The notes beneath the pieces are model-generated. The model was given only the letters and a program-made list of their open reading frames with translations. It did not search any database and was not told the DNA's origin. From contig NZ_LWLG01000003.1 in NCBI RefSeq assembly GCF_001652585.1, positions 1-32,000 on the forward strand: DNA of 32,000 bases, in the 5' to 3' direction. Source of the stretch: Thermosulfurimonas dismutans. GTDB taxonomy: Bacteria > Desulfobacterota > Thermodesulfobacteria > Thermodesulfobacteriales > Thermodesulfobacteriaceae. Position 1 is the stretch's first letter, and the number at the start of each line of letters is the position of its first letter. The translations under genes were made by a program, and so were the position numbers. Of this stretch, positions 1 to 32,000 are shown piece by piece.

Positions 1-22
1 AAAAGGGTGGGCGAGGAAGACC

Positions 23-334
23 ATGGTACCAGCGCAAAAAATACGCATAAAACTTAAGGCTTACGATCATAAAGTGCTCGATCGTTCGGTGACGGAGATT
101 GTACGTACAGCCCGGGATACGGGGGCCAGGGTGGTGGGGCCTATTCCCCTTCCCACCAAGATTAGCCGTTGGACGGTGCTCCGGTCCCCGCATATTGACA
201 AGAATTCCCGGGAACAGTTTGAGATCCGGACGCACAAGAGGCTGCTGGATATTCTTGAGCCCACCCAGCAGACCATAGATGCCCTGATGCAGCTTGAGCT
301 TCCGGCTGGGGTGGAAGTGGAGATCAAGCTTTAA
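23..334 (+). CDS. rpsJ: 30S ribosomal protein S10
   Basis: 103-aa ORF with [10 protein letters not shown]...[21 protein letters not shown], typical of uS10. First gene in the canonical S10 operon order. Confidence 0.97.
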
Positions 335-346
335 GGAGTAGGAATC

Positions 347-982
347 ATGATGGTTGAAGGTCTCATCGGAAGAAAACTGGGTATGACCAGGATCTTTAAC
401 GAGGCCGGAGAGGTGGTTCCGGTAACAGTCCTCGAAGTAGGCCCTTGTACGGTAGTGCAGGTAAAGAGCGTAGAAACGGACGGCTACAACGCGGTGCAGC
501 TCGGTTTCATGCCCAAGAAGCTTACTAAGCTCAACAAGCCCATGCGGGGTCATTTCCTGAGGGCTGGGCTGGATCATGGTTTCTATATATTGAGAGAGTT
601 TAGGGTCGAGGATCCTTCGCAGTTCAAGCCTGGTCAGGTATTGACTTTGGAGAGCCTGGGGGTGGAAAAAGGCATAAAGGTGGACGTGACTGGTAAAAGT
701 AAGGGGCGGGGCTTTACCGGAGCCATCAAACGTTGGGGCTTCAGTCGTCAGCCCATGAGTCATGGTGCCAAACAGGTTCATCGTAAGCCCGGTTCCAGTG
801 GAGCCAGTACTTTCCCGGGCCGAGTCATTAAAGGTAAGAAGATGCCTGGACATTATGGTAACGAGACCGTGACCGTGAAAAATCTTCTGGTAGCGGAAGT
901 GATTCCGGAGAAGAATCTCCTTTTGGTTAAGGGGGCTGTTCCTGGTTGGCCTACGGGTTGGGTAATGGTGTATTTCAAGTAA
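347..982 (+). CDS. rplC: 50S ribosomal protein L3
   Basis: 211 aa; GRKLGMTRIF...VTVLEVGPC...GKSKGRGFTG motifs. Follows rpsJ. Tandem ATGs at 347 and 350. Confidence 0.96.
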   Translation: MMVEGLIGRKLGMTRIFNEAGEVVPVTVLEVGPCTVVQVKSVETDGYNAVQLGFMPKKLTKLNKPMRGHFLRAGLDHGFYILREFRVEDPSQFKPGQVLTLESLGVEKGIKVDVTGKSKGRGFTGAIKRWGFSRQPMSHGAKQVHRKPGSSGASTFPGRVIKGKKMPGHYGNETVTVKNLLVAEVIPEKNLLLVKGAVPGWPTGWVMVYFK

Positions 983-994
983 GGGGTTTGGGCT

Positions 995-1627
995 ATGCCG
1001 AAGGTGGATATCTATAACAGTCAGAAAGAAAAGGTGGGTGAGGTCGAGCTTCCCGAGGACATTTATGCCGTACCGGTCAAGGTGGGGCTTTTACATGAGG
1101 TCGTGCGTTGGCAGATGGCCCGTTGGCGGGCGGGTACGGCTTGTACTAAGACCAGGGGTGAGGTCCGAGGTGGAGGCCGCAAGCCCTGGCCTCAGAAACA
1201 CACTGGCCGAGCTCGTCAGGGGTCCATCCGTGCGCCGCACTGGGTTGGTGGCGGGGTGGTTTTTGGTCCCAAACCTCGTAGCTATGAATTTAAGCTCAAC
1301 AAGAAAGTAAGGCGTTTGGCCCTCAAGATGGCTCTGAGTAACCGTGTAGCTGCAGGCCATCTTTATGTGGTTACCGACTTGGGGCTGGACGATAAACCTA
1401 AGACCAAGAAGTTCGTAGAGTTTTTGGATCGTTTCGGGACTCAAAATGTTCTGGTGGTGGTCCCAGATCGAGATATGGTGGCGGAGATGAGTGCTCGGAA
1501 CCTTCCTAAAGTGAAGGTGCTCGCGGTGGAAGGTTTGAACGTTTACGATATACTCAACCATGAATATCTCATCCTTAAACAGGATGCCCTTCCCAAAATT
1601 GAAGAAAGACTGAGGAGAGCGAGATGA
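995..1627 (+). CDS. rplD: 50S ribosomal protein L4
   Basis: 210 aa; [33 protein letters not shown] motif. Position fits operon order. Confidence 0.95.
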
Positions 1628-1923
1628 GCACGGCTAAAGATCCGCGGGAGATAATCCTGGCCCCGGTGATTACCGAAAAGTCTATGTGGCTCAAGGAAAA
1701 GTATAACCAGGTGACCTTCTGGGTGCATCCGGAGGCCAATAAGATCGAGATTCGGAAGGCGGTGGAAGATCTATTTAAGGTCAAGGTGGAGAAGGTTCAG
1801 ACTATTAGAGTGAAAGGTAAACCCAAGGGGCGCTGGCCTCGGGAGGGACGACGTCCCTTGCGCAAAAAGGCTATCGTGAGGCTGGCACCTGGGGAAAGTA
1901 TAGAATTCTTCGAGACGGTTTAG
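1624..1923 (+). CDS. rplW: 50S ribosomal protein L23
   Basis: 99 aa; [10 protein letters not shown]...[23 protein letters not shown] overlap with the rplD stop. Confidence 0.95.
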
Positions 1924-1934
1924 GGGTGTAAGCC

Positions 1935-2759
1935 ATGCCTATCAAGACTTGTAAACCTACATCTCCGGGTAGAAGGTTTCAGACCTATTTGGTGGATCCG
2001 GAGCTTTCTAAGAAGGAGCCGGAGAAATCTCTTATTGAGCCGTTAAAAAAGACCGGCGGCCGTAATTGTTATGGTCGGGTTACGGCCCGGCACCGCGGTG
2101 GCGGGCACAAGCGGATGTATCGTATCATTGACTTCAAGCGGGACAAGGATGGGGTGCCGGCCAAGGTGGTGGCTTTAGAATACGATCCTAACCGTTCGGC
2201 CAATATCGCTCTCCTTCACTATGCGGATGGAGAGAAGCGCTATATCCTGGCGCCGGTGGGGCTTAAGGTGGGCGACGAGGTCATGAGCGGCGAGCAGGTG
2301 GAAGTTAAGGTTGGAAACTGTATGCCCCTTAAAAATATCCCGGTGGGTACGGTGGTTCATAACGTGGAGCTTCGTCCGGGGAAAGGTGGGCAGTTGGCTC
2401 GGTCGGCTGGAGCTTTTGCTCAGGTATTGGGTAAGGATGGCCATTACGTGCATTTGAGGCTTCCCTCGGGTGAGATTCGAATGGTGCACGAGCGTTGTCG
2501 CGCGACCATCGGACAGGTAGGCAACCTCGATTGGGAAAACGTGGTTTTGGGTAAAGCCGGGCGTTCTCGCTGGCTTGGAAGACGGCCCAGGGTACGGGGA
2601 GTGGCGATGAATCCGGTAGATCACCCTATGGGCGGTGGTGAAGGCCGTACCCACGGCGGGCGTCATCCCTGTTCACCCTGGGGGCAGTTGGCTAAGGGAC
2701 TCAAGACCCGGGGGAAGAAGCCTTCGGATAAGTTTATACTTCGGCGGCGGAAAGGTTAG
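1935..2759 (+). CDS. rplB: 50S ribosomal protein L2
   Basis: 274 aa; [19 protein letters not shown]...[14 protein letters not shown] motifs. Confidence 0.97.
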
Positions 2760-2773
2760 GGGGTGAAATAGAT

Positions 2774-3055
2774 ATGCCGAGGTCGAAGAAGAAAGGACCT
2801 TTTGTGGATGAGCATCTGATGAAGAAGGTGCTCAAGGCCAAAGAGACCGGGGAAAAAAAGGTCATCAAGACCTGGAGTCGGCGTTCTACTATTGTGCCGG
2901 AGATGGTGGGCCTTACTTTTGCGGTCCACAACGGACACAAGTTCATTCCGGTCTATGTGACGGAGAACATGGTTGGTCACAAGCTGGGAGAGTTTGCTCC
3001 TACGCGGACCTACAGGGGACACGCGGGAGACAAGGGCAAGGGTAAGAAAAAGTAA
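2774..3055 (+). CDS. rpsS: 30S ribosomal protein S19
   Basis: 93 aa; [14 protein letters not shown]...[27 protein letters not shown]. Confidence 0.97.
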
Positions 3056-3067
3056 AGGGGTATAGCC

Positions 3068-3403
3068 ATGGAGGCCAAGGCGACCGCGAGATATGTAAGG
3101 ATATCGCCTTATAAGGCGCGGCCGGTTATAGATCTCATTAGGGGCAAGGATGTGCAGGAAGCCTTGCATATTTTGGAATTTACTCCCAAGAAGGCCGCGC
3201 GCTTGATAAAGAAGGTGCTAGAGAGCGCGATAGCGAATGCCGAACACAACTACAATATGGATCCGGATAGGCTTTATGTAAAACGGGCCTATGTGGATGA
3301 GGGGCCCAGACTCAAGCGGATCTGGCCGCGGGCTTGGGGACGAGCCAGCCGGATCCTTAAACGGACCAGTCACATTACGGTGGTGGTTGAAGAAAAGTCT
3401 TAA
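3068..3403 (+). CDS. rplV: 50S ribosomal protein L22
   Basis: 111 aa; [21 protein letters not shown]...[20 protein letters not shown]. Confidence 0.96.
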
Positions 3404-3419
3404 ATAAGGAGGGAAGACC

Positions 3420-4085
3420 TTGGGCCAGAAGGTAAATCCTATAGGACTTAGGATCGGAATCACCCGGACCTGGGACTCCAGATGGTTCTCTAAAGGGAAG
3501 GAGTTTGCGGAGGCCGTTAAGGAAGATTATGAGATTCGCAAACATATCAAGGACAAACTTAAACACGCTGGTATCTCCAAGATAGAGATCGAGCGGGCGG
3601 CCAACCGGGTACGGGTGATCATTCATACGGCCAGACCCGGAATCGTAATCGGGAAGAAGGGAGCCGAAATTGAAAAGCTCAAAGAGGATCTGATCCGGCT
3701 TACGAAGGGCAAAGAGATCGTGATCGATATTCAGGAAGTGCGGCGACCGGAGCTGGAAGCTCAGTTGGTGGCGGAAAATATTGCGGTTCAGCTTGAGCGT
3801 CGAGTATCCTTTCGTCGAGCTATGAAACGGGCGGTAGCTTTGGCTTTGCGCTTCGGGGCCCAAGGGATTCGGGTGCAGTGTAAGGGCCGCCTTGGAGGAG
3901 CTGAAATCGCCAGAAAAGAGTGGTACCGGGAAGGACGGGTTCCGCTTCACACCTTGAGGGCGGATGTAGATTACGGTTTTGCGGAGGCCCTTACCAAATA
4001 CGGAGTTATTGGAGTTAAGGTCTGGATCTTTAAAGGAGAGGTCCTACCGGAGAAGGGTGGGGCCGGAGAGACTATAACCATTTAA
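3420..4085 (+). CDS. rpsC: 30S ribosomal protein S3
   Basis: 221 aa; TTG start; [13 protein letters not shown]...KH-domain GIVIGKKG...RLGGAEIAR. Confidence 0.96.
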
Positions 4086-4097
4086 GGGGTTTGAGCC

Positions 4098-4517
4098 ATG
4101 TTGCTTCAGCCGAGAAAGGTCAAATATCGGAAGATGCAGAAGGGCCGGGTGAGGGGTAAGGCCACCCGGGGTACGGCGGTGGAATTCGGAGAATTCGGAC
4201 TTAAGGCCCTTGAGGCCGCTTGGCTTACGGCCCAGCAGATAGAGGCTGGCCGTGTGGCCATCGTGCGCTGTGCTCGTAAGGGGGCCAAGGTTTGGATTCG
4301 AGTTTTCCCGGACAAGCCCATTACCAAAAAACCGGCTGAGACCCGTATGGGTAAAGGTAAGGGTTCGGTGGAAGGCTGGGTGGCGGTGATCAAGCCCGGA
4401 AAGATCATTTACGAGATCGAAGGTGTACCGGAGGAGGTGGCTCGCGAGGCTTTGAGGCTTGCGGCAGACAAGCTGCCTTTTAAGTGCAAGATCGTTTCTC
4501 GGGAGGATCGGCTATGA
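4098..4517 (+). CDS. rplP: 50S ribosomal protein L16
   Basis: 139 aa; [17 protein letters not shown]...[21 protein letters not shown]. Confidence 0.97.
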
Positions 4518-4711
4518 AGGCTGAGGAGCTGAGGCAACTTGCTATTCCGGAGCTCAAAGAGAAATTGCGGGAGTTGAGGGAGGAGCTCTTTAACCTCCGG
4601 TTTCAGAAAAGTATTCACCAGCTTGAGAATCCCATGCGGATAAAGCAAGTCAAACGGGACATTGCCCGGGTGCTTACGGTTATCCGGGAAAAGGAATTAA
4701 ATATCCGGTAA
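4514..4711 (+). CDS. rpmC: 50S ribosomal protein L29
   Basis: The track ORF starts at 4484, but ATG 4514 overlaps the rplP stop (ATGA) and gives the canonical MKAEELRQL...[15 protein letters not shown]-terminus. 65 aa. Confidence 0.93.
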
Positions 4712-4723
4712 AGGGTTGGGATC

Positions 4724-5014
4724 ATGGGGAACAGGAAGGAATACATCGGAACCGTGGTAAGCAACAAGATGGATAAGACCGTTGTGGTGATGGTGGAGCG
4801 TTTGGTACAACATCCGCTTTACAAGAAGTACATCAAGCGCCGCAAGAAGTTTATGGCTCATGACGAGCATAATGAATGCGAGATTGGGGATAGGGTATTG
4901 ATAGAGGAAACCCGTCCCCTTTCCCGCCATAAACGCTGGCGGGTGAAGAAAATCCTTGAGCGGGCTCCGAAGCTTGAGCCGGTGGTCGAGGAAGACCAGG
5001 TGGAGGGCAGTTAG
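4724..5014 (+). CDS. rpsQ: 30S ribosomal protein S17
   Basis: 96 aa; [18 protein letters not shown]...[19 protein letters not shown]. Confidence 0.95.
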
Positions 5015-5016
5015 CC

Positions 5017-5385
5017 ATGATTCAGCAGGAGAGTTATCTCAATGTGGCTGACAATTCCGGGGCCAAAAAGATCATGTGTATTAGGGTATTGGGTGGCTCC
5101 GGCAGGCGATATGCCCGTATTGGGGATGTGATTGTGGCTTCGGTTAAGGAGGCCCTTCCCAATTCCAAAGTGAAGGAAGGGGACGTGGTTCGAGCCGTGG
5201 TGGTGCGCACCAGGAAGGAAGTTCCTCGGCCGGATGGAACTACCATTCGGTTTGAGGAAAATGCGGCGGTGCTCATTAATCAGTATGGAGAGCCGGTGGG
5301 CACCCGTATTTTCGGACCGGTGGGAAGGGAACTGCGGGCCAAAAGGTTTATGAAGATTATTTCTTTGGCACCGGAAGTTCTTTAA
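5017..5385 (+). CDS. rplN: 50S ribosomal protein L14
   Basis: 122 aa; [27 protein letters not shown]. Confidence 0.97.
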
Positions 5386-5397
5386 GGGAGAGGGGCC

Positions 5398-5766
5398 ATG
5401 TTATTCAAGAGAGCTAAAAGAAGATTGCCTAAGCCGCATAAGGCCAAGTGTCATGTGCGCAAGGGAGACAAGGTGGTGGTGATCGCTGGGAAGGACAAAG
5501 GCAAGATTGGCAAGGTGCTTCAGGTCTTTCCTCGGAAGCAGAGGGCCATTGTGGAAGGTGTGAACATCGTTAAACGGCATATGAGGCCTACCCCCTATAG
5601 TGAGGGTGGGATTGTGGAGAAACCCGCACCCATTCATGTTTCTAACCTCATGCTCTTTTGCCCCAAATGTAACCGGGGAGTAAAAATTGGGCGTAAATTC
5701 CTTGAGGATGGTAGTAAGGTGCGGGTTTGTAAAAAATGTGGCGAGATTATAGAGGCTGAGGAGTAG
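5398..5766 (+). CDS. rplX: 50S ribosomal protein L24
   Basis: KOW motif [21 protein letters not shown]-terminal CPKC...CKKC zinc-ribbon form. The N-terminus is about 15 aa longer than usual, so the exact start is uncertain. Confidence 0.92.
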
Positions 5767-5770
5767 GAAT

Positions 5771-6310
5771 ATGGCCTGGCTCAAGGAATATTATCAAGAA
5801 ACGGTGGTACCGAAGCTCAGAGAAAAGTTTGGTTATCGGAATCTTTTTGAGGTTCCGAAGCTGGAGAAAATCTGTGTGAACATGGGGCTTGGGGCAGCGG
5901 TACAGGAACCCAAGCTTATTGATGAAGCCCTTGAAGAGCTGGCTATCATTGCTGGTCAGAGGCCAAAAGTCTGTCGGGCGCGGAAATCCATTGCGGCCTT
6001 TAAACTCCGGGCCGGGATGCCTATTGGGGTTATGGTGACCCTTAGGAAAGATCGGATGTACGATTTTCTGACCAGGCTCATCCATGTGGCCTTGCCTCGA
6101 GTAAGGGATTTTCGTGGTCTTCCGCGGCGAGGATTTGATGGCCGAGGAAACTACACCCTGGGAATTGAAGACCATACCATCTTTCCAGAGATTGATCCCA
6201 ATAAGGTGGGACGCATTAAGGGTATGAATATCACTATTGTGACCTCGGCCGAGACCGATGAGGAAGCTTATGAACTCTTAAAACTTATGGGGATGCCCTT
6301 TAGGAGGTAA
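5771..6310 (+). CDS. rplE: 50S ribosomal protein L5
   Basis: 179 aa; KICVNMGLG...[20 protein letters not shown]. Confidence 0.97.
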
Positions 6311-6313
6311 TAG

Positions 6314-6490
6314 ATGCCGCGCAAAGCTCAACTCTTCAAAAAACCCAAATTTAAGGTCAGACATCGGAATCGCTGTTCTATTTGCGGAAGGCCGAGGGGG
6401 TATATCCGGCGTTTTGGGCTTTGTCGGATATGTTTTAGAAGACTGGCCTCGGAGGGGAAGATCCCCGGGGTTAGAAAAGCAAGTTGGTAA
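6314..6490 (+). CDS. rpsZ: 30S ribosomal protein S14, type Z (zinc-binding)
   Basis: Not in the ORF track (58 aa). My translation from ATG 6314: [58 protein letters not shown]. It has CxxC...CxxC and sits between rplE and rpsH. Confidence 0.93.
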
Positions 6491-6503
6491 GGGGTGAACG
6501 GTT

Positions 6504-6899
6504 ATGATGACGGATCCTATTGCGGATATGCTGGCTCGTATAAGAAATGCTCTTATGGCCCGGCATAAAACGGTGGAAGTGCCGGCTTCCAAACTCAAGC
6601 TTGAGATTGCCAGAATCCTCAAAGAAGAGGGTTATGTTGAAGATTACGAGTTTGTACAAGAAGGTCCTCAAGGTAAGATTGTTATTACCTTAAAGTACGA
6701 TGAGAATCGGCGGCCGGTGATTGCAGGACTCAAGCGGGTTAGTAAGCCCGGCCGGAGGATTTATGCCGGAGTGAAGAAACTCCCCCGGGTAATGGGAGGT
6801 CTGGGAATTGCTATCATATCTACTTCCCGGGGAATTATGACCGACCATGAAGCTAGACGCCGTAGAGTAGGCGGCGAGATCCTCTGTGAGATCTGGTAA
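6504..6899 (+). CDS. rpsH: 30S ribosomal protein S8
   Basis: 131 aa; [13 protein letters not shown]...[31 protein letters not shown]. Confidence 0.96.
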
Positions 6900-6911
6900 A
6901 GGGGTGAGAGC

Positions 6912-7493
6912 ATGGCCACGCTGTCAAGGATCGGAAGAAGACCGGTACCCATACCCAAAGGGGTTAAGGTGGAGATAAAGGAAGGCAAGATCGTGGTGGA
7001 GGGGCCCAAAGGAAAGCTTGAAAAGCCCCTTCCGCCCATGGTGGAAGTGACCATTGAGGGCGAGGAAGTTCGGGTGATGCCCCAGGAGGTGCGTAAAAAG
7101 CTCCAGCGCAAGGCCAAGGCCTTCCAGGGGCTTACCAGGGCCCTTATCAACAATATGGTGACGGGAGTCAGTCAGGGATTTACCCGATCTCTGGATCTGG
7201 TAGGTCTCGGGTATCGAGCGGAAGTTAAAGGGGATGAGATCATCTTTCACCTGGGGTATTCGCATCCCATCAATTTCAAACTTCCTCCGGGCGTTAAGGC
7301 CAAGGTGGAAAAGGGGTCTGGAGATGTTCAGGCTCGGGTGGTCTTAGAAGGCATTGATAAAGAGGTTTTAGGGGAGACTGCGGCCCGTATCAAGCGATTG
7401 CGTCCCCCTGAACCTTACAAGGGCAAGGGTATTCGTTACACCGGAGAGCAGATTATCCGTAAGGCCGGTAAGGCTGGAAAGGCGGGTAAATAA
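6912..7493 (+). CDS. rplF: 50S ribosomal protein L6
   Basis: 193 aa; SRIGRRPVPIPKGVKVEI...GYSHPINFKLP...PEPYKGKGIRY. Confidence 0.95.
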   Translation: MATLSRIGRRPVPIPKGVKVEIKEGKIVVEGPKGKLEKPLPPMVEVTIEGEEVRVMPQEVRKKLQRKAKAFQGLTRALINNMVTGVSQGFTRSLDLVGLGYRAEVKGDEIIFHLGYSHPINFKLPPGVKAKVEKGSGDVQARVVLEGIDKEVLGETAARIKRLRPPEPYKGKGIRYTGEQIIRKAGKAGKAGK

Positions 7494-7529
7494 CGGGGGG
7501 AATAAGACCTCCCCGAAGGAGGCGAGTTT

Positions 7530-7916
7530 ATGCTTCGCAGGGAAAAATTCAGAAAGGTCGAACGTAGGATTCGGCGAAAGAAACGGGTGCGCAAGAAGAT
7601 TTTCGGCACTCCAGAGCGTCCCAGGCTTTCGGTTTACCGCAGTCTTAAACATATTTATGCCCAAATTATCGACGATACCCGGGGACATACCCTGGTTTCA
7701 GCCTCTTCTCTTTCGCCTGAGATTAGGGAGAGATGGGAGGAGCTGAAGAAGGAAGGTGGGAAGACGGCCATTGCGCGAGCGGTGGGAGAGCTCTTGGGAA
7801 AAAGGGCGGTTGAGGTGGGAATAAAGAAGGTGGCCTTTGATCGAGGTGGTTTTAAATATCATGGTCGGGTCAAGGCCCTGGCGGAAGGGGCCAGGAGTGC
7901 TGGCCTAGAATTTTAA
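7530..7916 (+). CDS. rplR: 50S ribosomal protein L18
   Basis: 128 aa; [24 protein letters not shown]...[20 protein letters not shown]. Confidence 0.94.
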
Positions 7917-7933
7917 GGTAAGGAGGCGGTTTC

Positions 7934-8455
7934 GTGGCTACGGCTAAAGGTGGAGAGGAATTCATTGAAAAGATCATCTTCATAAACCGGGTAGCTAAGG
8001 TTCACAAGGGAGGTCGGCGTTTCCGGTTTTCGGCCATTGTGGTAGTGGGTGACGGTAAGGGACGGGTAGGCTACGGTCTGGGAAAGGCGCCGGAAGTACC
8101 GGACGCTATTCGTAAGGCCCTTGAGAAAGCTCGGAAGAATATGATCACGGTTCCTGTGATAAACGGGACCATCCCGCACGAGATTATTTCAGATTTTGGG
8201 GCGGCCAAAGTTATGCTTAAGCCCGGCCGACCCGGAACGGGAGTGATTGCCGGAAGTACCATTCGAGCCATTATGGATGCGGCCGGCATCCGGGATGTGG
8301 TGACCAAGTGTATAGGGAGTACCAATCCCCACAATGTAGTCAAAGCCACTTTTAAGGCCCTTGAGGATCTTCAGAGTCCGGAATATGTGGCTAAAAAGCG
8401 CGGTTTTAATGTTGAAGAACTCATGGAGAGGATAGGCCATGGGGAAAAAGCTTAA
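7934..8455 (+). CDS. rpsE: 30S ribosomal protein S5
   Basis: 173 aa; GTG start; [36 protein letters not shown]. Confidence 0.96.
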
Positions 8456-8627
8456 GATTACGTTGGTAAGAAGTAAATACGGCTGGTCTAAGAAACAGCG
8501 GGCTACCATTGCTGGTCTTGGTCTTCGCAAAATTGGCCATACGGTTGTAAGGCCAGACAACCCCTGTATTCGAGGCATGGTGGAAAAAGTGAGACATTTG
8601 GTCAAGGTGGAGGAAATAAATGAGTGA
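8439..8627 (+). CDS. rpmD: 50S ribosomal protein L30
   Basis: 62 aa; [32 protein letters not shown]. Overlaps the rpsE 3' end. Confidence 0.93.
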
Positions 8628-9081
8628 GTTGATCACCCTTGCCAATTTGAAGCCCTTTGAGGGTTCCAAACATCGGGAAAAACGGGTAGGTCGTGGCCCG
8701 GGTTCTGGGCATGGGAAGACCTCCTGTCGCGGACAAAAAGGACAGCGTTCTCGTTCTGGAGGCGGAGTGCCACCTTGGTTTGAAGGTGGACAGATGCCTC
8801 TTATTCGTCGGCTTCCCAAGAGGGGCTTCAAAAATCCTTTTCGCGTAGAATATGAAGTGGTTAACGTTAAGGATCTGGCTAAACGGTTTTCCGAAGGTGC
8901 GGTAGTAGATATAGAAGCCCTAAAGGAAGCCGGTTTAGTAAAAGGTCGGAATGTAAGGGTGAAACTTTTGGGAGATGGTGAGATCAATTTCGCTTTAACC
9001 GTAAAGGTACATGCCGCCTCCAGGAGTGCCCGAGAAAAGATCGAGAAGGCTGGGGGCAAGGTGGAGCTGCTAGAGGCTTAA
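8620..9081 (+). CDS. rplO: 50S ribosomal protein L15
   Basis: 153 aa; [27 protein letters not shown]...[15 protein letters not shown]. Confidence 0.95.
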
Positions 9082-9085
9082 AGGG

Positions 9086-10399
9086 ATGCTCAGGACCTCG
9101 GGCGTAGAGAGCCTGGCCAATATTCCGGAGCTGAGACGGCGGGTCTTTTTCCTTTTGGCAGCTCTGGCTATTTATAGGATTGCGGTACATATCCCTACTC
9201 CGGGCATAAACGCTGAGGCCTTGGTAGCCCTTTTTTCCCGAGCCGGAGGAACGATCCTCGGGTTCGTAGATATGTTTTCGGGGGGGGCCCTGAGGCGACT
9301 TTCGGTTTGCGCCTTGGGGATCATGCCTTATATCAGTGCTTCCATTATTCTTCAGCTACTTACGGTGGTTTATCCCTCCCTAAAGGAGATGCAGAGGGAG
9401 GGCCCCGAAGGACGACGCAAGATTGCCTATTACACTAGGTATCTCACGGTTCTTATTTGTCTCGTTCAGGGATTTGGGATTGCGGTGGGGCTCGAGAAGA
9501 TGACCGGTCCCAACGGGGACCCCATCGTGATGTTTCCGGGCTGGGGCTTTAGGCTTCTTACCATGATAACCCTTACCACGGGTTCGGTCTTTCTCATGTG
9601 GCTCGGGGAACAGATCACCGAGCATGGGATTGGCAATGGAATTTCCATCTTGATTTTTGCCGGTATAGTGGCGCGTTTGCCATCAGCTATCATTAACACT
9701 TTTCGTTTCGTAAAAACCGGCGAACTTTCGGGAGCCATCCTCTTTTTTGTATTGCTCCTAGTGGTAGGGGTGCTGGCCTTTACCTGTTTCATGGAGATGG
9801 CTCAGCGTCGGATCCCCATTCACTATGCGCGTAGGATGGTGGGGCGTCAGGTAGTTGGGGGTCAGAGTACCTATTTACCCCTCAAGGTGAACACCGCTGG
9901 TGTAATTCCTCCCATTTTTGCCTCTTCAGTATTGATGTTTCCGGCCACGGTGGCCACTTTTGTGCCTTTGGGCTTTATTCAGAGCCTTTCCAGTCATCTG
10001 AGGCCGGGGCAGATATTATATGAGATCCTCTATGTAATCCTGATTATCTTTTTCTGTTATTTTTACACGGCCATTATCTTTAATCCTCAAGAAGTGGCCG
10101 ATAATCTTAAGAAATGGGGGGGGTTCATCCCTGGGATTCGCCCGGGAAGGGCTACGGAGGAATTTTTGGATCGGGTGTTGAATAGGATAACCCTTATTGG
10201 GGCCCTTTATATTTCGGCCATTTGTGTGTTGCCGACGTTTTTAATCGTGAAATTCAACGTGCCCTTTTATTTTGGAGGCACGGCCCTTTTAATCGTGGTG
10301 GGGGTGGCCATGGACACCATGGCCCAGCTTGAGGCCCATCTTTTGACCAGGCGATACGATAGCCTGGTGAGGGAGGGGCGGCTAAGACGCCGTCGCTAA
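9086..10399 (+). CDS. secY: preprotein translocase subunit SecY
   Basis: 437 aa, polytopic. IPELRRRVFFLLAALAIYRI...GIMPYISASIILQLL...GNGISILIF. Lies between rplO and adk. Confidence 0.96.
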   Translation: MLRTSGVESLANIPELRRRVFFLLAALAIYRIAVHIPTPGINAEALVALFSRAGGTILGFVDMFSGGALRRLSVCALGIMPYISASIILQLLTVVYPSLKEMQREGPEGRRKIAYYTRYLTVLICLVQGFGIAVGLEKMTGPNGDPIVMFPGWGFRLLTMITLTTGSVFLMWLGEQITEHGIGNGISILIFAGIVARLPSAIINTFRFVKTGELSGAILFFVLLLVVGVLAFTCFMEMAQRRIPIHYARRMVGRQVVGGQSTYLPLKVNTAGVIPPIFASSVLMFPATVATFVPLGFIQSLSSHLRPGQILYEILYVILIIFFCYFYTAIIFNPQEVADNLKKWGGFIPGIRPGRATEEFLDRVLNRITLIGALYISAICVLPTFLIVKFNVPFYFGGTALLIVVGVAMDTMAQLEAHLLTRRYDSLVREGRLRRRR

Positions 10400-10423
10400 A
10401 AATTCGAGAAAGGAGGGAGGGAG

Positions 10424-11065
10424 ATGAACATTGTATTTTTAGGACCTCCGGGCGCCGGTAAAGGCACACAAGCTAAACGGATTACGGAAAAGTACGGTAT
10501 TCCCCAGATTTCCACTGGAGATATGTTTCGGGAACATCTTTCCAAGGGTACGGAGCTCGGGAAAAAGGCCAAGGAATACATGGAAAAGGGCCAATTGGTA
10601 CCAGACGAAATCGTGCTCGGTATGGTAGAGGAGCGGCTTAAACAGCCCGATTGTGAAAAAGGCTTTATTCTTGACGGTTTCCCTCGCACGGTACCTCAGG
10701 CTGAGGCTTTGGATGAAATGTTGGCCAAGTGGGGAAAGAAAATTGATTATGCCATTGCCATCGAAGTTCCGGATGAGGAGCTGGTCAAGAGGCTTACCGG
10801 ACGTCGGACTTGCAAAAACTGCGGTATGATGTATCATATCATATTCAAGCCTCCGAAGGAGGATAATAAGTGCGATGCCTGCGGAGGCGAATTGTATCAG
10901 CGTGCGGATGATAATGAAGAGACGGTAAGGAATCGTCTCAAGGTTTATCACGAATCTACGGCTCCCCTGATTGATTATTACGAGAAGAAGGGTGTGCTTC
11001 ACCGGATTGATGGTATGGGGAGCATTGATGAGATTTTTGAGCGAATAGTCAAGGTTCTAGGGTAA
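10424..11065 (+). CDS. adk: adenylate kinase (zinc-lid type)
   Basis: 213 aa; P-loop GPPGAGKGTQA; lid CKNCG...CDACGGEL. Confidence 0.96.
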   Translation: MNIVFLGPPGAGKGTQAKRITEKYGIPQISTGDMFREHLSKGTELGKKAKEYMEKGQLVPDEIVLGMVEERLKQPDCEKGFILDGFPRTVPQAEALDEMLAKWGKKIDYAIAIEVPDEELVKRLTGRRTCKNCGMMYHIIFKPPKEDNKCDACGGELYQRADDNEETVRNRLKVYHESTAPLIDYYEKKGVLHRIDGMGSIDEIFERIVKVLG

Positions 11066-11074
11066 AGTTTTTAG

Positions 11075-11860
11075 GTGCGGCGGATATCTTTTAAAGGTTT
11101 GCCTAGCAAGAAGATAAAACTCAAGGCCCCCTGGGAAATCGAACTTCTCAGGCGGGCCAATAATATTGTCGCGGAGGTTTTGTTGCGTTTGGCAGAGGAA
11201 TCGAAACCCGGGGTCTCGACCTGGGATCTTGAGGTATTGGCCGATACCCTTTGTCGGAAGCGCGGAGGGCGGCCGGCCTTTAAGGGCTATCGGGGGTATC
11301 CCCATGCCCTTTGTGTTTCGATAAATGAAGAGATCATTCATGGTATGCCTCGAGAAGATAAGGTTCTCAAGGAAGGCGACATCGTGAGTTTCGATTTTGG
11401 CGTGGAATACGAGGGTTATATCGGGGATGCAGCTCTTACGGTAGCGGTGGGCAAAACCTCAGAGCTTGCGGAAAAGTTGATGAAGGTAACAGAGGAGGCC
11501 CTTTATATCGGGATAGACAAGGCCCGAGTAGGGAATCGGGTAGGGGATATTTCGGCGGCCATTCAGCGCCATGTGGAGAGACACGGTTTTTCGGTGATCC
11601 GGGATTTTGTAGGGCACGGTATAGGGCGCGAGCTTCATGAACCGCCGGAGGTTCCGAATTTTGGAAAACCTGGCAAAGGGCCGAGGCTTCAGGCTGGGAT
11701 GGTATTGGCTATTGAGCCTATGGTGGTTACGGGTAGCCCCAAAGTGAAGGTCTTGGATGATAAGTGGACGGCGGTTACTGAGGATGGAGGGCTTGCGGCC
11801 CATTTTGAACATTCGGTAGCTATCACGGCTCGTGGCCCCGAAATCCTTTCCAAGATTTAA
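11075..11860 (+). CDS. map: type I methionine aminopeptidase
   Basis: 261 aa; GTG start in the track (start uncertain); [20 protein letters not shown] and [10 protein letters not shown] motifs. Confidence 0.93.
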
Positions 11861-11868
11861 GGAGAAAC

Positions 11869-12111
11869 ATGGCTAAAGAAGATCATATTCAGGTGGAAGG
11901 TACGGTAGTCGAGGCATTGCCAAATGCTATGTTCCGGGTGGAGCTTGAGACCGGACACAAAGTTTTGGCCCATGTCTCGGGTAAGATGCGGATGCACTAC
12001 ATAAGGATCCTCCCTGGGGATAAGGTGGTGGTCGAGCTTTCACCTTATGATCTTAGCCGGGGTAGGATCGTTTATCGTGGAACCAAAAAGGATAGGGGAG
12101 GCAAAAAATGA
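11869..12111 (+). CDS. infA: translation initiation factor IF-1
   Basis: 80 aa; [44 protein letters not shown]. Confidence 0.96.
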
Positions 12112-12221
12112 AGGTTTCGGCCTCGGTAAAGAAACGTTGCCGCAAGTGTCGGATTATCAGGCGTAAAGGGGTAGTAAGGGTCATTTGCGAGAATCCCCGC
12201 CATAAACAGCGCCAGGGTTAA
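12108..12221 (+). CDS. rpmJ: 50S ribosomal protein L36
   Basis: Not in the track (37 aa). ATG 12108 overlaps the infA stop (ATGA). Translation: [37 protein letters not shown]. Confidence 0.93.
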
Positions 12222-12233
12222 GGAGGTGAGAAG

Positions 12234-12608
12234 GTGGCTCGTATTGCAGGTGTAGATATTCCAGACAACAAGCCTATTGAGATTGCTCTGACCTACATTT
12301 ATGGCATCGGGCGAACTTCGGCTCAGAAGATCCTTACCAAGGCCGAGGTGGATTGGTTTAAAAAGACCAGGGAGCTTTCGGAGGAGGAGCTGGCCCGGAT
12401 CCGTCAGATCTTGGAGAAGGAATACAAGGTTGAGGGTGATCTCAGGCGGGAAGTGAGCCAGAATATTCGGCGTCTTATGGATATTGGATGTTACCGAGGC
12501 CTTCGGCACAAAATGGGGCTTCCGGTGCGGGGTCAGAAAACCCGTTCCAATGCCCGTACTCGTAAGGGTCCGAGACCGTCTTCTCTAAGAGGTCGGAAGA
12601 AAAAGTAA
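12234..12608 (+). CDS. rpsM: 30S ribosomal protein S13
   Basis: 124 aa; GTG start; [25 protein letters not shown]...[18 protein letters not shown]. Confidence 0.96.
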
Positions 12609-12621
12609 GGGGTGAGGCACT

Positions 12622-13008
12622 ATGGCACGCAGAGTTCGGAGAAAGAAGAAAGTTAAAAAGAATGTTCCTGAAGGCATCGCCCACATTCATGCTACTTTCA
12701 ATAACACCATCGTGACTATTACGGATCGTCAGGGGAACACTATTGCATGGGCCAGCGGAGGCACGGAGGGCTTCAAGGGAACGCGTAAGGGAACGCCTTA
12801 TGCCGCTCAGCTGGCAGCCCAATCGGCGGCCAAGCGGGCCATGGAACACGGGATGAAGAAGGTTTGGGTTTACATCAAGGGCCCGGGGCCTGGTCGCGAG
12901 GCGGCCCTAAGGGCTTTGCAGGCGGCGGGACTTAAGATCACCTTTATTCGGGACGTCACGCCCATTCCGCATGACGGTTGTCGTCCGCCTAAGAGACGGC
13001 GGGTGTAA
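12622..13008 (+). CDS. rpsK: 30S ribosomal protein S11
   Basis: 128 aa; [22 protein letters not shown]...[18 protein letters not shown]. Confidence 0.96.
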
Positions 13009-13030
13009 AATTTCTTAAGGGGGGATAGCC

Positions 13031-13663
13031 TTGGCAAGGTATACTGGACCTAGATGTCGTCTCTGTCGTCGAGAGGGGATGAAGCTTTTCCTTAAGGGAG
13101 AGCGGTGTTACACCGATAAGTGCGCTTTTGAACGGCGTAGTTATCCTCCGGGACAGCATGGCCAGATGCAGCTTCGAGTTAAGCTTTCGGACTATGGAAT
13201 TCGTCTAAGGGAAAAGCAGAAGGTCAAAAGGATTTACGGAGTTTCGGAGAAACAGTTCCGTCGTTATTTCGAGAAGGCCACCCGGATGAAGGGCCAGGCC
13301 GGTCACAACCTTCTTCAGCTCCTGGAAAGAAGGCTCGATAATGTGGTGTATCGTCTAGGTTTTGCGGCCTCGCGGGCTCAGGCCCGGCAGATGGTGGCTC
13401 ACGGCTGGTTTACGGTAAACGGCAGAACCGTGGATATTCCTTCTTATATCGTGGATCCAGGGGAAGTCATTGAGCTCAAAGAGAAGTATCGTAACAATAC
13501 GTATATTCAGGAAAACCTGGAGGCTGTGGTAAGGCGAGGAGTGCCTCAGTGGCTTGAGCTTGAGGCTGAAAATTTCCGTGGAAGGGTCAAGGCCCTGCCC
13601 ACCAGAGAAGATATTACCATGCCCATTCAGGAAAGCCTGATCGTGGAGTTCTACTCCCGCTAA
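13031..13663 (+). CDS. rpsD: 30S ribosomal protein S4
   Basis: 210 aa; TTG start; [30 protein letters not shown]; S4 RNA-binding domain. Confidence 0.96.
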
Positions 13664-13684
13664 AAAAAGACCGGGGTGGAGGAT

Positions 13685-14686
13685 ATGAGTGTTTTAAGGG
13701 AAAAAATAGGTAACACCAATTTGATCCGACCGGAAGGAGTTAAGAGTCACAAGGATTCTCGTCCCCCTTACTACGGGAAGTTTATTATCGAACCTCTGGA
13801 AAGGGGGTTTGGGGTGACTATTGGAAACGCCCTGAGGAGGATTTTACTCTCCTCCATTCCCGGGGCGGCTATTACGGCCGTACGCATTGAAGGGGCTCCT
13901 CATGAATTTACCAGTTTGCCTGGTGTCATTGAGGATGTGACGGATATTGTTTTGAATCTCAAAGGGGTGCGTTTTCGCCTTGACGGAGAGGGTCCGTATC
14001 TCTTTAAGCTAGAGAAGAAGGGCGAATCGGAAGTGAAAGCCGGGGATATAGAGACCGATGGACAAGGGGAAGTGGTTAATCCTGACCATCACATCGCTAC
14101 CCTTACCAAAGACGGAGTTCTTTCTATGGAACTCCAGGTAGAACGAGGAAGAGGTTACATTCCTGCGGAATTTTCTCGTGAAGGGAATGAAATCGGAATT
14201 ATTCCGGTGGATGCCATCTTTTCTCCTATTACTAGGGTGAATTTTACGGTTACCCAGGCTCGAGTGGGCAAAAGCAGTGATTTTGACCGTTTAGTCCTGG
14301 AGATCTGGACGGATGGTTCCATAGAACCTGAGGAGGCCTTGCGACAGGCGGCAGGTATTCTTAGAGAACAGCTTTTGGTCTTTGGAGGGGAAGAAGTTGA
14401 AGTTCAAGCCCTTCCTCCTCAGAAGGAAGAGTCCAAAGCCAATTTGGCTGAACTTTTGAACAAGCCTTTGGAGGAGCTTGAGATTTCATCTCGCTCCATC
14501 AATTGTTTGCGCAATGCCGGTATAAAATATGTGGGCGATTTGGTAACTCGCACGGAAACCGAAATGCTTCGGATCAAAAATTTTGGTCGGAAGTCCCTTG
14601 AAGAGATAAAAGATCGTTTGAACGAGATGGGTCTGAGCTTAGGAATGGACATAGAATGGCAACCGCCTGAAGAAAAAGGAGCTTAA
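13685..14686 (+). CDS. rpoA: DNA-directed RNA polymerase subunit alpha
   Basis: FIIEPLERGFGVTIGNALRRILLSSIPGAA; C-terminal domain LEISSRSINCLRNAGIKYVGDL. I prefer ATG 13685 (GGTGGAGGA just upstream) over the track's GTG 13676; both are in frame. Confidence 0.93.
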   Translation: MSVLREKIGNTNLIRPEGVKSHKDSRPPYYGKFIIEPLERGFGVTIGNALRRILLSSIPGAAITAVRIEGAPHEFTSLPGVIEDVTDIVLNLKGVRFRLDGEGPYLFKLEKKGESEVKAGDIETDGQGEVVNPDHHIATLTKDGVLSMELQVERGRGYIPAEFSREGNEIGIIPVDAIFSPITRVNFTVTQARVGKSSDFDRLVLEIWTDGSIEPEEALRQAAGILREQLLVFGGEEVEVQALPPQKEESKANLAELLNKPLEELEISSRSINCLRNAGIKYVGDLVTRTETEMLRIKNFGRKSLEEIKDRLNEMGLSLGMDIEWQPPEEKGA

Positions 14687-14698
14687 AGGGGTGAGGCC

Positions 14699-15334
14699 AT
14701 GAGACATCGCAAGTTGAGTCGTAGGCTAGTGACTAAGTGGGAACACCGAATTTCCATGATGCGTAACCAGGTTACGGACCTTTTACGTTATGGCAGGATT
14801 ACCACTACTCTGGCCAAGGCCAAGGAGCTACGCCGGGTGGCGGATAGAATGATCACCCTGGCCAAGCGCGGAGATCTGGCCTCCCGGCGCCGGGCGCTGG
14901 CGGTTATCCGGGACAAGGCCGTGGTGCGTAAGCTTTTTACGGAACTTCGTGAGAAGTACATGGATCGTCCGGGGGGCTACACCCGAATTATCAAGATTGG
15001 ACCCCGCCGTGGGGATGCGGCCATGATGGCCATTGTGGAGCTGGTGGAGGAAAAGCTCCAGCACAAGCGTTCCAAGAAGAAGATCGAGGCTGAAAAGAAG
15101 GCCGAAAAAGAGATTCGCGAGGCTTTAAAGAAAGAGGAGCCGAAACCTGCGGAGGAAACCCAACCTGCCGAGGAGGCGTCCGGGAGCCAGGAAGCGGCCC
15201 CGGCTGAAACCTCCGAGGCCGAAACTGCGGCTCCGGAAAAGACTCAGGACGAGGCCCAGGCTTCTACCTCTTCCGAGTCCGAAGAGGGCTCCGAACCCTC
15301 CGCCGAAACTTCCTCCAAGGAAGCCAAGTCCTAA
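14699..15334 (+). CDS. rplQ: 50S ribosomal protein L17 with long acidic C-terminal extension
   Basis: The N-terminal ~120 aa is canonical ([10 protein letters not shown]...[24 protein letters not shown]). It is followed by a ~90-aa K/E-rich then E/A/S/T/P-rich low-complexity tail. Confidence 0.94.
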
Positions 15335-15353
15335 ATTTCGGACTTATCACCCA

Positions 15354-15381
15354 GGGCCCGGAAACTTCCCGGGCCCTTTTC
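15354..15381 (+). terminator. Rho-independent terminator after rplQ
   Basis: Perfect 8-bp GC stem GGGCCCGG / CCGGGCCC with a 7-nt loop (AAACTTC), followed by TTTTCTATT. Starts 20 nt after the rplQ stop. Confidence 0.8.
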
Positions 15382-15392
15382 TATTAGTTTTT

Positions 15393-15453
15393 TCCTGACG
15401 CTAAAACTCAGCGTCCGGCGATCATGCCGGTCGGCTGAAATGGATTGTTAAGA
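15393..15453 (-). repeat. attC-like site (terminal, cassette E)
   Basis: Minus-strand read: TCTTAAC...inner arms (CAGCCGACCGGCATGATCGCCGGACGCTGAG)...GTCAGGA. It shares the CTGAA-N-ATTGTTA and ACG-N-AAACTCAGCG blocks with the other copies. Confidence 0.7.
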
Positions 15454-15456
15454 ATT

Positions 15457-15711
15457 TTAATATACTTCCCTTCGATGACCTACTTTTAGGATATAAATCT
15501 CCTTCTTTTTCCAGTCTACATTAAAAAGGACTCTGTAATTCCCTATTCTCAACCTGTAATCTGCTAAAGGATGAGTTTTTAAATGTTTTATTTGTGAAAT
15601 GTTTGGAAAATTTGCTAACTCTTCTATTCCTTGCTTAATTTTTTTCAAGTTCTTCCGATCAATTTTCTTCAAATCTTTAAATACGCTTTTGGCATAAATT
15701 ATTTTAAACAT
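15457..15711 (-). CDS. RelE/ParE-family type II toxin
   Basis: 84 aa; FKDLKKIDRKNLKKIKQGIEEL...YRLRIGNYRVLFNVDWKKKEIYILKVGHRREVY, the classic RelE/ParE C-terminal pattern. Overlaps the upstream small ORF by 8 nt. Confidence 0.85.
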   Translation of the reverse strand: MFKIIYAKSVFKDLKKIDRKNLKKIKQGIEELANFPNISQIKHLKTHPLADYRLRIGNYRVLFNVDWKKKEIYILKVGHRREVY

Positions 15712-15892
15712 TTAATTTTTTCCAAATTTCTTCATGAGTAAAAACCTCTCCATTTTCGATCTCTTTTTTTCTTTCTTCAATTTCTCTTTTAAGCTTTTGG
15801 TATTTTTCTTGCTTTAAAAGAATTTTGGCAAAATATATAATCTTTTCTTTATCTTCAGGATCAAGTTTGTTTAAGATATCCAATTTTTCCAT
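15704..15892 (-). CDS. putative antitoxin (by position, upstream of the RelE/ParE toxin)
   Basis: 62 aa, helical and charged. Translationally coupled to the toxin. GGAG Shine-Dalgarno upstream (AAGTTGGAGAAATATTATG). No family recognised by eye. Confidence 0.6.
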   Translation of the reverse strand: MEKLDILNKLDPEDKEKIIYFAKILLKQEKYQKLKREIEERKKEIENGEVFTHEEIWKKLNV

Positions 15893-15965
15893 AATATTTC
15901 TCCAACTTGCTTAAATCTTTATCTTGCGAAGTAGGACTTATTTTCTTTTTATCTCGGATCGTTCC

Positions 15966-16084
15966 ATTTGTGAAGTATACTCCTTAGCGGTCTATGCGGT
16001 CTTGTTGGGCTGGTAGGCCGGTCAAATATTTGAAAGCGTTTGCGGCTGGGGTTTTGCCAGGTTCGCTGAAGAGGTTTGTTATTA
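15966..16084 (-). repeat. degenerate attC-like site (cassette D / E boundary)
   Basis: Minus-strand read: TAATAAC-AAACCTCTTCAGCGAACC...GACCGCTAAGGAG-TATACTT-CACAAAT. The R''-side block CGCTGAAG-N-TTTGTTA matches the other copies and the inner arms CTCTTCAGCG / CGCTAAGGAG pair. The GTTRRRY box is lost. Confidence 0.45.
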
Positions 16085-16195
16085 CTGGAAGCATCTTTTG
16101 CTAGACACCAGAACCCTATGAATATCAAGGGTTTTGAGGTCTATAAAATGTCTACTCTTTGATGACCCCATTAATATTATTACCGTAACTTTCAT
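16082..16195 (-). CDS. hypothetical micro-ORF (37 aa) in a short cassette
   Basis: My translation: MKVTVIILMGSSKSRHFIDLKTLDIHRVLVSSKRCFQ. Strong Shine-Dalgarno (GAGGTGG, 4 nt before the ATG). The stop TAA lies inside the TAATAAC box, as in the other cassettes. No family recognised. Confidence 0.3.
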   Translation of the reverse strand: MKVTVIILMGSSKSRHFIDLKTLDIHRVLVSSKRCFQ

Positions 16196-16274
16196 GTTCC
16201 CACCTCGAATTTATGTTTTCTCTAACTTAGCTCTTTGTTTTGTATGACGAGAAAATTTTATTTTCATTATTATT

Positions 16275-16346
16275 TTCTAACGTCATGGGTCACTTGCCGC
16301 CAAGGAGCGCAGCGGATTGGCGGTCAAGTGCACCCAATTGTTAGCA
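16275..16346 (-). repeat. attC-like site (cassette C / D boundary)
   Basis: Minus-strand read: TGCTAAC-AATTGGGTGCACTTGACCGCCAATCCGCTGCGCTCCTTGGCGGCAAGTGACCCATGAC-GTTAGAA. Arms TTGACCGCCAA / TTGGCGGCAAG pair. Confidence 0.8.
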
Positions 16347-16348
16347 TT

Positions 16349-17215
16349 TTATTTTAATTCAATGAAAGCTTCTTCATTGTCTGTAAATAATTCTGCAATA
16401 TTATTATGATAAGTAGCTAGCCACGAATATTTGGACTTGATTTTATCGTTTTCTGTAGCATTATATGCATTTCTAATATTATTACCATGTTTTTTTAGCC
16501 AGTAGTCAATATTGTATTGATAACCTTCATTAATAATGCGTTGTCTTTCTTCTTTATTAGCATTATTATAGCGTTCAACTTGTTCTTTGGAATAACGCCA
16601 ATCCAAACCTTCAAGACATATGGTCATATAGTCCAAAAAAATAATTTCTTTATTATCAACTATTCCCTTTCTGAATATACTTAATGGATCTACTTCTGGA
16701 GCATACCATTTCCTATGTGGATGATTCGAGAAATATTCAAACACATCATTAGTTATTGCAATCACCGGCACACTAATGGATTGTTCTAAATGATATGCTT
16801 GCAATAAACTTTTACTAATTATAATATCTTGATCGCTATACCACCATCCGATATCAATTCCTCCCCTTAGAAAAATCGAGTCAAGTACACATGCAGCTTG
16901 AGAATAAGCAAGGCTAAGGAATTCCGACATAAGTGGATCAAAATCGCCTTCACTCTGGGTAGCCTTTGACTTGAGAGGAATATGTATGACCAAACAATCA
17001 GAAAAAGCTAATACTTTTTTGTTATATAATTTGTTTATGTGAGAAATAATTTTTTCTGTTGGTTTATAATAAAATTGTTTTTGAACGTGCCATAATTCTT
17101 TATAAATAGATTGTATCTCTGTAACAGTTTCAATCTTTGCAATCCTATTTCCAAATCCTAAAATATCAATAAATACGGTAATCCCAATGGATATATCTTC
17201 TGGTTTTATCATCAT
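16349..17215 (-). CDS. hypothetical protein with class-III nucleotidyl-cyclase-like motifs (integron cassette C)
   Basis: 288 aa. GITVFIDILGFGN (cf. F-x-D-I-x-G-F-T), VLAFSDCLVI (second acidic strand), FLRGGIDIGW (cf. R-I-G-I-H-x-G). The ~120-aa C-terminal region is unassigned. The ORF call is solid; the function is motif-level only. Confidence 0.8.
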   Translation of the reverse strand: MMIKPEDISIGITVFIDILGFGNRIAKIETVTEIQSIYKELWHVQKQFYYKPTEKIISHINKLYNKKVLAFSDCLVIHIPLKSKATQSEGDFDPLMSEFLSLAYSQAACVLDSIFLRGGIDIGWWYSDQDIIISKSLLQAYHLEQSISVPVIAITNDVFEYFSNHPHRKWYAPEVDPLSIFRKGIVDNKEIIFLDYMTICLEGLDWRYSKEQVERYNNANKEERQRIINEGYQYNIDYWLKKHGNNIRNAYNATENDKIKSKYSWLATYHNNIAELFTDNEEAFIELK

Positions 17216-17221
17216 TTCTTA

Positions 17222-17283
17222 TGCTAACGTCCAAACTCAACGGCTCGGCGTATAGCCGGATCCGCTGAAGCGAATTGTTAGGT
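17222..17283 (-). repeat. attC-like site (cassette B / C boundary)
   Basis: Minus-strand read: ACCTAAC-AATTCGCTTCAGCGGATCCGGCTATACGCCGAGCCGTTGAGTTTGGAC-GTTAGCA. The arms pair imperfectly, leaving unpaired bases. The LemA stop TAA is inside ACCTAAC. Confidence 0.85.
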
Positions 17284-17943
17284 TTCTTGTTTTTCTCTTT
17301 GCGATACACTCTCTAAAGCTTTTTCAACCTTAGCCGAAGCTTTTTCAGCTGCTTCTAAAACTTTTGAAGATGTGGTTTTTATAAGAGCCTTCAACATTTC
17401 TCCATCATCTGTACGAAATTCTTTTAAAGCTTCCACTGCATCTATTTCAATAGAAAAATATGGAGCTTCTTTAAATCCTAGTGTATGAGCTATAAAGACT
17501 GTTGGAATACTATTTCTAGTTGTATTGTATTCTCTAGCTACTGCATTATATTCTTCTCTCTTTTTCTGTAAATCATTTTCCACATTTTCTAGTTGTTTCA
17601 TTAACATTTGATATGTTTCGTTCGCCTTAAGCTCAGGAAAGTTTCTCATAATATTATTTAATTGCCCCAAAATTTTATCAGCTTTTTGGTAGGATGTCAT
17701 TATTTCTGTAATATTAGCTTCTTTTGATATTGTTATATATGTAAGCTTTTCGTGTGACCCATAAGCAGAAGCTATATCAATCAACTTATTTATTAGATCT
17801 AACCTCTTTTTCATTGCCACTAAAATATTTGAATGTGCTTCTTTTACTAAATGAGCTTTTCTCTGTAATGAGTTATACTGAATCCCCAAAAAAAACATTG
17901 TTCCTATTAAAATCAAGAAAACAAAAGACAATATATCAAGCAT
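17278..17943 (-). CDS. lemA: LemA family protein
   Basis: 221 aa. N-terminal TM helix, then YNSLQRKAHLVKEAHSNILVAMKKRLDLINKLID and FPELKANETYQMLMKQLENVENDL...YNAVAREYNTTRNSIPTVFIAHTLGFKEAPYF, the LemA signature blocks. Confidence 0.9.
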   Translation of the reverse strand: MLDILSFVFLILIGTMFFLGIQYNSLQRKAHLVKEAHSNILVAMKKRLDLINKLIDIASAYGSHEKLTYITISKEANITEIMTSYQKADKILGQLNNIMRNFPELKANETYQMLMKQLENVENDLQKKREEYNAVAREYNTTRNSIPTVFIAHTLGFKEAPYFSIEIDAVEALKEFRTDDGEMLKALIKTTSSKVLEAAEKASAKVEKALESVSQREKQET

Positions 17944-17961
17944 TTTAGGCCTCCATAACTT

Positions 17962-18285
17962 TTATTCATTTTTAGGTAATATAATTCCCATTTTTGCTTC
18001 AGCTATCTTAAAATTCGTGCCACTAATATCAACAGCCTTAAATCTTTTTTTAATTAATTCTTTAATATATAATTTATTATAAATAAAAGGAAACACAAAC
18101 CATGATAATCCGCCAGTGATAATAGCTAACAAAAAACTAATAATTGCCCACTTCCAATCACCTCTAAAAAGAGGGACAAAAACTTCAAAAAATAACATAG
18201 TCCATGAAAATCCTATTGGCGCCTCTTTTATTTCTTTGGTAACTGGATGTTGAAAAATAATTTTTCCGTAAGCCATAATCCACAT
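17962..18285 (-). CDS. small two-TM membrane protein (DUF2628-like)
   Basis: 107 aa. GFSWTMLFFEVFVPLFRGDWKWAIISFLLAIITGG resembles the GF-x-W-x-AFFF...W motif of DUF2628-type proteins. Lies 18 nt upstream of lemA in the same cassette. An alternative start is ATG 18276. Confidence 0.75.
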   Translation of the reverse strand: MWIMAYGKIIFQHPVTKEIKEAPIGFSWTMLFFEVFVPLFRGDWKWAIISFLLAIITGGLSWFVFPFIYNKLYIKELIKKRFKAVDISGTNFKIAEAKMGIILPKNE

Positions 18286-18345
18286 CCTAACGCCAAACCT
18301 CAGCGGCCCACTGTAAAGCGGGTCCGCTTAAGAGATTTGTTAGGT
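18285..18345 (-). repeat. attC-like site (cassette A / B boundary)
   Basis: Minus-strand read: ACCTAAC-AAATCTCTTAAGCGGACCCGCTTTACAGTGGGCCGCTGAGGTTTGGC-GTTAGGA. The stop codon of the 366-aa ORF is inside ACCTAAC. The next ORF's ATG abuts GTTAGGA. Confidence 0.85.
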
Positions 18346-19440
18346 GCTCACCTTAAAATCTTTTGACAACATTAACGAGGCCATAGAGGCACTAATAAAA
18401 CATATCCCTTTAATTTTTTTTGCTATTTTAAATCCTTCATTTCTGTAAGTTGAAAGCATTTCTGCTAATTTCCCTAATTTATCAGTTGATAAAACCATTT
18501 TTACAGCAGTTCCACTAAAAAAATGTCTTAGCTGAAAATGTTTTTTACCATTTTCATTTAATAAAATGCCATGGTCACCACTACAAATAAAAAACTCCCC
18601 TCCATTTCTACAAAGGCGACTTGTCATGTACAAACCAAATCCGGAATTGTGCCAAGGATCATTTCTATTAATTCTTCTCCCCTTGAAAACTTTACCAGAT
18701 ATACCAGGTAGCAAGGCCTGTTGAATTGCATCTGAGTGAGATTCTATTTTTAGATAAGGATTACTAGATAAGGCCTTTTTAATCCCTTTACCTGAGTCCA
18801 GTATTGCTATTTCCGCTTTATGATATTGTGGCCAATATTGAGCGCAGTACCATAGGTCAGGGGAATCGCTATGTTCTAAAATATTTCTTAGTATTTCTCT
18901 CAATGAATATGTTATTGTTTCAGCTAAATTTCCATATTTTTGCTGAGTTAATCTTATTGCTAACTCTTCAGATTTTGACTCTATAATTTGTTGGACTGGT
19001 GCCAAATTATCTTTAGCTTCTTTTTCAATATCCGATAACTTCCAAGAAGTTACTGGAAGATATGTACTACTCCCAAATGCTTCACCTGGTTTTTTACCGT
19101 GATCTAGATAAAAAGCCTTAAAAAAGCCCATATGGGCTGCATAATTTTTATTTTGATGGTTTTTACACCAAATACATCTGTGATCATTGAATTTTGAATA
19201 ATCTCGAATAATTTTGGCTACATAAATCATTGAAAATGGCTCAATTCTCCCCATTTGAGCAAAATCAATTACAACTTTATGATTTCGTGGGATAGAAAAT
19301 AAGTTGTCACAAAAGGCCAATACAGCTTCCAGTGATGGATTTTGCGGAAAATATACCAATGTCTTCATTATATGTTGCCTAACATATCTTTTATGCTTTC
19401 TTGGATAGCCCCCCTCTAAGGCTATATTAAATTTGGCCAT
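18340..19440 (-). CDS. hypothetical GHKL/HATPase-domain protein with STAS-like N-terminal region (integron cassette A)
   Basis: 366 aa. N-box-like LREILRNILEHS, G1 ILDSGKGI, G2 NSGFGLYM. The N-terminal KVVIDFAQMGRIEPFSMIYVAKIIRDY looks like an anti-sigma-antagonist (STAS) fold. An alternative start is M25 (19368), just after a GTTAGGC core. Confidence 0.8.
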   Translation of the reverse strand: MAKFNIALEGGYPRKHKRYVRQHIMKTLVYFPQNPSLEAVLAFCDNLFSIPRNHKVVIDFAQMGRIEPFSMIYVAKIIRDYSKFNDHRCIWCKNHQNKNYAAHMGFFKAFYLDHGKKPGEAFGSSTYLPVTSWKLSDIEKEAKDNLAPVQQIIESKSEELAIRLTQQKYGNLAETITYSLREILRNILEHSDSPDLWYCAQYWPQYHKAEIAILDSGKGIKKALSSNPYLKIESHSDAIQQALLPGISGKVFKGRRINRNDPWHNSGFGLYMTSRLCRNGGEFFICSGDHGILLNENGKKHFQLRHFFSGTAVKMVLSTDKLGKLAEMLSTYRNEGFKIAKKIKGICFISASMASLMLSKDFKVST

Positions 19441-19622
19441 ATATCAGAACTTCGCCAAAGTCAAACAGCTTTTTCAATAATTTTTTATGAAAAATTTTTT
19501 ATTTTTAAAATTTTAAAAGATTATTTAGAAATATCTTAAATAAAGAGCTTAAATCTCTCCAAAAAGGATGGTAGCTTTTTATGTAAACTTGAGAGAAGTA
19601 ATATAATTTTCTAATATTCCCT

Positions 19623-20215
19623 TTGGCGTGTAAGCAAAAATGGAAAAGGATAACTTATCTAGCCGTGGAAAGAAACGTGGCGCCCTCTACCCAGAACCAG
19701 GCCTTGAATGCCTTGCTCTTTTTCTACCGTAAGGTCCTCGAAAAAGACATCGCTTCATACATCGAGGCCGTAAAGGCCCGGGAGAGGCCAAGGTTTCCGG
19801 TGGTGCTTTCCGAGCTTGAGGAGACCTATTATCTAGTTTGTGTCCTGATGTACGGAGGAGGTCGCCTAGGAAGCCAGGCGGTAAGATTGTGCGTGAAAGA
19901 TCTTGATCTCGAACGAGGGCTTGTAACGGTCTATTCGGGGAAGGGTGATCGGGACCGGATAACCGTTTTTCCCAAGAGGCTTGTTCTGGAATTTGAAAAT
20001 TACTCGCCAGGGTGCGTAAAATCTACGAGCAGGGTTGGCGGACGGAGGGCGGCGGGGGGCCGCGGTGGTTAGTCAGCTGGATCGCTGAAGGGTTCTTTAG
20101 GGCCGGTTTTTTTCGGTTGAAGGGGCCATCGGCCCCGAATAGAATGTCCCTAGGGTCGGCTCTTCCTATACCCAGGGGTAAAAAGGCTTCAAGGAAATTC
20201 TTTGCGGAGCGTTCG
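19623..20215 (+). pseudogene. intI: integron integrase (IntI-like tyrosine recombinase) remnant, 5'- and 3'-truncated and frameshifted
   Basis: LAVERNVAPSTQNQALNALLFFYRKVL...RFPVVLS...RLCVKDLDLERGLVTVYSGKGDRDRITVFP is colinear with IntI1 (STHRQALAALLFFYGKVL...[24 protein letters not shown]). The reading frame switches near 20005 (VRKIYEQ...EGGGG continues in another frame). The ~55 N-terminal aa and the whole catalytic C-terminal half are absent. Confidence 0.75.
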
Positions 20216-20218
20216 AGC

Positions 20219-21685
20219 ATGGGTAAAGATCCCGGTGGGCAGGTCGGAGGGCTTCTTTCGTATCTGGCGCTGAAAGAATCTCTGGCTGAAATCCAAAACT
20301 TTTTGCAGGAGCTGGCCAGGAGGGGCGAGGTTTATGTCACCGGAGGAGCGGTAAGGGATATCCTGCGGGGAGATAGGGTAGGAGACCTGGACCTCACGGT
20401 GGTGGATCTCTCTCCGCGAGAGGTGGCGGAGGAGGCCGCAAGGAGGCTTTCCTGGGCTCTGGTTCCGCTTCACGAGGAGTTCGGAGTCTTCCGGGTGGCG
20501 CGCGGGAGTTTTAGCCTGGATATTTCCGGCCTTCGTCCCGGGGCTATGAATATTGAGGACGATCTTCGGTTGAGGGACTTTTCCTTCAATGCCCTGGCAG
20601 TTCCTCTTTCTAAAGCCCTTGAGAGATCGCCTTCGGAGTGGCCTCTTCTTGATCCCTGCCAAGGGCTTCGGGATCTTAAAGCTGGTCTGATCCGGGCTAT
20701 CTCTCGACAAAATCTTATAGATGATCCCTTGAGGATCTTAAGGGCCTATCGTTTTTACGCCTTGGGATTCGGAGAAATAGAGGCGGAGACCCGGAGGTGG
20801 CTTTCGGCAGAAAGGGCAAGGCTTTCGAAGGTAGCCCGGGAGCGCATTCTCTATGAGCTTATGCTCATTCTCGGCCGAATGGCTGGAGAGGCCTTTTCCC
20901 TTATGGCCGAAGACGAGGTTCTCTTCGAGATCTTTCCCGAATTCGCGGAAGCCCGGGGGGTGCCCCAACCCTCCTTCCATCACCTGGATGTTCTGGGCCA
21001 CAGCCTTCTCGCCCTCGCAAGAGCCGAGGAGGTCCTGCGGGCCCCGGGTAAGTTTTTCGGGGATCCCGAACCCTTCGCGGAACTTCTCTCAGACCCCGAG
21101 CGAAGGATAGCCGTCAAATTGGCCGCCCTTTTTCACGACCTCGGGAAACCGAGAACTTTTGCCGTTCGGGACCGGATCACCTTTTACGAACACGAAAAAG
21201 TGGGGGCCCGGATCTTTCTTGAGATGGCGGAACGATTGCGTTTCAAGAAGGATCTCGCTAAAAGGGTAGCCCATCTCATCCGGAACCACATGCGGCCCTT
21301 TCATTTACTTGCTGAAAAAGAAAAAGGCCGACTTACAGCCAGGGCCAAGAGGAGGCTTTTGAGGGATGTTCCAGAGTATCCCGATCTCTTTGTGGTGGCC
21401 ATGGCAGATGGTCTGGCGGCGAGAGGTCCGGACAAGGACCCAGACGAAGAGGAAAAACTTGCAGAATTTTTTAGGGAACTCCACGAGTTTTACCGAGAAA
21501 CCTTGCGGAAGGTGGAGAGGAAGAGACTGGTTACCGGCCGTGACCTCATAGAGATCTTCGGACTTGCGCCTGGTCCCATCTTCCGGAAACTCCTTGAAGC
21601 CGTAGAGGAGGCCCAGGTTGAGGGCCGGGTAAAGACCCGCGAAGAGGCCCTGGAGTATATCGCCGGAATCATAGATACCTTATAG
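20219..21685 (+). CDS. cca: CCA-adding tRNA nucleotidyltransferase (PolyA-pol head plus HD domain)
   Basis: GGAVRDILRGDRVGDLDL head motif, RLRDFSFNA, HD-domain HHLDVLGHSL...ALFHDLGKP. The track ORF starts at 20012, but its first 69 aa read through intI debris. ATG 20219 (or 20144) is the likely start. Confidence 0.85.
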   Translation: MGKDPGGQVGGLLSYLALKESLAEIQNFLQELARRGEVYVTGGAVRDILRGDRVGDLDLTVVDLSPREVAEEAARRLSWALVPLHEEFGVFRVARGSFSLDISGLRPGAMNIEDDLRLRDFSFNALAVPLSKALERSPSEWPLLDPCQGLRDLKAGLIRAISRQNLIDDPLRILRAYRFYALGFGEIEAETRRWLSAERARLSKVARERILYELMLILGRMAGEAFSLMAEDEVLFEIFPEFAEARGVPQPSFHHLDVLGHSLLALARAEEVLRAPGKFFGDPEPFAELLSDPERRIAVKLAALFHDLGKPRTFAVRDRITFYEHEKVGARIFLEMAERLRFKKDLAKRVAHLIRNHMRPFHLLAEKEKGRLTARAKRRLLRDVPEYPDLFVVAMADGLAARGPDKDPDEEEKLAEFFRELHEFYRETLRKVERKRLVTGRDLIEIFGLAPGPIFRKLLEAVEEAQVEGRVKTREEALEYIAGIIDTL

Positions 21686-21692
21686 ACCTCCT

Positions 21693-23249
21693 TCATTTTA
21701 GGGGTGGTCGGCCACGGCGGATGGGGAAGTGGTTTTCGAGTGCCAGCTTCTTGATACGGTAGCGGAGTTGTCGGAAGGTAAGCCCTAGTTCCCGGGCCGC
21801 ACGGGCGATAACAAAGTTGTTACGGCGCAAGGCCTCCAAGATTTCGTCAGCGGAAGGTTCTTTTAAAAAGACCTCGGTGGTTAGGTTCCTCCTCTTTCCA
21901 CCATTCTTAAGATTTTCTTCAAGACTCAAAAGCTGGGAAACCAAGGCCTCAGGTACCAGGTTTTCCTCAGCCACGATAAAAAGCCTTTCAAGGACATTCT
22001 CTAGCTCTCGCACATTTCCAGGCCAGGGATATTCTACCAGTTTCCGCAAGGCCCCTGGGGAAAGAATCAAGCCTCTTCCATAGGTCTTTTCCATGCGGTG
22101 CAGGAGGAATTTGACCAATCCCGGAATATCCTCTCGTCGCTCACGAAGAGGGGGGATATAGATGGGAAAGACATTGAGCCGGTAGAAAAGATCCTCCCTG
22201 AAGGCCCCTTCGCGGACGAGTTTTTCTAGATCCCGGTTGGTGGCCGCAATGATGCGCACATCCACCCGTCGGGTCCGAGTGCTTCCCAAGCGTTCGAATT
22301 CCCGCTCCTGAATGAAACGCAGGAGTTTGCCCTGAAGCGGTAGCGGCAGTTCCCCGATCTCGTCTAGGAAGACCGTGCCTCCGTCAGCGAGCTCCAGGCG
22401 TCCGGGCTTGCTGCGATCTGCCCCGGTAAAGGCCCCTCGTTCGTAACCGAAAAGTTCAGCCTCAAGGAGATTTTCCGGAAGGGCGGCGCAGTTAACTTTC
22501 ACGAAAGGCTTTCCGCGTCTGGGGCTGAGTTCATGTATGAGTCTGGCCGTAAGGGTTTTACCTGTGCCGGATTCCCCGAGTAGCAACACCGTGGCCCGAG
22601 CTGGAGCTACCTGTTTCACCAGGCTCAAGACCTCTTTCATCTTCGGGCTACGAGACCCATACATGAACTCACTGAAGCGGGCCTTAAGTTCGTCCCTTAA
22701 GGCCAAGTTTTCCTCCCGGAGGTGGGTCTCCCGGGCCTCCACGCTCCTTTTGAGCTTCACAAACTGGGCAATCAGAAAGGCCATGACCTCTAGGAACTTC
22801 ACGTCCTCCTCAAGGGCCACCTGGTAGCTGAAGAGCCTATCCACCCATAGGACACCCAAGGTTTCATGCTCGGCCCGGATGGGCACTGCGATAAAGGAAA
22901 TCACCTCCTTGGTAAGGCGCCGGGCACCGGTGCGGTTTAAAAAGAGCGGCTCTTGGCTCACATCGGAGACTATGCAGGGTTCCCCGGTAGCAAAGACCCT
23001 CCCGGTCACGCCTTCCCCGATTTCATAAATCCCCTGCGCCTCTTCTTCCGGACTCAAGCCATAGGAAGCCTTAATCTTCAAGTGTCCTGAAGCCTCGTCC
23101 CATAGGACTATGGAAGCCCTTTTCATATCGAGCTTTTCCGCCAGGATACGGAGGATCCTGCGTAGGGTTTCCTCAAGCTCTAGGGCCTGTCCTATAAGTT
23201 CATGGGTGGCGTAAAGAACTTCTAATTTTAGGGCTTCTAGATTTTTCAT
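21693..23249 (-). CDS. nifA: sigma-54-dependent transcriptional activator, NifA-like (GAF + AAA+ + HTH)
   Basis: 518 aa. N-terminal GAF, Walker A GESGTGKT, sigma-54 contact loop ELFGYERGAFTGA, C-terminal HTH AARELGLTFRQLRYRIKKL. Sits in a nif cluster downstream of nifV. The symbol rests on context. Confidence 0.8.
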   Translation of the reverse strand: MKNLEALKLEVLYATHELIGQALELEETLRRILRILAEKLDMKRASIVLWDEASGHLKIKASYGLSPEEEAQGIYEIGEGVTGRVFATGEPCIVSDVSQEPLFLNRTGARRLTKEVISFIAVPIRAEHETLGVLWVDRLFSYQVALEEDVKFLEVMAFLIAQFVKLKRSVEARETHLREENLALRDELKARFSEFMYGSRSPKMKEVLSLVKQVAPARATVLLLGESGTGKTLTARLIHELSPRRGKPFVKVNCAALPENLLEAELFGYERGAFTGADRSKPGRLELADGGTVFLDEIGELPLPLQGKLLRFIQEREFERLGSTRTRRVDVRIIAATNRDLEKLVREGAFREDLFYRLNVFPIYIPPLRERREDIPGLVKFLLHRMEKTYGRGLILSPGALRKLVEYPWPGNVRELENVLERLFIVAEENLVPEALVSQLLSLEENLKNGGKRRNLTTEVFLKEPSADEILEALRRNNFVIARAARELGLTFRQLRYRIKKLALENHFPIRRGRPPLK

Positions 23250-23274
23250 TTTTTACACTTTTGTTAAATAAAAT

Positions 23275-24381
23275 CTAACAAATGTTAAACCAGTATATCC
23301 TAACCAACTTTTCCACTTCCTGTTTATTTAGCGGCCGGCCTAGTTTAGAGGAGAGTTTGCGGACCTTTTTTACCAGGCTTTCGAGCTGCTCTTCAGGGAA
23401 TTCAAGTTTCCACTCCTTAAACAAGGCCTTCAGGGCCGCCCGTCCGCTTTTGGCCCCGAGCGATAGTTCCCTCTTCAGTCCCAGGGCTTCCGGGGGAAAA
23501 GGTTCATAGAGTTCTGGGGCCTTTTTGAGACCTTCCACATGAAGGCCACTTTCGCAGTAAAAGAGTTTCCGGCCTACTACAGGCCTGAATTCTGGAATAA
23601 CCTCACCGGCTTGCCAGGCTACATAATGAGAAAGTTTCGGAAGAAGCTCTATACGATAGTGCTTCTGACCTTTTCGGAAATAGAGATAGGCCAGCACCTC
23701 TTCAAGGGAGGCAATGCCGGCCCTCTCCCCTAGTCCCAGAACACTTACATCCACCCAGTCGGCTCCGGCGGCAAGGGCAGAGACGGCGTTGGCTGTGGCT
23801 AGGCCGAAATCATTGTGGCCGTGAAACCCTATTTCGGTTTCTGGAAAAGCCTTCTTGAGGGCCCGGATGAGTTCCGCTACCTCCAAGGGATTGAAAAGCC
23901 CTAGGGTATCCGAGATCCTTATCCTTTGTGCCCCGGATGAAATGGCCACTCTACAAATTTGAAAAATAAAAATCCTGTCAGCCCGAGAAGCGTCCTCAAG
24001 CCCCAGGGTGACGCATGGAGAGTATCTCGCGGCTAGCGATATCATCTCCTCCGTCTTTTTAAGAAGGACCTCGGGATCTAAACGAAGCCGGCGTTTGAGC
24101 TGGATATCCGAAACTGGTACTCCAAGATTAAATCCCACTTCCGGCAACCGGGCGGCCTTCTCTATATCTTCTTTTTTTAAACGCAACCATACGCTGAATC
24201 TCACTCTCTTAGACACCCTACGGGCGGAAAGGATCAGAACCCGCAGCCTTTCCTCTCCCACCACTCCGAGCTCCACTTCCTCAACCCCCAGATCCGCAAG
24301 ACGCCTCACAATTTCCCTCCTCACCCTGAACGGAAAATACACCCCCCAGCGCTGAGTCCCCTCCCTTATGGTGGTGTCCAT
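23275..24381 (-). CDS. nifV: homocitrate synthase family protein (NifV-like)
   Basis: DTTIREGTQ...GVEEVELG...LGLEDASRAD...HGHNDFGLATANAVSALAAGADWVDVSVLGLGERAG, colinear with NifV. I prefer ATG 24381 (MDTTIREG, GGTGATGAGG Shine-Dalgarno) over the track's 24396 because of the promoter position. Confidence 0.8.
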   Translation of the reverse strand: MDTTIREGTQRWGVYFPFRVRREIVRRLADLGVEEVELGVVGEERLRVLILSARRVSKRVRFSVWLRLKKEDIEKAARLPEVGFNLGVPVSDIQLKRRLRLDPEVLLKKTEEMISLAARYSPCVTLGLEDASRADRIFIFQICRVAISSGAQRIRISDTLGLFNPLEVAELIRALKKAFPETEIGFHGHNDFGLATANAVSALAAGADWVDVSVLGLGERAGIASLEEVLAYLYFRKGQKHYRIELLPKLSHYVAWQAGEVIPEFRPVVGRKLFYCESGLHVEGLKKAPELYEPFPPEALGLKRELSLGAKSGRAALKALFKEWKLEFPEEQLESLVKKVRKLSSKLGRPLNKQEVEKLVRIYWFNIC

Positions 24382-24405
24382 GAGCCTCATCACCAAAAAT
24401 AAAAT

Positions 24406-24420
24406 GCAAAAAACATTCCA
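24406..24420 (-). promoter_or_regulatory. candidate sigma-54 promoter for nifV-nifA
   Basis: Minus-strand read TGGAAT-GTTTT-TTGCA (GG-N10-GC spacing correct; -24 box off consensus). It would place +1 about 12-15 nt before ATG 24381. Confidence 0.5.
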
Positions 24421-24485
24421 CTTTTTAAGAAACTTGCAAATCCTACAAATTAAACTCGCAAAACCTACCAGTCGGTTTTTGGTGA

Positions 24486-25421
<936 letters not shown>

Positions 25422-25451
25422 CAGGCCGGAAATCTCCTAAGGAGGCAAATC

Positions 25452-25769
25452 ATGAAGATGATCAAAGCCGTAATAAGACCGGAAAAGACGGAAGAGGTGG
25501 TGGAGGCCCTGGCTCAGGAGGGCTTTCTGGCCCTAACCAGGGTGGACGTAGTAGGACGAGGAAAGCAGGGGGGCCTTACGGTGGGAGAGGTGGTTTACGA
25601 CGAGCTCCCCAAAAGCCTCCTTCTCCTGGTGGTTCCGGACGAAGAGGTCGAGCGGGTCTGTACCACCATTATGGAGGCCGCCCGCACCGGGCGCTTCGGA
25701 GATGGCAAGATCTTTGTCTCGCCGGTGGAAGAGGCCTATACCATCCGCACCGGAAAGGCCGAACTCTAG
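25452..25769 (+). CDS. nifI1: PII-family nitrogenase regulator NifI1
   Basis: 105 aa; MKMIKAVIRPEK...VVGRGKQGG...GDGKIFVSPVEEAYTIRTG (PII fold). Directly follows nifH. Confidence 0.9.
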   Translation: MKMIKAVIRPEKTEEVVEALAQEGFLALTRVDVVGRGKQGGLTVGEVVYDELPKSLLLLVVPDEEVERVCTTIMEAARTGRFGDGKIFVSPVEEAYTIRTGKAEL

Positions 25770-25779
25770 GAGGTGAATC

Positions 25780-26157
25780 ATGGCCTTAAAGGAGATTATA
25801 GCCATTGTGAGACCCAACAAAATGCTTGCCACCAAGAAGGCCCTCGAGGAGATGGGATTTCCCTCCTTTACGGCCTTTAAGGTGCTTGGCCGAGGGAAAC
25901 AGGGAGGGAGGCTTAAGGAACTCGCCTATAGGGTAAGCCCTGAAGTGGCCGAAAAGCTCGAGACTTCCTCTTATGGTTTCATACCCAAAAGGCTCCTTTT
26001 GGTAGTGGTGCCGGAGGCCATGGTCCCCAAGGTAGTGGAAAGAATTATTCGAGTAAATCAGAGCGGTGAGCACGGAGACGGCAAGATCTTTGTGCTCCCG
26101 ATGGAAGGGGTCTTTAGAGTCCGCACCGGTGAGGAGGGCCTTGAGGCCCTTTTCTAA
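25780..26157 (+). CDS. nifI2: PII-family nitrogenase regulator NifI2
   Basis: 125 aa; second PII paralogue with a longer T-loop region (GRGKQGGRLKELAYRVSPEVAEKLETSSYGFIPKR); GDGKIFVLPMEGVFRVRTGE. Confidence 0.9.
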   Translation: MALKEIIAIVRPNKMLATKKALEEMGFPSFTAFKVLGRGKQGGRLKELAYRVSPEVAEKLETSSYGFIPKRLLLVVVPEAMVPKVVERIIRVNQSGEHGDGKIFVLPMEGVFRVRTGEEGLEALF

Positions 26158-26179
26158 GATAGGAAAAGGAGGTTAGCAA

Positions 26180-27013
26180 ATGATCAGACATCCATGTTTT
26201 GATGAGACTGCTCATCGGACAGTAGGAAGACTTCACCTTCCGGTAGCTCCGCGGTGCAATGTGCAGTGTGCCTATTGTGATCGACGGTATCCCTGCGTGA
26301 GTGAAAATCGGCCCGGGACCGCGCGCCGGGTAATCCCTCCTGAAGAGGCTCCAGACTATGTGGAGATGGCCCTTACGCTTGAACCTCGCATAGAGGTGAT
26401 AGGTGTGGCCGGCCCAGGGGATCCGTTGGCTAACGAAGAGACTTTCCGGGCACTCTCACGGGTGCGAGAGGCCTTTCCGAGACTCAAGTTCTGCGTTTCC
26501 ACCAACGGTCTTTTACTCAAAGAAAAACTCCCGGACTTGGTTTCTCTTGGAGTACAGTTTCTTACCGTTACGGTGAACGCTGCCACCCTGGAGACCGCCT
26601 CCAAATTCTACCTTTGGGTGCGTTACCAGGGGAAGAAGCTTACCGGAAAAGAGGCCGCAGAAGCGATTCTTTCTTGCCAGATGGAAGGTTTGAGGGAGGC
26701 TGCCAAGGCGGGTATCCGGATCAAGGTCAACACCGTGCTCGTGCCGGGAATAAATGATGCGGAAGTAGGTGAAATTGCCCGTAGGGTATGGGAGGCCGGG
26801 GCCCATCTCATGAACATCATCCCCCTCATTCCTCTGGGACGTTTTCGTGACCGGCGGCCACCCACGGAGGCCGAACTCCGCTGGGCTAGACGGTTGGCCT
26901 CCCGGTTCATGCCTCAGTTTCTCTCTTGTCGGCGCTGCCGGGCCGATGCCGCTGGTGTTCCAGGTGAAGGCGATTCCTTACAGACAATTCTATGGGCGGC
27001 TGCCATATCTTAA
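26180..27013 (+). CDS. nifB: radical-SAM FeMo-cofactor biosynthesis protein NifB (stand-alone SAM domain, no NifX-like extension)
   Basis: 277 aa. HPCFDETAHRTVGRLHLPVAPRCNVQCAYCDRRYPCVSENRPG matches the NifB N-terminal signature (HPCY...[24 protein letters not shown]). C-terminal CRRCRADAAG. Confidence 0.9.
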   Translation: MIRHPCFDETAHRTVGRLHLPVAPRCNVQCAYCDRRYPCVSENRPGTARRVIPPEEAPDYVEMALTLEPRIEVIGVAGPGDPLANEETFRALSRVREAFPRLKFCVSTNGLLLKEKLPDLVSLGVQFLTVTVNAATLETASKFYLWVRYQGKKLTGKEAAEAILSCQMEGLREAAKAGIRIKVNTVLVPGINDAEVGEIARRVWEAGAHLMNIIPLIPLGRFRDRRPPTEAELRWARRLASRFMPQFLSCRRCRADAAGVPGEGDSLQTILWAAAIS

Positions 27014-27032
27014 AAAATAAAGGAGGGACGCC

Positions 27033-28463
27033 ATGGGTTACTATCAGATGAAATGTGATGCCTGCATCCCTGAAAGGGTAAAGCATGTTTGCATCGTAGA
27101 TGAGGACAGGAAGACCATACCCAGATGTAATGCTCCTACCGTACCGGGTGATCTTACGGAGCGTGGGTGAGCCTTTGCCGGGGCCCGCGGGGTCGTGGGC
27201 GGACCAATTACGGATGTAATTCAGATGATACACGCCCCGGTAGGCTGCGGTTATTACACTTGGGGCACGCGCCGCCATCTAGGAGACGTTTACAACTGGG
27301 CCGCTCCCGGAGTGCTTGAAAATGAGGCCAACCATCGCCGCCACTGTTACACCACGGCCATGACCGAGCAAGATATCATTTTCGGCGGTGCGGAAAAACT
27401 GAAGAGGGCCCTACTTGAGGCCTTTCGTATCAATCCCGGTGCTCAGGGAGCCATTATCTATAACACCTGTTCCACCGCCCTTATCGGGGATGACATCGAA
27501 CAGGTGGCTCGAGAGGTATCCGCAATGGTGGGCAAACCCGTCTTTGCTTGTGCCTCTCCGGGTTTTTGTGGAGTCTCTCAGTCCAAGGGACACCATGAAT
27601 TTAACACTCAGTTTTACCGGTGGCTCCTCAAGTATCGTGAGAAACATCCGGAAGTATGTATGAAGGAAGAGGAGAAGACACCCTACGATGTTAATCTCAT
27701 CGGTGATTACAACATTGACTGGGACTTGGTTACGGTAGTGCCGCTTTTTGAGAAGTTGGGTCTGCGGATACTTAATGTCTTTACGGGGAATGCCCGTCTT
27801 AAGGACCTTTTTAAACTTCCAGATGCCAAATTGAATATTGTTCACTGTCAACGTTCGGCTACCTACATCGCGGAACTTCTAAAGGAGGGCTATGAGATTC
27901 CTTTTGTCCGTGTGAGCCTCTTCGGAATCTCCCAGACCGCAAAGTCGCTTCGAGATGTAGCGGCCTGGTTCGGAGAAGAGAAGATGAAGCGTCGGGCCGA
28001 GGAAATTATCGAGGAGGAGACCGCGGCTATAGAGAAGGCTCTTTCCTGGTATCGGGAAAGACTTTCCGGAAAGCGGGTGGCCATTTATGTGGGAGCTCCA
28101 CGGGTATGGCACTGGCCAAAGGTAATGGAGGAACTAGGGATGGAGGTGGTGGCCTGTATGACCACCTTTGGACACAAAGAGGACTATGAGAAGATCGTCC
28201 AACGCGTAAAACCGGGAACTCTCGTTATCGATAATCCCAACGAGTTCGAGATCGAAGAGATGATCGAGACTTGTAAACCCGATCTTTTCCTCACCGGTCT
28301 CAAGGAGAAGTATCTTGTGCGTAAGTTCGGGGTGCCGACCCTCAATTCACATTCTTACGAAGCCGGGCCGTACGCTGGTTTCCGCGGGTTTGTGAACTTT
28401 GCTCGAGACATTTACCAAGCGGTTTGTGCCCCGGTATGGCGACTCGCCCGTAACGAAATTTAA
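27033..28463 (+). CDS. nifD: nitrogenase MoFe protein alpha chain NifD, interrupted by an in-frame TGA at codon 46 (Sec candidate or pseudogene)
   Basis: ATG 27033 with an AAGGAGGG Shine-Dalgarno. Translation ...[46 protein letters not shown] runs in frame with the track ORF 27195..28463. The cofactor and cluster residues are present (HAPVGCG, CSTALIGDDI, VHCQRSATY, NSHSYEAGPY). Confidence 0.85.
27183..27200 (+). promoter_or_regulatory. candidate SECIS-like stem-loop downstream of the nifD TGA
   Basis: GCCCGC-GGGGTC-GTGGGC. It forms 6 bp (one G-U), or 7 bp with a GGGU tetraloop. It starts 12 nt after the TGA and has a G-rich apical loop. It could also be a chance hairpin in GC-rich coding DNA. 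Confidence 0.3.
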
Positions 28464-28483
28464 AACTTTTGGGGAGGTGAATC

Positions 28484-29956
28484 ATGATAAACCACGTATC
28501 GGAAATACCCATAGAAGGGATAACCTATAAACAACTCCGCATAGAAAAGAAGCCTTTGACGCCGGAATATGTTCCACCACCTCCGGAGCTGGTGCCGGCA
28601 GCCAAACGGGCAGTTTGCATTGATCCCAGCCGCACCTGTATGCCCTTCGGGGCCATGTGGGCTACGTTGGGGGTACATAGGGCTATTCCTTTTGTACAGG
28701 GAGCCCAGGGTTGTACCACTTACGTGCGCTATACTTTTTCCCGTATTTTCCGTGAACCGGCTTCTATCGCTACGGCCTCCTTTCATGAAGATGCCGCGGT
28801 CTTCGGTGGCCGTAAGAACCTTATTCGCGGAGTGCGGAACTTGGTCTGCCGCTATAAACCGGAGCTCATCGCTATCGTTACCACCTGTTCAAGTGAGGTC
28901 ATCGGAGATGACATCCAGAGTTTTCTTGCCGAGGCCCAGGACCTTATGGAGGAAGAATTCGGACCGGAGGTGCTTGATCTTACGAAGTTTGTGGTGGTAA
29001 ACACTCCGAGCTTTGCCGGATCCCATGTGGAGGGCTACAACCGGGCCGCACATGAGTTCCTCAAGGCCCTTTCACGCAAGAGCGGTCAACCTTCCGAAGA
29101 CCTATACTTCATCCCTGGATTTCTCATGCCCGGAGATTTGCGGGAGTTAAAACATCTCTTTGAGCTCATGGGGGTATCCTATCATATCCTCTTTGATATA
29201 AGTGATACTCTCGACTGTCCGCTGGTGGGTATGCCCAACAAGATCCCCTATTATCCTCCGGGAGGTACCCGGGTAGAGGAGTTCGTGCGGGCCGGAGATG
29301 CGAAGGCTATTTTCGCTCTTTCGCCGGATGCCGGGGGAGCCGGTGCGAAATGGCTTTCCCGTCGTCACAAGGTATCGGCCTTTGTGCTTCCCATGCCTAT
29401 AGGGGTGGGCAATACCGATGAGCTCCTCAAAACGGTAAGTGAGGTCTCGGGGCGGCCCATTCCGGAGGCTATACGCTGGGAACGGGGCATCCTCCTTGAC
29501 GCCATGGCCGATACCCTGCACTACACCATGATGAAACGGGTAGCCATCTGCGGTGACCCGGATTTTGCGGCAGCGGCCACGCGCTTCGTCTGCGAACTCG
29601 GTATGATTCCAACTTACATTCTCGTGGGTACCAAGAGTTCTTCGGCTGCGGAAGAGATTTGGAAAGTATGTGAGGAATATAATTACAAACCGGTCATCAT
29701 GAACGGTAGCGACCAGTTCGAATGGGAGTACGCCCTTAAGAACGACAAGCCAGATGTGATCTTGGGACACTCGCGATGTGTAAATATTTCGAAAGAGATA
29801 AGGGTGCCGCTTGTCCGGTTTGGTTTTCCGGTTTATGACCGGATAGGCTATCAACGGGAACCCATCGTGGGCTATCGGGGGGGAGAACGTTTTCTGGCCC
29901 GGATCGTAAACGCCATCCTGGATCATCACTATCCGGACGACCGGACGCATCAGTAA
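28484..29956 (+). CDS. nifK: nitrogenase MoFe protein beta chain NifK
   Basis: 490 aa. P-cluster ligand contexts CMPFGAMWATLG, QGAQGCTTYVRYTF, TTCSSEVIGDDI. GGGGAGGTG Shine-Dalgarno. Follows nifD. Confidence 0.93.
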   Translation: MINHVSEIPIEGITYKQLRIEKKPLTPEYVPPPPELVPAAKRAVCIDPSRTCMPFGAMWATLGVHRAIPFVQGAQGCTTYVRYTFSRIFREPASIATASFHEDAAVFGGRKNLIRGVRNLVCRYKPELIAIVTTCSSEVIGDDIQSFLAEAQDLMEEEFGPEVLDLTKFVVVNTPSFAGSHVEGYNRAAHEFLKALSRKSGQPSEDLYFIPGFLMPGDLRELKHLFELMGVSYHILFDISDTLDCPLVGMPNKIPYYPPGGTRVEEFVRAGDAKAIFALSPDAGGAGAKWLSRRHKVSAFVLPMPIGVGNTDELLKTVSEVSGRPIPEAIRWERGILLDAMADTLHYTMMKRVAICGDPDFAAAATRFVCELGMIPTYILVGTKSSSAAEEIWKVCEEYNYKPVIMNGSDQFEWEYALKNDKPDVILGHSRCVNISKEIRVPLVRFGFPVYDRIGYQREPIVGYRGGERFLARIVNAILDHHYPDDRTHQ

Positions 29957-29967
29957 AGGAGAATAGA

Positions 29968-31242
29968 ATGAGGTCTTGCGGAAATTACGGCTGTATGCCT
30001 TTGAGAATTAAGCCCTGCGGTCTTGCGAGCGAACCTGGGGGCATGACCCAGCGAAGCTGCGTTTATTTCGGCGCCCGCTATGTGCTTGGGCCGATACGGG
30101 AGGCGGTGCATCTGGTGCATGGCCCCGTGGGCTGCGGTTACTATGGAGCTATGGTCCGGGGGGAGGCCAAAGACCTCTTTGGAACCGCACTTACAGCCGG
30201 AGAGATTATTTTTGGAGGTCTTGATAAACTGAGGAAGGCCCTGCATGAGGCCTTTGCCCTTAGACCCTCGGCCCGCGGGGCCTTTTTGTACGCTACCTGC
30301 ACAACGGGGCTTATCGGGGAAGATCTTGCAGGCCTTGCCCGCGAAATCGAGAGAGAATCTGGACGCAGGATCGTGGTGGTGGACTGTCCGGGGTTTTCCG
30401 GAAAGAGCCAGGCCGGGGGCCACGCTGTGGCCTACCGGAGTTTACTTAACTTGGTTCGGCCCTTTTCCAAGGCCGAGCACCCCACGGTAAACCTCATCGG
30501 AGAGTACAATGTAGCTGGAGAGGCCCGGGAGATAAAACGACTTCTTGAGAAACTTGGGGTTAAGGTCCACACGGTGCTTACCGGTGATACCCGTTTTTCG
30601 GAGATAGAGCGACTTTCCCGGGCTCATCTGAATCTCCTTTTCTGCGGTTCAACCGCTAGGGAGTTTGCCTCGGCCCTGAAGGAGCGATTTGGTCTTCCCT
30701 ACCTAAAGGTCTCCTTTTATGGGCTTTCGGCCGTGGGGGCTTCTCTTCGGAAGGTAGGAGAGGCCTTGGGCCTCTCTTCTGACAAGGTGGAGGATCTGAT
30801 TCGGGAGGAGGAGACCCGGACCTTTAGGGAGATAAGGTCCTGGCTTAAACTCTTTTCCGGAAAAAGAGTACTGGTGGTACTTGGGGCCGGGAGACTGGGA
30901 CCCTTAGGGAGAATGCTTAGAGAACTCGGCTTTGAGGTCATAGGGGCGGCTTCGGTCTTCGGGAGCTCCGAAGATCACCAAGAGGCCGCTCCCTTTTCCG
31001 GTTTTCTTACCGATGATCCCGGAGATGACGAATTTGAAAGGGCCCTTTCTATGCTTAAGCCCGATCTCGTGATCACCAACGCCCGAGAGCAGTGGCGAGC
31101 GGTAAAACTTGGTTTTCCCACCCTCTCTTTTCCTCAAGAGCGCAGACGCGGCCCCTACACCGGTTATCAAGGTTTTGTCAATTTTGTTTATAGTTTGGTC
31201 CGCGTTCTTCGGGCTCCGGTGTGGCGCCTCAAAGCCCTATAA
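29968..31242 (+). CDS. nifE: nitrogenase cofactor scaffold protein NifE-like
   Basis: 424 aa, a NifD/NifE-family paralogue. RSCVYFGARYVLGPIREAVHLVHGPVGCG, ATCTTGLIGEDL, LLFCGS. Position after nifK. No nifN follows. Confidence 0.8.
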   Translation: MRSCGNYGCMPLRIKPCGLASEPGGMTQRSCVYFGARYVLGPIREAVHLVHGPVGCGYYGAMVRGEAKDLFGTALTAGEIIFGGLDKLRKALHEAFALRPSARGAFLYATCTTGLIGEDLAGLAREIERESGRRIVVVDCPGFSGKSQAGGHAVAYRSLLNLVRPFSKAEHPTVNLIGEYNVAGEAREIKRLLEKLGVKVHTVLTGDTRFSEIERLSRAHLNLLFCGSTAREFASALKERFGLPYLKVSFYGLSAVGASLRKVGEALGLSSDKVEDLIREEETRTFREIRSWLKLFSGKRVLVVLGAGRLGPLGRMLRELGFEVIGAASVFGSSEDHQEAAPFSGFLTDDPGDDEFERALSMLKPDLVITNAREQWRAVKLGFPTLSFPQERRRGPYTGYQGFVNFVYSLVRVLRAPVWRLKAL

Positions 31243-31350
31243 CCTGAACCGCAAAAAGTTCCCTCGCCAAAGACCTTACCTACTTATAAAACCATCTCGA
31301 AAGGATCATTTTCGGCCTTTTTAAGTTACTTTTTGTCACTTTTGTAAACT

Positions 31351-31369
31351 ACATTATTAACAATAATGT
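31351..31369. promoter_or_regulatory. perfect 8-3-8 palindrome upstream of amt (candidate activator/operator site)
   Basis: ACATTATT-AAC-AATAATGT, about 70 bp upstream of the candidate sigma-54 promoter. Confidence 0.35.
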
Positions 31370-31436
31370 CATAAAAATCGTTAAGCTGCTTTCATTAAAT
31401 CCTTCTAGGGCTATTCGTTACAGTAATTTTCATATT

Positions 31437-31452
31437 TGGCATAAATCTTGTA
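31437..31452 (+). promoter_or_regulatory. candidate sigma-54 promoter for amt
   Basis: TGGCAT-AAATC-TTGTA. The -24 box is good; the -12 box has GT instead of GC. Lies 36 nt before the amt ATG. Confidence 0.45.
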
Positions 31453-31487
31453 TTCAAGATTGGTAAAAACGAAGGAGGAGGTAGGGT

Positions 31488-32000
31488 ATGGAGAGTGGCA
31501 GGTTTTATTCGGGTAAAAGGGTTGGGCCGATTTTATCGGCGGTGTTTTTACTGGGCTCAGGGATGGCCCTGGCCGGGGACCCCACCGGGGCCGAAACCCT
31601 GAAGTCCGACCCCGGGCTTCCGGTGGACTATGTCTGGGTGTTGGTGTGCGGATTCTTGGTGATGTTCATGCAGGCGGGCTTTGCCTGTGTGGAGGCCGGT
31701 TTCTGCCGGGCCAAGAATGCCACCAATCTCTTAACCAAGAACCTCATGGACTTTGTGGTGGGGGCACTGGTTTTCTGGGCCGTGGGTTATGCCCTGATTA
31801 CCGGCACGGACTGGAAGGGCCTCATCGGGACTTCGGGCTTTTTCCTCTCTGGTGAGGGTTACGATGTCGGCAACTACCTTTCCTTTTTCTGGCAGATGGT
31901 CTTTGCCGCCACGGCGGCGACCATCGTCTCAGGGGCCGTGGCCGAACGTATCAAGTTTCAGGCCTATCTCCTTTATTCCATAGCGATTACCGGTTTCATC
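31488..32000 (+). CDS. amt: ammonium transporter (Amt family), 3'-partial at window end
   Basis: Not in the track (no stop in the window). ATG 31488 after GAAGGAGGAGG. Signal-like N-terminus, then VLVCGFLVMFMQAGFACVEAGFCRAKNATNLLTKNLMDF...AATAATIVSGAVAERIKF, the Amt signature. Confidence 0.9.
   Translation, partial: MESGRFYSGKRVGPILSAVFLLGSGMALAGDPTGAETLKSDPGLPVDYVWVLVCGFLVMFMQAGFACVEAGFCRAKNATNLLTKNLMDFVVGALVFWAVGYALITGTDWKGLIGTSGFFLSGEGYDVGNYLSFFWQMVFAATAATIVSGAVAERIKFQAYLLYSIAITGFI

What the first reader, a model, noticed from the sequence alone, without database searches (positions are those of the whole stretch)
15393..20215. Decayed chromosomal integron wedged between the ribosomal superoperon (rplQ) and cca
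An AT-rich block is punctuated by five GC-rich 60-120 bp imperfect palindromes (15393-15453, 15966-16084, 16275-16346, 17222-17283, 18285-18345). Read on the minus strand, each begins with an RYYYAAC-like box (ACCTAAC twice, TGCTAAC, TCTTAAC, TAATAAC). Each ends with a GTTRRRY-like box (GTTAGGA, GTTAGCA, GTTAGAA, GTCAGGA), except the 15966 copy, where it is lost. The inner arms pair imperfectly and leave unpaired bases, which is the attC architecture. The copies share blocks by eye (ACG-yc-AAACyTCArCG and GCTkAA-N4-5-ATTGTTAgg). All cargo ORFs are on the minus strand. Three stop codons lie inside the TAAC of the box and two others end 2-3 nt before it. Two ORFs start 0-6 nt after the GTTAG box, as expected for promoterless cassettes. 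Divergent from the array lies an IntI-like remnant at 19623-20215, truncated at both ends and frameshifted. The array is therefore probably frozen, with no functional integrase in cis. The cargo is much more AT-rich than both the attC sites and the host flanks, which suggests foreign or cassette-pool origin. Integron cassettes have been reported to carry compact anti-phage and stress modules, so this is the natural hunting ground in the window.
Basis: partly seen in the sequence, partly recalled or inferred. Interest (0 to 1): 0.85.

Follow-up and report, generated by a model that had tools for sequence, protein, structure and literature searches.

The report
Dead integron between rplQ and cca
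A 4.7-kb relic of an integron (a bacterial gene-capture device) sits in the chromosome of the deep-sea vent thermophile Thermosulfurimonas dismutans; its integrase gene is broken and it still holds five captured gene cassettes, so it is a clean new example of a known kind of element.

Summary
The window is Thermosulfurimonas dismutans S95, since the cargo proteins are 100% identical to its proteins. An AT-rich block (GC about 0.30, against 0.52-0.60 in the flanks) lies between rplQ and cca. These two genes are adjacent in two related genera. Nothing else in the 32 kb scores below E 0.5. The fifth site (15966-16084) keeps only its R''/L'' half and fails both models. The remnant at 19650-~20045 matches the integron-integrase model TIGR02249 at 96 bits, against about 25 bits for Xer models. 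It lacks about 64 N-terminal codons and the whole catalytic half, and it carries a frameshift. An attI-like junction (G|TTAGGC, 19383-19377) is conserved with the integron that carries the closest IntI relative. Cargo: a GHKL-ATPase protein that is also a VCR-flanked cassette in Vibrio cholerae, a small membrane protein plus LemA, a protein with a class III cyclase fold and no family, a 37-aa ORF, and a ParE/RelE toxin-antitoxin pair. Verdict: a degenerate chromosomal integron (attC cluster plus intI pseudogene), a new member of a known kind, of modest interest.

The parts
14699..15334 (+). rplQ (ribosomal protein L17 with a long acidic C-terminal tail); left chromosomal flank
   Evidence: PF01196, E 1.3e-40. 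Adjacent to cca in Thermodesulfatator and in a Thermodesulfobacteriaceae MAG.
15353..15377 (+). rplQ terminator-like hairpin, 15 nt from the last attC
   Evidence: Nine-pair GC-rich stem followed by a T run.
15393..15453 (-). attC site 1, the distal end of the array; its R' box reads GTCAGGA (GTC, not GTT)
   Evidence: R1 gives 21.9 bits, E 2e-4. It belongs to repeat families D1-D3.
15457..15711 (-). ParE/RelE-family toxin (84 aa), cassette 5
   Evidence: PF05016 at 48.8 bits, cut-off 23. TIGR02385 at 28.0 bits, cut-off 27.9.
15704..15892 (-). Putative antitoxin (62 aa), overlapping the toxin gene by 8 nt
   Evidence: The position and overlap are typical of type II TA operons. Family hits are weak only: RelB/ParD E 0.019 and Unstab_antitox E 0.22.
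15966..16084 (-). Decayed attC site 2. The R''-L'' half (16048-16084) is conserved; the R' box is destroyed.
   Evidence: Reference copy of repeat family D1 and aligned in A1. Not found by R1 or R2. Fold z-score about 0.
16082..16195 (-). 37-aa ORF, the only ORF of the short cassette 4; its stop is the first TAA of TAATAAC
   Evidence: No Pfam match. GAGGTG lies upstream of the ATG.
16275..16346 (-). attC site 3 (72 nt, the longest stem)
   Evidence: R1 gives 27.8 bits, E 2.4e-6. DNA fold -20.4 kcal/mol, z -5.4.
16349..17215 (-). orf288 (TDIS_0737), cassette 3: class III nucleotidyl-cyclase fold plus a helical C-terminal domain; no described family
   Evidence: AF2 pLDDT 95.6. Foldseek matches adenylyl, guanylyl and cytidylyl cyclases at E 5e-6 to 1e-4. 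D17, D73 and R117 are invariant. No Pfam, NCBIfam or PADLOC hit.
17222..17283 (-). attC site 4
   Evidence: R1 gives 37.4 bits, E 1.7e-9.
17278..17943 (-). LemA-family protein (221 aa), second gene of cassette 2
   Evidence: PF04011, E 1.1e-29.
17962..18285 (-). orf107, a small hydrophobic protein and first gene of cassette 2; its ATG overlaps the last base of the R' box of site 5
   Evidence: Only a weak DUF6693 hit.
18285..18345 (-). attC site 5
   Evidence: R1 gives 43.2 bits, E 2e-11. Fold z -3.5 on the bottom strand and -4.8 on the top strand.
18340..19368 (-). Cassette 1 gene (342 aa from Met25 of the 366-aa ORF): an unassigned N-terminal alpha/beta domain plus a C-terminal GHKL (HATPase_c) domain
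   Evidence: 711 homologues, almost all 338-343 aa. HATPase_c is found in 41 of 47 family members. AF2 pLDDT 81, with Foldseek hits to SpoIIAB and TopoVI-B. It is VCR-flanked in V. cholerae.
19377..19412 (-). attI-like junction, CTATCCAAGAAAGCATAAAAGATATG|TTAGGC; the cassette array begins at TTAGGC (19382 downwards)
   Evidence: 88% identity over 25 nt (E 0.006) to L003 9376-9400. That block is in the same position, between the related intI and its first cassette, and similarity ends after the shared GTTAGG core.
19413..19649 (.). AT-rich non-coding spacer between attI and the intI remnant. It is about 430 bp shorter than in L003, so the 5' end of intI and part of the promoter region are missing.
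   Evidence: Stops in all frames. The distance from the attI core to the start of the IntI match is 267 bp here, against about 700 bp in L003. One Pc-like match on the minus strand at 19539-19510 (9 of 12) is not significant in AT-rich DNA.
19650..20045 (+). intI pseudogene fragment, equivalent to IntI1 residues about 65-205, with a 9-residue deletion and one frameshift near 20000
   Evidence: TIGR02249 at 96.4 bits, profile positions 50-174 of 315. 42% identity to IntI1 and 58% to the L003 IntI. VRKIYE continues in another frame.
20219..21685 (+). cca (CCA-adding enzyme with an HD domain); right chromosomal flank
   Evidence: PF01743, PF01966, PF13735 and PF12627. 48-49% identical to the Cca next to rplQ in L001 and L002.

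Best explanation
Window 15393-~20045 is a small, degenerate chromosomal integron of Thermosulfurimonas dismutans, inserted between rplQ and cca.

Layout. From right to left it consists of:
- a dead integron-integrase gene fragment on the + strand;
- a shortened AT-rich spacer that still carries the attI junction (G|TTAGGC);
- a divergently oriented array of five cassettes on the minus strand.
The cassettes are bounded by four structurally intact attC sites and one decayed site. The last site abuts the rplQ terminator.

How it worked (established integron mechanism, inferred here). IntI bound the folded bottom strand of an attC hairpin, which here is the window's + strand. It recombined that strand with attI at G|TT. 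This inserted promoterless cassettes next to attI, where a promoter in the intI-attI region drives them. Cassette 1, the GHKL-ATPase gene, is therefore the most recent insertion.

Present state. The integrase has lost about 64 N-terminal codons and the whole catalytic and IntI-specific half. The array therefore cannot be shuffled in cis. Site 2 has lost R', which fuses cassettes 4 and 5. Site 1 reads GTC at the crossover triplet. The distal ParE/RelE toxin-antitoxin cassette probably helps to retain the block.

Shown: attC identity and structure, the IntI affinity and truncation of the remnant, the empty site in relatives, and cassette status of the cassette 1 gene in Vibrio. Inferred: past recombination activity, expression, and the stabilising role of the toxin-antitoxin pair.
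For: (1) A covariance model (R1) built only from nine class 1 attC sites taken from enterobacterial plasmids hits 18285-18345 (43.2 bits), 17222-17283 (37.4), 16275-16346 (27.8) and 15393-15453 (21.9). All four hits are full length and on the minus strand. The next hit in 64 kb of searched strand has E 0.52.

(2) On eight sites from the window, L003 and L027, 87.8% of cells pair, against 23-42% when partners are slid. Eleven of 22 pairs show compensatory changes, and the two bulge columns of the class 1 model are kept.

(3) The remnant scores TIGR02249 at E 1.9e-27, against Xer models at about 1e-5. Of the 40 plasmid hits sampled across the ranking, the annotated ones are almost all IntI1 or other integron integrases.

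(4) The closest IntI relative (58% identical, metagenome contig L003/L004) carries the IntI-specific block ALEKKYPNAGKEWGCFWVFP. It is flanked by attC sites of the same sequence family and shares the attI block.

(5) rplQ and cca are adjacent, with no attC hits, in Thermodesulfatator (L001) and in a Thermodesulfobacteriaceae MAG (L002).

(6) Homologues of cassette 1 (51-53% identical) lie between 128-129-nt VCR sites in a V. cholerae cassette array, and next to an attC in V. crassostreae, with the stop codon in the R'' box as in the window.

(7) The ORF stops and starts are in register with the R'' and R' boxes.
Against: - IntegronFinder's own attC model and its intI_Cterm profile could not be run. 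R1 is a surrogate built from one closely related attC type.
- Site 2 fails both models.
- Site 1 has GTC in place of GTT.
- The attI assignment rests on a single 25-nt match (E 0.006) in AT-rich DNA.
- No promoter is demonstrated.
- Only 32 kb of a 2.1-Mb genome was searched, so genome-wide dispersal of the repeat and a second intI are not excluded.
- The pair-count alignment was fitted to the model, which biases it towards that structure.
Confidence: 0.92

Rival explanations
1. The array is not frozen. An intact IntI encoded elsewhere in the genome, or on an incoming element, still excises and reshuffles the cassettes bounded by sites 3, 4 and 5. This differs from the main reading only on present activity.
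For: Sites 3-5 keep intact R'' and R' boxes and score well. attC sites are recognised across IntI types, and about half of CALIN elements are in genomes that encode IntI elsewhere (PMC4889954). By inference from the ribosomal operon direction and the GC skew, the attC bottom strands lie on the probable lagging-strand template, which is the excision-prone orientation (PMC5371416).
Against: The only T. dismutans protein returned by the IntI-fragment search was the remnant itself, although that search is word-limited. Site 1 (GTC) and site 2 (no R') show unrepaired decay. The genome papers mention no integrase.
Confidence: 0.12
2. The GC-rich palindromes are a REP- or MITE-like repeat, or simply intrinsic terminators of an AT-rich genomic island, and are unrelated to integrons.
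For: They are GC-rich hairpins directly after ORFs. One of them (17258-17241) is picked up by the terminator scan. The rest of the genome was not searched.
Against: They match a model trained on bona fide attC sites, including the RYYYAAC and GTTRRRY ends, the unpaired spacers and the bulge positions. They have no T tracts. They occur only in the array, in one orientation, next to an IntI fragment and an attI-like site.
Confidence: 0.02
3. The block is an island inserted by a phage-type or Xer-type tyrosine recombinase, and 19650-20045 is the remnant of that recombinase.
For: Pfam sees only the generic domains Phage_int_SAM_4 and Phage_integrase. NCBI names the product a 'phage integrase N-terminal SAM-like domain-containing protein'.
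Against: The integron-integrase model scores 70 bits above every Xer model. The nearest full-length relative has the IntI-specific insertion. No tRNA gene and no significant flanking direct repeat is present.
Confidence: 0.02

Closest known systems
CALIN (cluster of attC sites lacking an integron integrase) next to an intI pseudogene, as defined by Cury et al. 2016 (PMC4889954)
   Same: It is a short array of 4-5 attC sites (the CALIN mean is 5) with unknown cargo and no functional integrase, beside a decayed intI.
   Different: Only 15 of 279 CALIN had a recognisable intI pseudogene, and these were detected through the IntI-specific C-terminal region. Here that region is deleted and only the N-terminal and central part survives, so that screen would probably miss the remnant. 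The attI junction is retained.
Class 1 mobile integron and its 60-nt aadA-type attC sites
   Same: The layout is the same: intI divergent from attI and the cassettes. The attC sites have the same length and architecture: a 7-nt R box, a 5-nt spacer (AATTC in site 4, as in attC-aadA1), bulges at model positions 16 and 23, and a short loop.
   Different: This element is chromosomal and not on a transposon. It carries no resistance genes, its integrase is only 42% identical and is dead, and its hairpins are weaker at 37 C (-8 to -20 kcal/mol against -16 to -26).
Vibrio cholerae superintegron (a sedentary chromosomal integron)
   Same: Both are chromosomal and carry mostly uncharacterised cargo and toxin-antitoxin cassettes. 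The cassette 1 gene family is shared.
   Different: The V. cholerae sites seen here are a uniform 126-129-nt VCR family (eight in the 10-kb contig L020). The window has five cassettes with 61-72-nt attC sites and no working integrase.
Xanthomonas chromosomal integrons with inactivated intI
   Same: Both are small arrays at a fixed chromosomal site beside a housekeeping gene, often with a degraded integrase. [quoted passage not shown]
   Different: The phylum differs (Thermodesulfobacteriota), the host is an extreme thermophile, and the insertion site is rplQ-cca.

Membership tests
attC recombination site | Inverse core sites RYYYAAC (R'') and GTTRRRY (R') at the two ends | tested here: met
   Sites 3, 4 and 5 read TGCTAAC/GTTAGAA, ACCTAAC/GTTAGCA and ACCTAAC/GTTAGGA. 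Site 1 reads TCTTAAC/GTCAGGA (GTC variant). Site 2 has TAATAAC but no R'. The feature is met for three sites, nearly met for one and not met for one.
attC recombination site | Imperfect inner dyad (L''/L') with unpaired central spacers and extrahelical bases on the '' side | tested here: met
   The CM alignments keep the 5-nt and 6-nt unpaired spacers and the two bulge columns. Of all cells, 87.8% pair, against 23-42% in the slid controls, and 11 pairs carry compensatory changes. The alignment was fitted to the model.
attC recombination site | Scores with an attC covariance model | tested here: met
   A surrogate model built from nine class 1 attC sites gave four of five sites at 21.9-43.2 bits, and no other hit in the window at E<0.5. 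IntegronFinder's own model was not available.
attC recombination site | Located at the 3' end of cassette ORFs, all in one orientation | tested here: met
   Each site follows an ORF stop by 0-3 nt or contains it, and all sites are on the minus strand.
attC recombination site | Bottom strand recombined by IntI | not testable with these tools
   This needs a recombination assay.
Integron integrase (IntI) | Closer to the IntI profile than to Xer or phage recombinases | tested here: met
   TIGR02249 at 96.4 bits, against at most 26 bits for XerA, XerC and XerD. The score is below the full-length cut-off of 265 bits because only profile positions 50-174 of 315 are present.
Integron integrase (IntI) | IntI-specific additional domain near patch III | tested here: not met
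   This region is absent from the window, since homology stops near 20045. It is present in the closest relative, L003 (ALEKKYPNAGKEWGCFWVFP).
Integron integrase (IntI) | Complete catalytic residue set of tyrosine recombinases (R, K, H, R, H, Y) | tested here: not met
   Only the box I Arg and the Lys region survive. The segment that carries H, R, H and Y is deleted. The fragment is a pseudogene, not a functional family member.
Complete integron (functional platform) | attI site next to intI, at the start of the array | tested here: inconclusive
   A GTTAGGC core 8 nt before the cassette 1 ATG, preceded by a 25-nt block 88% identical to the corresponding place in L003 (E 0.006). This is a single comparison in AT-rich DNA.
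Complete integron (functional platform) | Pc promoter reading into the cassettes | tested here: inconclusive
   There is one 9-of-12 sigma-70-like match at 19539-19510 on the minus strand. The whole region gave 31 matches, against 17.5 +/- 4.7 in shuffled sequence.
CALIN (Cury et al. 2016) | At least two attC sites with no functional integron integrase nearby | tested here: met
   Four scoreable attC sites lie within 3 kb, and the only nearby integrase is a fragment. Definition taken from PMC4889954.
Type II toxin-antitoxin, ParE/RelE | Toxin passes the curated family threshold, and a small upstream overlapping partner gene is present | tested here: met
   PF05016 at 48.8 bits (cut-off 23) and TIGR02385 at 28.0 bits (cut-off 27.9). 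A 62-aa upstream ORF overlaps the toxin gene by 8 nt. Its antitoxin family assignment is weak (E 0.019 and 0.22).
Pycsar-type or class III nucleotidyl cyclase (considered for orf288) | Cyclase fold with a metal-binding Asp pair, a sequence-profile match, and a partner effector gene | tested here: not met
   The fold matches, and D17, D73 and R117 are invariant. There is no Pfam, NCBIfam or PADLOC profile hit, and no effector gene is in the cassette. The column that I align by eye with the cyclase Asn-Arg pair is not among the conserved columns (that reading is inference). It resembles a cyclase but is not filed as one.

The most novel reading that the evidence does not exclude
At least one of the two uncharacterised single-gene cassettes is a new compact anti-phage or stress module. 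One candidate is the class III cyclase-fold TDIS_0737 family, which has 166 cluster representatives at E<=1e-30 and no described family. The other is the GHKL-ATPase family of cassette 1. In addition, the locus would record that an integron platform with canonical 60-nt attC hairpins operated in an extreme thermophile and drew on a cassette pool shared with mesophilic marine Vibrio.
Probability: 0.2. Interest if true: 0.6.

Novelty: new member of a known kind. Interest (0 to 1): 0.35.

Why it matters
No paper in the searched library links Thermosulfurimonas to integrons, and the two genome papers mention neither an integron nor an integrase. The locus therefore extends documented integrons to an extremely thermophilic member of the Thermodesulfobacteriota from a deep-sea vent.

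It shows three things. An integron relic can be recognised from an integrase fragment that lacks the IntI-specific region used in standard pseudogene screens. attI and attC families are shared with an integron in another metagenome. One cassette gene family circulates between this host and the Vibrio cholerae superintegron.

In practical terms, it flags two uncharacterised protein families as candidates for functional testing. It does not change the understanding of how integrons work.

Tried and rejected
- Rfam gathering scan of the window: no hit, so it offers no test of attC.
- Exact-sequence look-ups for RplQ and for the NCBI integrase fragment: not on record.
- A home-made RYYYAAC...GTTRRRY plus hairpin scanner. 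It finds real sites in class 1 arrays and VCR arrays but has poor specificity and sensitivity in the window, where it found only site 5 plus false hits. It was not used as evidence.
- Family-specific model R2, built to rescue site 2: it still does not find it.
- Folding at 74 C with DNA parameters gave implausible structures and was discarded. Only the 37 C values are quoted.
- My guess that GGRRGAAVVSQLDR (about 20050-20090) is the displaced IntI C-terminus: local alignment scores of 21-24, not significant, rejected.
- Target-site duplication at the island ends: only two shared 8-mers, which chance would give.
- Metagenome scan with a family-specific attC pattern: three matches, of which one is a scoreable attC. 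This added little.
- The PADLOC hit of cassette 1 to DrmA (E 1.3e-7) covers 88 positions of a 1750-position model. I treat it as local similarity, not membership.
- DNA-level comparison of the intI remnant with L003: no match.

Full report
**Source and setting.** The cargo proteins are 100% identical to Thermosulfurimonas dismutans proteins: P0018, and P0138, which is TDIS_0737. The integrase fragment is 99% identical to an NCBI T. dismutans entry. T. dismutans S95 is an extreme thermophile from the Mariner vent field in the Lau Basin. It is grown at 65 C and has a genome GC of 50.1% (PMC4911364). The window carries the end of the ribosomal protein cluster (rpsK, rpsD, rpoA, rplQ) on the + strand, then an AT-rich block, then cca.

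**Observation check.**
- GC falls from 0.52-0.60 to 0.27-0.36 between about 15400 and 19600, and rises again at about 19650.
Sites 1, 4 and 5 and the right half of site 2 form direct-repeat families and align.
- The R'' and R' boxes, the stop codons inside or just before TAAC, and the ORF starts at or just after GTTAG all check out base by base.
- Folding is significant for site 3 (z -5.4) and site 5 (z -3.5 and -4.8). It is marginal for site 1, not significant for site 4 taken alone, and absent for site 2.

**Are they attC sites?** Rfam gave no hit, and IntegronFinder was not available, so I built an independent test.
- The integrase fragment, used as a tblastn query, found class 1 integrons on plasmids.
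- From nine fetched class 1 arrays I extracted the sequences directly downstream of known cassette genes (aadA1, aadA2, aadA11, aadB, catB3, qacL and three gcu cassettes).
- I aligned nine 60-nt attC sites and built covariance model R1 with the textbook structure: R box, 5- and 6-nt unpaired spacers, an L box with two bulges, and a loop.
- With filters off, R1 finds exactly 18285-18345 (43.2 bits, E 2e-11), 17222-17283 (37.4 bits), 16275-16346 (27.8 bits) and 15393-15453 (21.9 bits, E 2e-4). All four are full length and on the minus strand. The next best hit in the window has E 0.52.
- Site 2 is found neither by R1 nor by a family-specific model R2. It keeps the R''-L'' half (16048-16084) and an L'-like CCGCTAAGG, but its R' is gone, so cassettes 4 and 5 are now fused.
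- On eight sites from the window, L003 and L027, 87.8% of cells pair, against 23-42% for slid partners. Eleven of 22 pairs show compensatory changes. The caveat is that this alignment was fitted to the model.

**The integrase remnant.**
- The stretch 19650-20009 translates to a fragment that matches TIGR02249 (integron integrase) at 96.4 bits over profile positions 50-174 of 315. The XerA, XerC and XerD models give 23-26 bits.
- It is 42% identical to IntI1 and 39% identical to a cyanobacterial IntI.
- After a frameshift near 20000, homology continues (VRKIYE...) to about 20045 and then stops.
- About 64 N-terminal codons are missing, as are the IntI-specific insertion and the H-R-H-Y catalytic segment. 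Nine residues are deleted internally.
- Only 170 bp remain before the cca start codon, so this is a true truncation and not a gene-calling artefact.

**Closest relative and attI.**
- The best homologue (58% identical) is on the metagenome contigs L003 and L004.
- There the gene is nearly full length and has the IntI-specific ALEKKYPNAGKEWGCFWVFP block, although it also carries a stop codon and frameshifts.
- It is flanked by attC sites that R1 scores. These belong to the same sequence family as the window's sites.
- The window's GCATAAAAGATATG|TTAGG, 8 nt upstream of the probable cassette 1 start (Met25, 19368), is 88% identical over 25 nt to the equivalent place in L003. Similarity stops after the shared GTTAGG core, as expected for a conserved attI joined to different cassettes.
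- The distance from attI to IntI residue 65 is 267 bp in the window and about 700 bp in L003. About 430 bp, including the 5' end of intI, have therefore been lost.

**Empty site.** In Thermodesulfatator (L001) and in a Thermodesulfobacteriaceae MAG (L002), rpsD, rpoA, rplQ and cca are contiguous. About 0.3-0.4 kb separates the RplQ and Cca matches, and R1 finds no attC there. The integron is therefore a lineage-specific insertion or retention.

**Cargo.**
- Cassette 1. This family has 711 detected homologues of about 340 aa with a C-terminal GHKL ATPase domain. In V. cholerae it lies between 126-129-nt VCR sites in a regular cassette array, and in V. crassostreae next to a 97-nt attC. It is thus a circulating integron cassette.
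- Cassette 2. A small hydrophobic protein plus a LemA-family protein.
- Cassette 3. TDIS_0737 has no Pfam, NCBIfam or PADLOC match. Its model is confident (pLDDT 95.6) and has a class III nucleotidyl-cyclase fold, with an invariant Asp pair and an invariant Arg. The family has 166 representatives at E<=1e-30. Its members lie in variable contexts: beside a phage-type integrase, near a RES domain gene and an SMC-like ATPase, and on plasmids.
- Cassette 4. Only a 37-aa ORF.
- Cassette 5. A ParE/RelE toxin with a small overlapping partner gene. No cargo protein matches a known defence family.

**Mechanism.** The architecture is that of a canonical integron. IntI recombines the folded bottom strand of attC with attI at G|TT, and the cassettes are expressed from a promoter upstream of attI. 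Those steps are established for integrons and are only inferred here. What is shown here is that the integrase is dead and that two of the five sites are damaged. The array is therefore fixed unless an IntI acts in trans. By inference from gene orientation and GC skew, the attC bottom strands lie on the probable lagging-strand template. That orientation is associated with small arrays and high excision (PMC5371416).

**Comparison and novelty.** In the terms of Cury et al. 2016 this is a CALIN with an adjacent intI pseudogene. Only 15 of 279 CALIN had a recognisable pseudogene, and these were detected through the C-terminal IntI-specific region that is missing here. No paper in the library links integrons with Thermosulfurimonas, and the genome papers do not mention one. 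It is a new member of a known kind. The residual interest lies in the host (an extreme thermophile), in the cross-phylum cassette sharing, and in two uncharacterised cargo families.

Noticed in passing
window 16349-17215 (-): TDIS_0737 is a 288-aa protein with a confidently predicted class III nucleotidyl-cyclase fold (pLDDT 95.6), an invariant Asp pair and a conserved C-terminal KYxWLxxYHN helical domain. It has no Pfam, NCBIfam or PADLOC family. The family has 166 representatives at E<=1e-30, and the listed hits are mostly about 260-330 aa.
   Followed up: partly
window 18340-19368 (-); L020 3022-4047; L023 639-1670: The cassette 1 GHKL-ATPase family is 50-55% identical between this thermophile and many Gammaproteobacteria. 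It is a VCR-flanked cassette in V. cholerae. One homologue (P0135, 603 aa) is fused to a PLD-like nuclease domain. The annotated 366-aa ORF probably starts at Met25.
   Followed up: partly
L003 9930-11067 (metagenome contig DOMB18-1 scaffold_1800): The closest IntI relative is itself interrupted by a stop codon and frameshifts. It has an attC (11007-11067) on its far side as well, so that intI lies between attC sites on both sides. The contig is AT-rich throughout, unlike the window's intI remnant, which has GC of about 0.5.
   Followed up: partly
window 15060-15334 (+): RplQ carries a C-terminal extension of about 90 residues, rich in Glu, Ala, Ser and Lys. This tail does not align with the RplQ of L001 or L002.
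   Followed up: no
window 15393-19383, relative to its flanks: The cassettes are transcribed against the direction of the ribosomal operon, so the attC bottom strands are on the window's + strand. If the + strand is the leading strand (positive GC skew in the flanks), the bottom strands lie on the lagging-strand template. That is the minority orientation among sedentary chromosomal integrons.
   Followed up: partly
window 19370-19387: ATATGTTGCCTAACATAT is a perfect 7-bp inverted repeat centred on the attI core. It is formed by attI-side and cassette-side sequence together and is not present in L003.
   Followed up: no
window 20012-20218 (+): The longest ORF for cca starts at GTG 20012 and overlaps the intI remnant. 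The relatives align only from residue 16-24 of the ATG-20219 product, so the upstream extension is probably an artefact. Two small hairpins, each followed by a T-rich stretch (20073-20104), lie in between.
   Followed up: no
L017-L019 (hydrothermal metagenome contigs): The nearest homologues of cassette 1 (77% identical) follow an N6/N4 DNA methyltransferase gene. They are followed by CACCTAAC...AATAACGTCAAGG, an attC-like end with the same GTC variant as window site 1. R1 does not score it.
   Followed up: no

What the first reader, a model, noticed from the sequence alone, without database searches (positions are those of the whole stretch)
16349..17215. Single-gene cassette encoding a divergent nucleotidyl-cyclase-like protein with an unknown C-terminal domain
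The 288-aa product carries, in the right order and spacing, three strands that resemble the class III cyclase/palm catalytic core: GITVFIDILGFGN (first metal Asp), KVLAFSDCLVIHI (second acidic residue) and FLRGGIDIGW (cf. RIGIHxG). A ~120-aa W/Y/N-rich region follows that I cannot assign. Stand-alone cyclases that make signalling nucleotides are the sensor half of several known defence systems (Pycsar-type and CBASS-like logic). No obvious effector (cNMP-binding, TIR, TM) sits in the same cassette. The protein could be a one-protein system, could partner with a neighbouring cassette (the membrane/LemA pair is adjacent), or could be something new.
Basis: inference. Interest (0 to 1): 0.7.

Follow-up and report, generated by a model that had tools for sequence, protein, structure and literature searches.

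The report
Cyclase-fold toxin-like integron cassette
This gene is a mobile integron cassette encoding a stripped-down relative of cAMP/cGMP-making enzymes, from a large unnamed family whose only tested member is a growth-arresting toxin with unknown chemistry.

Summary
An AlphaFold model (pLDDT 95.5) matches only class III adenylyl/guanylyl cyclase domains in the PDB. Profile-profile comparison gives 89% probability to class III cyclases and 0.4% to GGDEF. Both metal-binding Asp, the phosphate loop and the beta4 Arg are kept. The class III transition-state Asn is absent (0 of 227 sequences) and the Arg and base-specifying positions are unconserved, so a canonical cyclase is unlikely. The last ~93 residues form a family-specific helical unit with no known fold. 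The family is the tip of a large unnamed superfamily (11,355 cluster representatives) with no Pfam, NCBIfam or PADLOC model. One distant member, PanT of Burkholderia prophage phi52237, is a validated toxin that blocks transcription and translation. The AT-rich island is a small chromosomal integron: four attC sites, a decayed divergent integrase, and the target as a 947-bp single-ORF cassette. Relatives in Thauera, Ectothiorhodospira, Shewanella and a metagenome are also attC-flanked. No partner gene is conserved, and the LemA pair is an unrelated cassette. Best reading: a self-contained toxin-type effector, not a Pycsar/CBASS-style signal generator.

The parts
16349..17215 (-). ORF of 288 aa (TDIS_0737): cyclase-homology-domain-like enzyme
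   Evidence: ORF list. 28 homologues, E down to 1e-89. AF2 pLDDT 95.5, pTM 0.91. Foldseek PDB top 50 are all class III AC/GC domains, E about 5e-6, prob 1.00.
16634..17215 (-). Residues 1-194: class III cyclase-type (palm) core, including the terminal beta-hairpin at 181-194
   Evidence: Secondary structure. Foldseek alignments of 190-220 columns to ~190-aa cyclase domains. hhalign to a class III profile: prob 89%, E 2.2e-6 over residues 12-164.
17147..17185 (-). Motif 1, GITVFIDILGFGN: first metal-binding Asp (D17) and the phosphate-binding xGF loop
   Evidence: Aligns to class III FADIxGFT. D17 is D in 208/209 and G20 is G in 211/211.
16979..17017 (-). Motif 2, KVLAFSDCLVIHI: beta2-beta3 hairpin with the second metal-binding Asp (D73)
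   Evidence: D73 is D in 219/219 and S72 is S in 204/219. It corresponds to class III (I/L)GD(A/C); the hhalign register is off by 2, but the DC-DC match is evident from the sequences.
16844..16873 (-). Motif 3, FLRGGIDIGW: beta4 strand with R117, equivalent to class III RIGIHxG
   Evidence: R117 is R in 220/225, G118 is G in 224/225 and G123 is G in 209/225. Aligned to lRiGih.G.
16784..16819 (-). ISKSLLQAYHLE: remnant of the class III 'G..VNxAxRxE' helix; Ala and Glu are kept, the catalytic Asn position is Leu and the Arg position is His
   Evidence: hhalign mapping. At the Asn-equivalent column Asn occurs in 0/227 (V 119, I 42, A 30, L 14). The Arg-equivalent column is unconserved (E 52, K 48, R 38, D 18 and others). 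A140 is A in 207/227 and E144 is E in 220/227.
16352..16630 (-). Residues 196-288: family-specific four-helix C-terminal unit
   Evidence: AF2 on its own gives pLDDT 96.6. No PDB fold match; best E 3.3.
16403..16432 (-). KYSWLATYHN: conserved C-terminal signature (K262, Y263, W265, L266, Y269, H270, N271)
   Evidence: K262 176/179, Y263 168/179, W265 162/179, H270 154/178, N271 156/178. Retained in short-form relatives.
16281..17227 (-). The integron gene cassette that holds the target: 947 bp, from the TT of the upstream R' box to the G of its own R' box; one ORF, a 12-nt leader, no internal promoter
   Evidence: Boundaries read from the attC alignments and the sequence.
16275..16346 (-). attC site of the target cassette (R'' TGCTAAC ... 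R' GTTAGAA), starting 3 nt after the stop codon
   Evidence: DNA hairpin -19.0 kcal/mol, z -4.8, 0/200 shuffles as good. Covariance-model hit E 9e-15. Shares 18 consensus pairs with the other sites, 6 with compensatory changes.
17222..17283 (-). attC site of the preceding (TM+LemA) cassette; its R' box marks the 5' boundary of the target cassette, and the LemA TAA stop lies in the R'' box ACCTAAC
   Evidence: E 2e-17. This hairpin alone is weak (z -1.2).
18285..18345 (-). attC site after the 366-aa first cassette
   Evidence: Hairpin -16.3 kcal/mol, z -4.5. CM E 5e-19.
15393..15453 (-). Last attC site, after the RelB/ParE-type TA cassette; R' is degenerate (GTCAGGA)
   Evidence: z -2.4; E 1.4e-16.
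19623..20072 (+). Decayed integron-integrase gene (5'-truncated fragment), transcribed divergently from the cassettes
   Evidence: Pfam Phage_int_SAM_4 E 1e-10 plus a partial Phage_integrase match. Best solved relative is V. cholerae IntI4 (2a3v), E 2e-13, ahead of XerA at 7e-9. The continuation in the next frame gives no hit.
15440..19620 (.). AT-rich integron array (GC 0.19-0.47; flanks about 0.52) between the rplQ terminator and the intI remnant
   Evidence: Composition. Four co-oriented attC sites, with no others in the 32-kb window (next best E >5).

Best explanation
The gene is a promoterless, single-ORF integron cassette in a small chromosomal integron of Thermosulfurimonas dismutans whose integrase has decayed. 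It encodes a stand-alone enzyme with the class III nucleotidyl-cyclase fold. SHOWN: the fold; conservation of the two metal-binding Asp (D17, D73), the phosphate loop (G20-F21) and the beta4 Arg (R117); loss of the class III transition-state Asn, with the Arg and base-specifying positions unconserved; a family-specific C-terminal helical unit with near-invariant K262, Y263, W265, H270 and N271; profile-level homology to the validated toxin PanT of Burkholderia prophage phi52237; the attC-bounded cassette structure; and the lack of any conserved partner gene. INFERRED: the protein binds an NTP-Mg2+ and performs nucleotidyl transfer with release of pyrophosphate, but it is not an ordinary cAMP/cGMP cyclase. 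It acts as the effector itself: a toxin-type enzyme whose product (an unusual nucleotide, or a nucleotidylated RNA or protein target) arrests transcription and translation, as PanT does in E. coli. It therefore serves its host or integron as an abortive-infection/defence or addiction-type function. The cassette has no room for an antitoxin. So this clade must be held in check either by low read-through expression from upstream cassettes or by intramolecular control through the C-terminal unit, which may also supply the missing catalytic residues in cis.
For: ORF and homologues. Fold: AF2 pLDDT 95.5; the Foldseek PDB top 50 are all class III cyclases, with 78 hits at E<=1e-3; in BFVD the only significant hit is a cyclase-type protein, and GGDEF proteins score E 0.14. 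Profile-profile: class III prob 89%, E 2.2e-6; GGDEF prob 0.4%. Catalytic-residue census. Superfamily size: 11,355 representatives at E<=1e-3 and at least 1,921 database clusters, nearly all 'hypothetical', one auto-named 'Guanylate cyclase domain-containing'. Link to PanT: hhalign prob 98.65%, E 4.8e-16 over 229 columns. PanT is toxic alone, is neutralised by direct PanA binding, inhibits transcription more than translation, triggers RelA-dependent ppGpp and causes no ATP loss (PMC8832971); its upstream gene is confirmed as SocA_Panacea. Effector-like behaviour: variable partners and fusions, namely PanA, a ParA-like ATPase, a ThsB-like TIR, an HsdS/SMC operon, DUF433 and P-loop NTPase fusions. 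Mobile/defence context: integrases, R-M, LmuA, AbiEi, SspE, PtuA, OLD-TOPRIM, RES, SNIPE, YobI, the P2 cargo region and conjugative plasmids. Integron.
Against: No experiment exists on this clade. Identity to PanT is only about 19% and pairwise BLAST is insignificant, so toxicity may not transfer. The window clade, the Enterobacterales/Aeromonas clades and most others have no antitoxin-like neighbour, which is unusual for a constitutive toxin. The chemistry of PanT itself is unknown. About half of the neighbours of long-form relatives are ordinary housekeeping genes, so 'defence island' enrichment is qualitative, not statistically tested. Only 5 of about 65 loci have detectable attC sites.
Confidence: 0.55

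Rival explanations
1. It is a signal-generating cyclase (Pycsar-, CBASS- or Panoptes-like 'sensor half'). It makes a cyclic nucleotide that activates or restrains an effector encoded elsewhere in the genome, or a host cNMP receptor.
For: Class III cyclase fold with an intact metal and phosphate site. One UniRef relative is auto-named a guanylate cyclase domain protein. In one locus (L026) a cNMP-binding SulP transporter lies about 2 kb away on the opposite strand.
Against: No PADLOC PycC or other model hit. No effector family recurs in about 65 loci; no family is present in more than 3 of 27 long-form loci. The 947-bp cassette holds one ORF only. The class III Asn is absent in 0/227 sequences, and the Arg and base-specifying positions are unconserved. 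The relative PanT is toxic in E. coli with no cognate effector.
Confidence: 0.12
2. It is an active but benign accessory enzyme, for example a niche second-messenger or nucleotide-metabolism function. It is carried by integrons like many cassettes of unknown function and is unrelated to conflict.
For: Most integron cassettes have unknown, diverse functions (10.64898/2026.03.17.712381). Several relatives sit between housekeeping genes with no defence gene nearby. No antitoxin is present.
Against: Profile-level homology to a validated toxin. Pairing with a Panacea antitoxin and fusion to the antitoxin-type DUF433 domain. Repeated association with R-M, Abi, Lamassu and TA genes, prophage cargo regions and plasmids. 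Patchy distribution across phyla.
Confidence: 0.12
3. It is a counter-defence or phage-benefit gene: a cyclase-fold enzyme that makes decoy nucleotides or consumes host immune signals.
For: Relatives occur on 16 viral contigs and in P2-like prophages. There is a PHROG match (phrog_23933, E 5e-14).
Against: In phi52237 it lies in the lysogeny-side cargo region with TA genes and is itself paired with an antitoxin. Most copies are chromosomal, integron-borne or plasmid-borne rather than in lytic phages. No tblastn hit of the window protein in 50,697 phage records.
Confidence: 0.07
4. It forms a multi-gene system with its neighbours in the island (366-aa protein, small membrane protein, LemA), as the short intergenic gaps might suggest.
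For: Same strand, with gaps of 54, 18 and 62 nt. Read-through co-transcription is likely in an integron array.
Against: attC sites separate the 366-aa gene, the TM+LemA pair and the target into three independent cassettes. None of about 60 family loci contains a relative of LemA, the TM protein or the 366-aa protein. Nine loci with the TM protein and two with the 366-aa protein contain no cyclase-like gene.
Confidence: 0.03
5. It is a pseudo-enzyme: a cyclase-fold scaffold that only binds a nucleotide or a partner.
For: Loss of the class III Asn/Arg pair resembles catalytically incomplete C1-type half-domains.
Against: Near-absolute conservation of both metal Asp, the Gly loop and the Arg across 228 sequences at about 18% mean identity is what catalysis, not binding alone, predicts. 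Additional family-specific polar residues are conserved.
Confidence: 0.06

Closest known systems
PanT(Bur. phage), YP_293707.1, gp8 of Burkholderia prophage phi52237: the 'putative nucleotide cyclase' toxin of a PanA-PanT type II toxin-antitoxin pair (Kurata et al. 2022, PMC8832971)
   Same: Same superfamily: hhalign prob 98.65%, E 4.8e-16, 229 columns covering window residues 9-277. Same FIDILGF, FSD, RGG and AYxxE...P motifs. Similar size (314 vs 288 aa). Cargo of a mobile element.
   Different: About 19% identity, and pairwise BLAST is insignificant. The window gene has no PanA/DUF4065 antitoxin and no room for one in its cassette. The C-terminal KYxWL..YHN signature is only partly kept in PanT (K and N). 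Toxicity has been shown for PanT only.
Class III adenylyl/guanylyl cyclase catalytic domains (Pfam PF00211; e.g. CyaB 3r5g, Cya2 2w01, Ma1120 4wp9, sAC 8co7/4clt, sGC 4ni2)
   Same: Fold (Foldseek prob 1.00, TM 0.5-0.65 normalised to the target). Order and spacing of the metal Asp on beta1, the metal Asp on the beta2-beta3 hairpin, the beta4 Arg, and the Ala and Glu of the alpha4 helix.
   Different: No Pfam match even at E<=1. The catalytic Asn is absent, the Arg position is unconserved, and the base-specifying positions are hydrophobic, so it looks like a 'C1-type' half-site. It has an extra 93-aa helical unit. Its dimeric state is unknown.
Pycsar pyrimidine cyclase PycC plus effector (Tal et al. 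2021; PMC11224242)
   Same: A class III-type cyclase fold used in phage-bacteria conflict; small mobile operons.
   Different: No PADLOC PycC hit. No adjacent cNMP-binding TM or TIR effector. The catalytic residue set is incomplete. The tested relative is toxic by itself.
Panoptes mCpol / Cas10 palm / GGDEF nucleotide synthases (PMC12657230, PMC12657218)
   Same: Related palm architecture and two acidic metal ligands; stand-alone minimal enzymes in defence loci.
   Different: hhalign to GGDEF gives prob 0.4%. GGDEF proteins score about 10,000-fold worse than cyclases in BFVD. No GGDEF/GGDD hairpin (FSD instead). No 2TM-beta or CARF partner. No Pfam mCpol hit.
Integron cassettes of unknown function that confer phage resistance (BRiCs; Kieffer et al., bioRxiv 10.1101/2024.07.02.601719; sedentary chromosomal integrons as defence reservoirs, PMC12614218)
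   Same: Short promoterless single-ORF cassette with a 3' attC site in a co-oriented array that also holds a TA cassette; unknown function; defence-type relatives.
   Different: No cyclase-fold cassette is described in those papers. This integron is small, sits in a thermophilic Thermodesulfobacteriota genome and has a decayed integrase. Phage resistance is untested.

Membership tests
Class III nucleotidyl cyclase (cyclase homology domain, PF00211) | beta-alpha-beta-beta-alpha-beta palm-type cyclase fold | tested here: met
   AF2 pLDDT 95.5. All top 50 PDB Foldseek hits are class III cyclases, prob 1.00.
Class III nucleotidyl cyclase (cyclase homology domain, PF00211) | Two metal-binding Asp (beta1 and the beta2-beta3 hairpin) | tested here: met
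   D17 is D in 208/209 and D73 in 219/219. Aligned to FADIxGFT and IGD.
Class III nucleotidyl cyclase (cyclase homology domain, PF00211) | Phosphate-binding xGF(T/S) loop and beta4 Arg (RIGIHxG) | tested here: met
   G20 211/211, F21 185/211, R117 220/225, G123 209/225.
Class III nucleotidyl cyclase (cyclase homology domain, PF00211) | Transition-state-stabilising Asn and Arg on the alpha4 helix (VNxAxR) | tested here: not met
   The Asn-equivalent column has 0 Asn in 227 sequences (V/I/A/L). The Arg-equivalent column is unconserved (E 52, K 48, R 38, D 18 and others).
Class III nucleotidyl cyclase (cyclase homology domain, PF00211) | Base-specifying pair (Lys/Asp for ATP, Glu/Cys for GTP) | tested here: inconclusive
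   The aligned positions (L69, I132) are mostly hydrophobic. However, the hhalign register around beta2-beta3 is uncertain by 2 residues.
Class III nucleotidyl cyclase (cyclase homology domain, PF00211) | Reaches the Pfam gathering score for PF00211 | tested here: not met
   No Guanylate_cyc hit even at E<=1. No PDB sequence hit by phmmer or by profile.
Class III nucleotidyl cyclase (cyclase homology domain, PF00211) | Head-to-tail dimer with the active site at the interface; makes a 3',5'-cNMP | not testable with these tools
   No multimer prediction or coordinates were available, and there is no biochemistry.
PanT(Bur. phage)-type cyclase-like TA toxin | Homology to YP_293707.1 | tested here: met
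   hhalign prob 98.65%, E 4.8e-16. HMM E 1e-15. Pairwise BLAST is not significant.
PanT(Bur. phage)-type cyclase-like TA toxin | Adjacent PanA (DUF4065/SocA_Panacea) antitoxin | tested here: not met
   No Panacea gene in the island. The cassette contains one ORF. No credible small ORF or RNA beside it.
PanT(Bur. phage)-type cyclase-like TA toxin | Growth arrest on expression | not testable with these tools
   Needs an experiment.
Pycsar | PycC cyclase model match plus an adjacent cNMP-binding effector (TM or TIR) | tested here: not met
   PADLOC: 0 families. No recurrent effector in the neighbourhoods.
GGDEF / Cas10 palm / mCpol (Panoptes) | GG(D/E)EF or GGDD hairpin and profile similarity; 2TM-beta or CARF partner | tested here: not met
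   The hairpin reads FSD. hhalign to GGDEF gives prob 0.4%. No Pfam hit. No such partner. mCpol profiles were not compared directly.
Integron gene cassette | attC site directly 3' of the ORF: R'' (..TAAC) and R' (GTTA..) boxes closing an imperfect hairpin | tested here: met
   16275-16346: -19.0 kcal/mol, z -4.8. CM E 9e-15. 18 shared pairs, 6 with compensatory changes.
Integron gene cassette | Array of co-oriented cassettes, each ending in an attC | tested here: met
   Four sites on the minus strand, at 18285-18345, 17222-17283, 16275-16346 and 15393-15453, and none elsewhere in the window.
Integron gene cassette | Divergently transcribed integron integrase (IntI) next to the array | tested here: inconclusive
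   Only a 149-aa 5'-truncated fragment remains. Its best PDB relative is IntI4, E 2e-13, against XerA at 7e-9. The IntI-specific insertion lies beyond the fragment. A relative's array in Thauera has an intact IntI (E 4.7e-62).
Integron gene cassette | attI site and Pc promoter | tested here: inconclusive
   19441-19622 is 19-25% GC, with only a half-site-like sequence and weak consensus promoter matches.
Integron gene cassette | Homologues elsewhere are also attC-bounded cassettes | tested here: met
   L089/L090 (46% identity) are flanked on both sides (E 4e-9 to 1e-7). L008 Thauera, L042 Ectothiorhodospira (array of 6 sites) and L028 Shewanella have a site overlapping or just after the homologue's 3' end.

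The most novel reading that the evidence does not exclude
The family is a new class of single-protein, trigger-activated conflict enzyme. On this reading it is a class III-cyclase-fold nucleotidyltransferase that has dispensed with the trans-acting Asn/Arg of dimeric cyclases. Its own C-terminal helical unit (K262, H270, N271) completes the active site in cis. It makes a so-far-unknown product, either a non-canonical nucleotide or a nucleotidylated RNA or RNA-polymerase target, that shuts down transcription. It spreads as a self-sufficient integron cassette of under 1 kb.
Probability: 0.25. Interest if true: 0.8.

Novelty: new variant of a known kind. Interest (0 to 1): 0.6.

Why it matters
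A superfamily of more than 11,000 sequence clusters, present in Serratia, Enterobacter, Aeromonas, Shewanella, Bacillus plasmids and prophages, has no name or model in Pfam, NCBIfam or PADLOC. Its single studied member is a toxin that stops transcription by unknown chemistry. This work shows that the family keeps the nucleotide- and metal-binding half of a cyclase but lacks the residues that make cyclases cyclise. That points experiments at a different reaction. The family also travels as a sub-kilobase integron cassette without an antitoxin, which raises a concrete and testable question about how such an enzyme is kept silent and what switches it on. Separately, the work documents an unannotated integron in a thermophilic Thermodesulfobacteriota genome and yields a covariance model that finds its attC type in other phyla.

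Tried and rejected
- Pfam, NCBIfam and PADLOC on the target gave nothing significant. PHROGs gave only an unknown-function family.
- PDB sequence searches with the protein and with the profile found nothing relevant.
- LemA, TM protein or 366-aa protein as partners: rejected on co-occurrence and on intervening attC sites.
- The window's 366-aa protein as a homologue of the ParA-like partner of the short-form clade: rejected, no HMM hit.
- GGDEF relationship: rejected.
- Hidden antitoxin: no small ORF with support, no Rfam family, and only a weak terminator-like hairpin, which turned out to be the attC site.
- Island att repeats and tRNA target: none.
- Strict RYYYAAC...GTTRRRY regex: two matches in the whole window and none passing my filters, so it is too strict for these sites.
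- Model-free TAAC/GTTA hairpin test across loci: the first version had a faulty filter (0/66). The corrected version is insensitive (3/66 against 4/487 controls), so it is only weak support next to the covariance model.
- A fifth 'mini-cassette' attC at about 15975-16087: the 5' half matches, but there is no hairpin and no CM hit, so it is left unresolved.
- Continuation of intI in the next reading frame: no hit.
- Fold of the C-terminal unit: no match.
- Literature on later PanT biochemistry or on cyclase-like integron cassettes: none found.
Full report
OBSERVATION. The window comes from Thermosulfurimonas dismutans (Thermodesulfobacteriota). The ORF at 16349-17215 on the minus strand exists as described and encodes 288 aa. 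NCBI calls it TDIS_0737 and starts it at the second Met, giving 287 aa. It lies in a sharply AT-rich island, about 15,440-19,620, with GC 0.19-0.47 against about 0.52 in the flanks. The island sits between the end of the ribosomal-protein/rpoA/rplQ operon and a tyrosine-recombinase fragment. In 28 homologues the invariant columns are D17, G20, D73, F115, R117, G118, G123 and P150. In 228 superfamily sequences D17 is D in 208/209, D73 in 219/219, G20 in 211/211 and R117 in 220/225.

WHAT IS KEPT AND WHAT IS LOST. The alignment maps FIDILGF onto FADIxGFT (first metal Asp plus the phosphate loop). It maps AFSDC onto IGD(A/C) (second metal Asp) and FLRGGIDIG onto lRIGIHxG (beta4 Arg). It maps ISxxL(V/L)xAYxxE onto GdtVNxAsRmE. 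In that last helix the structural Ala (207/227) and Glu (220/227) survive. The transition-state Asn is never present (0/227; V, I, A or L instead). The Arg position is unconserved (E 52, K 48, R 38, D 18 and others). The positions aligned with the base-specifying Lys and Asp are mostly hydrophobic. The protein therefore resembles a 'C1-type' half-site: the nucleotide-triphosphate and metal binding half is intact, and the cyclisation-specific half is missing. Established knowledge of class III cyclases says these missing residues come from the partner subunit of the dimer and are needed for catalysis. I therefore do not file the protein as a class III cyclase, although it clearly shares their fold and ancestry. 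The family instead conserves its own polar residues: Q106, S134 and Y141 in the core, and H243, K262, Y263, W265, H270 and N271 in the C-terminal part.

C-TERMINAL REGION. The cyclase-type core, including its closing beta-hairpin, runs to about residue 194. What remains unassigned is a 93-residue four-helix unit (residues 196-288), not ~120 aa. Modelled alone it is again confident (pLDDT 96.6). It has no significant fold match in the PDB; the best E is 3.3, to generic helical hairpins. Its KYxWL..YHN signature is retained even in the short (215-260 aa) distant relatives. It is therefore an integral part of the family, not an added sensor domain.

THE FAMILY IS LARGE, UNNAMED AND MOBILE. The word-indexed search found only 28 close relatives in 5.8 billion clusters, scattered across phyla. 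The exhaustive profile search found 11,355 cluster representatives at E<=1e-3, of which 6,854 reach 1e-10 and 358 reach 1e-30. A broader profile found at least 1,921 database clusters. These include Serratia, Hafnia, Proteus, Enterobacter, Aeromonas and Shewanella. Practically all are annotated 'hypothetical protein' with no Pfam domain, and one is auto-named 'Guanylate cyclase domain-containing protein'. I examined about 65 genomic contexts. No partner is conserved in the window's long-form clade: no neighbour family occurs in more than 3 of 27 loci. The neighbours are a mix of ordinary genes and mobile or defence genes:

- integrases and a TrwC relaxase;
- type I and MmeI-type restriction-modification;
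- LmuA (E 4e-214), AbiEi (5e-94), SspE and PtuA-like ATPases;
- OLD-TOPRIM, AAA_13, RES-HTH and RelA_SpoT;
- SNIPE/T5orf172, GIY-YIG and YobI.

Relatives also sit on conjugative and other plasmids (41 records) and on 16 viral contigs. Other clades carry different partners or fusions. A short-form clade always follows a ParA/MinD-type ATPase, and that pair is a mobile two-gene unit inserted at unrelated sites. One 44%-identical relative is overlapped by a ThsB-like TIR gene. One relative sits inside an HsdS-X-SMC/AAA_21 operon. There are fusions to DUF433, to P-loop NTPase modules and to an unknown 290-aa region. A catalytic module that recombines with many regulators is the pattern expected of an effector or toxin domain. 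This last point is inference.

LINK TO A VALIDATED TOXIN. tblastn of an Enterobacter relative hit 'hypothetical' genes in P2-like Burkholderia phages. In phi52237 the gene (gp8, YP_293707.1) lies in the variable cargo region between the integrase and the portal gene, next to another TA pair. It is 3 bp downstream of gp9, which I confirmed as a SocA_Panacea protein (E 8e-18). This pair is PanA-PanT(Bur. phage) of Kurata et al. 2022 (PMC8832971). According to that paper, PanT is toxic in E. coli and is neutralised by direct complex formation with PanA. HHpred linked it to adenylate/guanylate cyclases at 97%. It inhibits transcription most, then translation, then replication. It triggers RelA-dependent ppGpp accumulation, lowers GTP slightly and leaves ATP unchanged. 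Its product is unknown. The window family and PanT are homologous at profile level: hhalign probability 98.65%, E 4.8e-16, 229 columns covering window residues 9-277 and all catalytic motifs. Pairwise BLAST is insignificant. I found no later work on its chemistry.

THE ISLAND IS AN INTEGRON AND THE GENE IS A CASSETTE. Reading the LemA/target junction I saw ACCTAAC...hairpin...GTTAGCA, which fits attC R'' and R' boxes. Each junction on the coding strand carries the same element, of the form yCTAACAA..CAGCgGAC..loop..GcCGCTGAg..TTTGgCGTTAGgA:

- 18345-18285, after the 366-aa gene;
- 17283-17222, after LemA;
- 16346-16275, starting 3 nt after the target's stop;
- 15453-15393, after ParE, with a degenerate R' box.

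At the two upstream junctions (after the 366-aa gene and after LemA) the upstream ORF's TAA stop lies inside the R'' box. As single-stranded DNA the hairpins after the 366-aa gene and after the target are far more stable than shuffles (-16.3 and -19.0 kcal/mol; z -4.5 and -4.8; 0/200 shuffles as good). The other two are weaker (z -1.2 and -2.4). The four sites share 18 consensus pairs, and 6 of these are kept through changes on both sides. A covariance model built from them finds only these four sites in the 32-kb window (E 1e-14 to 5e-19; the next best is E >5). The recombinase fragment at 19623-20072 is transcribed divergently from the cassettes. Its best solved relative is the V. cholerae integron integrase IntI4 (E 2e-13, against XerA at 7e-9). 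It lacks about 45 N-terminal residues and its C-terminal half, so it is a decayed gene. The target cassette runs from 17227 to 16281, 947 bp in all. It has a 12-nt leader, one ORF and a 72-nt attC, with no room for a second gene or a promoter.

The model generalises. It places attC-like sites on the same strand, overlapping or just after the 3' end of family homologues in other genomes:

That array has an intact divergent IntI (IntI4 E 4.7e-62).
- In Ectothiorhodospira there is an array of six sites.
- In Shewanella one site overlaps the 3' end of the homologue.
- The second-closest relative (46% identity; metagenome contigs L089/L090) is flanked by attC sites on both sides (E 4e-9 to 1e-7).

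A model-free hairpin test was much less sensitive and only weakly enriched (3/66 against 4/487 controls).

The integron structure explains several observations: the co-orientation and short spacers, the GC bumps at junctions, and the presence of a TA cassette. It also explains why the neighbours assort independently. The window's LemA, membrane and 366-aa proteins have no relatives in any family locus. Their own relatives on viral contigs carry no cyclase-like gene. Recent work reports that integron cassettes of unknown function often confer phage resistance (10.1101/2024.07.02.601719; PMC12614218). None of those papers describes a cyclase-fold cassette.

MECHANISM, WITH STEPS MARKED. Shown: the fold; the intact NTP-metal site; the loss of the class III Asn with unconserved Arg and base-specifying positions; the family-specific C-terminal residues; homology to a toxin that needs no effector; the mobile single-ORF cassette; and no conserved partner. 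Inferred: the enzyme carries out nucleotidyl transfer from an NTP, but not ordinary cAMP or cGMP synthesis. It is itself the effector, and when active it arrests transcription and translation as PanT does. It functions in abortive infection, defence or addiction. Because the cassette has no antitoxin, control must come from weak read-through expression or from the protein itself. The C-terminal unit is the obvious candidate both for control and for supplying the missing catalytic residues. I put the composite explanation at 0.55: the fold and the integron parts are near certain, and the toxin-effector role is about even odds. The rivals, with their evidence and confidences, are listed separately. 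They are a Pycsar/CBASS-type signal generator with a remote effector (0.12), a benign accessory enzyme (0.12), a counter-defence enzyme (0.07), a pseudo-enzyme (0.06) and a multi-gene system with the island neighbours (0.03).

NOVELTY AND VERDICT. The general kind, a cyclase-fold toxin on a mobile element, is known from one example whose chemistry is unsolved. This gene represents a different clade that has no antitoxin and is borne on an integron. It belongs to a very large superfamily that no annotation resource names. I rate it a new variant of a known kind, with interest 0.6. Its Pycsar/CBASS framing and the suggested LemA partnership are not supported.

Noticed in passing
window 15393-20072: The whole AT-rich island is an unannotated chromosomal integron: four attC sites on the minus strand, at least four cassettes, and a decayed divergent intI. 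It is inserted directly after the rplQ terminator (15353-15377).
   Followed up: yes
window 18340-19440 (-): The first cassette encodes a 366-aa protein of unknown function. It matches phrog_3364 (E 1.5e-27) and has a weak PADLOC hit to the N-terminal part of DrmA (E 1.3e-7), with no Pfam or PDB sequence match. Relatives occur alone on two viral contigs.
   Followed up: partly
window 17278-18285 (-): The second cassette holds two ORFs 18 nt apart: a 107-aa membrane protein (phrog_4915) and a LemA-family protein. Nine viral contigs carry relatives of the membrane protein without LemA, so even this pair is not fixed.
   Followed up: partly
window 15457-15892 (-): A RelB/ParE-type toxin-antitoxin pair (ParE_toxin E 1e-12) forms the last cassette of the array, as is typical of chromosomal integrons.
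   Followed up: partly
window 15893-16275: About 385 nt lie between the target's attC and the antitoxin gene. The stretch holds a 37-aa ORF (16082-16195, minus strand) with a Shine-Dalgarno-like GAGGTGG. Its stop lies in 'AATAACAAACCTCTTCAGCGAAC', which matches the 5' half of the local attC consensus, but no 3' half or hairpin was found. It may be a degenerate mini-cassette or the promoter leader of the TA cassette.
   Followed up: partly
window 19623-20272 (+): The intI remnant overlaps the 5' end of the long ORF listed for the CCA-adding enzyme (20012-21685). That enzyme's first domain starts only at residue 107, so its true start is probably further downstream.
   Followed up: no
L024, L026, L027, L034-L037, L040, L041, L060 (about 8.9-10.7 kb in each locus): A short form of the family (215-240 aa) always follows a 345-366-aa ParA/MinD-type ATPase (AAA_31/CbiA) with overlapping or near-overlapping stop and start codons. 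The pair is inserted at unrelated genomic sites, next to RhuM/UvrB, RNR, NYN, PIN_8 or Sel1 genes. It is an uncharacterised mobile two-gene module.
   Followed up: partly
L091:595-1981: A ThsB-like TIR-domain gene overlaps the start of a 44%-identical homologue of the target, which may be a TIR plus cyclase-fold two-gene unit. This is a single instance on a 2.5-kb metagenomic contig.
   Followed up: no
L013:8484-13614: A homologue is embedded, with 4-nt overlaps, between a type I R-M specificity-like gene and a 911-aa SMC/AAA_21 ATPase gene.
   Followed up: no
L016:9107-10948, L018:9113-10942, L032:9758-10834; P0027, P0148: Fusion forms of the family exist: about 610-aa proteins with an unknown 290-aa N-terminal region, an N-terminal DUF433 fusion, and N-terminal P-loop NTPase fusions (weak AAA_22/nSTAND5 matches).
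   Followed up: no
L003/L004 (Geobacteraceae), 1016-1084 and 3531-3593 of L004: Weak attC-model hits (E 0.19 and 0.29) fall exactly in the intergenic gaps of a co-oriented string: RelA_SpoT, the homologue, 8xMP, DUF5677 and further genes. This may be another integron array with a divergent attC type.
   Followed up: partly

Follow-up and report, generated by a model that had tools for sequence, protein, structure and literature searches.

In Thermosulfurimonas dismutans, the gene of cassette 1 in a decayed integron probably encodes an orphan STAS-GHKL protein kinase of the CapK/VapK class that would serve as a defence-linked sensor, as judged from its sequence, a structural model and analogy with characterised relatives. 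It lies on the minus strand of the window, the 32-kb stretch of contig NZ_LWLG01000003.1 analysed here. In the predicted product, a STAS-like domain would be packed against a SpoIIAB-type GHKL domain whose catalytic boxes are all intact, and the C-terminus would be extended by about 45 family-specific residues that end in a conserved A-S-x-A-S helix.

CapK and VapK are STAS-GHKL kinases (EMBO J 2026, PMC13373217) that detect DNA damage and activate immune pathways of bacteria via a separate STAS protein, which is the substrate, while the kinase's own STAS domain helps to sense ssDNA (PMC13373217). CapK is an HTH-STAS-GHKL kinase that regulates CBASS, Bub and Bil operons through CapS; VapK is the kinase of the toxin-antitoxin-like defence operon vapKSC, in which VapS is the STAS antitoxin and VapC the PIN toxin (PMC13373217). 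In CapK, binding of ssDNA in an inter-domain groove leads to ATP-dependent Ser/Thr phosphorylation, ssDNA activation having been demonstrated for CapK only, and phage protection and Ser phosphorylation have been reported for both CapK and VapKSC (PMC13373217). By analogy, the STAS-like and GHKL domains of the cassette protein together would probably sense an infection or damage cue, such as the ssDNA held in the CapK groove, and this would turn on Ser/Thr phosphorylation. Because the gene is accompanied by neither a cognate STAS substrate (VapS or CapS) nor an effector (VapC or a regulated operon), the target would lie either in trans, as a protein of the host, a phage or a resident defence system, or in cis, as the kinase's own tail. 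The one-gene module moves between bacteria and is wired elsewhere into DISARM or Druantia by fusion or adjacency, which makes anti-phage or stress sensing the most likely role of the cassette gene.

A solitary cassette gene in a decayed integron

The ORF list contains a 366-aa ORF on the minus strand (18340..19440), and every string that the earlier note quoted from it (SLREILRNILEHS, AILDSGKGI, HNSGFGLYM and KVVIDFAQMGRIEPFSMIYVAKIIRDY) is present. Within this ORF, 9 nt upstream of Met25 (ATG at 19368), lies the integron core site GTTAGGC (19377..19383, minus strand), which is the attI x attC junction and the 5' boundary of cassette 1. The homologs, at about 341 aa, start at the equivalent of Met25. 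Together, the core site and the homolog starts make a 342-aa protein the most likely native product (18340..19368, minus strand, 342 codons plus stop), comprising the STAS-like domain, a linker, the GHKL domain and the C-terminal extension; the first 24 codons would be attI-side read-in. This in-frame extension (MAKFNIALEGGYPRKHKRYVRQHI; 19369..19440, minus strand), which spans the cassette boundary and contains GTTAGGC, occurs in none of the homologs and is probably not part of the native protein. Residues are numbered below from the start of the 342-aa form.

The gene is the first cassette of the array, in agreement with the integron location that had been proposed: an upstream GTTAGGC core, a single ORF, a foldable attC and an adjoining intI remnant identify it as an integron gene cassette. 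The 60-nt attC (18285..18344, minus strand), recognised from repeat families D1-D3, has the R' sequence GTTAGGA and an R'' sequence, CCTAAC, that overlaps the TAA stop codon, and folds as DNA with z = -3.05. Because attC begins at the stop codon, there is no partner gene within cassette 1. On the attI/promoter side, an AT-rich spacer (19441..19622, minus strand) extends from the intI remnant to cassette 1; it contains a single weak sigma-70-like site (19539-19510), and the promoter scan did not exceed shuffle expectation. The integrase pseudogene (intI; 19623..20072, plus strand) is divergent from the cassettes and matches NCBIfam TIGR02249 (1.9e-27) over positions 50-174 of 315; three-frame translation indicates that the first 50 or so residues are missing, as is the C-terminal half. 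As intI is a pseudogene, expression of the cassette gene in the host is uncertain. The next cassette encodes a 2-TM protein and LemA. The GC content of the whole array (approximately 15390-19620) is 30-33%, compared with 52% for the genome.

The family is very large, with 2,928 clusters (50% identity, E <= 1e-3), of which 546 reach E <= 1e-30; its genes are usually solitary and often carried on cassettes. A GTTRRRY core occurs 18-48 nt upstream of the start codon in 15 of 37 homolog loci (binomial P = 4e-8) and an integron core at the stop codon in 11 of them (P = 2e-6). Homologs are carried by integron cassettes, small plasmids, integrative islands and one prophage: one copy resides in a Vibrio superintegron-like array, and a 6.8-kb plasmid of Acinetobacter carries another as its only accessory gene of this kind. 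The GC content of the homolog genes is lower than that of their hosts, and the family is horizontally mobile across phyla.

The absence of an encoded partner, which the earlier note had also pointed out, extends to the relatives. phmmer and HMM searches of the window and of 51 related loci found no VapS- or CapS-like or stand-alone STAS ORF; there is no VapC/PIN toxin or wHTH partner in the homolog loci or in the next cassette, and no neighbour family is common to more than two of the 37 loci. With neither a substrate nor an effector encoded alongside the kinase, the mechanism is incomplete, which counts against an orphan-kinase explanation.

SpoIIAB and RsbW are single-domain proteins of about 140 aa that are encoded with a STAS antagonist and a sigma factor. 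The cassette protein resembles SpoIIAB/RsbW (PF13581) in its fold, its E-x3-N-x3-H N box and weak HATPase_c_2 matches in 25 of 30 family members, whereas it is 342 aa long, consists of three parts and lacks such neighbours. An ordinary anti-sigma factor or general-stress regulator that binds a host sigma factor would account for the structural likeness to SpoIIAB/RsbW and for one JGI annotation as 'anti-sigma regulatory factor'. However, none of the 37 loci pairs the gene with an RsbV-type, antagonist or sigma-factor gene, and mobility across phyla with a GC content below that of the hosts fits poorly with a host-specific sigma partner; this is the least probable of the readings weighed here. 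In these 37 loci the homologs are not RsbW-like kinases that are always paired with RsbV or a sigma factor in core genomes, the finding that the earlier note had named as fatal to its proposal, and an RsbW-type core regulator is rejected on the mobility of the gene and the lack of sigma or RsbV neighbours.

The GHKL domain and homology to VapK

Searches with the window protein itself gave no significant match in Pfam, NCBIfam or PDB sequences, the Pfam scores of this query alone being below threshold, and a 30-sequence family profile had no match among PDB sequences; because direct searches were null, family-wise scanning and structure prediction were needed. Among 30 family members, 27 match HATPase_c (best 4.6e-6) in addition to the HATPase_c_2 matches given above. 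The full-length AF2 model has a pLDDT of 79.7 and a pTM of 0.83, and in Foldseek its best size-normalised structural match is SpoIIAB (TMt 0.67-0.73, probability 1.0); other GHKL matches are DesK, MprB and Topo VI-B, the last with the lowest E-value. The earlier note had read the Bergerat-fold motifs as RsbW/SpoIIAB-like, and both the family-level Pfam matches and the AlphaFold model uphold this assignment. They confirm a predicted GHKL (Bergerat-fold) ATP-binding/kinase domain at aa 147-294 (18487..18930, minus strand) that is closest to the SpoIIAB-type serine kinases; by analogy with these and with CapK, the cassette protein would be expected to have kinase activity.

All motifs of the fold are present in order on the minus strand: the SpoIIAB-type N box E158-ILR-N162-ILE-H166-S167 (E-x3-N-x3-H; 18868..18897), the G1 box D191-S-G193-K-G195 (18784..18798), the ATP-lid motif P221-G-I-S224-G-K (18691..18708), the G2 box N241-S-G243-F-G245 (18634..18648) and a G3-like G286-T287 (18508..18513). 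Residues E158, N162, H166, D191, G193, G195, G243, G245 and G286 are 97-100% conserved among 106 representatives that are 31-50% identical to the query (the G1 box 100%), and the N, G1, G2 and G3 residues as a whole, including T287, are 94-100% conserved in the same set. Position 224 in the lid, where pLDDT is low, is Ser or Thr in 100% of the family. Conservation at this level indicates that the Bergerat motifs are not due to chance.

The cassette protein is, by profile-profile comparison, a full-length homolog of VapK. HHalign of the family against a VapK family profile covers both domains (99.2%, E = 2.2e-19, 267 columns, query residues 1-296). Like VapK, the protein has a STAS-like plus GHKL architecture without an HTH, and the two share the motifs F-D-F...x-P and h-G-F, the N box E-x3-N-x3-H-S, and G1, G2 and G3. 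Unlike VapK, the cassette family has no adjacent VapS or VapC, either in the window or in the 51 related loci, spreads as a single-gene integron cassette and is longer at the C-terminus by about 45 residues, which include the conserved A-S-x-A-S tail. At only about 18% identity to VapK, the cassette protein may have diverged in function.

Similarity to CapK is confined to the STAS-GHKL core. The VapK match needed a family profile; hhalign against the single CapK sequence aligned only the stretch from the N box to G1 (52%). An HMM match to CapK is collinear: it starts at the Y-x3-h-G-F-F motif, where KNYLNRLGFF of CapK is aligned to NYAAHMGFF of the cassette protein, and extends over the N and G1 boxes. 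In contrast to CapK, the cassette protein lacks an N-terminal HTH, and neither a CapS repressor gene nor a regulated operon downstream accompanies it. In CapK, K237 and K239 of a hairpin bind ssDNA, and an aromatic residue (W68 in CapK, F54 in VapK) is reported to stack on ssDNA (PMC13373217). The K237/K239 region aligns in the hhalign register with a conserved beta-hairpin of the cassette protein, Q177-Y-W179-P180-x-x-x-K184 (18817..18840, minus strand), which may play a similar role. The best-aligned column for the stacking aromatic, a low-confidence mapping, is position 41, which is F, W, H or Y in about 64% of the family and Arg here.

The earlier note recognised no named defence or regulatory system here. 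That statement is now outdated, as the module has named relatives, CapK and VapK, which were described in 2026, although the CapK/VapK paper does not describe this partner-less clade. The literature on DUF4325/STAS-like proteins and on DISARM with GHKL yielded nothing beyond the CapK paper, and the main text of the integron-defence preprints and of a 2026 cassette-screen preprint makes no mention of such a protein.

Other protein classes fit less well. Neither the query nor 30 family members match a HisKA/DHp Pfam model, no helical hairpin precedes the GHKL domain in the AF2 model, and there is no TM-type match in the query or in family members, all of which agrees with the earlier reading that a DHp domain and TM segments are lacking. 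A two-component sensor histidine kinase is rejected for want of a DHp domain. A MORC/Topo-type ATPase is rejected as well, given that there is no transducer domain and that the kinase-type relatives are closer.

The STAS-like domain and the C-terminal tail

Residues 1-112 (19033..19368, minus strand) form a predicted STAS-like domain of beta-alpha-beta-alpha-beta order that contains the motifs R41-I-E43-P44-F45 and N-Y76-A-A-H-M-G-F-F; a helical linker (aa 113-146; 18931..19032, minus strand; AF2 helices 112-121 and 125-141) joins it to the GHKL domain. Its pLDDT is about 90 in the full-length AF2 model and 64.7 when the domain is modelled alone. STAS folds fill the top Foldseek ranks, none of them individually significant (E >= 0.05, TM 0.36-0.55), and a DUF4325 viral protein is among the matches. 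Pfam STAS and DUF4325 are each marginal, with one of 30 family members matching at E ~0.07. In HHalign the domain matches that of VapK at 94.6% (E = 7e-8), compared with 0.2% for a negative control. The STAS-like fold suspected earlier is thus supported by the fold ranking and by homology to the STAS domain of VapK. No relation to the SpoIIAA profile was found in a profile-profile comparison (sequence checked against 1auz_A).

The earlier note went further and took the protein to be a self-contained partner switch, a kinase fused to its own STAS substrate that it would phosphorylate at the canonical serine. The order of the domains, STAS-like then SpoIIAB-like kinase, and the lack of a separately encoded substrate are both consistent with this model. 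Conservation, however, largely refutes it. The N-terminal domain aligns with VapS, one of the VapS/DUF4325-type STAS-like proteins, around V-I-L-D-F...A-S-P-F-F, and in the hmmsearch alignment with the family N-terminal HMM the VapS phospho-serine (F-A-S48-P-F-F) coincides with the segment R41-I-E43-P44-F45-S46 (19231..19248, minus strand), where Glu43 replaces the acceptor Ser. Position 43 is Glu in 46% of the family and Ser or Thr in only 17%, and across positions 41-47 ([FWHR]-[VIF]-[E/..]-P-F-[GA]-[ML]) no hydroxyl residue is conserved, Ser and Thr reaching at most 20% at each. The cassette domain also differs from VapS in being covalently joined to the kinase. The missing similarity to SpoIIAA speaks against the model too, as does the precedent of CapK and VapK, whose internal STAS domain belongs to the ssDNA sensor while phosphorylation takes place on a separate STAS protein (PMC13373217). 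Phosphorylation of the protein's own STAS domain is accordingly very improbable.

The C-terminal extension (aa 295-342; 18343..18486, minus strand) consists in the AF2 model of a long helix (residues 295-318) followed by a flexible tail with pLDDT < 50. VapK lacks it, and the HHalign match to VapK ends at query residue 296. Near its end is the motif A327-S328-M-A-S331-L-M-L ([A/P]-S-x-A-S-x-h-L; 18367..18390, minus strand), in which S328 and S331 are each 86% conserved among 107 diverse sequences; the motif is a candidate built-in phospho-acceptor or docking helix. If it were the acceptor, the tail would replace VapS as a substrate in cis, and a change of conformation or oligomeric state, or release of the tail, would be the output. 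The absence of a tail from VapK fits such an arrangement, as does the placement of the two conserved serines, which lie at the N-terminus of a short helix on a tether of low pLDDT, some 30 residues away from the kinase core. In SpoIIAA the established phospho-site, Ser58, is at a helix N-terminus. The tail serines would mimic this geometry, which is also that of S48 in VapS. Yet the proposal is purely inferential, the tail could be a docking or oligomerisation element, and the protein shows no evident effector activity; a substrate in cis is an unlikely variant of the orphan kinase.

Links to DISARM, Druantia and other defence systems

The STAS-GHKL module recurs within defence proteins. P0118 is a fusion of DrmC with the module (1.5e-117) and P0122 a fusion of the DruE C-terminus with it (4e-39), and positions 39-277 of the PADLOC DrmA model PDLC02567, a DISARM DrmA variant, align to the module. 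In a Sulfitobacter locus (L024) the order is drmA-drmB-module, the module being a separate gene directly after drmAB. In contrast to these fusions, the window copy is free-standing: neither the ORF map of the 32-kb window nor PADLOC analysis of the cassette genes revealed a DISARM or Druantia gene.

These links also suit a GHKL ATPase that works as a switch or clamp rather than as a kinase, an accessory sensor or regulator of helicase-nuclease defence systems such as DISARM and Druantia, with solo copies acting in trans on resident systems. The fusions to DrmA, DrmC and DruE, the position after drmAB and the lowest Foldseek E-value, that of Topo VI-B, all favour such a role, and GHKL domains regulate nucleases in other defence proteins, for example the GHKL ATPase domain of VcSduA (PMC12137116). 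On the other hand, the best size-normalised structural match and the Pfam matches are of kinase type (SpoIIAB, HATPase_c_2), the closest characterised homologs are kinases, and most solo copies are in a genome or cassette without DISARM nearby. A non-kinase switch is accordingly rather doubtful, and an orphan kinase of the CapK/VapK class is preferred.

A bolder version, tentative and rather improbable, would make the partner-less clade a complete, nucleic-acid-activated, one-gene immune or abortive-infection module. The A-S-x-A-S helix would replace VapS/CapS, with a 'pre-phosphorylated' Glu at the acceptor site of the kinase's own STAS domain, or else the kinase would directly phosphorylate a target, in host or phage, that is universally conserved; integrons would spread it as a plug-in sensor that is also hard-wired into DISARM and Druantia.

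Integron cassettes are now known stores of anti-phage genes. The present data point to a sister clade of CapK/VapK that is much larger, has no encoded substrate or effector, moves across phyla as an integron cassette of one gene and shows repeated fusion or linkage to DISARM and Druantia. Should its members prove active, they would represent either a minimal kinase-based defence made of one protein or the sensor/regulator still missing from some DISARM/Druantia variants, and a new functional class among integron cassettes.

The co-occurrence with defence islands on which the earlier note proposed to check its reading is found in part: the fusions and adjacency to DISARM, Druantia and other systems agree with it, whereas several homolog loci are plain insertions among housekeeping genes. 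Counted as raw occurrences, the defence neighbours of homologs are Mrr/PDC-S02, a capH-like HTH, AbiU, PDC-M40B, PDC-M51A, MTase_II and REase_II, as well as Drt8, Drt9, SoFic, PDC-M22 and PDC-S32. One homolog follows GmrSD_N in an apparent operon, and another lies within a Gabija island.

Cassette position and reading frame

The gene called at 18340-19440 (minus strand; 366 aa) lies in a low-GC island (~15390-19620; 30-33% GC against ~52% in the rest of the window), and all the peptide strings quoted in the earlier note are present in this ORF. A five-cassette array sits here between rplQ (L17; 14699-15334) and a CCA-adding/polyA-polymerase-HD gene (20012-21685). In the minus-strand orientation, an attC-like element bearing RYYYAAC...GTTRRRY cores (repeat families D1-D3) comes after every gene block. 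The attC of the first cassette (18285-18344, minus strand) overlaps the stop codon with its R'' box and folds at z = -3.05 relative to shuffles, while that of the third (16270-16352, minus strand) is the best-folding of the array (z = -5.45). Divergent and upstream of the first cassette is an integron-integrase (intI) remnant (19623-20072, plus strand; TIGR02249, E = 1.9e-27), which spans only model positions 50-174 (of 315) and continues into the CCA-adding-enzyme gene. Thus, the gene occupies the attI-proximal position in a decayed chromosomal integron, and the cassette location first proposed holds by its flanking core, foldable attC and adjoining intI remnant. The integrase gene is truncated at both sides, and the integron is decayed and sedentary, with uncertain expression of its cassettes.

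A GTTAGGC core (19377-19383, minus strand) lies within the annotated ORF, 9 nt ahead of Met25, and homologs are ~341 aa long and start at the equivalent of Met25. The most likely length of the native protein is thus 342 aa (18340-19368), not 366 aa; residue numbers below count from Met25.

Domain architecture and homology to VapK and CapK

The window protein alone has no significant match in Pfam, NCBIfam or PDB sequences. Its family comprises 711 clusters at 90% identity and 2,928 clusters at 50% identity with E <= 1e-3 (546 with E <= 1e-30); nearly all of the best 150 of these 2,928 representatives are 325-345 aa long and match end to end. HATPase_c was found in 27 and HATPase_c_2 in 25 of 30 members scanned one by one. 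The AlphaFold2 model of the window protein (pLDDT 79.7, pTM 0.83) matches SpoIIAB (TMt 0.67-0.73, probability 1.0), then Topo VI-B and the ATP-binding domains of DesK and MprB. Residues of the N box (E158, N162, H166), G1 (D191, G193, G195), G2 (G243, G245) and G3 (G286, T287) are 94-100% conserved among 106 representatives 31-50% identical to the query. These observations confirm the Bergerat fold recognised earlier from the sequence alone, and the GHKL domain is of the SpoIIAB type (E-x3-N-x3-H). Pfam scans and the model also agree with the earlier reading that DHp and transmembrane segments are lacking: no HisKA/DHp domain was found in the window protein or the 30 members, and no transmembrane feature was found.

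STAS-GHKL modules are already known as CapK and VapK. CapK (HTH-STAS-GHKL) is activated by ssDNA that binds between the STAS and GHKL domains of the kinase itself, and phosphorylates a separate STAS-wHTH repressor, CapS (PMC13373217). VapK (STAS-GHKL) frees the PIN toxin VapC by phosphorylating the STAS antitoxin, VapS, at S48, and the vapKSC operon gives protection from phage Bas42 (PMC13373217, 2026). CapK and VapK sequences came from the supplements of that paper, VapK and V. cholerae CapK being read by OCR of the PDF; the decisive comparison rests on a VapK family alignment of 120 database homologs, not on the OCR text. A 107-sequence profile of the window protein's family matched the VapK family over 267 columns (HHalign 99.2%, E = 2.2e-19; query residues 1-296), as did the N-terminal domains only (94.6%, E = 7.2e-8), against 0.2% for a negative control pairing the family N-terminal domain with the VapK GHKL half. 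The family HMM is also collinear with CapK, from KNYLNRLGFF (opposite NYAAHMGFF) through the N and G1 boxes. Thus, by profile comparison, the window protein is homologous to VapK/CapK over two domains. Compared with VapK it has ~45 additional C-terminal residues, and it differs from CapK, with its HTH and separate substrate, in being a STAS-GHKL protein with no partner encoded. PMC13373217 makes no mention of orphan, integron-borne or DISARM/Druantia-fused forms, nor does the searched integron-defence literature mention such a protein, and no further paper was found; what is new is a large, mobile, partner-less clade.

The full-length model shows residues 1-110 as a confident beta-alpha-beta-alpha-beta unit, which is less confident when modelled in isolation (pLDDT 64.7). 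The top Foldseek ranks of this domain are mostly STAS (prestin/SLC26, RsbS, anti-sigma antagonist), none individually significant (E >= 0.05, TM 0.36-0.55). Pfam STAS and DUF4325 were each found in one of 30 members (E ~0.07), and profile comparison with SpoIIAA (sequence checked against PDB 1auz_A) found no relation. Thus, the predicted topology of the domain is STAS-like, but membership of the SpoIIAA/RsbV sequence family is not detectable, so that the suggested anti-sigma-antagonist/STAS module stands for its topology only.

The earlier note had also read the protein as a partner-switching kinase fused to its substrate. The family N-terminal HMM aligns VapS VILDFSNVKMFAS48PFF to VVIDFAQMGRIE43P44F45. 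Pro44 is invariant in the family; at position 43, 46% of members, among them every close relative of the window protein, have Glu and only 17% have Ser/Thr, and no hydroxyl residue is conserved at positions 41-47. Thus, the canonical STAS phospho-acceptor is absent, with a phosphomimetic-looking Glu instead in the window protein. This conservation speaks against a self-phosphorylating STAS, and together with the CapK/VapK precedent of a separate substrate it argues that the built-in STAS would be a sensor or scaffold element rather than a substrate.

The best-supported reading is an orphan VapK/CapK-type sensor kinase. Fold, motifs, homology, solitary mobility and fusions to defence systems are observed, and from these we infer kinase activity, ligand, target and phenotype. 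The two domains would respond to a cue that, by analogy with CapK, is probably nucleic acid, and the intact ATP site would power phosphorylation of a target not encoded next to the kinase. Three motifs may have roles here. The ATP-lid motif P221-G-[IV]-[S/T]224-G-K has a hydroxyl residue at position 224 in 100% of sequences, and the hairpin Q177-Y-W179-P180-x-x-x-K184 aligns in register with the ssDNA-contacting K237/K239 of CapK. The tail motif [A/P]-S328-x-A-S331-x-h-L, in which each Ser is 86% conserved, sits on a low-confidence tether that is missing from VapK; alternatively to a separate target, this C-terminal tail could be a substrate in cis.

Solitary homologs and links to defence systems

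No neighbour family is common to more than two of 37 loci (different species, +/-6 kb), and neither the window nor any of 51 fetched loci contains an ORF resembling VapS, CapS or a stand-alone STAS protein. An RsbW-like sigma regulator, to which the SpoIIAB-type fold would be suited, is disfavoured by this genomic context. GTTRRRY cores lie <=80 nt upstream of the gene in 15 of the 37 loci (P = 4e-8) and RYYYAAC cores at the stop in 11 (P = 2e-6), both far above chance, and gene GC is lower than flank GC in almost all hosts. Homologs reside in a superintegron-like array of Vibrio, a small integrase island of Stutzerimonas, a 6.8-kb Acinetobacter plasmid (next to BrnTA) and a 15-kb Phaeobacter plasmid; others are lone insertions amid housekeeping genes. 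Coprococcus phage NatCom_10489 encodes a full-length homolog (36.5% identity; L052 4989-5993; PV036424.1 1831-2835), near one genome end amid small unannotated genes, which may be a prophage-encoded moron. An unnamed viral protein of 233 aa, BFVD J7KH07, matches the full-length model (Foldseek E = 2e-8, TMt 0.65, 256 columns) and may represent a relative or mimic of the module carried by a phage. Family copies at three loci (L029, L023, L035) look frameshifted or truncated from their split HMM matches, indicating decay of the gene in some hosts.

Several members are joined to defence proteins. P0118 is a DrmC PLD nuclease (E = 1.5e-117) fused to the full module. In P0122, the C-terminus of a DruE-like protein (E = 4e-39) continues into the module: the 699-aa ORF (L053 1387-3486; metagenome contig ERZ26869290:ctg270429) holds the last ~300 residues of the DruE-like protein plus the full module and is cut by an IS (Transposase_mut) directly upstream, and is thus probably the remnant of a much larger fusion. 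P0156 carries a PcrA/UvrD tudor tail, and its gene follows a GmrSD_N gene. N-terminal positions 39-277 of the PADLOC DrmA model PDLC02567 align with the module, which accounts for the window protein's sole PADLOC match. In Sulfitobacter sediminilitoris (L024 4610-11005), drmA (1165 aa, E = 4.9e-238) and drmB (612 aa, E = 3.5e-77) are followed directly by a STAS-GHKL gene. This pattern of fusion and fission suggests that some lineages use the module as an accessory sensor of DISARM; as a rival to the orphan kinase, the protein may be an ATPase switch without kinase activity that acts in trans for DISARM or Druantia.

A PADLOC scan of the 122 nearest neighbours (two per side of the gene) gave strong matches that include Drt8 (two), Drt9, SoFic (two), PDC-M22A/B, PDC-S32, PDC-S02 (Mrr), PDC-S24 (two) and MTase_II. 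Individually scanned neighbours of known locus include AbiU, PDC-M40B, PDC-M51A, REase_II and a capH-like HTH, with weaker pAgo/SIR2-like cassettes, and in a Pseudomonas island the family gene lies a few genes from a GajA/GajB-like pair (Pfam domains). At least 10 of the 37 loci map explicitly to defence neighbours, an enrichment that is qualitative, without a matched background.

Remaining cassettes of the array

The second cassette (17278-18285, minus strand) carries two genes under a single attC, encoding a 107-aa two-TM protein and a LemA-family protein (PF04011, 1e-29). The third (16349-17215, minus strand), with its own attC, encodes a 288-aa protein without a match in Pfam, NCBIfam or PADLOC; by eye, its N-terminus, ITVFIDILGFGNRI, resembles a candidate nucleotidyl-cyclase-type F-x-D-I-x-G-F motif. 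Between 16270 and 15893 there is no apparent gene, and an attC-like R'' repeat member at 16048-16081 folds no better than shuffles; this stretch may be a degraded or empty cassette. The last cassette (15457-15892, minus strand; attC 15390-15450) encodes an 84-aa ParE-family toxin (PF05016, 1e-12) and an upstream 62-aa putative antitoxin, and resembles the stabilising TA cassettes usually present in chromosomal integrons. Beyond the array, the ribosomal-protein operon region (1-15000) has an unusually strong, uniform and positive coding-strand GC skew (+0.2 to +0.28).

Follow-up and report, generated by a model that had tools for sequence, protein, structure and literature searches.

The nifD gene of Thermosulfurimonas dismutans contains an in-frame TGA at codon 46, and very probably encodes a selenoprotein form of the alpha subunit of the nitrogenase MoFe protein, with selenocysteine (Sec) inserted at UGA46. 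The selenocysteine reading is strongly supported, because the TGA is kept in 15 genes from two phyla, because sister genes have TGT or TGC in its place, and because selection on the RNA that follows the codon is specific to the genes with UGA. This agrees with the suggestion of an earlier note on this DNA, made from its letters alone, that nifD was a candidate selenocysteine gene.

A selenocysteine-containing nitrogenase is already known, and has been since 2013. Howard et al. (2013, PMC3760896) described NifD proteins with alpha-Sec62 in Thermodesulfatator indicus, Ca. Desulforudis audaxviator and Desulfotomaculum (Desulfofundulus) kuznetsovii, where, in the shorter NifD of Group III, the Sec has residue number 46. 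All three species were reported to have a bSECIS element together with selA, selB and selD, and to lack nifN; as of 2013, fixation of N2 by 15N incorporation had been shown for none of them. The alpha-Sec62 NifD is restated in a recent review (Chem Rev 2026, PMC13474568). The earlier note was therefore wrong to present a selenocysteine ligand of the P-cluster as novel. Our literature search found no report of selenium incorporated into a nitrogenase or NifD.

The genus described here is Thermosulfurimonas, which differs from those of Howard et al., and relatives of all three of their species are found among the TGA-type loci analysed below. According to the 2016 genome paper on T. dismutans, the first description of the organism did not analyse N2 use, although the discussion of that paper calls it diazotrophic. 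In the papers on Thermosulfurimonas genomes, which do mention the nif cluster, the main text nowhere contains the term “seleno”, and they are thus silent on selenocysteine in NifD.

The nifD gene and the nif cluster

The nif genes and other features found in the window, by which we mean the whole 32-kb stretch of DNA that was analysed, are listed in Table 1. The start codon proposed for nifD in the earlier note was confirmed, as was its Shine–Dalgarno sequence. From this ATG, the reading frame consists of 45 sense codons, the TGA, a further 430 sense codons and a stop codon at 28461–28463. When it is translated with Cys in place of the TGA, the read-through protein matches TIGR01862 with a score of 542.9 bits (cutoff 486). 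The alignment covers residues 14–471, and the family match therefore spans the TGA. The same protein scores 535 bits against TIGR01284 (cutoff 513), while its score of 456 bits against TIGR01282, the Group-I nifD equivalog, is below the cutoff of 653, as expected for the clade to which this NifD belongs.

Table 1. Features of the nif cluster and of the nifD gene in the window
Feature	Positions	Strand	Evidence and remarks
nifA-like sigma-54 activator gene	21693–23249	−	TIGR01817, 517 bits, below equivalog cutoff; divergent from the nif operon
nifV-like homocitrate synthase gene	23275–24396	−	TIGR02660, 319 bits, below equivalog cutoff; divergent
nifH	24588–25421	+	TIGR01287, 461 bits, above cutoff
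nifI1	25452–25769	+	P-II protein match
nifI2	25780–26157	+	P-II protein match
nifB, short, radical-SAM-only	26180–27013	+	TIGR01290, 265 bits, radical SAM part only
Shine–Dalgarno sequence of nifD, AAGGAGGG	27020–27027	+	Read directly; 5 nt 5′ of ATG 27033
nifD, full length, 476 codons including UGA46	27033–28463	+	TIGR01862; nitrogenase component I alpha chain, short Group III-type clade
In-frame UGA, predicted selenocysteine codon 46	27168–27170	+	Equivalent to alpha-62 (A. vinelandii numbering), terminal P-cluster ligand
Extended SECIS-like element	27180–27205	+	Lower 2-bp helix 27180–27181/27204–27205 plus 23-nt block 27183–27205
Upper stem-loop	27183–27200	+	7-bp stem GCCCGCG/CGUGGGC with GGGU loop; minimum-free-energy and centroid folds
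TGC codon 72, alpha-Cys88 equivalent	27246–27248	+	Second alpha-subunit P-cluster ligand; HAPVGCG motif, 26 residues past U46
nifK (beta subunit)	28484–29956	+	Ala at beta-92 in VQGAQGC
nifE	29968–31242	+	Intact

The position of the TGA within the protein is well defined. An alignment of NifD with its homologues, as the earlier note had proposed, places the TGA in their Cys column. The spacing of 26 residues between U46 and C72 is the same as that between alpha-Cys62 and alpha-Cys88 in RGCAYAGSKGVV...HGPVGC. Together with the TIGR01862 match across the site, these results bear out the assignment of the in-frame TGA to the alpha-Cys62 column. The other P-cluster cysteines are kept in NifD (Cys72 and the Cys of YNTCST), and the cofactor-ligand motifs NIVHCQRS and LNSHSYEAGPY align with those of VnfD (PDB 5n6y), where they provide the equivalents of alpha-Cys275 and alpha-His442.

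The nearest solved chain, with none closer found, is the “Nitrogenase protein alpha chain” of PDB entries 9spz and 9sq3, which belongs to the same clade; 9spz_A gives 651 bits over residues 3–473. This chain resembles the T. dismutans protein in having the TERG-x-(A/S) motif and the cofactor-ligand motifs, and differs from it in having Cys at the Sec position. Exact protein look-ups of the full-length NifD with X at residue 46, of the truncated product that begins at GTG 27195, and of the NifK encoded in the window all gave no match. The open reading frame that begins at this GTG (27195–28463, 422 amino acids) is present as the earlier note had it, and its product would lack the alpha-62 residue.

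The genes nifH, nifI1, nifI2 and nifB all lie 5′ of nifD in one operon. These four genes, as well as nifK and nifE, are intact, as had been claimed. There are no internal stop codons in nifH, nifK, nifE or nifB, so that UGA46 is the only Sec codon predicted for nifH, nifD and nifK. A gene for an ammonium transporter (PF00909, E = 4e-32) follows 3′ of nifE, with its start after approximately 31480. No nifN was found after nifE in the window, a result that covers the window only, as the rest of the genome could still hold nifN. In two of the related loci, one of which is of the Sec type (L027), an extra NifN/K-like ORF follows nifK, so that the absence of nifN may not be universal.

TGA serves as the stop codon in three of the 38 genes of the window. 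All three are confident genes, and a global reassignment of TGA is thereby ruled out. No tRNA genes were found in the 32-kb window.

Codon 46 among related NifD genes

Relatives of the nifD gene were collected by a scan of genome contigs with one genome per species, which gave 46 loci. The TGA occurs in 13 of the scan loci, all from the NifD clade of the window and comprising 5 from Thermodesulfobacteriota and 8 from Bacillota. The Bacillota of this type include Desulforudis sp. Tu-874, Neomoorella carbonis, Desulfofundulus thermosubterraneus, Carboxydothermus islandicus and Desulforadius tongensis. In total, the TGA is present in the window and in 14 related genes, making 15 genes in two phyla. 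The 45 codons 5′ of the TGA are in frame and conserved in all the relatives.

A close relative is Thermosulfurimonas marina SU872, identified through an exact look-up in which its NifH proved identical to that of the window. Its nif region (CP042909.1, locus L047) has 98.6% nucleotide identity to the window over 8.2 kb, and its NifD differs from that of the window by 5 amino acids, one of them 5′ of the UGA. The TGA and the sequence after it are shared with the window, and the existing gene call for its nifD is a 476-residue product that spans the TGA. The chromosomes of T. marina SU872 and Desulforudis Tu-874, both with this TGA, are complete.

Other members of the clade have a cysteine codon at this position. 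We identified 18 such Cys-type members (TGT or TGC), of which 16 entered the codon comparison; of the 30 clade sequences compared, 14 have TGA and the remaining 16 have TGT or TGC. Outside this clade, the Group-I NifD loci (L031–L044) all have TGC at the alpha-62 column. On a neighbour-joining tree of NifD, the TGA-type proteins are interleaved with the Cys-type proteins, and N. carbonis (TGA) and N. stamsii (TGT) form a sister pair. In the comparison of relatives suggested in the earlier note, the TGA proved to be shared; no covariation was found in the hairpin, as described below.

The Sec form is therefore found in at least 15 genomes from about eight named genera, compared with three species previously, and this wider distribution is new. 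The proteins found here are otherwise similar to the alpha-Sec62 NifD proteins of Howard et al. (2013): Sec occupies the same column and is residue 46, a hairpin follows the codon, NifK carries Ala at beta-92, nifE is not accompanied by nifN, and the hosts are thermophilic anaerobes. We note that Howard et al. write “amber, TAG” for this codon; in all the genes analysed here it is TGA.

There is also a difference in the interpretation of beta-Ala92. The NifK sequence PFVQGAQGC, which contains this residue, is found in every member of the clade that has a readable nifK, both Sec-type and Cys-type. Because it also occurs in the Cys-type members, we conclude that beta-Ala92 is a trait of the clade, and that it does not covary with Sec62 as Howard et al. 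(2013) reported. The recognition of beta-Ala92 as a clade trait rather than a covariate of Sec is new.

The SECIS-like element downstream of the UGA

The stem-loop that the earlier note had described downstream of the TGA is present, and is a predicted fold. Its stem starts 12 nt after the TGA (the hairpin extends from +15 to +32), and its loop starts 19 nt after. An alternative pairing of the same hairpin has 6 bp and a GGGGUC loop. The hairpin alone has a predicted energy of −12.2 kcal/mol. The 60 nt that follow the UGA were compared with shuffled sequences; at z = +0.66, they are not significantly stable in this G+C-rich sequence. Judged by its fold alone, the element is therefore no better than chance, and we have dropped stability as evidence; the case presented here is a comparative one.

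In bacterial selenoprotein genes, the upper helix of the SECIS element of E. coli fdhF starts approximately 11 nt after the UGA, and the criteria of bSECISearch place the apical loop approximately 16–37 nt from the UGA, with G in the first loop positions. The geometry of the nifD hairpin, which we take to fit both the fdhF element and the bSECISearch rules, is compatible with a bacterial SECIS, as had been proposed. The nifD and fdhF elements are alike in being stem-loops within the coding sequence just 3′ of the UGA, with G and U in the loop (GGGU/GGUC). They differ in that there is no sequence homology between them, no bulged U is evident in the nifD element, and the nifD element is invariant rather than covarying. 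A scan of positions 27000–27400 against Rfam at E ≤ 10 gave only chance matches and no SECIS family. This negative result carries little weight, since bacterial SECIS elements are short and diverse.

The consensus fold calculated by RNAalifold for 15 Sec-type sequences contains the stem 27183–27189/27194–27200, with each pair kept in 14 or 15 of the 15 sequences, and below it the two pairs of the lower helix (27180–27181/27204–27205). There were no compensatory changes in the hairpin in this set, because the element is invariant. In the absence of covariation, the structure is supported by sequence conservation and geometry only. The conservation is considerable: the 23-nt block from +15 to +37 (GCCCGCGGGGTCGTGGGCGGACC, 27183–27205) is identical in 14 of the 15 TGA-type genes, with no mismatches in the window, in T. 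marina (L047) or in 12 of the 13 Sec-type scan loci. The exception is L027, which has two changes in the block that weaken the base of the stem. In the nearest Cys-type genes (L004, L005, L022, L028 and L029) the block has between 0 and 2 mismatches, and in more distant Cys-type genes it has between 4 and 9.

Conservation of the block was compared with that of the rest of the gene using fourfold-degenerate codons at whose first two positions all members of a group agree. Among the Sec-type genes, the third base is fixed at only 8 of 105 such codons over the whole gene, and 7 of these 8 sites are at codons +3 and +6 to +11 past the UGA. In the Cys-type group there are no fixed fourfold sites out of 61. 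At codons +6 to +11 the fourfold third bases are identical in all 14 Sec-type genes, whereas for the codons of the block in Cys-type genes the third-base identity is 0.38–0.56. Elsewhere in the gene, fourfold identity between pairs of Sec-type genes is 0.29–0.55, which is near saturation (0.76 for one close pair).

This pattern marks purifying selection on a SECIS-like RNA element downstream of the codon, specific to the genes with UGA. Both the invariance of the block and the whole-gene test of synonymous sites are new. The gradient among the Cys-type genes, with 0–2 changes in close relatives and 4–9 in distant ones, looks like decay of the element following replacement of Sec by Cys. The data point to a single origin of the Sec form, followed by repeated Sec-to-Cys replacement and/or by horizontal spread of the nif cluster between Bacillota and Thermodesulfobacteriota; a single origin is suggested because the block is identical in all Sec lineages and because near-intact remnants of it persist in the closest Cys-type genes.

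Proposed decoding of UGA46 and its significance

In the mechanism that we infer, the ribosome would reach UGA46 during translation of nifD, where the hairpin at 27183–27200 (within the element at 27180–27205) would act as a bacterial SECIS. It would do so by recruiting SelB-GTP-Sec-tRNA(Sec), so that insertion of selenocysteine would replace termination by RF2. Sec46, in place of alpha-Cys62, would then bind the [8Fe-7S] P-cluster, which lies at the alpha/beta interface, as a terminal selenolate ligand; the other ligands from the alpha subunit would be Cys72 and the equivalent of alpha-Cys154 (A. vinelandii numbering; the Cys of YNTCST). The physiological consequence of inserting Sec46 by way of a SECIS would be that synthesis of full-length NifD depends on selenium and on the selenocysteine machinery. 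Binding of SelB, genuine insertion of selenium and the role of Sec46 as a ligand are all predicted steps of this scheme.

A mundane explanation of the TGA is that it is an error of sequencing or assembly, in which TGC or TGT was misread, or that nifD became a pseudogene very recently through a nonsense mutation. TGA is indeed only one base from TGT and TGC, and these are the codons found in the 16 Cys-type clade relatives compared. However, 14 further genes, each sequenced independently and two of them on complete chromosomes, carry this TGA. The 45 upstream codons are in frame and conserved in every case, and the codon is followed by the RNA block whose conservation is specific to UGA genes; conservation of the upstream frame and of the block across two phyla implies that the gene is not a pseudogene. 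Error or fresh inactivation, which the earlier note had offered as the alternative, is refuted by these observations, and we regard it as having almost no chance of being correct. A different possibility is that the UGA does terminate translation, giving a 45-residue peptide, and that NifD restarts at GTG 27195 to make a split alpha subunit. In that case the conserved block would be a signal for reinitiation, and it does contain GGGG followed by GUG, within GGGGUC-GUG, at the start of an existing ORF. The G-run is nevertheless only 2 nt from the GTG, which is too near for normal Shine–Dalgarno spacing, and the GTG encodes a Val at a position where the Cys-type genes also have Val or Ile. Moreover, the Cys-type sisters are single polypeptides, and the alpha-62 ligand, a Cys in all homologues without TGA, would be missing from both products of a split gene. 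We therefore consider a split subunit to be highly improbable.

Another explanation is read-through that does not involve selenium, either because a near-cognate tRNA for Cys or Trp decodes the UGA or because SelB carries Cys-tRNA(Sec) when selenium is scarce, such that the enzyme usually contains Cys or some other residue at position 46. The identity of the inserted residue is not distinguishable from sequence, and few genes of the window use TGA as their stop codon, as noted above. Against this, a SECIS-like element specific to UGA genes is predicted by SelB-dependent decoding and not by simple leakiness, and read-through of this kind would be inefficient at an essential ligand of a highly expressed enzyme. 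We give this explanation a small probability, a little greater than that of a split subunit, and retain the insertion of selenocysteine at UGA46 as the preferred reading.

The replacement of Cys by Sec at a metal site has parallels in the [NiFeSe] and [NiFe] hydrogenases and in the Sec and Cys forms of formate dehydrogenase. In these enzymes Sec takes the position of a metal-ligating Cys, as is predicted for NifD; as in NifD, some close relatives have the Sec orthologue and others the Cys orthologue. The difference is that Sec in the hydrogenases and formate dehydrogenases is at the catalytic metal, whereas the predicted Sec of NifD is at the P-cluster, which functions in electron transfer, and not at the FeMo-cofactor. 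It is conceivable, though in our view rather unlikely, that Sec46 is more than a neutral stand-in for Cys, and that it makes nitrogenase synthesis dependent on a selenium gate and/or changes the redox or repair behaviour of the P-cluster. If this were true, selenium gating or an altered P-cluster in thermophilic, sulfide-exposed anaerobes would explain why the 23-nt element is unchanged across two phyla despite repeated reversion to Cys.

There is a practical consequence for annotation. Gene callers truncate or split nifD at the TGA, and genomes of this clade can therefore be mistaken for genomes without NifD, or their hosts for non-diazotrophs. Genera with cultured species, namely Thermosulfurimonas, Carboxydothermus, Neomoorella and Desulfofundulus, are among those with the Sec form, and ready-made comparisons are provided by natural sister pairs of the Sec and Cys types, for example N. 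carbonis and N. stamsii. If the P-cluster does have a selenolate ligand, this would be the only site of selenium known in a nitrogenase. As was first proposed in 2013, a NifD containing Sec would tie the fixation of N2 by thermophiles of hydrothermal vents and the deep subsurface to the supply of selenium.

The predicted selenocysteine codon and its downstream hairpin

In all 15 of the Sec-type nifD genes examined, the in-frame stop at the alpha-62 codon is the opal triplet TGA, which is what Sec would lead one to expect. The 2013 description of alpha-Sec62 NifD differs in that it names an amber stop, TAG, at this position (section 13; PMC3760896). The SECIS-like block downstream of this codon is also retained in two Thermodesulfobacteriota nifD genes of the Cys type, which have TGT or TGC at this position, with no changes in one (locus L004, 6136-6173) and a single change in the other (locus L029, 6127-6164). 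In these two genes Cys seems to have replaced Sec very recently, leaving a fossil hairpin.

Probable mobile DNA near the nif cluster

The region from 15400 to 20072 forms a low-GC island (GC 0.30-0.42 vs approximately 0.52 elsewhere) between the ribosomal-protein/rpoA/rplQ operon, which ends at 15334, and the gene for a CCA-adding enzyme. The island, whose ORFs are listed in the table, is probably the leftover of an integrated mobile element.

Features in and near the low-GC island, and nifB
Feature	Position	Strand	Description
ORF in island	16349-17215	minus	no Pfam match
LemA-family ORF in island	17278-17943		
ORF in island	17962-18285		small, membrane-like
ORF in island	18340-19440	minus	no Pfam match
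Tyrosine-integrase fragment in island	19623-20072		
CCA-adding enzyme	within 20012-21685		full ORF; PolyA_pol, HD, tRNA_NucTran2_2
nifB	26180-27013		277 aa, radical-SAM-only; between nifI2 and nifD

At the corresponding site in T. marina SU872 (L047, 1-1099) there is a PF00872 transposase, and the CCA-adding enzyme is reduced to a 158-aa C-terminal fragment; similarity between the two sequences starts at 21211 in the window. The site of the CCA-adding enzyme gene is thus an insertion site, varying between strains, which adjoins the nif cluster.

The nifB, nifN and nifK genes

The TIGR01290 match of the window nifB spans just model positions 1-279 of 441 and does not reach the cutoff score; the NifX-like C-terminal domain is absent. 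An additional NifN/NifK-like ORF with an HGSQGC motif lies immediately 3′ of nifK both in the Sec-type Desulforadius tongensis (L027; about 1444-2857 nt past the nifD stop) and in a Cys-type Desulfotomaculum MAG (L020; about 1651-2980 nt past it). The absence of nifN from Sec-type genomes may therefore not be a general rule.

Covariation of Sec62 with beta-Ala92 has been published (PMC3760896). We compared NifK from the window (28484-29956; VQGAQGC motif) with loci L001-L030, L036 and L037, and found beta-92 to be Ala in all NifD-clade members with a readable nifK, whether alpha-62 is Sec or Cys. The published covariation therefore reflects common ancestry and not an adaptation specific to Sec.
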